Assembly (NCBI GenBank): GCA_951406725.2
Contig: OX597818.1
Location: forward strand, 89,900,001 to 89,964,000
Origin: Octopus vulgaris
Taxonomy: Eukaryota
Direction: 5' to 3'
DNA length: 64,000 nt
The position numbers were made by a program, and so were the translations under genes. Position 1 is the stretch's first letter; every line of letters begins with the position of its first letter. The notes below the pieces were generated by a model. The model was not told where the DNA came from, ran no database searches, and saw only the letters and a program-made list of their open reading frames with translations. Positions 1 to 64,000 of this stretch are shown in pieces.

Positions 1-238
1 AATTGAACCAATATGAACGAAAGTGAATAATCTATTACCTTTATTCTAGCACTCTACGGCTTTAGCTATTTTCACAGCTCTTGAAGCTGATAGTTGCTAC
101 CTAAAATATACAAGCAGTGAAAACGTAGAAATATGATGTCGATGGTGGAGCGTTTGAATTTCATCTATTACTTTCACGTATTGTTTTCATTTTAATATCT
201 CTGTTTCACTAAATGCCTAATTTTCTTCTTTGTCACAG

Positions 239-311
239 TATAATTTCGTAACTCCATTAACATCAATGGTTGTCGCCAACTCAAAAGTAAAAGAACATTT
301 TTTTGATGAAG
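239..311 (+). CDS. ITIH: ITIH-like gene, internal exon (phase 0-1), YNFVTPLTSMVVANSKVKEHFFDE
   Basis: Acceptor tttgtcacag, donor G|gtaatt. YNFVTPLTSMVV matches the hallmark ITIH motif (L)SLxYxFVTPLTSMVV that follows the VWA domain. Upstream exons lie outside the window. Confidence 0.9.
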
Positions 312-406
312 GTAATTTTTTTTCATTCATACCATTTTAAACTATTTTCATAAACTTCTTGTTGAAAGGAATTAGCCATGATCGTTTATCTCATAAAACC
401 TAAAAG

Positions 407-580
407 TACGAGGGGATGCTGAAAAGTTCCTGGATTTTAAGGGTGTCGTGAAAGGCCTGGCTGGGGCCCCATCATAACGAGTTCTTTTACAGGGCTTAGG
501 AAAACTGAAGGACCGCTGCAATAAGTGTGTGAATCTGAGAGGGGAATATGTTGAATGAATAATTTCAGCAGCCCCTCGTA
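407..580 (+). mobile_element. Mariner-derived MITE (TACGAGGG termini)
   Basis: tacgaggggatgctgaaa ... tttcagcagcccctcgta. Interior encodes a mariner transposase C-terminus, QGLGKLKDRCNKCVNLRGEYVE*. Confidence 0.75.
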
Positions 581-1555
581 TCTTCATTCTACTTTATATC
601 ATATCGTATCCCCTATTGCCATGATCTTCAGCTAGATATAAAATGTGCAGATATGCATGATAATTTGGAAAATTAGGCGCTAGAGTAAAGTTCCTTCCCG
701 AGTCATACCGACTTATAAGGGTTTCTAATATTGCGAGAAAAGATCTTGTAATAGTTTTTACAAGATCTCATAAAATTATTTGCTTTTTGTTTAAGTAACT
801 CCTGAAGTTTCTGCGTGAGGCAAAGCATCTCTGATATTTATTTCACATTTTCTGCTTACTTCTCTTATTCTAGCATCTTAATGTTCTCCAAAAAATATAT
901 TATTACAACCCATTTCGGAGCTGTTGCTCAGCCTTAGTATTTTTATTTATATTCTTTGCACTATAAAAAGTCTGACCGAAGTATTTTCCTATCTCTTTTC
1001 TTAATGACAGTACATAACTACTCCGTCCACATCTCAACGATCTATTTCAGTAAATCTGTCTTCATCACTTCAACTATTAACTGCAAAAAGCTGTGACTAA
1101 CGATGGAGAGATAGGCAACTTATTAAAACAGTTCTTTATTCTTCCCATAGTTTTCCTTTTTGTGTTCGCTGTTCTTCTTTAATCAAACTTCTCTGAGGTG
1201 AGAAAGTATTATAATTGATAGTAAGATATAATTACATTGTACGTGCTATGCAATATCGCAATGACTAATTTCATAATTTATTGTGACAATACATAATATT
1301 ACATTAATTGTACTTTAGACTGATCCAGCAAATATTTTCATCTAATTAATATCTTAGTCTGTATCATACTGTATACCCCAAATAAGGAAAACCTGTATTT
1401 ATGTAATTGTTTTAAAATTTATGTTTTCCCATTAAAACTGATACCTCTGCTGGCACAGTTTTCACTATATTACTATGATTTCATACTATAAATTTTATTT
1501 TCAGATTAACCATTATTATTTCAATTGTCAACAATGTATTTCTCTTCCTTTGTAG

Positions 1556-1576
1556 AAACAAAACAAATTCCGCGAC
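1556..1576 (+). CDS. ITIH: ITIH-like gene, 21-nt microexon (phase 1-1), (E)TKQIPR
   Basis: tctcttcctttgtag|AAACAAAACAAATTCCGCGAC|gtaagt: strong sites, frame-preserving. Confidence 0.7.
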
Positions 1577-2181
1577 GTAAGTATATTCACATTTGACTTG
1601 TTTAAAATAACAATACTCTATGAACTCTTGCTTTCATAATCCATTTCAAGTCATGCATGAAATAAACAACTTTTGTTTTTTATTCTGTAGCTTTGATTTT
1701 TTATTCCGAGTATTACTAGTAATGTCATTTTGATTGAGCACAAAACCATTTATTTTATATAGAAGTGATACAGAATATCGAAGCGACTCTAGTATATTAC
1801 TTGTACTTATTTTATCGAGCCTATGAAGATATAAGGTGATACCTCCACAATGAACTCGGCTGAGACCCCAGAACCATTTCACTCGTGGTTTATAGTCCCG
1901 CAAATCGGCATTGTGCGAATACTGAAGCAGAACATAGACGAGCTGACTATTCTTCGTATGCTTTGCATAATGCAAGATGCTAGCGGCTCACATGAGGCCG
2001 TATCTGTAGAGTTTATTCCTAACAAGCACTCTTGGTAAAGGACTTTAAGAAATTGTTCATAATCCTTGAAAGTCCTCTAAAAGAGATGACAGAGATAACA
2101 CCGTCGTCGAAACTCTGAAATTTTCCCGTGTCAACCATATTCTCTAGTAACCCTCTAAGAATACGCGGGCTGACGTCCCCT

Positions 2182-2223
<42 letters not shown>

Positions 2224-2259
2224 ATAATAATAATAATAATAATAATTATAATAATAATA

Positions 2260-2763
2260 ATACTTGCACTGGAACATATGCCGTCAGTATGATATTCCAC
2301 ACCCTAGGAACTGGTATGAACACCATCCAGAGCCAGTCACTGAGGGAGAGAATGTTACCATTCTATGAGATTATGAAATACATTCAGACAGGCATATAAA
2401 TGATAACAAAGCTGATATCGTCATCAAAAACCTAAAACAAGAAACATACCTGTTAATTCATATCACAGTACCTACTGATAGAAACATCTCAACAAAAGAA
2501 TTTGAAAAGCTGTCGAAATATAAGGACCTTGAGATTGAGATATCTAGGACGTGTCAATTAAAAGCCAAAACTATCCCTGTTGTAGTAGGTGCCCTGGAAA
2601 TGATCAAGAAAGGCACTGACAAATTTTTTTTTACCAGATCTCTGGGAAACCAACAGTCTATGAAACTCAAGAAGTTTCTCTCCATCTAATATATACGTGC
2701 CTTAGGTCTCTGCTTGAGGCCCAATCAGAACACGAAATAAAATGCAATTCAATCGGAAAATGG

Positions 2764-2765
<2 letters not shown>
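2260..2765 (+). mobile_element. R4/Dong-type LINE 3' fragment (restriction-like endonuclease) inside (TAA)n
   Basis: Decayed DIVIKN...ITVPTDRNISTKEFEKLSKYKDLEIEISR...IPVVVGAL, bounded by (AAT)n tracts. Confidence 0.75.
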
Positions 2766-2806
<41 letters not shown>

Positions 2807-2879
2807 GTCTCAAATCTTTGCACAAGGCCAGCAAGTTCGGGGGAGAGCTACGTTGATTACATCAACCCCAGTTTACGTC

Positions 2880-4400
2880 TGATCAAACTGTAGCGCGTAC
2901 TTTTCCGCTTTCTGGGAAGGGACGCGTTCCACTGGTCAAGTGCTCCATTTGTTGTCAACACCCGCTGAATGTAGGACTGGACATGGGCTGAAGTTACGAC
3001 ATCTCCAGCACTTCCTTGACGATGAGCACATGTGGTCACCTTTTGTTAGACTCGCTCTTCCGCAGCTCGTCTCTTTGACAGTTGCAGTTCTGGATCAAGC
3101 GTAGACAGGTACTCACAGCCCCCTGAAAGCCGGTCAATGTGGTCAGTGGAAGTTCCACTTGGGCATTTTATTGAGAGTTAGTGGCGAACAATGTGAAGGC
3201 GCATGACTCAGTGGTTAAAGCGTCGAGATTACGATCGTGAGGTTGTGAGCTCGAATCCCGGACCGGGCTGCGTGTTGTGTTCTTGAGCAAGACACTTTAT
3301 TTCACGTTGCTCCAGTTAACTCAGCTGTAGAAATGAGTTGCGACGCCACGGGTGCCAAGCTGTATCGGCCCTTGCCTTTCCCTTGGATAACACTGGTGGC
3401 GTGGAGAGGAGAGGCCGGTATGCATGGGCGACTGCTGGTCTTCCATAAACAACTTTGCCCGGACTTGTGCCTGGGAGGGTAACTTTCTAGGTGCAATTCC
3501 ATGGTCAGTGTCGTGACCGAAGGGGGTCCCGATCGAGTGGCGAACAAGTGCACGATGAGAATCAACTGGCCCATAGATAATTTTCAGAAATTCATGGCTT
3601 GTCAGTACTACCAGGTAAATAAACTCCACAGGCATGAAAGCGCCGTCAGCCAGGCTTGCCCGAAATGCACGCAGAGCGACAAAACTCTTCTGTATGGTTT
3701 CGTTTAATGTCCAAGCATTGCTTACTCGTGGGTTTATGTCGAACACCTGTTATCATGTGTAAGGCAGATGCGGCTATCAGCAGATTCCATTGTGAAGATC
3801 GTCTCGCCGCCTTCTTCTGGTCAGTGTGAGGGGAGGGGGCAGATACTGCTTATTTCTTTGGTGACCTTAGCGAATGAGGTTGCATGGTGGACCAGATTGA
3901 AAAGGCTGAAGACAGATACTCTCCTCTTTGGCTAAGAGCTCATCAGCTTCTTCAAGTTGCACTTGAAAAGGAAGGTGAGGTTAGAGAGGAAAGTGTTGCT
4001 TCCAGGCAATTTTATTGTAAGGTGGGTGAACGTTTGCAAGAATGATCTGCGCGAGCGGACCCACTCTAAGCATGCGCCTGTAGATTGAAGGAAGATGATG
4101 TGGAGAAGGCAGTTGATAAAGCCTTCATCGACTTTATCAAGTCTCACTTAGAATAAAAAGTAAGGGTGGAGAAGGTAATGCTGCTCTCTGTATTTTTGTT
4201 GAATGGTAAGTAAATGTGGTGGGTACAGTCCATGTGGATGGTCCTACTCTGAGCAAGCAACTGCAGACATGAGGGATTGAAGAGGAGAATATTACCTGCC
4301 TGAAGTGCCCTTGGCAATCAGGATGTCAAGGATATATGGGTTTCCTTCATTTCCCTAGGTTCCTGCTCCCCACTTTTGGTGATTTTTTTCTTCTTTAATA
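2880..4400 (+). mobile_element. Decayed L1/Tx1-like LINE 3' fragment, interrupted by a SINE
   Basis: ACPKCTQSDKTLLYGFV*CPSIA resembles a zinc knuckle. A second copy lies at ~35190-35900 on the minus strand. Confidence 0.55.
3192..3535 (+). mobile_element. tRNA-derived SINE, family A, with 12-bp TSD
   Basis: A/B-box-like head. TSD agtggcgaacaa at 3180-3191 and 3536-3547. Near-identical copies at ~15131-15468 and ~58711-59051. Confidence 0.85.
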
Positions 4401-4595
4401 TCTAATTGTTAATTGTTATTGTTTCATTGTTCACGTGTGTTTCTACGGGACTCCCCATAATCTAAAATTCTAAGTCGAACTTATAAAAACAGTTTAAATC
4501 TAATGAATATTCTTTAGATTTACGTTAACATAAATATCTATATATTTGATTGATATTTACATATCTTCATAATACTTTTTTTTTTATTTTTTCAG

Positions 4596-4610
4596 ATCAT
4601 GTGCGATTTA
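4596..4610 (+). CDS. ITIH: ITIH-like gene, 15-nt microexon (phase 1-1), (H)HVRF
   Basis: Long polypyrimidine tract, ttcag|ATCATGTGCGATTTA|gtaagt. Flanks are homologous to those of the 5882 microexon. Confidence 0.7.
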
Positions 4611-5881
4611 GTAAGTAGATAATTACTTCATATCAAATTCACATTTATAATTTTGCATTTAATAAATGTCTTATTTATAGATTTATATGTAAAATAAGAA
4701 TCATTTCATTCTAAAGACACACCTGCATCTAGAGTCCATGTAATGGAAATAAAATTCGGTGTGTTTTAGAAGAAAATCAGAAATTCTTGACAAAATATCT
4801 TCATTGGTTTAAGTTTTATCGTGAGAATAAAAGCAAATGTCTTTAAAAGTAAAAAGAAAGAATGCAATCTTTTATGTGTGTTTATTGGCAGTAAGTAAAT
4901 ATTATTCTTTGTAGAATAAAGGCTAGAGAATGTATTTAGAACCACATGTTTGCGCAGATGGAGATATTGAGTTCCCCAAGCTGTTACCACTGCTGATATT
5001 TTCTTTAAATCAAAATACATTACATTCATTTTAATTTATCGATATCCTGGACCTCTGGTCCTTGCTCATGACGAAACAGATATTAATACAGGGTTGAAAC
5101 AAGATACGTGTTTATTCGGATTTGAGTTTGCCGGCTGACAACAATAGTAATGGAATGTAAATGCGCCAAACGAAAGCTGCATTCCTTGTTATTCGATGGT
5201 TGTTCTGTATTGATAGGAAGATTTTCCTATGAAGCCATTTGCCTCACCCAAAGTCATTAGGTGTGCTGACTGTTTTGTTTTTTTTAAGAAGAAAAAAAAA
5301 CCTCGAAAAAACGATCTTTGATAATTATTCTGCTTCTGTTTCAAGGTTTATTACTCCGCCACGTTCTCGTTGGTAACCTGTGAAATCCAGTAATTTACAC
5401 GTCATCCAAATTAGATAATATACTGTTCATTTGTTTTTTTTTTTTTCTTTAAGAAAACGAATTAAGAATCGTGTTTTTAAAACTAAGTTAAAGAAAAAAT
5501 AAAATAATCTTTATATTTTTAACGGCTTCTTCAACAAATGCACCCTTTTTAAACGTTTTATTTGTAACTGTCAACAGTATTTTTCATGGTGGACCATATA
5601 GAAGTGGTGACTGCTCTGTTGTTGGACGGTTTATTCTAGCATTCATAGGCCACTTTTTACATTTGTTTGGTTATCTGAGTAAACTACAATATATATCGTA
5701 CCCACACAGCATCATGCACTATATTTGTACGTTGATATATTTCGATATATGTGAAGTAAATATTTTTATATTTAATACTCTCAAAACTATATGAAAAAAA
5801 TCTATTATTTTTAGACATACGTTAACATAATTTTATATTTGATATGTTCATAACAATATAAAATCTTCATTGCTTTTTCAG

Positions 5882-5896
5882 AACCCCACAGAGTAG
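5882..5896 (+). CDS. ITIH: ITIH-like gene, 15-nt microexon (phase 1-1), (K)PHRV
   Basis: ttgctttttcag|AACCCCACAGAGTAG|gtaagt, frame-preserving. Confidence 0.72.
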   Translation, partial: NPTE

Positions 5897-6135
5897 GTAA
5901 GTAGACTCTCTCTTCATACCATTTATTTTATGTATATGATAAACTAAAGCAAGGCAATCTTGAGAGACGCACTCGTATCTAGACTGTTTAGTTGAAAGAA
6001 AGCTGACCATTTTACTCAAATAAGTTTTCGGTGGTTCTTTGGAAAGAATGAAATTTAAATTAAAAAGTTTTTATGGAGATGAAAATATTTTTTTATGACT
6101 AGTAAAAATACATAATTGTATAAATGTATGCGTAC

Positions 6136-6452
<317 letters not shown>

Positions 6453-7202
6453 AAGTAGAGGCTAATACCAAGCTCCTGTTTAATGGTTATTCCCCAAAAT
6501 GCTTTTAACTAACTATACAGATTTTTAAAAATTTCTCTTAATATTTACTAACAAATGGTTAACAGAGAAGACCTGCTCTATCCAATTTAAGTTACGTTTT
6601 GTCATTATTTTGTCTTTTTGAGGGTGGAAATGCTTCGTTATTTTACTTGTCCATATAAAGCATCATAAATATCTGAACACCTGTTTCATTAATATTGATT
6701 TCTTCATTAAAAAATTGTAGAAAATCTCTTAAACGCAAAAATTACGTAATATTTGGTCTTTTGGTAATGCTTGTTCTATTTTACCATATAATCCCGATTC
6801 AAGATTAGTTATTTTATTCAGACACAGCTAATATCGATCTAATATTAATGTAGCGGCTTTTTTTTTGTTTACTGCTATTCAACCAAATTTGGTTAAACTG
6901 TTTTTAATAGCTAAAATATGAATAACTTATCAAATATAATATTTTAACTAAGGACATAATTATATTCCAAACAATTTTTACAAATTCTATTATGAAACAA
7001 AAATATCACAAGAGCATATTGTAGTATCTTATATTGTACACGTTTCAATCATTAGTCTACTGCTATGCTGGGGCACCACCTTGAATAATTTTTAGTCGAA
7101 TGAATCGACCCCAGAATTTAATATTTCTTTTTAAGTCTAGTATTTATTTTATCGGCCTCTTTTGCTGAGCCACTAAGTTGCGGGGAGATAGACACACCAA
7201 CA

Positions 7203-7866
7203 GAGCGTGATTGTGCCGACAATGTTTTATGGTGCAGATACGTGGAGGATGAAAGATGTGGAAAGGGGGCAACTAGATGTGTTTGAGATGAGATTTCTGA
7301 GGGCTATGGTTGGTGTGCCACGGATGGACAGAATGAGGAGGTACGAAGATGAGCCGGAATGAAAGAAAAACTAACAACTAAATTGGATAGAGGGAATTTG
7401 AGGCGGTTTGGCCACATGGAGAGGATGGATGAGGAGCGGATGGTAAGAAGGGTGATGAAGGCTGAAGTGGTAGGCAACAGAACTAGAGGCAAGCCTCGGT
7501 TTGTGTGGATGGATGGAGTGAGGAAAGCTTTGGTGGTTAGAGGTGTTGGAGTGAGAGGCAAGAGAGTTTATAAATGACAGGAAAGCTTGGAGAGTGTTTG
7601 TGGATAGATGAGTGAATTTTGATGTTGCTCAAAGGGGTACAGAACCAGTATGGTGTGGCGGGGGTAAACCTGGGTATGCTGTCGGGCCTCACTGCTGATA
7701 TTGGAGGTTTACGTTCTATGCCTTGAGCCGAGCATAGAACTGGGCTCGCCCCATTGAGTTTGGGAAATGAACGGAATGCCTGCTGTGTGTCTTGCTGTGG
7801 CTACCCCTTCCAAAAAAAATGGGGAATAGGCCTGGATATATGATATGATGTGGTGTGATATGATAT
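7203..7866 (+). mobile_element. RTE-clade LINE 3' fragment inserted into a SINE remnant
   Basis: PTMFYGADTW...FEMRFLR...LRRFGHMERMDEER...RTRGKPRFVWMDGV is a typical RTE RT C-terminus. Short (GATAT)-type tail. Confidence 0.85.
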
Positions 7867-7928
7867 TTTAGATTTCAGATATATTTTTGCAATTTTTTAA
7901 TATAATTTGAATTTAAATATTATATTAG

Positions 7929-8018
7929 CCACAACACCGCCAGTGACTGTTCCCCGATCAACTAGAGCCCCACGAAGAACTCCACGAAAACCAGTGCCAA
8001 TCCTTCCACATATTCCTG
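7929..8018 (+). CDS. ITIH: ITIH-like gene, 90-nt Pro/Thr/Arg-rich exon (phase 1-1), (A)TTPPVTVPRSTRAPRRTPRKPVPILPHIP
   Basis: tattag acceptor, CTG|gtaaga donor. GC-rich open frame embedded in an AT-rich intron. Confidence 0.8.
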
Positions 8019-8773
8019 GTAAGAAAACACGTTACATTTATTTACTCATTTTTAAAATGATACCTTTTTGCTTTTAAACATGTTCAATTCTTTATCGAGA
8101 TACTCCAACCAATATATTGACACATTTGTAATGAATAAATGTTGTAAAGAGTTGAATATTAAAAATGAGTCAGCAACTTTCATTTCTAAAATTTAAGATG
8201 TAAAATTTAAAATTATTCTTCGCACTCCTTCGTCAATTAATACTGATATATTAAAGAATTTTGTATGTGATTTGTATTGAATGGTGGTAATGCTGTGCGC
8301 TACCATCGACACTATTTTCTTCAAGATTATTTTATCTGTTCACACATTCGACACCCATTAGACAGTTTAGGCTTTTTAAAACAACTGTCCAATGTTAAGC
8401 TCTTAATAAATCTTTTGGGATGGTTTATAACTGTAGCCGTTATCCCAAGATTAATGCGTATCTCTTATGTTATTATTAACGTTTTTGTTTCATAGTAAAG
8501 CTTCATATCGAAATAAGGTATATAGGTATATGGCACAACCAAGATGATCAATTATTTGTTTATAATAAATTATCATAATTTATTTCTAAATATGTTAATG
8601 TATTATAATCAAGGTATTTAGTTATTAGGAAGCTGAATATTCTGTTAGTTAGTTCACCTAAGTTACTAATTAATTAATCATTAAAAAAACTCTTCTACGG
8701 AAATTTACAGTTGATTAACCTATTTTGAAACGAACAGAGAAAACTTTGTATCTTTTCTATATCATTATGGAAT

Positions 8774-8990
8774 AAGGCGGCGAGCTGGCAGAATCGTTAT
8801 CATGTCGGACAATAATGCTTAGCGATATTTCGTCTGTCTTTATGTTCTGAGTTAAAATCCCATCGAGGTCGACTTTGCCTTTCATTCTTTCGAGATCAAT
8901 AAAATAAGTACCAGTTGAATACTGGGGTCGATGTAATCGACTTACCTCCTCCCCAGAAATCCCTGGCCTTGTGCCAAAATTTGAAACCAA
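8774..8990 (+). mobile_element. SINE family D (ggcggcgagctggcagaatcg...gactttgcctttcatcc...)
   Basis: More than 10 copies: ~10000-10213(-), 14825-15018(-), 20160-20390(-), 30557-31020, 36490-36685 (18-bp TSD ataatttagatctaacaa), 42545-42957(-, partial tandem), 55272-55470, 56120-56330, 58015-58198, 61980-62220. Confidence 0.85.
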
Positions 8991-9168
8991 TATTATCATG
9001 GGATATAAATTCCATAATAAATTTGTTTCGTAGCTTTCAGTCCGAGTAACAGAAAAGGGCGGATTCTTTTCTTTCACAAACTTATTAATAGTTCAAATAT
9101 GCTTAGGGTACGTACACATTACTGTTTTGCGTTTCTATTAAGTCTTTTCTTTTAGTATTTCATTAATA

Positions 9169-9572
9169 GGATCTTTTCGGTTTGAACGGCAGTTTTTTCT
9201 AGCGGTGTCATATGAAATTGTCACCCATAATTATGACCCTAGTATCGATCAATATGTTTTAGGGTTAGGGTTGGGGGGGGAAGGGTATTTTTTTTTCTTC
9301 ACAAATGTAAATAAACCCAATCTGTTTCTTAAACGAGGGACATATTCATACGGCACAGAACGTTTTTTTTTATCTCAATAGACGTCAGTGATTGGTTGAA
9401 ATTGCAGAAATTGAAGAAAAAAACAACAAATATCTTACAAACTATAGAATTTTCTCAATAAAGCCAAGAGAAAAAGATGTTTTATAAACACATTCTACCA
9501 GTATACGAAGTTTAAAATTTTTTAGTTACCTAGAAATTATGTTAAAAACTGCCGTTCAAACCGAAAAGATCC
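9169..9572. mobile_element. Non-autonomous DNA transposon (MITE), 29-bp perfect TIR, 8-bp TSD, Merlin-like
   Basis: TIR GGATCTTTTCGGTTTGAACGGCAGTTTTT at both ends. TSD cattaata at 9161-9168 and 9573-9580. Confidence 0.85.
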
Positions 9573-9729
9573 CATTAATAAGTATGCGTACCACCATATG
9601 TGTATGAGTGTAGCTGTGATTTACTCAGTGAAAATACATGAATATATTTAATTTACATTCACATATTTTATTAATAGAAAACTGCTACGTTTGGAAATCA
9701 TTTCTATTTGTTTTATTTTGTATTTGTAG

Positions 9730-9834
9730 CCATTTTACTAAAGCCATTAAATTGCGAGGCAGAACTGTGTTTCACTGATAGTATTCAATGCAGAAACCAA
9801 ACTGATATTGTGCTTTTGGCTGACAGAGCAGCAA
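9730..9834 (+). CDS. ITIH: ITIH-like gene, exon starting the C-terminal (ITI_HC_C-like) domain, (A)ILLKPLNCEAELCFTDSIQCRNQTDIVLLADRAA
   Basis: tttgtag acceptor, A|gtaagt donor, 105 nt, phase 1-1. LCF...IVLLAD resembles ITIH LCFNI...LxLVxD. Confidence 0.82.
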
Positions 9835-10575
9835 GTAAGTGATTCACTATTGTATTATATCTATCGAAATATAACTTGCCATTGATATATTTTCCACGAC
9901 AGAATGAAATATTTCATGCATTTTCCGAAAGTTTTGCACAGGATTTTGTTGTTCTATTTGCAATTTATTGAAGAGAGTGGCGTCAAAGTTGTTTAGTATT
10001 GGTTTCAAATTTTGGCACAAGGCCAGCAATTTCGAGGAAGGTAGTAGTCAATTAAATCGACCTCAGTGCTCAATTAGTATTTATTTCATCAATCCTGAAA
10101 GGACGAAAGGCAAAGATGACCTCGGTGGAATTTGAACTCAGGAGGTAAAGAGAGACGAAATGCTGCTAAGCATTCTGCCCGGCATGCTAACGACTCTGCC
10201 AGCTCTCCACCTTCAAATTTTCACAATATTAAGAACTACGTTGTACTCACCTTTAATACTTCATGTGCAATTTAATGGATATTTAAATATGTAATGCTAT
10301 TTATCCAGTATTAATCTATGCAGTGTCACATACCCCAAATCATAACAATGGAACTGCATAAACTATATCGCAGTACCGAAATATATAATATAACATAAGC
10401 TGTATTAAAATACGTGATACCTTATACGATATTATGGCAGAGAATTTGGTAACACATAATGTATGTTCATTTCATTTGCATATATGAGAAAACAAAGACG
10501 ATATGAAAAATATAATTAAGATTTGAATTTTCATAACATACACACTGCTTCCAATTCTAATTTTTCTAAATAAAT

Positions 10576-12379
10576 TCTTATTATAAAAGGCAGATTTTAT
10601 CTGCCTCCTTTGTATCTTATAGAAATCTACAATATAGGATTTCTTCAATTACAATTTACCTAGCATTTTTAAGAGTAGAATGCATCGGGTCGTGCCAGGT
10701 CCACTTTTTAAAATTTCAACCCCAATTAAGCAAAATTTAGAGAAAACTCACATTGTGGTGCATGAGTCAAATGCTTCTCTTAGTGTGGGATACAGCACAC
10801 GCAAACGCACACACACAGTGTGCAACGAATAAAGTGAAAGTAATTCACTTTCTGTAGTGAGTGACTCTTTCACTCTACATTCCCACTTCCTCTTTACACA
10901 CATAGACACGCAAATATATAAATAAAATTGTAAGCTAACGTGTGTGTGTGCGTGTGTGTGAGTGTGTGTGTGTGCGTGTGTGTGCGTGTGTGTGTGTGAG
11001 GGTGCGTGAGTGTGTGACAGGAAAGTTTTTTAGGACGAATATAAGACCTATATCCAAGTAGCAGAAAGATCGCCCAAAAGTGTATATAGATATTTAAATG
11101 TATTTATATATTCATCTATACACAGATGTATGTTTAATGTGTGTGTATATATTTCCATAGAGGTAACCTTTCACTCCATACAAAGTTTTTTAGGACGAAT
11201 ATAAGATCTAAAGTATATACAAGTAGCACAAAGATCGCCCAAAAGTGTATATAGATATATAAATGTATTTATATATTCATCTATGCACACATGTATGTAT
11301 AACGTATGTGTATATATTTCCATAGAGGTAACCATTCACTCCATACAAAGTTTTTTAGGACGAAAATAAGATCTAAAGTTATCTCTAAGAAACAGAAAGA
11401 TCGCCCAAAAGTGTATATAGATATTTAAATGTATTTATATATTCATCTATACACACATGCATGTATAATGTGCGTGTATATATTTCCATAGAGGTAACCA
11501 TTCAATCCATACAAAGTTTTTTAGGACGAAAATATTTATATATAAAAGAAAGGTTGTGTGTCTGTCTACTCCGATTTAGATTCCTAACTACTCCCACATT
11601 TTGCGATGCAGTTTAACCAAAACCGGGTATCTTATAGTCGTGATTCATATCGAGCCCTTCTGGGTATTAGTGCACGTTTACGATGAGTCTATGATTTTAC
11701 AAATAATTTACCATCATTTTTTTCCATTTTAATGCATATTTTTTTTAATAAAGGGAAGTAACTCTCAAACTTCACACCAATATGCGTGCTCATATGCGAC
11801 GTAATATCACATCAGCAGCATTTCCTCACACCCTCCTTGCACTTGGCGAAGGCAAAATACCAGGGGATGAAAATGGTAATATTGCCATCGATTCCATTTG
11901 TACCATTGTTAAGACGCCTTCTGATCTCAGAGATGCAGTGTTCCCAGATCTACAAGCTAATTATCAGAATATGGATTGGATTGGCAAAAAGGCTATACTG
12001 GCCCCGAGGAATAAAACTGTTCACCATATTAATGATGAAATGCTAAAACTCATTCCTGGGGAAGTCTATGTATATCAGTCTATCGATACAACTCCTGACC
12101 CAGAGGACGTCATCAACTATCCAATAGAGGTACTCAATTCCTTTGAGCACCCCGGACTACCACCACACTTTCTCAAACTTTAAGTTGGTGCCCCTATAAT
12201 GCTCATCAGAAATTTGGTTCCCCCAAAACAATGCAATGGCACACGTTTGATCGTTAAGTCCTTATCTCCCACCGTAAGCTTATATCAATATTTGCCTGAA
12301 TAATCATCATAATTCAGTGCAATCATTAACAGTACTTTCAAGCAATTCAGCCCCGAGCAACGCCGGGCAATTCTGCTAG
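10576..12379 (+). mobile_element. Non-autonomous Helitron with PIF1-like helicase fragment
   Basis: 11782-12275 encodes LLALGEG...KAILAPRN...YQSID...NYPIEVLNS...GLPPHFLKL*VGAPIMLIRNL...CNGTRL. 3' hairpin cccgagcaacgccggg then CTAG|t. 5' TC-ttattataaaa. Confidence 0.88.
11021..11531 (+). repeat. Three tandem ~160-166-bp units inside the Helitron
   Basis: aaagttttttaggacga recurs at ~11022, 11182, 11347 and 11513. Confidence 0.9.
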
Positions 12380-12816
12380 TATATAATATTTTTGCGTTAT
12401 ATAAGAATTATAATTTAGGCCTTTAGAATTACAGCTGAAGTTTAGCATTGTCTCTCGAAAAAAATATCTGTATAGGTGTTATGTAAAGAAGTGTTTACTA
12501 CAAAAAAACTTGTAAGGAGATAATCAAACAAACTGTAATCCAATGCAAATTAGATAATTAAGTATGATTCCAAGAGATGAGTTTACGAAGTGTGCTATGG
12601 AGATCCTGATGGTAAGTTATCAGGAACACAAGGAATTGTATTGAGTAGGTTTTAAAGTATCAAAGGATGATATATTCCAAAAGTAATTTGATGATGAAAG
12701 CAAAAAGTAATCAGTATAGGATGAGGATATAGAGATTAAAGTTTTTAATTATATGTGAAATAACATTTATATTCCATTTCATTGGAATGTAATCACACAC
12801 ATTGTAAAATAACTTA

Positions 12817-13026
12817 TATACAGGGGAGTGCTGAAAAGTTCCAGGTTTTGGGGAAAAGAAAATGCAGGAGGATCAGTCAATTATGCTTTTATTCAACCTG
12901 TTCTCTCAAATTCACATACTTATTACAGCAGGCTTTCAGTTTTTCTAAACCTTGTAAAAGAACTTGGAAGGTTGGGCCTCCAAGCAATACCCCTAAAGCC
13001 ATGAACTTTTCAGTATCCCATCGTAT
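12817..13026 (-). mobile_element. Mariner-derived MITE, same family as 407-580
   Basis: tacaggggagtgctgaaaagttc ... gaactttttcagtatcccatcgta. Interior is the reverse complement of the 407 copy. Confidence 0.65.
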
Positions 13027-13035
13027 ATATATATA

Positions 13036-13229
13036 TATAGGGAAAGTTTACGAAAAAAAAAACAAAGGACGAAGACAAGTGGTGTACAAAACAAACAGAT
13101 ATATTAGTATAGCGCTCAGGAATAGAAAAAGTCTTTTACGTTTCGAGCCTACGCTCTTCTACAGAAAGGTACACAGAAAAAACATGGAGAGAAAAAAATG
13201 TGTGTAGTGGCTAACGATCTATCATGGCG

Positions 13230-13273
<44 letters not shown>

Positions 13274-13292
13274 TTCTCTCTCTCTCTCTATG

Positions 13293-13354
<62 letters not shown>

Positions 13355-13560
13355 CACACACACACACACCATGATTGACTGCTAGCTCCAAAAGATTTTT
13401 TATTCTCTCTCTATTTATTTCCTCGTGTTCCTTTCTGTTGAAGAGCGTAGGCTCAAAACGTAAAAGACTTTCTCACCTTCCCGAGCGCCAAATTAACACA
13501 CCTGCTTGTTGTTTATACACCCGTCTTCGTCTTTTATTTTTCTGCAAATGTCAACTGTAT
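13036..13560. mobile_element. Inverted pair of Penelope-like terminal-repeat fragments around a (CT)n(TA)n(CA)n tract
   Basis: 13036-13200 is a diverged reverse complement of ~13397-13560. Each carries a hammerhead-like motif (ctgtNgaagagc-gtag-gctc(g/a)aaacgt). Confidence 0.65.
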
Positions 13561-13621
13561 ATATTAACTTATGTATTTTATTTTAATATAATCTTACGTA
13601 TATATTCTCTTTATTTTACAG

Positions 13622-13906
13622 AAATATATATTTATGGCCAAGTGAGAAAGGTATCAGACACTAATTGTTTAGAAACTCTTGATAGAGTGTTTGTAAATAT
13701 CAGAAACAGAGTATCTGAATTTACTCCTGAATTTTTTAGAATAAGAGGTAAAATTTATGAAGGCAACATTCTGGAAAAAGTTCATCTCAAACTGGGAACA
13801 TTCGTCCGGTTATTAGTATCGATTCAAAAAACTGAAAACTCTGAAAAAGTTATTTTCTTGCATTTTAAAATATACAGGAGCTTTATTGAACCCAAAGGAA
13901 TTCTGA
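13622..13906 (+). CDS. ITIH: ITIH-like gene, 285-nt exon (K)IYIYGQVRKV...LHFKIYRSFIEPKGIL
   Basis: ttttacag acceptor, A|gtaagt donor; the 3' part of ORF 13375..13914. YGQV and FLHFKI...KGIL(S) resemble ITIH VNGQL and LGFY...HGLLG. Confidence 0.85.
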
Positions 13907-14226
13907 GTAAGTAATATTTCTTTTCTTTCTTTCTGTTTTTTTTTTGTTTTGTTTACAATTAAAGAAAATTCTTTGGTTGTATTAGATGAGTTTTCATTAG
14001 CATATAAACAGGAGGGCTATGAAAGTATTAATTATTAATGACGAAAGAAATTAAAGAAGTGCTAAAAGTTTTAAAAGAGCTGTATCGTATCCACTCTATA
14101 TTAATGCAATAATTTTAAGTATTAAATTAATATTAATTATAAATTGGTTTCAAATTTTAGCATCAACCTCAGTTTTCAGTTGGTAATGAACGCAAGGATG
14201 AAAGGCAAAGTCAACCCCAGCGGCAG

Positions 14227-14711
14227 TGGAGGCGCAATGGCCCAGTGGTTAAGGCAGCGGACTCGCGGTCGTAAGAACGCGGTTTCGATTCCCAGACCGG
14301 GCATGTGAGTGTTTATTGAGCAACAACACCTAAGCTCCACGAGGCTCAGGCGGAGGGGTGGGGGTGAACCCCACTGTACCCTTTCACCACAACTTTCTCT
14401 CACTCTTTCTTCCTACTTCTGCCATAAAGTAGAGGAACCATGCTGAAAATCACATTGTTGTCGTAAATTTTCAGACTCTAGTCTAGATTACGAATCCTCT
14501 GTACCCCAGGATGTGTTCAGCTCTCCACCCGTTAAAAGCCACCGTTTACGGAATGAGGATAACAACGTAGCTTTCGCGCCCGTGCAACCGCCAGTCTATC
14601 GCGTGTGGTGGGTGGATCTTCAAGTTGCCAAGCGCATTCTTAGTAGCTTAGAGTAGGCTCGAATTAGAAATTATTCTTTGTGGCTAATGGCGTGAGTCCT
14701 GATTAGCAGAA
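14227..14711 (+). mobile_element. tRNA-derived SINE family B, long-tail variant, nested in a family D SINE
   Basis: ggaggcgcaatggcccagtggtt head, TSD acc(c/t)cagcggca. Same long tail at 38249-38720. Other family B copies at ~22039, 22591, 23395-23711(-) and 44866. Confidence 0.8.
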
Positions 14712-15912
14712 GACCTCAGCGGCATTTGAAATTAAAACCTAAAATCGAAAGAAATGCTACAAAGTATATTTTCCTGGTGCGGTTATGATTTTGTCAGTTC
14801 GCTGCCTTAATTTCAATTGAAATACTGGCTTCATATTTTGGAACAAGGCCAGTAATTTCAGAGGAGGGGCTAAGTCGATTACATCGATCTCAATGCTCAA
14901 CTGATACTGATTTTATCGACTCCGAAAGGATGAAAGGCAAAGTCGACCACGGCAGAATTTGAACTCAGAACGTAAAGACGGATGAAATGCCGCTAACGTT
15001 TCTACCAGCTCGCCGCTTTAATTTCAACTGAAATATTTGGCATCAGTTGTATAGAGTGACACACAACCATTTTTAGTGACCTTTGGGATATTCACTTATT
15101 GACCATTTATGTCTTCTGCTATGGCTGCAATGTGAAGGCGCATGGCTCTGTGGTTAAAGCGTCGAGCTTACGATCGTGAGGTTGTGAGCTCGAATCCCGA
15201 ACTGGGCTGCTTGTTGTGTTCTTGAGCAAGACACTTTATTTCACGTTGCTCCAGTTCACTCAGCTGTAGAAATGAGTTGCGACGTCACAGGTGCCAAGCT
15301 GTATTTGCCTTTGCCTTTCCCTTGGATAACACTGGTGACGTGGGAGGGGAGGCAGATATACATGGGCAACTGCTGGTCTTCCATAAACAACCTTGCCCGG
15401 GGTTGTGCCTGGGAGGGTAACTTTCTAGGTGCAATCTCATGGTCTGTGTCGTGACCGAAAGGGGGTCTCAGATATAGATGCAATAAACTTCCTGTAGGAA
15501 TATTTTTGCAGAACAAATACTACCTTCACATCAAAAGGTATAAGATGTCATAAAACAAGTTAATTTTGAAACATAAAGACATGTTTTCTAGCCATTTTTA
15601 CAAAATATTTTTAGTAAATGAATAACTGTTTTACATTTTAAAACGAAAAAAACTAAATTTGATACACATACAAGACGCGTGAAAAACAGTTAAAAGAGTA
15701 TTAAAAATTATTTTTTGGTATTTTTTCATGTTGACTCTTTGTTTATAACTACAATTATATGAAAACTTACATAAACATCTATAATATTTTCTATGTTAAT
15801 TCAATCTTCAAAAGTATATTAAAGGGATGTATGATATTTAAAATAAATTGATTCCAAGATTCGCTGTCTAATGAAGATATATTATTAATTTGTTAATACG
15901 TTTCCATTTCAG

Positions 15913-16046
15913 GTGATTATGTAAAAAACTTACACTGTACTAGACAGTCACCGAACCAGATAGTTTTGTCTAATAAAGTGACTGCTTTTCATAAAGTCAA
16001 GTACAAAACCATCATTAGACGTTGGAAAAGATGTTTTAAAATGTGA
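15913..16046 (+). CDS. ITIH: ITIH-like gene, terminal coding exon (S)DYVKNLHCTRQ...RWKRCFKM*
   Basis: ttccatttcag acceptor, phase matches the previous exon, 43 codons then TGA. Confidence 0.8.
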
Positions 16047-16146
16047 GCGACAAGAATGAGGTTGTATCTTGATTTAATCTAAAATAATCTTTCACATTAG
16101 GATTGCTATGATGTAGAAATATATTAATTTGATAAATACACCGATA

Positions 16147-16178
<32 letters not shown>

Positions 16179-16181
16179 TTG

Positions 16182-16221
<40 letters not shown>

Positions 16222-16470
16222 TATATATATATATATATATATATATTATCGGTGTATTTTATCAAATTTTTAATTTTTTCTTTCTTTTTTTGGTTTTGTT
16301 TGTCTCAGGTCTTCTATACTTAATTTAAGTGCTCGTTGGATCGCACTGTCTATTAGGGGCTGTGGATAATTTCTATTTATGAGTGTAGTTCTAAGATAAT
16401 ATATATATATGTATTATCGGTGTATTTTATCAAATTAATATATTTCTACATCATAGCAATCCTAATGTGA

Positions 16471-17088
16471 TAGACTCCAAGCAGTACCTACCCTCTGATT
16501 CATGCCACCCAAGACACACTAAAATAAATGTCCCTTTTTGTTTAGCTAGAAGGATTTACACCATAATATCAGACACAAACACCCGACACACACGTCTCCA
16601 GGAACTTAGAACTACACTCATAAATAGAAATTATCCACAGCCCCTTATAGACAGTGCAATCCAACGAGCACTTAAATTAAGTATAGAAGACCTGAGACAA
16701 ACAAAACCAAAAAAGAAAGAAAAATTAAAAACCCTTCCCTACATCTCTACACACAACCCACTTAACAATGAGGCCTTCAACACCATACTACAAAGCACAG
16801 CCCTACTAAAGGGAGACCCAAAGATGAACCGGATCCTCGAAACACACACCATCATTAAAAGTAAACGCCAACCAAAATCCTTGAAAAAAATTTTAACCCA
16901 AGCTAAACTGCACTCAACATCAACCACAAAACCAGCAGTTAGAAAATGTGGAAAGCTTAACTGCGGAATCTGTGTCATCTTGGTAGAAGGAATAAAGGGT
17001 GCATTATGCAATCTTCTCATCAAGAAAGAAAAGGAGCCTCTCTCAACAACAAGATGAGAAGATTGCATAATGCACCCTTTATTCCTTC
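16471..17088 (+). mobile_element. Penelope-like element ORF fragment (RT thumb to linker region)
   Basis: ORF 16467..17057, DSKQYL..DSCHPRHTKINVPFCLARRI...RLQEL...RNYP..LI...KCGKLNCGIC, is typical of the region between RT and GIY-YIG in PLEs. Confidence 0.82.
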
Positions 17089-17190
17089 GGAATGAAAATA
17101 TGCTGTCTTTGAAACATGTGTCGAGAGTAAAGGAATTTTGTTAACATCTTCGTTCGACTCCATTCTTTCATTTAATCATATATATATATA

Positions 17191-17410
17191 TTCAAAATGT
17201 GACCGCGTGTGTACCGTTGGCGATTTTTTCCTCCGTATTCCCCTCCTTGGATCTTTCCTTTTCCTATGTTTCTGACGAAGAGCTCCGCTCGAAACGTTAA
17301 ATCCTCCTCCTCTTCCTTTCCTTTCCTGAGCGTCAAATAACACTATACTTGTTCCACGTCCTCGCGTTATTGTGTTTTCTCTTTGTGTTTTCGTGTTTGG
17401 ATTAACTATA
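17191..17410 (+). mobile_element. Short Penelope-derived element carrying a minimal hammerhead, inserted at (TA)n
   Basis: Near-identical copy on the minus strand at ~60205-60417. Both abut (TA)n. Confidence 0.7.
17268..17302 (+). ncRNA. Minimal type I hammerhead ribozyme motif (PLE-type)
   Basis: CTGACGA-A-GAGC-tcc-GCTC-GAAA-CGTT: catalytic core, stem II and palindromic ACGT stem III. Confidence 0.6.
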
Positions 17411-17627
17411 TATATGTATAATGTTCGTTTTTGTGTTCAATTATAATGAAAAAAAGTTTTACTCCAATCTGATGGGTTACCTTATACTTTTCTAGAGTAC
17501 AAATTTATTAATCTTAAACAAGAATATTAGTGACAGTGACTTCGAAGTTTCGGCCAGCTAAGCCCTCGTGGGACTGCTGTTCAAAAATTCGAAGTCACTG
17601 TTAACAATATTCTTGTTTAAGAACAAT

Positions 17628-17722
<95 letters not shown>

Positions 17723-17725
<3 letters not shown>

Positions 17726-18986
17726 TGGGTCGAATCATAAATAGTTTCCGTTTTTTGGAGGTAAATTGTAACGATGCAATTCGAACTTCAATGGTTTTAA
17801 TTGAAATTGAAGCTACCGTTTTCAAAAGAGCCTTGCCTTTCATTCATATTTAAACAGTGAAAGCGTGCACGTCATAGTTTAATATCAAGTTTCACTCCGC
17901 TAAAATGGATGAACTAAAAGTGCATATTTGACATGTGATATTGTGGGCGTTGAAGAATGGGGGAGGAGGAAACACAACAGAAACAGGTAAGAAAATATGC
18001 AGTGTTTATGGCCAAGGCGTTGTTACTGAACGGCAAGTGCGAAATTGGTTTTTCAAAGTTTCGTTCCGGAGCGTTTTCATTGAGAGACAACTCAGACCAT
18101 GATGCTCATCAGACTTCGATCAAGAAACTTTAAGCGATTTAGTGGAATTCAGTCCTCGTAAAAATACTCGGGAATTAGCAATTGACCTCAATACATATCA
18201 ATTCATCATCTGTCGCTACTTGGAAAAGATAGGAAAAGTCAGCAAGTTGGAGTATAGGTTCCCCATACTCATAGTGAGAAGAATAAGGAAGATCGCATGT
18301 CCATTGTGACAAGTCTTCTTCCAAGACAGAGAAATTACCTGCTTCTCAATATCATTACAGGTAATGAAAAATGGGTCTTTTATGACAATATTCAACGCAA
18401 AAGGCAGTGGATTGACAAGGATAAATTCACTTTGACCTACCTCAAAGGCTGAGCCCCATTGAAGGAAGGTTGTGGTGTGTCTATGGTGGGATCACCGCAG
18501 TTTTATTCATTTCGAGTTTTTAAACTGCAAGCACTAAATGTCAACTTATACTCTCAACAGCTGCGATGTGTGCATGAAAATCTTTTAAGAAAATACCCTG
18601 CACTCGTTAGTAGGAGAAACGTTGTGCTTCTCTCAGATAACACAAAACCACATTCAGCAAGAATCGCGAAGGATAAAATATTGGATTTGGGCTGGTCTGC
18701 TCTATCCCATCCACCACATTCGTCAGACCTTGCATCAACTGATTTCTATCTTTTTCGCTCTCTACAAAATACTCAAAATTCCTCAAGAAGATCAGGTGAA
18801 AATATATGTGGAAAACGTCTTTATGTCGAATCTAGGGGAATTTTACTCGAGAGGAATCAAAAAGCTACATGATAAATGGTAAAAGATCATTCAAAATAAT
18901 AACAAATTGAAAATAATTCTTTGTAAAAGTTTTTCATGAGTAAAGGTGTTTAACAAAATCAGAAATTATTTATAACTCAACCCAAT
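17723..18986 (+). mobile_element. Full-length decayed mariner transposon
   Basis: TIRs cattgggtcgaatcataaatagtttccgtttt / aaaatcagaaattatttataactcaacccaata in TA context. Frameshifted transposase from ATG 17905 with VPH, ITGNEKW, HPPHSSDLASTDFYLFRSLQN. Confidence 0.9.
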
Positions 18987-19294
18987 ATATACATATATAT
19001 ATATATAACACCAAGTAAGTTAGGGGTTGTGGATCCAACCCACTAAGGGATAATATTTATCCAATATACTGTTGGTATAATACCCAAATTATTAATACAC
19101 AAGTGTTTTTAATTGCAATGCAATTAACTTATTGTATTAAATGGGTGAAGGCAAAGAAATATTTACCATTAATTTATAATACAATTAAGAAAATGGTGAA
19201 ACAATTTAGTTGGTTTATCAGCTTTGGGATATTAGAATGTTGACTTATGTTGAATGTTGAATGAAACTAATTTGTTTCACCATTTTCTTATTTG

Positions 19295-19338
<44 letters not shown>

Positions 19339-20607
19339 CACTGCTATTGATTATTTATTTAGATATTATATGATATTGTTTTATACACATATATTAAATT
19401 TAATGATTAATAAATTAATTATAGAACTCCTCTACACACATATTGTTAGTTCATATCTCAAGAGAATAATTTTAAATTGTTACACAAATCTGGAGGACGG
19501 AGTACATTTTTCTACAAATGTTTGTTCGAAGTGAAAAGATTATATACAAGTCACTCATGTTTTCCAACTGTCTAATAAATATCTTTTGAAATTAACATTA
19601 GAGTTGTTACTGTTTTTGTTGTTGTCAGCACTGATTAAGCAGTCTATTAGTAAAGGTGTTCCATCCGTGACCACCCCATCTTACCTTTAAATATAGTATA
19701 CCTAGGAATATATTATTCAATGTGTTCTTTCAATGAGTTAGTAGAGTGTGCTTTGAGAGAAAGTACGTTACTCTCTCGTATGTCTAGTAGTGGCTTTTTT
19801 GGCTAGATCGTCACGATTTAGAATTGTTTTCAAATGAAGGTAATTTATTTTCAACCTAGCTGGCAACAACAAACTTTCTAATACATAATCTGTTTCTGTC
19901 TCAGCAAAGTTGAAATACTTTAGTAAAAGGCGAAAGATTTATCCGCTCGGGGTGAGGAGAAACCAGAGTTGAAATACTTGTCATTATTTATGTCACAAAT
20001 ATTGTCGTTTTTGACTGATGCACCATTGTAACATAGACAAATATACCAACAAACAGTTACACGACTGACATACGAAACATTCATTGACATCAGCTCAAGA
20101 AGAAAACCACACGTATTTATAGATTTTTGAAATAGAAATAACCCACTCTATATATTATTTCTTTATTGCCCACAAGGGGCTACACACAGAGGGGACAAAC
20201 AAGGACAGACAAACGGATTAAGTCGATTATATCGATCCCAGTGTGTAACTGGTACTTATTTAATCGACCCCGAAAGGATGAAAGGCAAAGTCGACCTCGG
20301 CGGAATTTGAACTCAGAACGTAACAGCAGACGAACTACTGCTAAGCATTTCGCCCGGCATGCTAACGTTTCTGCCAGCTCGCCGCCCTAACCCTCTCTAT
20401 ATCTATTATCCTAATCACTGTTTTTGAATGTCCGTCAATCTATCGGATTCACTCTCAATGCAGTTCATGAGCTTCCTTCTCATAATCTGTATACATCTGC
20501 TTTTACTACAACATACTGAACCCTCCCATGCATCAACGATTGTTCGATTATTTCTCATTCAGCATAGAGCTCATTACATCGTTTTATTCAAAATTCGTAC
20601 ACATAGA

Positions 20608-20990
20608 CGCAGGGGTGGCTGTATGGTAAGTAGCTTGCTTACCAACCACATGGTTCCGTGTTCAGTCCCACTGCGTGGCACCTTGGGCAAGGTTCTATAG
20701 CCTCGGGTCGACCAATGCCTTGTGAGTGGACTTGATAGACGGAAACTGAAAGAAGCCCATCGTATATATATATATATGTGTGTGTGTGTCTGTGTTTGTC
20801 CCCCGAGCATTGCTTGACAACCGATGCTAGTGTGTTTATGTCCCCGTCACTTAGTGGTTTGGCAAAAGAGACCGACAGAATAAGTACTAGGCTTACAAAG
20901 AATAAATCCCGGGGTCAGTTTGCTCGACTAAAGGCGGTGCTCCAGCATGGCCACAGTCAAATGACTGAAACAAATGAAAGAGTAAAGAGA
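20608..20990 (+). mobile_element. SINE family C (ggagtggctgtgtggtaagtagcttgc...(TA/TG)n...gaaacaagtaaaagag)
   Basis: Copies at ~25348, 36071, 41700-41858(-), 48671-49092, 51253-51700(-), 52027, 56940-57200(-), 63100-63431(-). Responsible for many recurring pseudo-ORFs (RASFSFRLPNPLTRLW). Confidence 0.87.
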
Positions 20991-21521
20991 GTAATCATGA
21001 CTTCGTGTGGTTTGTTTTACTTTTCACACGACAGGGACCAAAATGTTAGTAGTATCGCCTACCTGGCCTGTCTCTTGACATTTAAAACTCTAAAACAACG
21101 TTTTACTGTGACGTCGCAGGATCTAATTTCTTGGGACAATCTGAATATTGCATTATCTAATCAAGACAACATACAACACATTGTTCTAATCTAATACATA
21201 ACATGCTCTCCTTCTTGAATCTTCTTGTACACTGAATCAATAAGTCGGAACTCCACTAACTTCTACTTAAGCTTAAAAAGCCATTAATGTGTGCTTCCAT
21301 TTACTTCTGGGCATCCAATAATCAGCTGATATTTTATACAGCGCAGAGTCTGCAAGTCTTCTCACATCCCTAATTGCAATCGGTCAGATTTTCTACGTCT
21401 TTCTTAAAACAGTTCATAACATAGCAAAATCTTTGCATTTAATACTCCTGCATGTAATGTCTCTTCATCAAAGACAACTTTATAAATAACACTCTTGTAG
21501 TTAAATCAACCACATCAATCA

Positions 21522-21755
21522 TATTGGGTTGTCCGGAGAGTTGAGTTCGTGCCGATTTTTAAAGGAAAGAAAAGGTTCAATAAATACTTGCCATTACATT
21601 TTTAATCAACCAAATATGAACCATTTTGTTGCACAATGCGTCTCCGTCTTTCCTTTAACTTGAAAATACCCTCTTCCCAGAATTGAGGTGCCTGGGAGGG
21701 TAAGTCGAAAGGTAAGCTACTATAAATCGGCACGAACTTTCCGGACAACCCAATA
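21522..21755 (-). mobile_element. Internally deleted mariner (MITE)
   Basis: TIRs tattgggttgtccgga...ttcgtgccgattt / aaatcggcacgaactttccggacaacccaata. Retains the transposase end FWEEGIFKLKERRRRIVQQNGSYLVD*. Confidence 0.85.
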
Positions 21756-23729
21756 TAAACAGCAGAACGCCACTTCGTTGCCCAATTCAAGTTCAATAGT
21801 TGCTGCATACAGTGGCTTGCATAGGAAAAATTCTATGATCATTTGAGCCGAATATGATAACAGATTCTGATGGATTAACTTCCTTATTTCCAAACAGTGT
21901 ACATTCAAATTGCTGTCAAATGTAATAAACCATTCAACCAACCAGCCAACCACTCCTCTCCCAATTCTATCTCTGAGTCTAAATCCCAGCTTGTAAGATT
22001 ATGCATTTTGTTACATTTTCGAAAAGGTAATAACTTCTGTGGAGGCGCGTGGCTTAGTGGTTAGGGTGTCAGCACCATGATGGTAAGATTGTGGTTTCGA
22101 TTCCTGGATCGGGCGACGCGTTGTGTTCTTGAGCAAAACACTTCATTTCACGTTGTTCCAGTCCACTGGCAAAAATGAGTAACGCTGCGATGGACTGGCG
22201 TCCCGTCCAGCTCGGGAACTTACAAACGCCATAGAAACCGGGAAACCAGGCCCATGAGCCTGGCTAGGCTTTAAAAGGGCGCATTTATTTATTTTTTTAA
22301 ATAACCTCTAACTCTGTTATTTTTAGCCTATTGTCTCGCTTTATGAAGGAATCAACTGAGACTTTGAATTTGCTTCCTCAGTTAATGACATTGGGCACAT
22401 AAAATAACGATAAAGAAATAATTGTTTTACAACCCACACCTTTCAGGAAATCTGAACCATACACATACACGAAGCATGCGCACGCACACACATACACACA
22501 CACACGCACGAACACACACATACACGCCCACCCGCCACACTCCCTTTTTCTCCCTCTCCCTATTAAATACATTCTCCCTCACATCCACGTCAATGGCCCA
22601 GTGGTTAGGGCAGCGGACTCGCGGTCGGAGGATCGCGGTTTCGATTCCCAGACCGGGCGTTGTGTGTGTTTATTGAGCAAAAACACCTAAAAGCTCCACG
22701 AGGCTCCGGCAGGGGGTGGTGGCGACCCCTGTTGTACTCTTTCTTCACAACTTTCTCTCACTCTCTCTTCCTGTTTCTTGAGTAACGCTGCGATGGACTG
22801 GCCTCCCGTCGAGCTGGGGGGAACGCATACGCCAACAGAAACCGGGAAACCGAGCCCATGAGCCTGGCTAGGTTTGAAAAGGGCGACGTTTATCGTTTTT
22901 TTTTTTATCACAGCCACATAAATATATAAATACATAAATTTTGAAGAGAGAAAGAGAGAGGTCTAAAGCAGAGATGGCGTAGGGATGGTATGTCATTGAT
23001 GTGGTGGTGGATGGGGACGAAAGGATTTTGAATACGCGTAACTGATTGATTAGCCGAACAGTTAATCAAACAATCGATTAGTTAATTAATTGAATAGTTA
23101 ACCAATTAACAAATAGAATATAAAGATTTGAAATAGAAACAGTATGTGTATTTATTACTGGCATAATAAAACTGGTTTCAGAACATGATGAATCTTGCAA
23201 ATCAAATACGAAGACATATACACACACACACACACACACATTCTTTTATCCGGTTCAGCCTCAAGGCTGTGTCCATACTGGGGCACTGCGAGTATCATCA
23301 CCTTTTTAATGGACATTGTCATGAGGTTGGCTTTCCTGGATCGCTTTTAAACAAAGGACTTACATACATACATACATACATACATAAAAATCGATAAACG
23401 TCGCCCTTTTTAAGCCTAGCCAGGCTCATGGGCCTGGTTTCCCGGCTTCTGTGGCGTATGTGTCCCCCCCCCCCCAGCTGGACGGGAAGCCAGTCCATCG
23501 CAGCGTTACTCAAGAAACAGGAAGAGAGAGAGTGAGAGAAAGTTGTGGAGAAAGAGTACAACAGGGGTCGCCACCACCCCCTACCGGAGATTCGTGGTGC
23601 TTTTAGGTGTTTTCGCTCAATAAACACACACAACGTCCGGTCTGGGAATCGAAACTGCGATTCTCCGACCACGAGTCCGCTACCCTAACCACTGGGCCAT
23701 TACGCCTCCACACATACATACATACACCA

Positions 23730-24425
23730 CATTAACAGCGACACCGATAGGTTTTATGCAAGACAAAGTGATGGCGGTAAAGGTATAAGGTCAGTCCAAA
23801 CAGCCTTTGAATGTCTCATTGTATCACTCAAACAACAACTGCTGGACAGTAAAAAAAGAAATGCATAATTTTCCATGGATACTCAAAAGTGAGAGCAACA
23901 ACATATTTAGAGCTAGAGAAGAACTCCTGTACATGTACACTGAGAATATACGTGTCTCATGCGATCCACAGGAGGCTGGACTGGTCTACCTAGACAGAAG
24001 CTTGGAAAAGAAGCGCGTATCGAACCAACAAAAACAAAGCATGGATGCATAACCCGTAAGCTAGAGGATAAAAACATCGTTGACAGTAAGAGTAACCTCT
24101 CCTGGACCAGTGATTGTTATTACACCCAGAAGGATATGCCTTCGTTAGCCAGGAGCAGGAGATTGCTACTAAATACCTAATAAACATGGGAGACAAAGAT
24201 ACCACAAAACCCCCTCACTGTGATAGAAAGTGTCCGTTCTACTATACTTGTGTGGAAGATAACACCTACGTTATGAAAAGCTGTCCCGAAATGTTTACGA
24301 GATACTACCTGCCCCTGAGACATGATATGGTTGCAGAGACTATTTACAATGCTATCTGCAGAAAGGATTGCTCTGTTGTATACATCAAAGGCATCTCAGA
24401 ATCAGCATACATTCACGCCTTAGAT
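23730..24425 (+). mobile_element. Decayed R4/Dong-type LINE fragment
   Basis: GGKGIRSV...; GYAFVSQEQEIATKY...C..C..EDNTYVMKSC...RHDMVA (RT end plus CCHC-like knuckle). Confidence 0.65.
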
Positions 24426-24430
24426 ATGTT

Positions 24431-24660
24431 GGTAGGTAGGTAGGTAGGTAGGTAGATAAAGAAAATAGATAGATAAATAGATAGAGAATGAAAGAAAGAT
24501 AGATGGATAGATAGATAGATAGATAAATAGGTAGGTAGGTAGGTAGGTAGGTAGGTAGGTAGGTAGATAGATAGATAGATAAAGAAAATAGATAAATAGA
24601 TAGAGAATGAAAGAAAGAAAGATAGATAAATGGACGGATAGATAGATAGATATTTAGATA
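24431..24660. repeat. (GGTA)n/(GATA)n compound tetranucleotide repeat
   Basis: Directly visible. Confidence 0.95.
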
Positions 24661-25590
24661 TGCTATCAAATATCTCCTCGATTTGTATGTATGAATTTTT
24701 AGGAAATTAAAAGTTATGACCAGTCATAGAGCGACCATTTCTCGTTATATTTTGAGAGTTACTTCCCTTGCATTAACTTGTCAATTATAACATTAACAAA
24801 CCAATTTGTTCAGATAGACTACTTACATTTTTCACGTTTCTAAGTTCAAATCAGGATGATTGTACAGAATAGCTTTGTAACAACTGAAAATTGATTTCAT
24901 TTCGTCGTGATGACGGCGAACTGTTGTGAGAGTTGTCTCCCTGTTAAGATGTCGCCCACATTTCTCACAATTTAGAATTGTTGAGTTGAGAACGAGCCGA
25001 GCCGTTGAAGCATCTCGTTATGACCAGAATGAAAGGTGGCAGGCTGACAGTATCATTAAGCTGTTGGAAGGGTACCTTGCTGTATTAGTTCCACCTCTCT
25101 TTGTTCTGATTTCAAATCCCACCAAACCAACCTTTTGCCTTTTATTCCTCGGAGGTCGGTAAAATTAAGTACCAGCCTAATACAGTTTTGAAGGTGCAGA
25201 TCAGTGGTTCCTAAACTTTTTCGGGCTGTTACCCGCTTGACACCCTAGCTCCCTCACTCCTATTTGCCACCTCAAACGTAAACCACTTTCTGCAACGAAT
25301 TCAAAACAATTGTATTTTACAAATAAAACTTAAACTAAACTTGAGGAGCAGGAGTGGCTGTGTGGTAAGTAGCTTGCTTACCAACCACATGGTTCCGGGT
25401 TCAGTCCCACTACGTGGTACCTTGGGCAAGTGTCTTCTACTATAGCCTCGGGCCGACCAAAGCCTTGTGAGTGGATTTGGTAGACGGAAAGCAAAAGAAG
25501 CCCGTCGTATATATATATATATATATATGGCGGTGCCCCAGCATGGCCACAGCTCATGAGCTGAAACTGGAAAAATCAAAAAATCAAATC

Positions 25591-25623
<33 letters not shown>

Positions 25624-25929
25624 AGTGTGTGTGTGGCAAAAACGGCTTAAGTAAATGGACCTACTCTAAGCATGTATTTGAAAACTCTTGGCAATCAGAT
25701 TGACCATAGATCCACGATATTTCTTGATTGACATTTCTTGTATCAAAAGTACTCTATCATAGATGTATTTACATATAAAGTAAACTTTTTTTGTATCTCA
25801 TATGCCCCTACTTTCACTTTCTTCCCATCATCTTTTTATGCATATCCCACACAAATTGTAGATTGTCCTTGTCATATCTTCCTCATCAGATACCCCAGTG
25901 GCAAATAAAAGAAAGCATCATCATCATTG

Positions 25930-25974
<45 letters not shown>

Positions 25975-25976
<2 letters not shown>

Positions 25977-26918
25977 TATGTTTGACTTTTGCTTTACGTT
26001 TTTACAAGTTGGCTCCAAGTCTCACCCAGAGACCTCAAGAGACAACAAGTTGAAAGTTCATGTTGGTGTTATGCCTAGGGTGCTATATATTTGGTTTTGT
26101 ACTTAGTGTTGTACTAGTGAATGTCTAAAAATCCATACGAAAATTATGTTTGTTTTAAAACTTGAGATTACATAGAAAGTATTTTGTGTAGGATATGAGC
26201 AGTTCCCATGAGCACTATCTTTTAAATTTCTGCCATTTTTGGGTTTCCTGGTTTAAAACAAAAATATAAAAAATATCAAAAATTGACTGAAGCATTCAAA
26301 TTTTAAATGGAAAGACTATTATTGTTCGATATGTGTACACCCATACACATCCATCTTTTTAAGTGTGCATGTCATGGGATTCTGCTATCATTCCCAGGGC
26401 ACCTATGACAAACAGGTATTGTTTTAGTCTTCAGGTTCCACATTTTGCTGATTTCTATTTCAAGATCTTTATATTTGCTCGGTTTTTGGTAGGTCTTGAC
26501 AGATACGTTTATATCAATTGGGACAGTCATATCAATGAGGAGGCATGTTTTTTGTCTGAAGTCTTTCAATATGATGTCTGGCCCATTTACATCTATCGTT
26601 CAGTCAGTTTGAATGGTGAAGTTCCAGAGGAGTGAGATGTGATCATTTTCAAGCACTGGAGGTGGTTTGTGTTCCCACCAGTTTTTATCATGGGGCAAGT
26701 CCAGGCTTTTGCAAATTACCCAGTGAATATATTGTGTAGCTCTATCATGCCTGTTGAGATACTCTGTAGGCACTAGAAGACTGCACTTGGAGACAACATG
26801 ATCAATGGTTTCATTTTGTTGTTGACATACACGACATGTTGGGCTTCTGCCATTCTTTAATATGTTAGCCTGGTACTTCCTTGTAGGTAGGCATTGATCT
26901 TGAGCTGCTATGATAAAC
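25975..26918 (-). mobile_element. R4/Dong-type LINE 3' part inserted in (TAA)n
   Basis: IAAQDQCLPTR...CRVC...ETIDHVVSKC...RHD...LLWNFTIQTD...LIDMTVP...KYKDLEIEI. (TTA)n tracts on both sides. Confidence 0.88.
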
Positions 26919-26952
<34 letters not shown>

Positions 26953-29344
26953 CATTATTATTATTATTATTATTATTGTTATTATTCATACAGCAGTAGT
27001 ATTAATAATTTTGTTGGTTTTGTTTACCAAACATCAAGCTACTCATGTCTTCAGATATCGAGTGCATCTCTTGAGATTTTAGCTGTATTAAGAAGACATC
27101 CTTTCTGTTGATTACCAAATATATTATTATCATTATCATTATTTTTCTTATTGTTTTTATTATAAAGGTGTCAACCTGGCAGAATCATTAGAGTGTTGGA
27201 AAAAATGCAATACAAAGACACAATTTTATGTAAGGGTGGGTTTCAATGTTCTTTTCTGGCATATCTTTTATTTATAGCAAGAGGAAACAAAGACATATAA
27301 AAAAAATCAGTCATCGCAGGGATTTAAACTCAAATCTAAAATACATCAAACATAGATACTATGAAGTATCAAAACCACTTCTATACCATCTGCACCAAAT
27401 ACTTAAAAAAAAACAAAAAAAAACACCCAGATATGTAATGTTGAAGAAATCAAAAAAATAATAATAATAATAATAATAAAATAGCTTTGTTACACACAAA
27501 CTATAAGACTAAAAATTTAGAATGGAATGGCAAGTGGAAAGTGAAACTGTAACATTCATGCCTTCCCAAAAGACATTAGCAACATATACATGAAAGTGTT
27601 TCCAAAAAGGAATCAAATTGTGTATTGGACAATTTTGAAATGGAAACTAGAGATTTTGTATAAATTTTTTATTTGTTTTTCTTTTTAATTTTTTTTTTTG
27701 ATTTGTTAGTTGTTTTGGATCTAGTTAAGAATAGGTGGCACAGTTTCAGATACAGTTGAGTCAACTGGGTCCTTGTGCCATTGTGATATTGTGACACAAA
27801 GTGTTGGTGTTGTTAACTACATCACAGCCTTGTGACACAGTGTAAAAAAAATATAATGGCACCATAGCACATAGTGGAGATGTCAAAAAAAATCAAGATT
27901 AATACCATGGCACAAGATTACAGTGAGTGCCACCCACATATCTGAACTATGGCACATTAGGATGGTGTCAGAAATAGCACCATGTCACAGTGATACAATG
28001 TGAGTGAGTCATAAAAATAAATAACAATTTTGGACAAAGAACATAAATAAATTAAAATAAGAACGTTTATAGTGGAAACAAAGCAACAAGACAAAGAAAA
28101 AAACGCAAGAAAAGAACAAAGCAAAAAGAAACAACAATTTTCTCATTCAATTCATCCATTGCAGATTGCCATAACAGTCACACTACAGTGTCACAAGTTC
28201 AAACCCAAAACAAGTCATTGCTGCTATTTCGTGTTTTTTTTTTTTTTTGGTTTCTCAGAAAATAGCAACATTTTCTTGCATTTTATTATTTTTTTCTTCA
28301 CAGACTACAAACCTCAGGGGACTAGTTCTACACTACTCCCCCTCTCGTGATTACCTCCTCTTCCTCGTCCTCCTTCTAGTATGCTCGCATGAATGCCACC
28401 CCACTCTCCAGGCCGTGGGAGTGAGGGTGGAGTGCTACTGTCACTAACCCAATTAACATATTGATTAACAGTTAATTAACAAGTATGTACAATTTCCGTT
28501 TGAAAAAAAAAAAACCAGAAACAAAAGATCCATATACGTTTGTTGTGGCTTTGTTGTCGTTCCATAAACATTCCCGTTCTTTCACCTCTTATGTGTGTAT
28601 GTATGCATATGTATGTGTGCGGGTACCTATGAGAGTATAGCACTCTTCTGACTATACTCCTGCATCATTTGTCCATCTATTCTACCCCTCTTAACTATTC
28701 TCTTTTGTCTGTGTCTTAAGCATTCTATTTCACCATTTGTACCTGTATGTCAATGTCCCCTAAACTCCTTTGTGTCCATACTATAGTAGTCTGAACTCCA
28801 GTCTGTTTTACCTGCGTCTATGTATGTATCACTGTCTGTCTGCTTGCCTGCTTGTCAACCTGTCTGCCTGTCTGTCTCTTCATCTGCCTGAATATCTCCC
28901 CCCCCCCCAACACCTTTCATGCTGCCATATATTATTTATTTGTTTTGTTTTTTTATGTTTTTTTTGTTGCTTTTTTTTGTTGTTTTAGTTTCGTTTTATT
29001 TTTATTAACGTCCTTCTTCATCTCTGATTTAACAACACTTTCTCCATACCCCCACGCATCCCCGAAATCTGTCTGTTCATCTAAGTGCAAATGTGGGTTT
29101 AAACAACAGTTTACGTTCCTTATGCAACTGCCCACCCCCCACCCCCCCCACCCGAGATAGATGGTGGTGGTCCTTCAGACAAATGGTTTACTTCGTCATT
29201 TTCAAAGACCCTAAATTTTCTAATTAATTGCTTTAATTAATTACTTTTGTTTTCAGTGACTTCATTAGACAAAAGGGGGGTGGGACGGGCGGGTAGATAA
29301 TGAATGGAGCAGGGTGGTGATGGGATTGGTATATATAATATATA

Positions 29345-29375
<31 letters not shown>

Positions 29376-29428
29376 ATGTATATAATAAAATATATATAAT
29401 ATATATATCATATATATATATATATATG

Positions 29429-29471
<43 letters not shown>

Positions 29472-29568
29472 ATATAATATATATTTATACTATAATATAA
29501 TATGATGTATATATATTATAATATATATATGTAAAATCTTTTGAGACTTTACAAAAGCTAAGCATTAT

Positions 29569-30020
29569 TTACTGCTCCTCTGACCGGTTTCTCATTTCGG
29601 CCATGACCTGCTCATAAGAAGGGGGTGGTGTTGTGTAGTCATCTTTATCGTTCGTGCAGGAATGGGGATATGGTGGATGACCAGGGTACTGAGGTGGGAG
29701 ATCCTTTGGAATCTGGTCAGGAATGTCAGTAACTATACTTGTTGGATCGGTTGATGTCTGCGCGCGGGGCGTGTATGGTGGCGAGGCCACTCCTGCTGCC
29801 ATTGCCGCTGCTGCTGTTGGCGCTGTTGTTGTCGACGCATTTGCTGTTGCCGTTGCACCCATTCGCTGTCGTCTCAGAGGCTGCTGCAGTATGCCAGGTA
29901 TGAGTAAGGTTTCAGAACTAGCTTCCTGTACCATCTGATGTCTCCTGAGGCATCGACCTATCACTAATACCACAATGGCCAACACCAATGCTATAGAGAT
30001 GCCCAAACCAATCAGTGTAG
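29569..30020 (-). CDS. Uncharacterised type I membrane protein, terminal exon: TM helix plus Pro/Ala/Thr-rich cytoplasmic tail with PPxY motifs
   Basis: Minus-strand acceptor tttttatattttcag at 30021-30035. LIGLGISIALVLAIVVLVIG is followed by basic RCLRR. LPPQY and PPPSYEQV motifs present. Stop TAA. Confidence 0.88.
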
Positions 30021-32355
30021 CTGAAAATATAAAAAAAGGAAAACAGACCAATAATAAGTATCTATAAGAAGATATCCACAATTTTAATACTCATCTGATG
30101 CATCATTATTATTATAATTATGAAGGTGGCAAGCTGGCAGAATCATTGGCTTGCTGGATGAAATGTATAGGCCTTGTGCCTATAGTAGAGAGAATTATTA
30201 TTATTCAGAGCAGCTGACTGGTTTCCTTGCCAGTGGCACATGAAAAAAATTCAAGCGAGGTCATTGTCAGTGCTGCTGGACTGGCTCCTGTGCAGGTGGC
30301 ACATAGAAAACACCATTTGAGCGTGATCGTTGCCAGTACTGCCTGACTGGCCCTCATGCTGGTGGCACGTAAAAGAACCCACTACATTCTTGGAGTGGTT
30401 GGCATTAGGAAGGGCATCAAGCTGTAGAAACTGCCAGATCAGAGTGGAGCCTGGTGCAGCCATCTGGTTCTCCAGACCTCAGTCAAATCGTCCAAACCAT
30501 GCTAACATGGAAAGCGGACGTTAAGCAATGTTATTATTATTATTATTATTATTATTTAAAAGGTGGTAAACTGGCAGAATTTTTGGCACACCAGGAAAAA
30601 TGCTTAGCAGCATTTCATCCGTTTTTATGTTTGGAGTTCAAATTTTGCCAAGGTCGACTTTGCTTTCATCTTTTCAGGGTCAGTTAAGTAAGTACCAGTT
30701 ATGCACTGAGGTAAATGTAATCAACTAGTTCCTTCCCCACAAATTTCAGGCCTTTTACCTTTAGTAGAAAGGATTAATATAATTATCATTAAAAAGGCAA
30801 TGAACTGGCAGACTTATTAGCACACCAGACGAAATGCTGCGCCACATTTGGTCCGTCTTTTCATTCTGAGTTCATCACTATGTTCTAAGTTCAAATTCCG
30901 CTGAGGTCGACTTTGCCTTTCATCCTTATGGGGTCGATAAGTTAAGTAACAGTTGCGTACTGGAGTCGATGTAATCGACTGAGCCCCTTCCCCCAAATTT
31001 CAGGCCTTGTGCCTATAGTAAAAAACGATTATTATTATTATTATTATTGGCAAACTGTCAGACTCATTAATATTGGAAAAGTTGTATAGAAAGACGTATA
31101 ACCTTTCTGTAGAGTTTATAAGGGAATGAAAACATCGTTCTCCTAATTTTATTACATGAATGATAACATGAGATTTCAGGGGGTAGACTACTGTCTCTTG
31201 TTTGGTGAAATCCGAAACACCAGATGAAGACATGTATCAATAAAAGAAACAGCTATATTGAAGTAAGGGAGACAACTAGCCTGCATTCATTTGCTTAACT
31301 CCCCTGCTGAAGTAGTTCTCAGTGAAAACCAGATACAAATAAATAAATAAATGCTTGCTCCTTAACTAATTGGTTTGGGATTTGGTCCAGCGGTACAGAA
31401 CCTTATACAAGTGTTTTCTACTGTCGGCTGATTAGGCTCTCTAAAGCCTTTTGGGTGAATTTGTCAGACGGAAACTGAAAGAAGACCGTCGTATACGATA
31501 GGAGTAAATAAGCAACACAATAGTGCTTCCAATATCCATATACAATATGCCTATGCGAAATATTACATATATATATATTAACATAAGATTGAGGTCTCAA
31601 TTCCTGGACTGGGCAATGTATTGTGTTCTTGAGCAAGACACTTCATTTTCCATTGCTCCAGTCCACTCAGCTGGCAAAAGTGAGTAATCCTACAATGACC
31701 AGCTTCCCATCCAGTGGGTAGGGTGAATATATAAGCCACAGAATCTGAGAAGCCAGCTATGTGAGCCTATGAAGGCCCTTTTTTGATAATACAAGAATAT
31801 GGTGCCAAGTGAACACAACCTGAATAAACCCCAAAATGTAGGTGAGATTTAAGTCGAATGACTAACACTGTTAATGGTTTATGGTTTTGGAGTGAAGGAA
31901 CGTGGTTTAGTGGTTAGGGTGTTGGGCCCATGAGCATAAGATCATGAGTTCAGGTGCTGGATTGGGTAATGCAGTTTGTCCTTGGACAAAGCACTTCACT
32001 TTTTATTGCTCCAGTTTACTCAACCAAAGAAATGATTACCACCTTTGTTCTGGTGAAGCTCTATTTACCTCTGGCTGTCACATCTTCAGTGTTCTGCTGG
32101 ATCAAACATGAGCAGAGTACCTATGAGCAATGTACCTATGAGCAGAATACCTATAAGCAGAGTATCTATGTCTAATTACATCTACATTGACTCCTAAAAC
32201 AATTAGCAAAGGCATAGCACAATCTACCAAGTCATACTCATTTGTGAGTGATGGCTAAGGAAGCTTCTTGAGTGAATAAGAGTGCCTCAATCTGCGAGAG
32301 AAAGAGCAGCCAAATTTCCTTCTATTCTCTTTTAAACAGGATGGATACATTCAAC

Positions 32356-32610
32356 AATGTAGTTCTCAACGAGGGTCCACCTGACCCTTGGGGCTCCTTA
32401 CAGGATTTTGTTGCTAAAAGTTATGTACAATAAATTGCTTATACTTCTAAAATCACATAATATTTTAACAATTTTTTTAATGCAATTCCAAGTAATATTT
32501 AATGATGAAAATTTAATAGGCTTTTTCAAACATCAAATGGCTATGAGGGTCCATCCAAGGAACATAGGAATCAAAGAGGTCTATAGGTAAAGAAAGTTTG
32601 AGAACCACTG
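32356..32610. mobile_element. Probable hAT-type MITE
   Basis: Ends gtagttctcaac ... gtttgagaaccactg resemble CAGTGGTTCTCAA TIRs. A similar single end is at ~25202. Confidence 0.5.
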
Positions 32611-32972
32611 TTTTCGATACACTGCATTTAGATAAAAGATGGGATTCTCATAACAGGAACATCTTTAATCAAAGGTCTGCTTGATCCTGGCTGACAGGGG
32701 TCTAGAGAAGAATATCAGCAAAAACAACTGATAGTTGTTGTTGTTTTCCCTTATGTCAAGCCTGATCTAACAGATCTGTGATCAAAGATGTGCCAACAAC
32801 CATGGCCATCCTGTCTTTTTCTTTTTTCAGCCACAGTGTATACAGAATTACATTATTTAATTAGTCTTCTTTATTTTTAAACTGCCAGGGGAGTTTTGAC
32901 TTAAGGAGGATTTGACTGTTGTTTCTGCCAGTCATGTAGAAGCTAGCTTTTTTTTTTAAACATTAAACTTAC

Positions 32973-33115
32973 TGTTTCTGGCCTGGTGACAGCGTAGAAA
33001 TCTCTTGGCTGGTCCCATTGTCCTGATATTGATTTCATGATAATATTTTTGAGCATCATTTCCACATAGTTTCTGTGCAACTGTCTCTGCGCATTCTAGC
33101 GATTCTTCGAGATAT
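32973..33115 (-). CDS. Membrane protein gene, exon (phase 2-1) YLEESLECAETVAQKLCGNDAQKYYHEINIRTMGPAKRFLRCHQARN
   Basis: atttcag acceptor, gtaagt donor, 143 nt open, phases match both neighbours. Confidence 0.85.
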
Positions 33116-33895
33116 CTGAAATATTCACAAAAAAAATTAGTGGTTTTCTAACAGAACAATGTTATGCCTTTCCACACTCCCTCTGTGTCTCTTTCACTGC
33201 TTATTTGGTTGTGTGAATGAAGCTGCGTGTATATCCAAAGATTTGGATATATGCTGTTTGATGACGCTTAGTCAAATACATATGTTAATTATCAATGCTC
33301 TCAAATTTAAAATCTTGAATTACTGTACTGAAGAGGAGAAAGAGTGAGTAGAAATATGATATTACATTTTTCACATCTCTCGAACTCTGAAATGCATACA
33401 CAGTTGATAAGAGCCAGGTGGATTCATTATTTTTTCTCTTTACCTGCGTGAGTTGTTGAGTATGGCTGCCTGTGAGATATCTTATGGTAGTAGAATAGTA
33501 TTTTAACTGCTATTCCTAAATTTTGGTATGTGGTGAAGCAAATTTTGCTGAACCCTAATTATACTCATAATTATAGAATTTCTGTATAAGTTTACTGATA
33601 ATGGTTCTTTTTACATACCGAACTATTTGATAAAATTATTAATTATTAATCAATTAATTTAATGTTACCCTTTATTATATATAAATATATATATATATAT
33701 GTATGTATATATATATATGTATATGTATGATGAGCTTCTTTCAGTTTCAGTCTACCAAATTCACTCACAAGGCTTTGGTCAGCCCAAGGTGCCATGCAGT
33801 GGGACTGAATCCAGAACCACACAGCCATGCCTACACCTATTATGAATAAGAACCCTATAAATGCACCAATGTTCTATAACAGTGTGCAAACTTAC

Positions 33896-34037
33896 CTGCA
33901 AACTTTCATTTTCATCATGTAATCATTCATCAATCTGACATTGTGTCGGTTGACTTTGTACTGAGCATCAATAGAACATTGGCTCATGTGTTCCTTGAAG
34001 TTTGCTGATGATGTACATGGTTTGATCTTCATGAGAA
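33896..34037 (-). CDS. Membrane protein gene, exon (phase 1-2) LMKIKPCTSSANFKEHMSQCSIDAQYKVNRHNVRLMNDYMMKMKVC
   Basis: gcatttcag acceptor, CAG|gtaagt donor, 142 nt open. Confidence 0.85.
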
Positions 34038-34199
34038 CTGAAATGCAAACAGACACAACTGTATTTCAGCTTGGTCTTGGACATGTGGAACAGCTGTAGT
34101 TAAATAGATGAAATTGTTTTTGACACCATCATTGCTACTTCAATATTAAAGGAAGGACAAAAGAAACAAACAATATAAGACCATGGACTTCACAATATT

Positions 34200-34740
34200 A
34201 TCATCATCATTATTGTTTAACGTCCGTTTTCCATGCTAGCATGGGTTGGATCGTTTGACCGGGGTCTGGGAAGCCAGGAGGCTGCACTAGGCTCCAGTCT
34301 CATCTGGCAGTGTTTCTATGGCTTGATGCCCTTCCTAATGCCAACCACTCCGAGAGTGTTGTAGGTGATTTTTATGTGCCACTGGCATTGAGGCCAGAGG
34401 AGGCTGGCAACAGCCACGATTGGTTGGTGCTTTTTATGTGCCACCGGCATGGAAGCTAGTCAAGGCAGCGCTGGCATCAGCCACATTTGGATGGTGTTTT
34501 CTACATGCCATCGGCATGGGTATCATAATTACAATTTCTATTTGATTTTTATTTTGATGTTGATGTTGATGTACTTGACTCAATAGGTATCCACAAGCAC
34601 AGTAGGTCGCCCTATGATCCAAGAGTTGCACAGCAGGCCATCCTGCGAGCCATGAACTCACTTCATTTGTTGGGTCTTTGCAGTCACAGCATTTCTCCAG
34701 AGGTCTCAGTCTTTCGTCATTGCCTCTGTGAGGCCTATCA
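34200..34740 (-). mobile_element. Repeat family E, (ATG)n-tailed, RTE-associated, with gtggcacgtaaaaagcacc sub-repeats
   Basis: Copies at ~30210-30530, 39880-40140(-), 40985-41190, 43970-44290, 52255-52560, 52995-53340(-), 61470-61830(-), 63890-64000. Confidence 0.75.
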
Positions 34741-35189
34741 TATGATAATAAAATGGATGATGATGATAATGGTGATGACAATAATGATAACGACGACAAC
34801 AATGATGATGATGACGATGACGATGATGATAATAATAATAATGATGATGATGAACTCTCCCAGCAAGGGTGGCATATGAGTATTCAGCTTTTGCCTAACC
34901 TGGATGGATGATTTGTTTTATAACGATCAAATATATGTGCTGTACATCAGCTCCCTCCCTCCCTTCCTCCACCAAATCAACATTGCTTGAACAGGTGCAC
35001 GGTGTACTACATGTCAGGTGTCAAAGTGATTGCAGAGAAATGTGATATGAAGTGTCTTGCTCAAGAACACAATGCACCACCTGGTCTAGGAATTGAAACC
35101 ATGGTTTGGCGATCATGAGTGCAACACCTTATCCATGAGGCCATGCACCCCCAAATAATAACAACAACAACAACAATAATAATAATGTC

Positions 35190-35900
35190 TTCCTTCTTAA
35201 CCACTAAGGGCTCACAAAAATATTGGGGATGTTACAGGATGATACAATGTGAGGTTGCATGAAAGAAATGTCAAAGAAAGAATAACAGTAGCAAAGAATG
35301 AATTCCAAACAATGACAAGTTCCTCAAAGGATGAGAACTTCAAGGGCTAGTTTGGTTACCATGACTACTAAGGCAAATACCTTCTCTGTTATCCTCCAAT
35401 CTACAGGCATGTGGCTAGAGCATACCACTTCCTTTGCACCAAGCTCACCACTCACTTTCACCTTTCAGCAAGAATGCTGGGAGACAGCACTTCTCTCTTC
35501 ACTTTCACTTTTCTTTTTAAGTGAAACTTGAAAAGTTGATGAGAGCTTGTATGAAGATGAAGGTGTCTGTTTTCAGACCTTTCAATCTGGCCTACCACAC
35601 AAACTCTTTCACTAAATCCACCAGATAGATGAACATTGCTGGCCCTTGCTGGCCAAAGCAAAGCAGTGGATCAACTTCACAATGGATTCAGCTAAAAGCT
35701 GGATCTATCCTACATATATCAGCCAGTGATCGATATAACTCCACAAGTCAGCAATGGTTGGACACTGGGTGTGTGCAGAGGAGTTTCATTGCTCTGTGTG
35801 CCACTTAGGCTGGCCTGGTTGATGGTATGCTCATGCATGTGAAGTTTATCCTGAATTGGCAACATGCCCACTTATAGCCCAGACTCAGGAAGGATCTTAA
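35190..35900 (-). mobile_element. Decayed L1/Tx1-like fragment, same family as 2880-4400
   Basis: Minus strand cagagcaatgaaactc...gtccaaccattgctgacttgtgg...tccattgtgaag aligns by eye to 3670-3800. Confidence 0.55.
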
Positions 35901-37009
35901 TCCATTATCCTTTTATCATATCACTGGCACAAGACCTGAAATTTTTGGCGGTGGTGGTGGGGTTTAGTCAATTATACTGACCCCTGTGTTTAGTTCTTAT
36001 TTCATTAACCTCAAAAGGATAAAAAGCAAATTTGACCTCAGAACATAGAGCTGGATGAAATGTCACTAAGTAGGAGTGGCTGTGTGGTAAGTAGCTTATG
36101 AACCACATGGTTTCAGGTTCAGTCCCACTGCGTGGCATCTTGGGCAGGTGTCTTCTACTATAGCCTCGGGCCGACCAAAGCCTTGTGAGTGGATTTGGTA
36201 GACGGAGACTGAAAGAAGCCTGTCGTATATATGTATATATATATATGTATGTGTGTTTGCATGTTTGTGTGTCTGTGTTTGTCCTCCGAACATCACTTGA
36301 CAACCGATGCTGGTGTGCTTACGCCTCCATAACTTAGGAGGAAATATCTCATATCCTGGACAGGATACTAAGAGCAAAATTGTATATTTGTACTAATACC
36401 ACTGAGCATTTCCCCAGCATGCTAACAATTTTGCCAGCATGCCACCATCGGGATAATATAATATTAAAATTCATAATTTAGATCTAACAAGGCGGTCAGC
36501 AGGAAGAAGCATTAGTACACCGGACAAAATGCTTAGCGGTATTTTGTCTGTCTTCGTGTTCTGAGTTCAAATTCCACCTAAGTCGACTTTGCTTTTCATC
36601 CTTTCAGGGTCAATAAATTAAGTACAAGTTGTGTACTGGGGTTGATTTAATTGACTGGACACACCCCACCAAATTCCAGAAAGGATAATTTAGATCTAAC
36701 AAATAGAGGAAGATGGGACAATGAGGAAGAAATATCTCATATCCTGAACAGGATACAAACAGCAATATCGTATATTTGTAGGCAAGATTGTACTAAGTTG
36801 CATCTTAGTATGTGCATGGTTATGTATGTGTGTGTGGACACATGTATAACTATAGATGAGTATCTGTGTGTGCCTACATTCATCTATATGCATGAGATTG
36901 TGTTTGACTGAGTAAAAAGTCATGGCCGTTGCATGTCACCCTCTCATTAACTTACAAAATATTCATGAAATAGCATGGAAAAATGAACAATAAAATGAGA
37001 GCAATGACA

Positions 37010-37560
37010 GTGCTGTTGTTGTTGCTACTGCTGCTACTGTTGCTATTGGTGATGATGATGGCGATTATAATGATGATGATGATGGTATAGAGGACAGTGG
37101 TGAAAATGATAGCAATGAAGCGGATTATGAGGTTGATAATGGTAGTGACGGTGGTGGTGGGTTGCATTGATGGTATGATGGTGGTGGCGATGAAGATGAT
37201 GGTGATGATGCAGTAATGACAAATAGAACAATGATGAGGATTATGATGGCAATGCTAATGATGATGACGATGACGACGACGACGACAATGATGATGATTA
37301 AGACAATGAGAGTGATGATGATGATAAGTGATGATGTGATGGCTGCAAATGATGATAATGATGATGGTGGTGGTGGTGGTGGTGGTGGTGGTGCTATGAT
37401 GATGATGATGAAGATGATAGTGGTGATGATGATGGTGATGCAGTAATGATAGCAATGATCAAGATTATTATGATAATGATGATGTGATGGTGGTGGTGGT
37501 GATGATGATGACACCAATGAAAAAGAATGTGATGATGATGATGATGATGATGAAGATGAT
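37010..37560. repeat. Long imperfect (GAT/GGT)n trinucleotide tract
   Basis: Directly visible. Confidence 0.95.
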
Positions 37561-37594
37561 ATAAATCATATATTAACAATAATGCTCAACATAC

Positions 37595-37722
37595 GCTCAA
37601 ACCCTTCATGACAAATATAGTTGAAAGATTCTTCAAATGATTCCAGAATTTTCTCAAATTCATCCTTGTCCACACATGGTTTCAACTTTTCTTCCACACA
37701 ATCTTTGAAGTTGTAGATTATT
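37595..37722 (-). CDS. Membrane protein gene, exon (phase 2-1) IIYNFKDCVEEKLKPCVDKDEFEKILESFEESFNYICHEGFE
   Basis: ttcttcttctgcag acceptor, gtatgt donor; the core of ORF 37566..37775. Confidence 0.87.
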
Positions 37723-38720
37723 CTGCAGAAGAAGAACACACAAATCAAAGAACGATAGTTACGATACTTTATCAAACAAAAATAAGTAAGTTGTTACCTG
37801 TTCTAGAAAAATGTTGAGTACAAAGAAAATTACATAATATAATATAATATAAAAGGATGAAATCCTTTCTGAGTTATATGGATCAATCCATTGCAGGATT
37901 ACACATTTTTGCTAGCTGGAGTAATGTGAAATGAAGTGTTTTGCTCAATAACACAACGCATAACCCAGTCCAGGAATTGAAGCCACTATCTTATGATCAT
38001 GAGTCCAACACCTTAACCACTTAGCCACATGCCTCCACTACATAATATAATGGTGATGGGCTCTCCTGTCGAAGATGATGTAATAGCGTTCAGCTTTTGC
38101 TGAATGACCCGCATAAATGATTTGTTTATAGTGATCAAATTGTATGTACTGTACATTAAACTTACCCACTTCCTCAAATCTATGTTGTCTGAACAGGTGC
38201 ACTGTGCACTACACATCAGGTGTCAAAGTGATAGCAACAGCAGCAGCAGTGGAGGTGCAGTGGCCCAGTGGTTAGGGCAGCGGACTCGTGGTCGTAAGAG
38301 CACGGTTTCGATTCCCAGACCAGGCATTGTGAGTGTTTATTGAGCAAAAACACCTAAGCTCCACAAGACTCCACAGGGGTGAACCCCGCTGTACTCTTTC
38401 ACCACAACTTTCTCTCACTCTTTCTTCCTACTTCTGCCACAAAGTAGAGGAACCATAATGTAACCGACTGTGGTGTGGTAAACTTTCAGACCCTAGTCTA
38501 GATTGCGAATCCTCTGTACCTTAGGATGGTTCAGCTCTCCACCCGTTAAAAGCCGCTGTTTACGGAATGAGGATAACAACGTAGCTTTCGAGCCCGTGCA
38601 ACCGCCAGTCTATCGCGTGTGGTGGGTGGATCTTCAAGTTGCCACACGCTTTCTTAGTAGCTTAGAGTAGGCTTGAATTAGAGATTATTCTTTGTGGATA
38701 ATGGTGTGAGTCCTGATTGG

Positions 38721-38856
38721 AAGAAGAAGAAGAAGAAGAAGAAGAAGAAGAAGAAGAAGAAGAAGAAGAAGAAGAAGAAGAAGAAGAAGAAGAAGAAGAA
38801 GAAGAAGAAGAAGAAGAAGAAGAAGAAGAAGAAGAAGAAGAAGAAGAAGAAGAAGA
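38721..38856. repeat. Perfect (AAG)n microsatellite
   Basis: Directly visible. A complementary (CTT)n tract is at 55979-56066. Confidence 0.95.
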
Positions 38857-38944
38857 TAAATTATGATAATAATAATAATAAATGCCCTGATGCAGTACCA
38901 GGCAGTGGCTCTCATGGCTTCTGATCTTAACTGATTGCAAGTGA

Positions 38945-39390
38945 AACGTGGCTCAGTGCTGCCACAACCTGATGCCACCATCGATACAGCCATTCGTCAG
39001 GCAGTTATTCATCGAATGTTCCAACCATCAACAATTCAACACCCATGTCTGAAGTCTTCATGAAGAGGCCAGATGAAAGAACTGAAGCAGCCCTCTCAAA
39101 GGCAGACTTCACAGACATGATACGCTTCCATAGTAATCATCATCCGGCACTCAGGCGGTGGCAAAATATGGCAGGATGCAGCGACACAGATCAATGCAGA
39201 CTCTGTAACAAGGAAGTGGAATCTGCAGGACATCTCTGGCTGAGATGTCCGGCTCTGATGGTGGAACGCTATATCTGCTAACTAGGGGCTACACTGGATG
39301 AGATGATTCGTCTCCCTACCGTGGCTCTAGCCCTTCTGAAAGTTATCCTCAGGCACTTGAGGTGTCTAAGAAGAAGAAAAAAAAAAAAAG
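38945..39390 (+). mobile_element. I/R1-group LINE 3' fragment with A-rich tail
   Basis: RFHSNHHPALRRW...QCRLCNKEVESAGHLWLRCPAL is a CCHC knuckle, followed by a poly(A)-like tail. Confidence 0.7.
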
Positions 39391-39880
39391 AACAGCAGCA
39401 GCACTGCCATTGCTCTCATTTTATTGTTCATTTTTCCATGCTATTACCTGAATGTTTTGTAAGGTAATGAGAGGACAACATGCAACAGCCATGACTTTTT
39501 ATTCAGTCAAACACAATCATGATTATTATGATGAGTCTAACACCTTAACCACTTAGCCACGTTACCCCCTCTACATAATATAAATGATGATGGGCTCTCC
39601 TACCAAAGATGATGTATGAGTGTTCAGCTTTTACTAAACGACCAGAACAAATGATTTTTTTATAGTGATCAAATGTATGTGCCGCACAATAGCTCACTCT
39701 ATCAAGTTACCTTTGCCTGGACAGGTGCACAGTGTGCCATACATCAGGTATTGAAGTAATTGCAGAACAACATGAGGTGAAATGTTTTGCTCAAGAACAC
39801 AATGCACCATCTGGCTTGGGAATTGAAACCAGGATCTCATGATCATGAATACTGCATTCTAACCATTAGGCCATGCACCC

Positions 39881-39912
<32 letters not shown>

Positions 39913-41561
39913 TTAACGTCCCTTTTCCGTGCTAGCACAGGTTGGACGGTTCGACCAGGGTCTGGGAAGTCAGGAGGCTGCACCAGGCTCCAGTCTGTTC
40001 TGGCAGTGTTTCTACAGCTGGATGCCCTTCCTAATGCCAACCACTCCGTGAGTATAGTGGGTGCTTTTTACGTGCCACCGGCACAGGTGCCTGGGGAGGC
40101 TGGAAGTGGCCATGATTGGTTGGTGCTTTTTACGTGCCACCAGCAAGTCAAATAATATAGAGTATATAAAAGACTAAATTATATACGTATATAACCTATG
40201 TAGTAGGTTACCGCCCTTGTAGCTGATGAACTGGTCATCTTCTCTTTCTAACTTACCTGTTTATATGTTCAAAATTTACTAGATGATGGTAGGGTTTTGT
40301 CATGATGTAATCTAAGAAAGCATCAATAAACAATACTGCTGAAACAGCTGTTGTGAATTTTGGACCTCACCTATGTTCTCCTCTATGAAGGCACATAGCT
40401 TAGTGGTTAGGGTATTCGGCTCATAATCGTAAGGTTGTGAGTTCAAAAACCAGTGGTGTGTTGTGTCCTTAAGTAAGACACTTTATTTTAGTTCACTCAG
40501 CTGGTAAAAGTGAGAAATACTTGTAATTCAAAAGGGCCAGCCTTGTCATACTCTGTGTCATGCTGAATCTCTCTGAGACCTGCGTAAATGGTACATGTGC
40601 TTGTAGATTGCTCAGCCACTTGCACATTAATTTCGCGAGCAGTCGGTTCCATTGTTCAGATCAACAGGAACCCTTGTTGTTGCAACTGATGGTGTGCCAG
40701 AGAAAATTTACCTTATTTCTCTGGAGTTTGAAAAAAAAAAAAATGAACAGCCTTAATTAATTTTCTAACCTTACTGGTTTCTCATCAGAGGTGTCTACAT
40801 CATTGTGATCAATCCCAGAGAAATAAGCAACCAATCTGTTTATAGACTGAACAATTACAGTAGCAACAGAGAACTGGAGTTACTAATTTGCAAACCCCAT
40901 GTATTCAATGCTTCATTTGATATCAACAGTGTGTTAACAGGGAGCTCAGTCCTCACAGTATCAAGGTATGATATAAATGATTTTGGCTGATGCCAGTGCT
41001 GCTTGGTTGGCACCTGTACTGGTGGCACATAACAAGCACCATTCAAGCATGAGTTGATGCCAATGCTGCCTCACTGGCTTCCCGTGCCGGTAGCATGTAA
41101 AAAGCTCCATCCGAATGTGGTCAATCCAGTGCCCTCTGAATGGCTCCTGTACCAGTGGCACATAAAAAGCACCATCTAAATGTGGTCAATGTTTTCAATT
41201 TAACCATACTAATACACTCCCTATTTCTAGATCATTTTAAATACAAACCTTTGACTCTACAACATTGTATATAAATTCCCTACTGGGAATGACCAAGTTT
41301 AAAAATCTGCTGGATCTCACTCATAAGGGAATCTTACATTGCTTATAAACTCTATATTTGGAAGGACTCATATTAAACTCTGTTGGACTTTTGGATTTTA
41401 CTCAAAGGATATTGGAATATTGCATGTATACCATTATGCCTAAAAATGTATTTACAACTTCAATACCCATACATATCTTGCATCTATTTTCTTTCCTCCA
41501 CCTCACTCTCTATTTTGTATCACATCTAAACTAACTATGACTTAATTTTCCTCTCACACCA

Positions 41562-41611
41562 TCTCCGATGAAGGGATATTATTAATTAATATCCTAGAAA
41601 CAGCTGTAAGA
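41562..41611 (+). ncRNA. Hammerhead-like motif in a Penelope-like remnant (~41215-41690)
   Basis: tct-CCGATGA-a-gGGATATT-attaatt-AATATCCt-a-GAAA-CAGCTG-TA-aga. U4C core variant with palindromic stem III. Confidence 0.5.
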
Positions 41612-42331
41612 GACCTTCAATCTATAAATGCTCTAATATTTATACAGCCTTGGTTTTTTTATCTTATTACATAAAAAATTCTTATAAATATATATATGAC
41701 TGGGTTCTTTCAGTTTCCAACTACCAAATCCAAGCATACGGCTTTGGTTGGCCCAAGGCTATAGTAAAAGACACTTGCCCAAGATACCATGCAGTGGGAC
41801 TGACCCTAGAACCATGTGGTTGGTAAGCAAGCTACTTACCACACAGCCACTCCTGCACTTATATCTATTGATTAAATACATTTTTGTAAGGGTAGATTGA
41901 GCTTCTTAGTAGCAGTGAAAGCAGTCAATTTAGGATGAGGAAAACTCCAAAATTAATAAGAGAGTAAAAGAGACAGGCTCACAATCACAATTATTAACTT
42001 GATGCTCTAATAACTGGAAAGAGTTAATTATGATGTTTTGGACAATGTCCATCTGCTGAATAAAATGGGAAGAGAGGAAGGGAAAAAGAGGTAAAAATAG
42101 AAAGGAAAAGTCTAGAGAAAATAGATTTTGGTGAAAAATGTACACAGTTGTTGGTTAGCTTACATGGCATATGTATGTTTATGTATATGCATGTGTGTAT
42201 GTGTGTGTCTGTGCATATCTATATGTGTAGCTGTGTGCGTGTGTGTGTATTTACATACGAAGAGTAAGAGAGAGAGAGAGAACTGGTGAGAAAGACAAAC
42301 AGACAGATAGACAAAGCAATTAGATACATAC

Positions 42332-42476
42332 TGGCAAAGTTCCTTCATCTGACTACGTGATAGGTTATTGATCTCTGTCCGAAGTAAATCATTAGGATTC
42401 ATCGAGAATGTAATAGAATCTGTGAGGCAGCTTTGCAAAGTTTCTTCAATGGTTGAATAGCAGAAAGCATCACAAC
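42332..42476 (-). CDS. Membrane protein gene, exon (phase 1-2) CDAFCYSTIEETLQSCLTDSITFSMNPNDLLRTEINNLSRSQMKELC
   Basis: gtatttccag acceptor, gtatgt donor, 145 nt open, joins the next exon in frame. Confidence 0.83.
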
Positions 42477-43585
42477 CTGGAAATACACAAAAAAAGAAAA
42501 AACAAAATAGATGTTACAAGTTCACATGACATTGAAAAACGTTTATTTCTTTATTTGCCCACAAGGGGCTAAACATAGAGGGGACAAACAAGGACAAAGG
42601 GATTAAGTCGATTACATCGACCCCAGTGCATAACTGGTACTTAATTTATCGACCCCGAAAGGATGAAAGGCAAAGTCTACCTCGGCGGAATTTGAACTCA
42701 GAACATAACGGCAGATAAAATACCTATTTCTTTACTACCCACAAGGGGCTAAACACAGAGAGGACAAACAAGGACAGACAAAGGGATTAAGTCGATTACA
42801 TCGACCCTAGTGCATAATTGGTACTTAATTTATCAACCCCGAAAGGATGAAAGGCAAAGTCGACCTGAGCAGAATTTGAACTCAGAACGTAACAGCAGAC
42901 GAAACACCACTAAGCATTTCGTCCAGCGTACTACGGTTTCTGCCAGCTCGCCACCTTTATATATATTGAAAAACATTGAAGTGCAGTATGAGACATTTTG
43001 GCATAGAAGTTTTAGCGCTACCTATTTGGTGTCACCGATTCAATACATGACATATTTGACGCCGAACATTTTAATGCTTTTTGTCATTTTCAACATAAAA
43101 AACATGGATAATATTTTGACTTGATCTGGCTGGTTCAATGGTAAAGAGCTAAAATATAAAGCGATTATGATACTGAGAAATATTTTTTTCTAAATTTCAA
43201 TTTTTTTCCCCTAAATTTTCATTCCTGCTTATGTTAATTTGATCATTTTTGATCTTCAGTTTGTAATCATGCAACAAAAAGAACATCCATCTCTCTTGAA
43301 CTTTACTAAAGCTCATACACTCTGGATCTGAAGACAGCCATGTCCTGCTTTGCCGAAACTCTTTCCAATGACTTGCCCAGTGACAAATAAAAAGTATATT
43401 AGTCACATCATGGATTATGCCAGTTCTACCTGGATTCCAGTCTATTATACCTCTAACAAACCCCACCAACCAGTAAGAACACAACGCTGCACATGTTGTA
43501 TCATCTCAGGGCTGCCTATAGACCACCTGTACTATGAATCAATGAAAGAGGGCCAGTTCTAAGTTCAAATCATATATATGTATGC

Positions 43586-43630
<45 letters not shown>

Positions 43631-43818
43631 TGCATACATACATACGTACATAAGTATATATTTATATATATACAGATATATATTTATATAAAATTAGTGT
43701 ACACTTAAACACAAAAATGAGGTGAGCCTTAACAGGTTGCCTTACATGCTAGAAAGACTTTTTGACTGTTCCTTCTAGCATGCAAGGTGACCTGTTAAGG
43801 CTCACCTCTTTTTGTGTT

Positions 43819-43878
<60 letters not shown>

Positions 43879-43920
43879 TGAAACTCAAAAGAGGTATAAT
43901 TTTCCATTCTTCTTTGTATG

Positions 43921-43966
<46 letters not shown>

Positions 43967-44264
43967 ACTTCCGTGTCGGTGGCATGTAAAAAGCACCATC
44001 AGAATCGTAGCCGAAGCCAGTGCCGCCTTGACTGGCTTCCATAAAATGCACCAATCCGACTGTGGCTGATGCCAGCCTCGCCTGGCACCAGTGCAGGTGG
44101 CACGTAAAAAGCACCCACTACACTCACGGAGTGGTTGGTGTTAGGAAGGGCATCCAGCTGTAGAAACTTTGCCAGATAAGACCGGAGCCTGGTGCAGCCT
44201 TCTGGCTTCCCAGATCCCCCGGTCGAACCGTCCAACCCATGCTAGCATGGAGAAAGGACGTTAA

Positions 44265-44296
<32 letters not shown>

Positions 44297-44652
44297 ATGT
44301 ATGTATGTATGTATATATATATACGTATATATATGTATACACACACACAGACACATATATATATTGATGTAGGAAATTTGTAAGTCTTGCTAATGCAGAC
44401 ACAAAAGTATAGCACAGGCTTCTGTCTGACCAGCTCTCGCCAAACCATCCAGCCCATGCTAGCATGGAAGGAGGTTAAACGATGATGATGATTATATATA
44501 TATATATATATATATATATCAAATTAAATAAATACACAACCAAATGAGCTACTAATAGCTTCATGTTTTTATGATACCTGAACAAGCATATTTGTAAAAT
44601 ACACCCTGCATCTTCAAGCAATCTTTCAGGCTCTATTTATACATTATAAAAT

Positions 44653-47600
44653 TGTTATATAGTGAAACTGTACTTACTTCCCGTTAAAAAGTGGTAGGAT
44701 ACAGCCATTATAAATAGACCAGTAGCTGGTCAACAGAGAAGATCGAGAAGTTCGAAAGTATGTGTAGACTGTGCTGATAGTCATGTTTGTGTTCATTGGT
44801 GCCCCAGCATGGCCGCGGCCTTCGGGCTAAAACATTTTTAAGGATTTAAGGATTTAAGGATACTGCGGAGGCGCAATGGCCCAGTGGTTAGGGCAGCGGA
44901 CTAGCGGTCATAGGATCGCAGTTTTGATTCCCAGACTGGGCATTGTGAGTGTTTATTGAGCAAAAACACCTAAAGAACCACAAGGCTCCAGCAGGGGGTG
45001 GTGGTGATCCCTGCTGTATTCCTTTACCACAACTTTCTCTCACTCTTTCTTCCTGTTTCTGTTGTACCTGTATTTCAAAGGGCCAGCTTTGTCACACTTT
45101 GTGTCACACTGAATCTTCTCGAGAACTACGTTAAGGGTACACGTGTCTGTGGAGTGCTCAGCGACTTGCACGTTAATAAATGAGCTGCGACGTCACTGGT
45201 GCCAAGCTGTATCAGCCTTTGTCTTTCCCTTGGATAACATTTGTGGTGTGGAGAGGGGAGGCTGGTATGCGTGGGCGACTGCTGGTCTTCCATAATCAAC
45301 CTTGCTCAGACTTATGCCTCCGAGGGTAACTTTCTAGGTACAATCCCATGGTCATTCATGACTGAAGGGGGTCACAACAACAAGTAATTACACTGTGATA
45401 CTGATTGGACGTTATAATGATCCAACCTTTTGAGAATAATAACACAGTATGACTGGGGGGGGGGGTGTCGTACAGTGCCAGATGGAATCATTCTATCAAT
45501 GACTTTGGAATATAACAATATCTGTCAGAGCAACAATCATCATCAACGACTGATATAACACTGGTAAAAGGCCACCTCATAATAGTGGCAATAAGGAAAA
45601 ACAAATTTACGTGGAGTGAAAAAAAGAACATTCACACGGAGAGTTTAAACTAATTCATGTGGAAAATTAAATACTTTGGCAAAAAGAAACAAGAATCTTG
45701 TTGTGCAAACTGTGGAAAATCATTAAGTATGGAAGACTTGTTAGCTAAGATAGTTTAGTTGCAGAAACAGCAACAATAACAACTCAAGGAACAATGAGAA
45801 GAACTACAAGTATTGCAGCAGCAAATAGTTAAACTAATGAAGTTGATAACCAAACTGGAGAATACAGTTTCACCTGTCTATGTAGCAAATTCCATAAATT
45901 AAAATATGACTCTGAAGAAGGAGTAACCTTCAAGGCTTACTTTTGAAGATTTCAACAAATTTTTGAAAAAGAATATCAGGATTGGAAATGAAAACCTATC
46001 TAGTGTTAAGAAATCTAGTGACAGCAGAGCATGAGAAGTATAGTTACTACATATTGCCAAAAAAATTGTCTGACTCAGTTGACATTTTGTGCAAAATGTT
46101 TAGTGAAAAGAGCTCACTGCCTAATATCAGATGGAAATGTTTAAACATAGAAAAGAGTGAAGATTTCACTACTTACACAGGCAGAGTCAACAAAGAATGT
46201 AAGAGATTTAGGTTAGATGTGTTTACTCCAGGTTCTTTCAAGTGCTTGAATTTTGCACAAGGATTGACAGATAGAAGTGATGCAGAAATCTGAACAAAAA
46301 TTCTGTCAAAACTGGAAATGAACCAGGATTTGACATTGCAGAAACTGTCTGAAGAGTGTGACAGGATATTAAAATTAAGGCATGACATGGAAGAAATTTA
46401 ATGGAAAGAGTGTTTCTGCATAAGACCAGTGCAAAAATGTTGGAAGACAAATAAAATGTTGCAGAAAAAACAGAAAAAAATCAGGTTGTAGACCCATGTA
46501 TGGCATGTGGTGGAATGCACCTGAAAAAAGATTGCCAATATAAAAAAGCAAAGTGTTTTCACTGTGGGTTTACAGAACATATAAAATTGCACTGCAAAAC
46601 TAGAATGGTAGGAAAATGGAAAAATAAATAGTTTGGCAGCAGAAAAAGTTGTGACTACAAAAAACAGAAAATTTGTGAATGTGAAAACTGAAAATACTAG
46701 CGTCAGAATGCAATTAGAAATGGGAAGTGATATTACAATCATAAATAAGAAAAACATGGGAACAAATGAATAAACCAAAAGTATGTAGTTCAAACAAAAT
46801 AGCATATGGTGTTACAGGAGGAAAATTATATTTTACGGGCAAACGTGTTTGTAACATAATGTTCAAAGGTCAAACCAAAAAAAGTGAATGGTTATGTGTT
46901 GAAAAAAATCCATGAATTTATTTAGCACTGAATGTATGGAGAAATTTAATTTAAAGGATATACCCATAAGCGCTTTATGCAATAGCAGTCAAATGATTGA
47001 ATGAGGTTGATGAACTGAAACAAAAAAAGTGATGTGGAACATTGTGCGTGAACTACCAGTAACTTTGGAAGAAATAAAAAGAAATGCGAGAAATGGCAAA
47101 TTTATTAATGAGATGAAAAGAAAATTGTGGTCGACAAAAGGAAATAAAAAAAGGTCTGATGCAAAGAACTGCCAAGATATGAATGTGTACTCTATATGTG
47201 ATGGTGTACTAATGTATGTTCAGAGGGTGGTCATTTCACAGACATTACAGAAGAGAATGCTAAAAGAGCTTCATGTGGGATACCCAGGCATCTCTTGAAT
47301 GAAAGCGCTGATGCAAAGTTTAGTATACTGTCCAAGCATGGACAAATGAGTTGAAAACCTAGTAAAAGGCTGCAGAAGATGTACACTGTCAGCAAAACTA
47401 CCAACTATAAAATATGAACCTTGGCTGGAAGTGAAAATACCATGGTCCTAATTGCATATCGATTTTGCAGGCCCGTAAATGGATATTATTATTTAATAGT
47501 AGTGGACAGCTACACAAAATGGGTCTGAGGTCGCGAAGTGTTAATAACCTTGTATACAGTAATAAACTTCTTACACGAGCTGTTCGCAAGATTTGATGTA

Positions 47601-48646
47601 CCAGATATAATTGTCTGATAAAGGAACACAATTTGTTTCCTGTGAGTTTAAAAGATTCTGCAAGATGTTCATGTTAGAACATAAAACTATAGTACTGTAT
47701 CTCCCTAGATCGAATGGAAGGCTCGAACGGTTCGTGGACACTTTTAAGAGAGCTTTAAAGAAAGCTAATAAGGAAGCCATGGACGAGGTTGTGATCCAAC
47801 AATTCTTAAGGGTATACAGGGTAGCTTGAAACTCAAATGCACCAGAAGGAAGTTCACCAGCAGAATTAATGTTTGCTAGAAAGGTGAAGTCAGTATTTGA
47901 TAAACTGCTACCAGTGAATAAAAAGATACATGTTAGTAAAGACATACCAAAATTCTTTAGAATTGGTGACAAAGTATATGTAAGAATGCAAAAAACTGGC
48001 AAGCAATACTGGGAAGAAGGTGAAATTGTAACATACATAGGAGGAATGAGGTATGGTGTAAGAAGCAGAAATGGAATATAAAGAGACATAGAAATCAGCT
48101 TAAGGAAAGAGTCATAGAAAAGGAACCAACAAGAGTAGAAATACCAATGGATTGGCTATGTGACACTTTTCAGGTTCCAACATCATTACAAGAAGTTGAA
48201 ACCACGCATACAAGGAAAAGGAAGAACACTGAATTCCTTCCTAAGAAGAAAATATATTGAGTATATAAAAAAAGGAGGTGGGGTGAATAAAAGGAATTGA
48301 TTGTTAAATAAAATAATTAAAAGGAGAGATGTTGTATAGTGAAACTATACACCCCTCCCAGTAAAAAGTGGCAGTGGCCAGCCATTATAAATAGACCAGT
48401 AGCCGGTCGACAAAAAGAATGTTGAAAAGGTTGAAAGTATGTGCAGGCTGTGTTGACAGTCATGTCTGTGCTGATATAGTAATTATATGATACTGAGTGA
48501 ACGCTATAACGATCCAACCTTTTGAGGATATTAACACTGTATGACTGGTGGGGTTGTATAGTGCCAGATGGAATCATTCTATCGATGACTTCGGAATGTA
48601 ACAATATCTGCCAGAGCAACAATTGTCATCAAAGACAGATACAACA
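44653..48646 (+). mobile_element. Decayed Ty3/Gypsy (Mag-like) LTR retrotransposon lacking RT/RNase H
   Basis: TG...CA LTRs at 44653-45560 (SINE-interrupted) and 48330-48646, PPT aaaaggagag. Gag remnant, protease QLEMGSDITII, integrase LHIDFAGP...VVDSYTKW...SDKGTQF...SNGRLERFVDTFK. Confidence 0.9.
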
Positions 48647-48822
48647 GTATCAAAAGAAAGCTTTACAACGTGACTGTGTGGTAAGTAGCTTGCTTACCAA
48701 CCACATGGCTCCGGGTTAAGTCCCACTGCGTGGCACCTTGGGCAAGTGTGTTCTACTATAGCCTCGGCCCGACCAAAGCCTTGTGAGTGGATTTGGTAGA
48801 CGGAAACTGAAAGAAGTCCTTC

Positions 48823-48862
<40 letters not shown>

Positions 48863-49288
48863 ATGCGTGTGTATATATGTTTGCGTGTATTTGTTTGTCC
48901 CCCCCAACATCGTTTGACAACCAATGCTGGTGTGTTTACGTCCCCATAACTTAGCGGTTCGGCAAAAGAGACCGATAGAATAAGTACTAGGCTTACAAAG
49001 AGTAAGTCCTGGGGTCGATTTGCTCGACTGAAGGCGGTGCTCCAGCATGGCTGCAGTCACATGACTGAAACAAGTAAAAGAGAGTAAAATAGAGAAACCC
49101 TGAATGCCCCATGCTGATCTTCTACAGTGGTTGCTATCAGGTTCTAGAAGCATGCAGAAATGGACAGAACTGTAGAAATGTAAACGATGGTGGTGCTGAG
49201 GAAGAAGACAAGTGTTGTATATTATGCATCAGGAGAGAACAAAAATATTGATGTTGAGGTTGATGAGGATGATGACGATGATGATGAT

Positions 49289-49335
<47 letters not shown>

Positions 49336-49484
49336 GCACACATGCACACACACACATATACTCATCTACCCTGGAGCTGTTGGATTCTTATCACCAATCA
49401 GCTGTCTCTTGTATTTCCTGTTTGATTTATTTGACATTAGTTTCGGATGACCTTCACACTCTTAGCTAAGTTGAGAAAAATCCT

Positions 49485-49790
49485 CACCACCACCACAGCT
49501 GCCACTGCCACCACCACAACCATCAGCTGCAACAGCAGCACTACCACCACCACCACTACAACAACAGCAACAACAACAATGATGATCACCACCACCACCA
49601 CCACCACCACCACCACCACCACCACCACCACTATCACTACCATCATCATCACCAGCATGACCACCAGCAACATCACCATCATCATTAGCACCGTCATCAC
49701 CACCATCATTGTTATCATCATCATTATCATGACCACTACAATGACTACAATGATGATAACGACCCTGCCACTACAACCACCACCACCACC
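49485..49790. repeat. Imperfect (CAC/CAT)n tract
   Basis: Directly visible. Confidence 0.95.
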
Positions 49791-50054
49791 ATTTTTTAAT
49801 TCTATTTATAGCTCTTGTTATGCTTATATCATATTGTTTTTTCTTTTGTTATTTCTATTTGTTTTCTTTTTTTTTAATCATTTGCTGTTATTTATTTTAT
49901 TTTACTTTAATCTCTTTACTTACTTAATCCAGTTAATCTATGCCAGATGAAGCCAGGGTTTTTTTCCTCCGTGTTAGTTAATCTGACTGGCATCTTCTTC
50001 AACTTGTTGCAAAGGGATTATTTATTATACATTCCAACTGTCAACCAACAAACC

Positions 50055-50990
50055 AACCATCCATCCATCCAGCTAGCCATACACATATACATACATGCGC
50101 ATATATATACACACACTTCTATCCATCCATACATATATACATACATGCATACATACACATGTCTATCCATGCATACATACATACACATATATATATATAC
50201 ACACATGTCTATCCATACACACATACATACATGCACATATATATACACACACTTCTATCCACACATACATACAAGCATACATACATACATACACATGTCT
50301 ATCCATGCATACATACATACACATATTTAAATGCACACTTGTCTATCCATACAAACATACATACATGCACATATATATACACACACTTCTGTTCATACAT
50401 ACATACATACATACATACATACATACACATGTCTATCCATACATACATATACATATACACACACACACATCTATCCATTTACACATACATACATGCACGC
50501 ACATACACACACACTATCCATACATACATACATGCATACATACATACATACATACACACGTCTATCCATACATACATATACATATACACACACACATCTA
50601 TCCATTTACACATACATACATGCACGCACATATATATACACACACACTATCCATATATACATACATGCATACATACAAACACACACATTCGTCTATCTAT
50701 ACAAACATACATATACACACGTCTATCCATACATGCACATCCATACATGCACATATATACACACATACGTCTGTGCATATATATATATACACACATTTAT
50801 CCATACATGCATACATACATACATACATACACAAATACAGACATACATGCACACACATATATATACACACATCTATCCATCCATCCATACACACATACAT
50901 ACATACACACATCCATACATACATACATACATACATACATCCATCCATACATACATACATATATACATACATACACACATAAACGTATAT
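50055..50990. repeat. ~0.9-kb complex (CATA/CA/TA) minisatellite with recurring gtctatccat
   Basis: Directly visible. Source of the 200-295 aa His/Thr/Tyr/Ile pseudo-ORFs. Confidence 0.95.
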
Positions 50991-51502
50991 GTACATCTTT
51001 TATTTGTTTCACTCATTAGACTATGGCCATACTAGGGCACCGCCTTGAAGAATTGCTAGTCAAATGAATTGGTCCCAGTACTTATTTTTGTATTTTAAAC
51101 CTGCTACTTATTCTATCAGTCTCTTTTGCTGACCTGCTGAGATATAGGGATGTAAACAAACCAACATTGGTTGTCAAGTGGTGGTGATGGTGGGAACAGA
51201 GACAGACCTAAAGACACACACACACACACACATTGATTGATATACATATACCCTTTTACTCTTTTACTTGTTTCAGTCATTTTGACTGTGGCCATGCTGG
51301 AGCACTGCCTTTACTCGGGCGAATCGACCTCAGGACTTATTCTTTGTAAGCCTAGTACTTATTCTATCGGTCTCTTCTGCCGAACTGCTAAGTGACAGGG
51401 ACGTAAACACACCAGCATCAAGCGATGTTTGGTGGGACAAACACAGACACACAAACATACATACACGCACACACATATATATATACATATATTGTGTGTG
51501 TG

Positions 51503-51539
<37 letters not shown>

Positions 51540-51714
51540 GATGGGCTTCTTTCACTTTCCATCTACCAAATCCACTCACAGGGCTTTGGACGGCCCGAGG
51601 CTATAGTAGAAGACACTTGCCCAAGGTGACACACAGTGGGACTGAACCCGGAACCATGTGGTTGGTAAGCAAGCTACTTGCCACACAGCCACTCCTGCAC
51701 CTATATGTGCATGT

Positions 51715-52000
51715 ATGATAGAGCATGTCTTAAGAGAGAAAAATTGGGTACAAGAGGCATCGGACGAAGTGCACAAGAGAGAAGACTGTATGGTCACGTG
51801 ATGCATATGGATGAGAACAGCTGCATAAAGAAGCGCTGATCTCTAATTGTGGAAGGAACCTGCAAAAGAGGTAGACCTACGAAGATGTGGAATAAAATGG
51901 TGAAATGTAATCTTCGGATGTTGAGTCTCACAGAGGTGATGATAAGTGACCGGGTCTTCTGGCAATTTACTGTGCTTGAGAAGACATTTCAATCTAAGTG
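51715..52000 (+). mobile_element. RTE LINE 3' fragment
   Basis: RRLYGHVMHMDENSCIKK...VEGTCKRGRPTKMWNKMVK. Confidence 0.75.
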
Positions 52001-53525
52001 GAATTGTGGTTGTGGCCTAGTAATAGGCGTAGGAGTGGCTGTGTGGTAAGTAGCTTGCTTACGAACCACATGGTTCTGGGTTCACTCCTACTGCGTGGCA
52101 CCTTGGGCAAGTGTCTTCTACTATAGCCTTGGGCTGACCAATGCCTTGTGGGTAGACTTGGTAGATGGAAACTGAAAGAAGCCCTGTTGTAAGGCGGTGC
52201 TCCAGCATGGCCACAGTTAAATGACTGAAACAAGTAAAGGAATAAAGGAGTACTGGTGACATGAGAATGACATCCATGCTTGTACCAGCGATATGTTAAA
52301 AAGCACCCGTGCTAGTGACATGTGGGAGGCATGCGTGATGGTCACATGTAAAAAGGCAACCATGCTGGTGACACATAAAAGATACCTGTGCCGGTGACAC
52401 ATAAATGGCTCCTAGTGGTTGGTGTTAGGAAGGGCATCCAGCCATAAAAATCAAGCCAAAACAGACTGGAACCTGGTGCAGTTCTCTGGCTTACCATATC
52501 CAGTTAAACTGTCTAACCCATGCCAGCATGGAAAACGAACATTATATGATGATGATGACAGGCTTCTTTTAGTTTCCATGTACTAAATCCACTCACAAGG
52601 TTTTGGCTGGCCTTAGGTTATGGTACGAAACAATTGCCCAACGTACCATGCAGTGTGACTGAACTCAGAACTATGTGGTTGGGAAGAAAACCTCTTACCA
52701 CACATTAGACTATGGCCATACTGGAGCATCATCTTGAAGAACTGCTAGTCAAATGAATTGGTCCCAGTACTTATTTTTGTATTTTGAACCTGCAACTTAT
52801 TCTATCAGTCACTTTTGCTGACCTGCTGAGATACAGGGATGTAAACAAACCAGCATCGGTTGTCAAGTGCACCTACATATATATATATACATACACATAT
52901 ACATAGATAGATACATACATACACATACATATATATAACATACACTAACATATGTAGTGCATACATACAAATACATCTACATACATGCATATCATAATCA
53001 TCATCATCATCATCATTCAATGTCCATTGTCCATGCTGGCTTGAGTTGGACGGTTAGATCAGGGCTGGTAAGCTGGAAGGCCACACAAGACTCCAGTCTG
53101 ATTTGGCATGGTTTTCTATGGCTGGATGCCCTTCCTAATGCCAACCCCTTCGAGAGTGTAATGAGTGCTTTTACATACCACCGGCACAAGTGCCATTTAC
53201 ATGACACCAGTATCTGCCACGACTACAATTTTGCTCGGTTTGATGGGTCTCCTTCTGAAGCATGACATAATGCCAAAGATTTTGGTCATTGCCTCTGTGA
53301 GGCCCATCATTTGAAAGGAACTTTGCCACTTTGCCTCTGTGGAGCCCAACCCACATAGGTACATACATCATACCAAGGTACATATATCATGCACATATAC
53401 GTGAACACACATACACCTGCATACACATATACATGCATACATATACAAACATACATACATGCTTACATACACACATACATATATACATACATACAGACAA
53501 TCATAAATATACACATGCATATACA

Positions 53526-53576
<51 letters not shown>

Positions 53577-54367
53577 ACTCTTAGAGCGAGTTATAAACAG
53601 TAGCTGCAACACATCGTGATGTATATTTGCCATTTAAATATGACTAACCCCTAAGGGTGGATGCTACTGTAGTTTGTAGCCCCAGGAGAACACCTCCTCC
53701 AGCTGGCTTTAGACACACTTTCTGTGCCCTATCAGTAATTGCAAAGAGAAGCCATCCTTCCCGTCTTCCCTTTGCAAATACTGATAGGGTACAGAAAGTG
53801 TATCTAAAGCCAGCTGGAGAGGTGTCCTCCTGGGGCTACAAACTACAGTAGCATGCACCCTTAGGGGTTAGCCATATTTAAATGGCAAATATGGTCACAA
53901 ATATACGTCAAATATATATATATATATATATATATTACATATATAGATACACACATGCGTGCGCACATGCATAAACACACACACACATGCACAGACACAA
54001 TCACAAACAAGTTCTCATAGTACTATGATCTGCCATACAAAGGTCACATTATTCTCAGAGCAAAACCAAGGAGAGATGTAAATAAAAAGAATAGTTTTTA
54101 CAAAACTGGACAAAGTTCTGAAGGCCTAAATTTTAAGCTTAGTCAATACCAAATTAGTCATTTTTTTATGCATCTCCCTCCTCCTCTCCCTCCTCCTCCT
54201 CCTCCTCTGTCTTATTCTTCTTTGTCTCTTTCTTTTGTCTTATCCTCCTCCTCCTTTTTTAGCCAAAGGTCAGACCTACATTCAAAGTTGTTCCAACCAA
54301 GACACAGTTTAAATCTTTTTTATGCATTTCCAAAAGTGCATTATCTAATGTGCCCTCCCCTTCCTTT

Positions 54368-54369
<2 letters not shown>

Positions 54370-54405
<36 letters not shown>

Positions 54406-55016
54406 TGTGTACAGTGCTCAGGTGCACTACAACTCATCTAAAGTGTATATATAATCAGGTGTGGTTTCGACGGATTTCGGGAAGCATGAGGGCCTTAAAG
54501 GATGCAGTGTCATGGCAGTCAACAACTGATGCAGGCAGTTTATTCCACGCTTCAGCAACCCTGAGCGTGAAAAAATGTTTCCGAAAGTCATGGGAGCTGT
54601 GCTGTTTTCTGACTTTGTAGGCATGTCCACGTGTGTTAGACACATGGAGATCAAAAAGGTGTTCAGTGTTGTTGTTGGTGAGGTGGTTGATAACCTTGTG
54701 GGTGTTTACCAAGTCCGTCGCCAGACGCCGGAGCTTCAGTGAATCCATGCCCAGGGAAACAAGGCGCTCAGAATATGGTAGGTGTCTGATGGAGGGTATG
54801 CGTTTGGTTGCACGTCTCTGGACAGATTCCAGGAGGTCAATGTTCTGAGCAAGATAGGGATTCCAAACTGATGATGCGAATTCCAAGTGTGGTCGTACCA
54901 TAGCTGTATACAGTTTTAAATAGATGGCTGGAGAGCGGCTAACAAAAGTCTTGCTGAGTGATGCCAAGACACCCTCGGCCTTCTTGACAATTTTAGAGAT
55001 ATGCTTTGTCCAACGC
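54370..55016 (-). mobile_element. CR1-clade LINE 3' fragment with (ATT)n tail, ORF still open
   Basis: KLYTAMVRPHLEFASSVWNPY...LESVQRRATK...YSERL...TRGH...FFTLRVAEAWNKLP. Confidence 0.92.
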
Positions 55017-55212
55017 TTTTTTTTTTTTCAAGACAGTTCAGCAAAATCCAACAGGGATTTGGTTGCTATTTCTAACATTCTCAGTGACAATGTAGAAACT
55101 TCCTTTATTGACTAGTGACCTCTAGTAACCAATACCAGACTGATCTGCTTTAGATAATCATGTTAATCAGAACCACCTGTTTTTTGTTGGACTATTTCTA
55201 TTATTATCATTA

Positions 55213-55273
<61 letters not shown>

Positions 55274-55471
55274 GGTGATGAGCTGGCTGAATTGTTAGCA
55301 AGCCAGATGAAATGCTTAGTGGTATTTCATCTGCTTAGCGGTATTTCACATTCTGGATTCAAATTTCACTGAGGTCGACTTTGCTTTTCATTCTTTTGGA
55401 GTTGAGGAATTAAGTACCAGTTGAGTACTGGGGTTGACGTAATTGACTGGTCCCCTCCCCCAAAATTTCAG

Positions 55472-55965
55472 ATACAAAGTCCAGTATACCCATCATGACT
55501 ACCCATCTGATAAGGGCACACCAGGCACATGCATCACAACCATATGTGCTCGACATGATTTCATATCAAGATAAACAGTGCATGACCTTGCAGGTGGGGT
55601 CCAGTTAGAATTTTCTTCAGGTCGAGTAGCCCATCCCACTCAAAAGGTCCTTGAATAAGGATTAAGGATGTTGAACGAAACACCCCTGTTTCCAAAGGTG
55701 AATTATCCAAACCCCAAAGAATCCCTCTCAACACACTACTGCTCGTGATCAGAGATGCACATATCATCAGCCACTAAGGGACATGCTCAACTGGTTAAGG
55801 TCAAACAACTGACAAGCAAATCTGTGGTATTGAGCAGAATATTTGCTGTAGCCCATCTTTTATACCAAGACAAAACAATGTACATGATAACACTTGCAAT
55901 CAGTTAAGATCAGAAGCCATGAGAGCCACTGCCTGGTACTGCATCAGGGCATTTATTATTATTAT
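55472..55965 (+). mobile_element. (TAA)n-associated non-autonomous repeat; partial second copy at ~56378-56712
   Basis: cagtatacccatcatgactaccc...ccaaaccccaaagaat is shared by both copies. (ATT)n tail. Confidence 0.65.
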
Positions 55966-56035
55966 TATCATAATTTATCTTCTTCTTCTTCTTCTTCTTC
56001 TTCTTCTTCTTCTTCTTCTTCTTCTTCTTCTTCTT

Positions 56036-56096
<61 letters not shown>

Positions 56097-56331
56097 GTAG
56101 TGTTAGTAGTAGTAGTATAAAGGTGGTGATCTGGCAGAATTGTTAGCATGCTGGACGGAATGCTTTGTGGTATTTCACCCGTTGCTACATTCTGAGTTCA
56201 AATTGCACCGAGGTTGACTTTGCCTTTCATCCTTTCAGGGTCAATAAAATAAGTACCAGTTGAACACTGGGTCAATGTAATTGACTCATCACCTCCCCCA
56301 AAATTGCTGCCCTTGTGGCAAAATTTGAAAC

Positions 56332-56377
<46 letters not shown>

Positions 56378-57482
56378 GAGTGAGAGAGCAGTGCATGCCA
56401 TCAAAGTGACACCGGGGTAAAATATACAAAGCCCAGTATACCCATCATGACTACCCGTCTGATAAGGGCACACCAGGCACATGCATCACAACCATATGTG
56501 CTCGATGTGATTTCATATCAAGATAAGCAGTGCATGACCTTGCAGGTGGGGTCCAATTAGAATTTTCTTCAGGTCGAGTAGCTCATCCCACTCAAAAGGT
56601 CCTTGAATAAGGATTAAGGATGTTGAACGAAACATCCCTGTTTCCAAAGGTGAATTATCCAAACCCCAAAGAATTCCTCTCAATACATGGTTATGATGCT
56701 CCCCCACTACTTCTGATAAATTCACTTTAGAGTTTCACCCTGTTATGTGGATAGTGGATGGAGGATATCCTGAGAAAAAGACAACAAAATAATAATGCTT
56801 ATCTACAAAGAGTGGATAAGTTCAATATATGTCCATTACCAGTTTTTCATCTTCAATCTCATTGTTTGCTTACATCTGGCATCTGGGATATAAAACATCG
56901 TAACAAAAATCAGTGCCGGCAAATATTTCTATAGAACATTTACTCTTTTACTCTTTTACTTGTTTCAGTCATTTAACTGTGACCATGCTGGAGCACCACC
57001 TTTAGATGAACAAATCGACCCCCAAAACTTATTCTTTGCAAGCCTAGTACTTATTCTATCAGTTTCTGTTGCCAAACTGCTAAGTTACGGGGACGTAAAC
57101 ACACCAGCACCGGTTGTCAGGTGATGTTGGGGGGGACAAACACACACAAACACACACACACACACATGTATATCCGACAGGCTTCTTTCAGTTTCTGTCT
57201 ATGTATGAAACAAATTTATAAAGTTTAAAACCATTTTATTATCATGAAACACAGCAATTTGTTTACCCACTTTTTTTCAATTTTCATAAACCTCTCCTCT
57301 CATGTAATATTAGATGATATGGGAGGTGTGAAAATATCTTGATGCAAGAGTAAGACCCATATGAAATACTGCTCACATATTTGAAGTAATTATGCCAACA
57401 CACACACACACAAACACACACACACATGCATGCATGCACACAAAAATACATACACATAAACAAACATGCACACACACTAACA

Positions 57483-57703
57483 TATGAGAATGTATTGAAA
57501 AGTTCTTGGCTTTGGGTAAAAAGAAATACAGGAGAATCAGTTAATTATGATTTTATTGAACACATTTCCCTCTCGGATTCACAAACTTATTGCAGCAACC
57601 TTTCATTTCTTCTAAGCCCTGTAAAAGAACTCAGAAATTAGGGCCTCCAACTAGGCCTTACACAATACCCTTAACCCCAGGAACTTTTCAGCACTCCCTT
57701 GTA
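57483..57703 (-). mobile_element. Mariner-derived MITE, same family as 407-580
   Basis: Degenerate TIRs (gtattgaaaagttc / gaacttttcagcactcccttgta). Interior resembles the 12817 copy. Confidence 0.6.
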
Positions 57704-60166
57704 CATAGTCATTCTAAAAAAAAAAAAGACCATTCAGTTGGTCATTATTCAATTTATCGTGGTGTCAGGGTTACCATTTTGTAGTGGTAATGTCGATTAA
57801 ATGACACACTATAATTTAATGAGTATGACTATGAGTATTTAATGAGTATGAGTATGAGTATTTAATGAGTATGAGAGAAAGAGGGGTCACCATCTTGTAC
57901 ATAGTAACAAGAAAATAGGATTTCGAGAGACGTTTATAATAAATCATGACATATTTATGACTGGAGGTAATGCGTTAACATATAAGGTTAATTGAAGGAA
58001 AGTTTATAACATTACATGAGCTGGCAGAAACATTAGTGCGCTGGGCGAAAATCTTAGCAGTATTTCGTCTGTCGTTACATACTGAGTTCAAATTCTGCCA
58101 AGGTCGATAAATAAAGTACCAGTTTCACACTGGGGTCGATGTAATCGTCTTAATCCCTTTGTCTGTCCTTGTTTGTCCCCTTGTGGGCAGTAAAGAAATA
58201 TATATTCTGTTTGCAATTACATGTCTCCAAGTAAGTGAGGCGAACGTGCACGTGAGCTGGTGTGTAAATGTGGCAGCTTGACCCAATGCATGTTGAAGAA
58301 TCAACAGGCATTCAATGGTGCAAATTTAGAAATTCCTTCTTTTATATAAAGGATGAACCGGAAGTCCCCGACGTCCACCTAAACCAGAAACTTCCAGAAT
58401 GTTTAAGAACTTTCTAGAAGCTCAAGGGAGATTACTCTCGTTAAATCCCTTTTCCCTTTTGCTTCCTAACATGACCGCCAGGATTCACTACAAATTCCTA
58501 CCTCACATCTATGCCTTTTCTTCTCTTTCCTTATCCAATCTGTACCACTAATCATATAGGTGCAGCTGTTTCTTCTCATTGACTCTGCTATCACTATTAT
58601 AATAGTCCCCCTCTTCTATACAAACTAGTTGTACACCCTTATCAGTCACACTCATTCATTCCACTAGTCTCTTCTACCATCACTCTTATTATGTCTTATC
58701 TCACTGATCAGTGAAGGTACATGGCTCAGTGGTTAGAGCACCGCGCTTACGATCATGAGGTTGTGAGCTCGAATCTCATACCGGGCTGCATGTTGTGTTC
58801 TTGAGCAAGACACTTTATTTCATGTTGCTCCAGTTCACTCAGCTGTAGAAATGAGTTGCGACATCACAGGTGCCAAGCTGTTATCTACTGTTGCCTTTCC
58901 CTTGGATAACACTGGTAGTGTGGAGAGGGGAGGCCGGTATGCATGGGCGACTGCTGATCTTCCATAAACAACCTTGCTCGGACTTGTGCCTGGGAAGGTA
59001 ACTTTCTAGGTGCAATCCCATGGTCTGTGTCATGACCGAAGGTGGGGGTCTCAGATCTCACAGATCCCTTACTGAATATACTCTTTATCCATTCCCTCAT
59101 GACCAGAAGTGTAGCACATTGGAATTCTCTGTCCATCAACATTTTTACTACTTTAGCATTTAAACTAGCCATATCCAACCCAAATATTCGACCAGTTCCA
59201 TATTCAAACTGACCACATCTGACTGCACACCTACCTTACAACATCATTCTAAAAATAATCACTTCATTAAAATCTTGAAGCTATGAGATAATGCATTATT
59301 AATTTTGAACAATGTTAATAAACAAGCAATACATTCGACAGTGTAGTCTGAATGTTTCATGGTCAAGCTGAGCATCAAAGATACTGGCGATTTTACAGAT
59401 CAGCAAAGGAGTGAGGTCCTGTTAAAGTCATGGGTACTTTCTCTCTTTCTCTGACTAATTTATAAAAAAAAAATTGCAAAGAATAGATAATTAGTCAAAT
59501 TCTGACCCAATATCTTTGACTTCCTGCAAGCTATAAGTAATCTCTACTGCATCTTTTGCTTGTTTCAATCATTGGATTGTGGCCATGCTGGGGCATTGCC
59601 TTGAAGGATTTTACTCAAATGAGTTGACTCTAAGTGCTTATAATTTTTAAAAACCTGGTACTTATTCTATCAGTCACTTTTAAGTTATGAAGATGTAAAC
59701 ATGCCAAAACTGGTTGTCAAGTAACAGTGGGAAATAAATGGACACTTGCACATGCACATGCATATGTGTGTGTGTGTGTGTGTGTAGATGTGTATATATG
59801 TGTATCATCATCATCATTGTTTAACATTTGCCTTCCAAGCTGGCATGGGTTGGACATATTTACATACATTTTATATATATAAGAGAAGAAAATGGATATA
59901 ACAATGGGAAACTCATGGTTTATGCTGGCATATCTTTAATTAAATAGGTAACAAAGAAGTAAGGAGCAGAGATGCCAGCGTAAACCATGAGTTTCCCATT
60001 GTTATTATATCCATTTTCTTCTCTTATATAACCTAAACTTTGGTTTACCAACCGAACCACTTGCTACTGTGCAATCTTTCAAAAGACTGTACCTACCCAG
60101 CTCATAGCCAGGAGCGACTCTGGATTTAATTATCCCTTAGAGGTATTAAACTCCTCTAACTTGATA

Positions 60167-60210
<44 letters not shown>

Positions 60211-63200
60211 ATCCAAACAAGAAAACACAAAAAAACGCAACAACGCGAGGACGTGGAACAAATATAGTATTATTGGACACTCAGGAAAGAAGGGAAGAAG
60301 GAGGGTTTAACGTTTTGAGCGGAGCTCTTCGTCGGAAACATAGGAGAAGGAAAGATCCAGAGAAGGGAAGATAGAGGAAAAAAAATCGCCAACGGTACAC
60401 ACGAGGTCACATTTTGAAAGACCGGAAGGAGAACAGGCTTCTTCCAGTTTCTTTGCACAAGATTTTAGTTGGCCTTAGGCTATAATAGAAGACACTTGCC
60501 CAAGGTGGCATGCAGTCGAACTGAACATGGAACCATTTGGTTAGAAAGCAAAGTTCCTTCCACATATGCTTGTGCCTGTTGTAAAGTAATAAAAAAATAT
60601 ATATATAATCTAAAAACTCAAGGTACATTTTAGCTCTCATTACTTTTTAGCTTTCATAGTAATCAGATAAGAGGCAAATGGAACAACATTGCTTTGATCA
60701 GATTACTACATATCTGCTACTCCTCCTTTACAAGCCACAAAATAGCCCATATTGTAATGTACTGAGAATATATAGAATCCACAAACTGAAAGTGCTTTTT
60801 AGTCTGCAGTACTATGGTCTTCATCAGATAAGAAACAAATGGAACAAAATTGCTATCAATGGCTATACCTACCAAATGTTCTGCTTGCTCTTCTCCCCTA
60901 TACCTTAACACAGTTATGTGAACTGGGGTAAAGTAGAATAAAGTGTTCTGTCCAGAAATGCCCTGATTTCAATTCACAATCTCTGGTTTTCTAAATATAT
61001 ATGTACAATGGTTCTTTCAAAGCATGGTGCTTAGCTCTGGTTTTCAGACAATTTTTAAAGAGCAACAAATTTAAATAAGAGATAAATTTAAGGTTTTGTT
61101 TTAAGAGAGTAAGAGACAAATTGCATACTTCATAAGCAGATGGGGGCTAAATTTTAAAGATTTGTGAAATGATGGAAATGAATTTTAAAGTTTTTCATAA
61201 GCAGGTGAGAACTATTAAGAGCCTGTGAGGTGAAATGTATAGTTTTTCAAGGAGATGAGAAGTAATTTTTAGATTTGCAAGAGTTTTAAGGGGTTGGGGA
61301 AAAGGCTGTATTAAGACCCACATACATACATACAAACATACATACATACATACATACATACATACAAACATACATACATACATACATACATACATACATA
61401 CATACATACATACATACATACATACATAAACAGACAGACAAATAGATAGATAGGTATCATCATCTTTGTAATCATTTAATGTCCATTTTTCACACTGGTA
61501 TAGGTTGGATGGTTTGGTAGGAGCTGGTCAGCGGGGAAGCTGTACCAGGCTCCAATTGTCTGTTTCCACATGGTTTCTATGACTGGTTGCCCTTCCTAAT
61601 GCCAACCACTTTACAGAGTGTATAGGATGACTTTTTATGTGGCACCAGCACAAGTACTTTAGATGTGGATTTGACATGGGTGCTTTGTATGTGGCATTGG
61701 CATGAGTACTTTTTACATGGCGCCATCAGGGGTGCTTCTTATGTGGAACTGGTGAGAGTGCATCATATGTGGAATTGGCACAGGTGCTTTTTACTAGGTA
61801 GTGGCTTAGGCGCCTTTATGTAGCACTGGCATGTAAAGAGAAAGAGTGAAAGAGAGAGAAAGAGAGAAAGACAGAGAGAGATGCACCCATACTTAGTATT
61901 CCTTTTCAGGTGAACAGACTGGAGCAATGTTAAATGAAGGGCCTCAATGTACTGCTCAGTCCCAGAATTGAACACAAGAAGGCAGCAATCTGGCAGAATC
62001 GTTAGCATGCAGGGCGAAATGCTTAGCAGTATTTCGTCCACCTGAGTTCAAATTCCGTTCTGAGTTCAAATTCCGCTGAGGTTGACTTTGCCTTTCATCC
62101 TTTTGAGGTCGATAAATTAAGTACCAGTCACACACTGGGGTCAATGTAATCAACTTAATCCCTTTGTCTGTCCTTGTTTGTCCCCTCTCTGTTTAGCCCA
62201 CTGTGTGAAATAAAGAAATAAGAATTGAACACATAAACCTTATGCTGGGAGCCCAACACCTTAACTGCTAGACCTTACTATTTCAGTGTTATTTTAAGAA
62301 ATACTTTGAAATGCCAAGTAAGGATTTGAACTGTTGACCTCTCATAAGGTATGTCTCTACTAACTTATCTACTTGACTGCACCCTTCTCTCTCAGCCAAC
62401 TTAAATCTGCTATTGACCACATAATTTCTGGCTGTCCAGTCCTTGGCAAGACCAAATATATACATAGTCGCAATTGAGATGGTAGCTATGTTTACTTGGC
62501 AATATGCCAACATTTCAATGTGAAAATGGACACAAAACAGTATTAAAAAAATCAAACGCAAAACATGACAATAACCTAGCTACAATCCTCTAGGGCATAC
62601 CTATTTAAACTGACAAGAAAATAAGAAAGAAAATTAAAAACAAAAACAAAAACAATCTTTCCGGATATAAATAATCTAGGATTTGAATGAAAATATCTGC
62701 AAACTGATAGATTTCATGATCCTTTCTAATCAAAATATTGCCAAAAAGAAGGTCAAAATAGAAAGATCTTGAAACTGAACCAAACAGGATGTGGGTGTAT
62801 AAAAATTAAAAAGAGTATTAATGGCAACTGAGACATAGGTATGATTATATAAATATAAATGAAAATATAGAATCCAGGGCTCATAAAATTATGCACAGTT
62901 CTCAACAGCAACACTACTAGGTATGGTCTGCATCTATATAAACACTTTTAATTTAGTGGTACAACTGAAACAGGGCACACTCTCCACCCACAACACAAAC
63001 TCTATACAATAACTGGCAAATATAATAACACAACCCATTTAACAAAAAAAAAACTCAGCAAATAATGTAAGACAACTCACACAACACACATATACACCCT
63101 CTTTTACTCTTTTACTTGTTTCAGTCATTTGACTGCGGCCATGCTGGAGCGCCCGCCTTTAGTCGAGCAAATCGACCCCAGGACTTATTCTTTGTAAGCC

Positions 63201-63434
63201 TAGAACTTATTCTATCGGTCTCTTTTACCGAACCGCTAAGTTACGGGGACATAAACACACCAGCATCGGTTGTCAAGTCGATGTGGGGGGACAAATACAC
63301 ACACACACACACAAACACCGACACACATATATATACATATACATATATACAACGGGCTTCTTTCAGTTTCCGTCTACCAAATTCACTCACAAGGCTTTGG
63401 TCGACCCGAGGCTATAGTAGAAGACACTTGCCTC

Positions 63435-63730
63435 TTAAACCATTTATACTCTGTCATGCATGCTCACTGACATTACCCATCCAGCAGAGCATGTTAGTTT
63501 CATTTCTTTCAAGCCTTTGCAAGGCCTCTGTAGTCAAAGCCCATGTTTCACTGCCATGTAATATAGCTGTATGTACACAGACACCATACAATCTGCCTTT
63601 CACTCAGAGGGAGAAGCTCTAAGTTAACAACAAAGGTAGAAGAAGCACTCTGAACTGCGCCCAGTCTGTTCTTAGACTAGCAACTACACTTTCAGAACTC
63701 CCCCTGCCCCAGCTAACTTGGTCCCCTTAG
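63435..63730 (-). mobile_element. RTE LINE fragment
   Basis: VKGRLYGVCVHTAILHGSETWALT...LQRLERNE on the minus strand. Confidence 0.75.
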
Positions 63731-63805
63731 TAACAGAAGATATCTACTACGTCTATTGATCCATCTGAGCATTTGAGGAAGCTTATTGTCTGCTTATTTT
63801 TACTG

Positions 63806-63846
<41 letters not shown>

Positions 63847-64000
63847 CATCAACATCAAAATAATAATCAAATGGAAATTGTAGTTATGATACTCATGCCG
63901 GTGGCACGTAAAAAGCACCCACTACACTTACGGAGTGGTTGGCATTAGGAAGAGCATCCAGCTGTAGAAACCCTGCAAGATCTGACTGGAGCCTGGCTCA

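Follow-up and report, generated by a model that had tools for sequence, protein, structure and literature searches.

The window (the whole stretch of 64,000 nt from Octopus vulgaris that was analysed) contains two candidate microexons of 15 nt, here called ME1 and ME2. The preliminary description had proposed that the pair was born by local duplication. This is well supported by the alignment of the surrounding intron sequences, which scores well above the next best place in the window. Judged from its sequence, the octopus pair belongs by origin with the tandem duplicated exons. The divergence between the two exon bodies is likely due to relaxed constraint; positive selection is not demonstrable. 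The features are listed in Table 1.

Table 1. Features of the duplicated microexon cassette and of the predicted host gene (positions in the window).
Feature	Position	Strand	Basis
21-nt phase 1-1 exon, GTAAGTA donor, TTAAC at -50	1556..1576	+	predicted
Duplicated cassette, copy 1 (ME1 and intron flanks)	4460..4807	+	local alignment
13-nt block identical in both copies (TTAAC at 4525-4529), putative distant branch point of ME1	4521..4533	+	sequence; function putative
ME1, predicted 15-nt phase 1-1 microexon	4596..4610	+	sequence and scans
Downstream conserved block, copy 1	4716..4733	+	pairs with 5966-5983
Duplicated cassette, copy 2 (ME2 and intron flanks)	5770..6077	+	local alignment
Copy-2 counterpart of the 13-nt block, with TTAAC at 5822-5826; putative distant branch point for ME2	5818..5830	+	sequence; function putative
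TGC at position -11 relative to the ME2 acceptor; ME1 has none	5871..5873	+	sequence
ME2, predicted 15-nt phase 1-1 microexon	5882..5896	+	sequence and scans
Downstream conserved block, copy 2	5966..5983	+	pairs with 4716-4733
90-nt phase 1-1 exon, Thr/Pro/Arg-rich linker	7929..8018	+	predicted; run contigs
105-nt phase 1-1 exon, 3 Cys and N-Q-T sequon	9730..9834	+	predicted
285-nt phase 1-1 exon for a predicted alpha/beta domain of no known family	13622..13906	+	predicted; run matches
Candidate last coding exon, stop-ended, cationic tail	15913..16046	+	prediction only; least certain part of the model

ME1 and ME2 share the layout TTTTTCAG, 15 nt, GTAAGTAGA and are thus bounded by AG and GTAAGT. 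They are offset by 1286 nt, with a spacer of 1271 nt. Only 5 of the 15 exonic nucleotides are identical (random expectation 4.2), and an Arg codon (CGA in ME1, AGA in ME2) stands at the same codon position. Coordinates, offset, match count and Arg codon all agree with what had been described. The whole codons are predicted to encode His-Val-Arg-Phe in ME1 and Pro-His-Arg-Val in ME2. ME1 has a T-rich acceptor and the donor TTA/GTAAGT, the exonic side of which (TTA/GT) is weak and fell below the donor cut-off in the first scan; the donor of ME2 is TAG/GTAAGT. A scan for symmetric short exons (positions 1-16100) returned four candidates, none of them between ME1 and ME2. Three of the four are the 21-nt exon, ME1 and ME2, each with a GTAAGTA donor. 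The polypyrimidine tract of ME1 (0.93) is the strongest among the four, that of ME2 being weaker. The two microexons are adjacent on one strand in one predicted gene and are of equal length and phase, which is the pattern of tandem duplicated exons. The reading frame stays open with all four inclusion patterns of ME1 and ME2.

A few observations concern the exon bodies themselves. AGTAG, the five bases that close ME2, occurs again within the ME2 donor (5892-5904), and ME2 has an internal CAG. Its body could have been remodelled by slippage or a splice-site shift rather than by point mutation. A shifted alignment of ME1 and ME2 with 3-nt indels, made by hand, gave 6/12 matches at most and was rejected. 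ME1 bears what we take to be a likeness to an RFamide motif, but a reading as RFamide neuropeptide was dismissed, as the codon that follows starts with A and cannot encode Gly.

The homology is visible in the introns. The local alignment of the two cassette copies scores 114. When both strands of the window are scanned, the partner copy scores 112 and the next best place 66. The shared 8-mers of the two flanks are collinear (offsets 1297, 1293, 1300 and 1286), and all flank blocks listed earlier were found again in collinear order. TACGTTAACATAA occurs in the window only at 4521 and 5818, and the block GAC.CAC..G.ATCTAGA only at 4716 and 5966; both patterns were picked post hoc. The homology reaches over ~350/310 nt around the exons (about -140 to +210), which is short of the 1286-nt spacing. 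Because it fades beyond these points, a head-to-tail unit of 1286 nt cannot be demonstrated. The cassette of copy 2 ends just before a microsatellite at 6138.

Flanks of this composition may align by chance, and the preliminary description had named an alignment no better than that of shuffled AT-rich sequence as the finding that would speak against duplication. The flanks were compared, after removal of the splice consensus, with GC-matched real windows. The upstream flank exceeded all of these (3000/3000 and 3000/3000), and the score of the downstream flank was reached by 60/3000 and 12/3000. With composition-aware scoring, the upstream score was reached by 0/89 and 0/200 windows and the downstream score by 0/932 and 1/431. 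The comparison with shuffles is less uniform. The downstream flank by itself is non-significant when scored in the plain blastn-like way (41/500 shuffles reach its score). For the two flanks together, the anchored global score is 376 (300 shuffles: mean 280, sd 31), and one of the 300 shuffles (the best, 413) lies above it. Overall, the similarity of the flanks exceeds chance, these two shuffle tests being the weaker results.

The exons had also been described as more diverged than their flanks. Descriptively, this holds: 5/15 is the lowest value of any 15-column window in the 270-column alignment, the flank minimum being 6/15. Against a neutral model, the excess is borderline, and the feature was picked post hoc. 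Flank identity is 74%, compared with 69% for gapped shuffles of AT-rich DNA (80% AT). Because shuffled flanks already align at this level, a simple binomial P (0.001) would mislead. Neutral divergence was simulated with indels, and runs resembling the observed flanks were accepted; the outcome depends on the priors. P(<=5/15) was 0.093 in the first simulation (1004 of 33,899 accepted) and, depending on the flank used, 0.035-0.066 in the second, composition-aware one (599-3019 of 61,999 accepted). The far-downstream block, which is not an obvious splice signal, still gave 0.061 when used as flank. The estimated flank divergence is ~0.5-0.6 substitutions/site (~0.5 with a 90% range of 0.34-0.78 in the second simulation). 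The codon counts between ME1 and ME2 are tiny, with 3 differences at 3.5 synonymous sites (pS 0.86) and 7 at 11.5 non-synonymous sites (pN 0.61). Since synonymous differences are not rarer than non-synonymous ones, the counts give no sign of selection specific to amino acids. The donor, the AG-free zone and the putative distant branch point, all of them splice signals, account for several of the flank blocks that are kept best. As flank conservation sits in these elements, part of the contrast between exon and flank is intron constraint, not exon acceleration. With neutral P values of 0.035-0.093, pS not below pN, and a flank contrast inflated by gapped AT-rich alignment and splice signals, the diversifying selection that had been proposed is not borne out.

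The splice signals of the two copies have been kept. TTAAC is located at -71 in ME1 and at -60 in ME2, at the 5' edge of an AG-free zone of 76 nt and 65 nt, respectively. In the 21-nt exon, TTAAC likewise stands at the 5' edge of such a zone (49 nt). The AG-free zones of the gene's other exons span 34-134 nt, so that a long zone is not specific to ME1 and ME2. All 17 nucleotides of the splice core (TTTTTCAG and GTAAGTAGA) are the same in both copies. At ~0.5 substitutions/site (0.65^17, ~7e-4), this suggests selection on both splice sites. The text available on vertebrate neural microexons describes extended regions between branch point and 3' splice site (PMC12871342).

The TGC near the acceptor had been associated with SRRM4/eMIC regulation. 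It is indeed present in ME2 only, but 116 of the 476 acceptor-like sites in the window (24%) also have a TGC. The eMIC code in fly, as given in the portion of PMC8797185 that was covered, consists of UCUC tracts and a CUAAY branch point. In the ME1 and ME2 acceptors, a scan found no TCTC and no CTAAY, only TTAAC and TTGAT.

The host gene model (1556-16046, plus strand) has six internal exons, all of phase 1-1, and its frame is open to the stop. The first 47 predicted residues include 11 Pro, 8 Arg, 6 Thr and 4 His (net charge +11). Arg makes up 17% of this linker, and the first Cys is at predicted residue 56, the 55 preceding residues being Cys-free. Six Cys and one N-glycosylation sequon follow the linker, and the last 25 predicted residues are strongly cationic (net +9). 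The model suggests a disordered, basic stalk ahead of a Cys-containing domain, which may be extracellular because of the phase-1 symmetry, the Cys and the sequon. A signal peptide and the 5' end of the gene were not found in the window. A further candidate for a symmetric phase-1 exon (39 nt, 1011-1049, plus strand) is unsupported and has a weak GTAAAT donor. The 21-nt exon was considered as an older third copy and rejected, as the similarity of its flanks to those of ME1 and ME2 is within the null (reached by 266/403 and 38/354 controls). The intron between the 105-nt and 285-nt exons holds a 165-bp tandem repeat (11022-11534; 3.1 copies, 91% matches).

No homolog was found with the 94-aa exon among proteins of 166-2000 aa (0 of 37 candidates) or of 51-165 aa, and a search of 1.84 billion representatives returned only one spurious match to a repeat protein. 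The same database contains proteins from O. bimaculoides and Argonauta, which is weak evidence that the host gene is either unannotated or diverged. Pfam gave no family for four exon translations of the gene, searched as single exons. The ESM Atlas had no usable match (best 0.77), and the metagenome scans were empty. A single-sequence AlphaFold model (pLDDT 59) has the order beta-alpha-beta-beta-beta-beta. With this model, Foldseek returned nothing at E<=0.001, and the best hits of the VIA fold search were DcrB (Z 7.1) and a designed cystatin fold (6.2), none reaching 8. We had assumed a likeness of the domain to VWA or to cystatin/cathelicidin, and an alpha/beta domain followed by a cationic tail presumably recalls cathelicidins. 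Neither a degenerate VWA nor a cystatin/cathelicidin reading is supported by the fold searches. The literature covered on octopus microexons and eMIC (supplements were outside its scope, and most subscription journals are not covered) has no description of this locus, and neither does the covered text of 10.64898/2026.09.05.749416, PMC11703226 and PMC9168663. The host is likely an apparently unannotated octopod gene.

Matches to sequencing runs add some detail. Among the runs listed, the 285-nt exon is present in 20 of 24, and 10 have at least half of its words. Rows with a small share, like the four rows at 0.00, carry no weight as evidence. None of the 24 is on record as RNA, and their RNA status is a guess. 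Four runs were aligned over 6470-10900, a region that excludes ME1 and ME2; SINE contigs dominate the joint table, which shows no joint between exons. Contigs of three of these four runs (X1, X2 and X5) cover the 90-nt exon. Run X14 does not cover it, and the adjoining intron bins have no cover, but neither point counts as evidence. With from_end calibrated on record 17, the start of the aligned X2 piece falls at 7926; depth arithmetic places its end at about 8017, one base short of the predicted 8018. Its three extra bases, TAG, are equal to the end of ME2, unlike the end of ME1 or of the 21-nt exon. The piece may, weakly, indicate a splice from ME2 to 7929, but a contig that simply ends at 7926 would look identical. 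X2 differs from the window at 7963 (synonymous) and at 7967 (Ala to Pro).

Other parts of the window were inspected. Three minus-strand exons (29569-30090, 37566-37793 and 42160-42513) likely belong to a gene for a membrane protein that spans the bilayer once, with Cys in its ectodomain and PPxY-like motifs in its tail. In this neighbor, the last exon has 86% identity to O. bimaculoides LOC106871567 (the UniRef name begins with “Chondroitin proteoglycan 4”). The neighbor also shows 58% identity to an Argonauta protein, and one of its exons has a sub-threshold match to DUF1397. An ORF fragment at 11752-12270 (plus strand) is presumably a Helitron helicase of the PIF1 type. From their translations, we take several decayed fragments to be RTE-type LINE-like (7200-7600), Penelope GIY-YIG-like (16395-17057), mariner-like (18000-18900), Ty3/gypsy-like (45967-48260) and CR1/L2-type LINE-like (54455-55027).

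Our account, which we consider somewhat more probable than its negation, is that of a duplicated cassette with retained splice signals, loosely constrained residues, and additive or independent use of the copies. About 0.5 substitutions/site ago, a piece of ~350 nt with a functional microexon would have been duplicated locally, by unequal crossover or a repair-type event. In both copies, selection may have preserved the GTAAGT donor together with the long AG-free zone and the distant branch point. Since a 15-nt exon needs these signals, both would have stayed spliceable. Each copy would act as an in-frame microexon that adds five residues to a disordered, basic linker rich in Pro, Arg, His and Thr. 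Length, frame and basic character of the five residues would matter, and their identity little; with so little sequence constraint, the exon bodies could have drifted to near-random identity. As cassettes, the copies would add up or be skipped independently of each other, which would tune the length of the linker, rather than form an enforced either/or pair. Exon change that was faster than neutral is, at borderline strength, compatible with the data (least conserved window, neutral P=0.035-0.093). It is the core of an alternative that we regard as unlikely, namely that, after duplication, the exon bodies were positively selected or had whole segments replaced, in the manner of venom genes or MEGs that diversify an exposed surface of a secreted protein. 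This would explain why the exon match is both at the random level and the alignment minimum, and it fits the P of 0.035-0.066 under composition-aware scoring and an orphan host with phase-1 symmetric exons. Such a pattern is known in three-finger toxin genes (PMC2474615) and MEGs (PMC4350168), as far as the available text of these papers goes. It is opposed by pS not being below pN, by the P of 0.093 in the other simulation, by the post hoc choice of the feature, and by kept flank sites that concentrate in splice signals. One may speculate further, by analogy with MEGs and venom genes, that the stalk at the N-terminus of a secreted protein specific to octopods is diversified by copied 15-nt phase-1 cassettes, which keep a frozen splice machinery while their five residues are quickly exchanged by positive selection and combined through alternative splicing; we would give this little credence.

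Equal length, equal phase and homologous origin would also suit a mutually exclusive pair, the pentapeptides of which are swapped by tissue, with ME2 possibly neuronal via eMIC (Srrm2/3/4) and its UGC. The long AG-free zones, the weaker polypyrimidine tract of ME2 and its UGC at -11 are all traits that the covered part of PMC8797185 gives for eMIC exons. We find this arrangement rather unlikely, as a spacer of 1271 nt and a frame-neutral double inclusion impose no exclusion, and the eMIC component is opposed by the TGC background, the missing TCTC and CTAAY, and the range of AG-free zones in the other exons. Mutually exclusive use of duplicated exons is, moreover, uncommon according to the covered text of PMC9741552. 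Another reading has only ME2 in use, with ME1 as a decaying pseudo-exon from the duplication that diverged freely for this reason. The weak exonic donor side of ME1, which failed the first-scan cut-off, points in this direction, and the sole expression hint (X2) concerns ME2. After ~0.5 substitutions/site, ME1 nevertheless has an open 15-nt frame, the best polypyrimidine tract, a 76-nt AG-free zone and a perfect GTAAGT, so that its decay is very unlikely. In canonical protease inhibitors, the P1 residue sits in a loop constrained by disulfides or by the scaffold. The preliminary description had taken the shared Arg as a fixed P1 residue with diversification around it, which would place it in the bait or activation loop of an inhibitor; CGA/AGA at the same codon speaks for this idea. 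With Arg at 8/47 residues of the linker, the two pentapeptides would share an Arg at one of their positions in ~14% of cases by our own arithmetic. The Arg is located in a Pro-rich, Cys-free segment rather than in a Cys-constrained loop, Pfam found no inhibitor family in the single exons, and the pLDDT-59 model gave no clear fold match. The P1 proposal is thus considered highly improbable.

Tandem exon duplication is well known and is usually recognized from the exons; here, the origin can be read only from the introns. The coding trace of a 15-nt exon is soon lost, and the case shows that the flanks of a microexon pair can serve to date and classify it. The octopus pair is a small natural experiment on the cis-elements of cephalopod microexons (distant branch point, AG-free zone, GTAAGT), and the TGC in one copy provides a one-motif contrast for eMIC control in octopus. 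The locus also points to an unannotated octopod gene. If the reading as stalk diversification were true, it would capture, at a stage that can be dated, how a microexon is born by duplication in a mollusc. As it stands, the case is a neat but ordinary exon duplication of modest present value.

The closest known systems are compared on the basis of those parts of the cited papers that were available. Tandem duplicated exons are adjacent homologous exons of one gene that arose by local duplication (PMC9741552, citing Kondrashov and Koonin 2001). The octopus pair resembles them in equal length and phase, in residing in one gene and in local duplication, but its homology is visible in the introns only, and the duplication is lineage-recent rather than ancient. 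Schistosome MEGs (PMC10526429, PMC4350168) have in common with it symmetric, very short exons, mostly of 15 bp, introns of kb size, difficult annotation and orphan-like secreted products, secretion being only presumed in octopus. In the octopus gene, micro-exons are 3 of at least 7 exons and contribute 51 of ~665 predicted coding nucleotides in the window, the 5' part being missing. Since they do not make up most of the coding region, the gene falls outside the definition of a MEG. It also has a predicted folded Cys domain and a paralog pair with pN 0.61/pS 0.86, and it belongs to a mollusc, not a flatworm. Neural microexons under eMIC/SRRM4 control (PMC8797185, PMC12871342) are similar in being shorter than 27 nt and in the long AG-exclusion zone, the distant putative branch point and the UGC, the latter in ME2. 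The octopus pair differs in having no UCUC tract, no CUAAY and no UGC in ME1, and its host is, as far as the searches go, not a conserved neuronal gene.

The likeness to two further systems is an analogy without evidence of shared function. The P exons of avian fast troponin T have a size of 15 nt. As would hold for the octopus pair, they are a run of short, alternatively spliced, His-containing exons that lengthen an N-terminal variable region (PMC7581897, available part). Their products, however, are acidic His-Glu repeats that hardly differ from each other and lie in a muscle protein inside the cell, whereas the octopus exons are basic, dissimilar and part of an unrelated protein. In ASSET, the accelerated evolution of exons in snake three-finger toxin genes (PMC2474615, available part), a dissimilar short exon segment is likewise accompanied by alignable introns. 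That process concerns paralogous genes, whereas the octopus case is an exon pair within one gene, with borderline excess divergence and with no relationship to toxins found.
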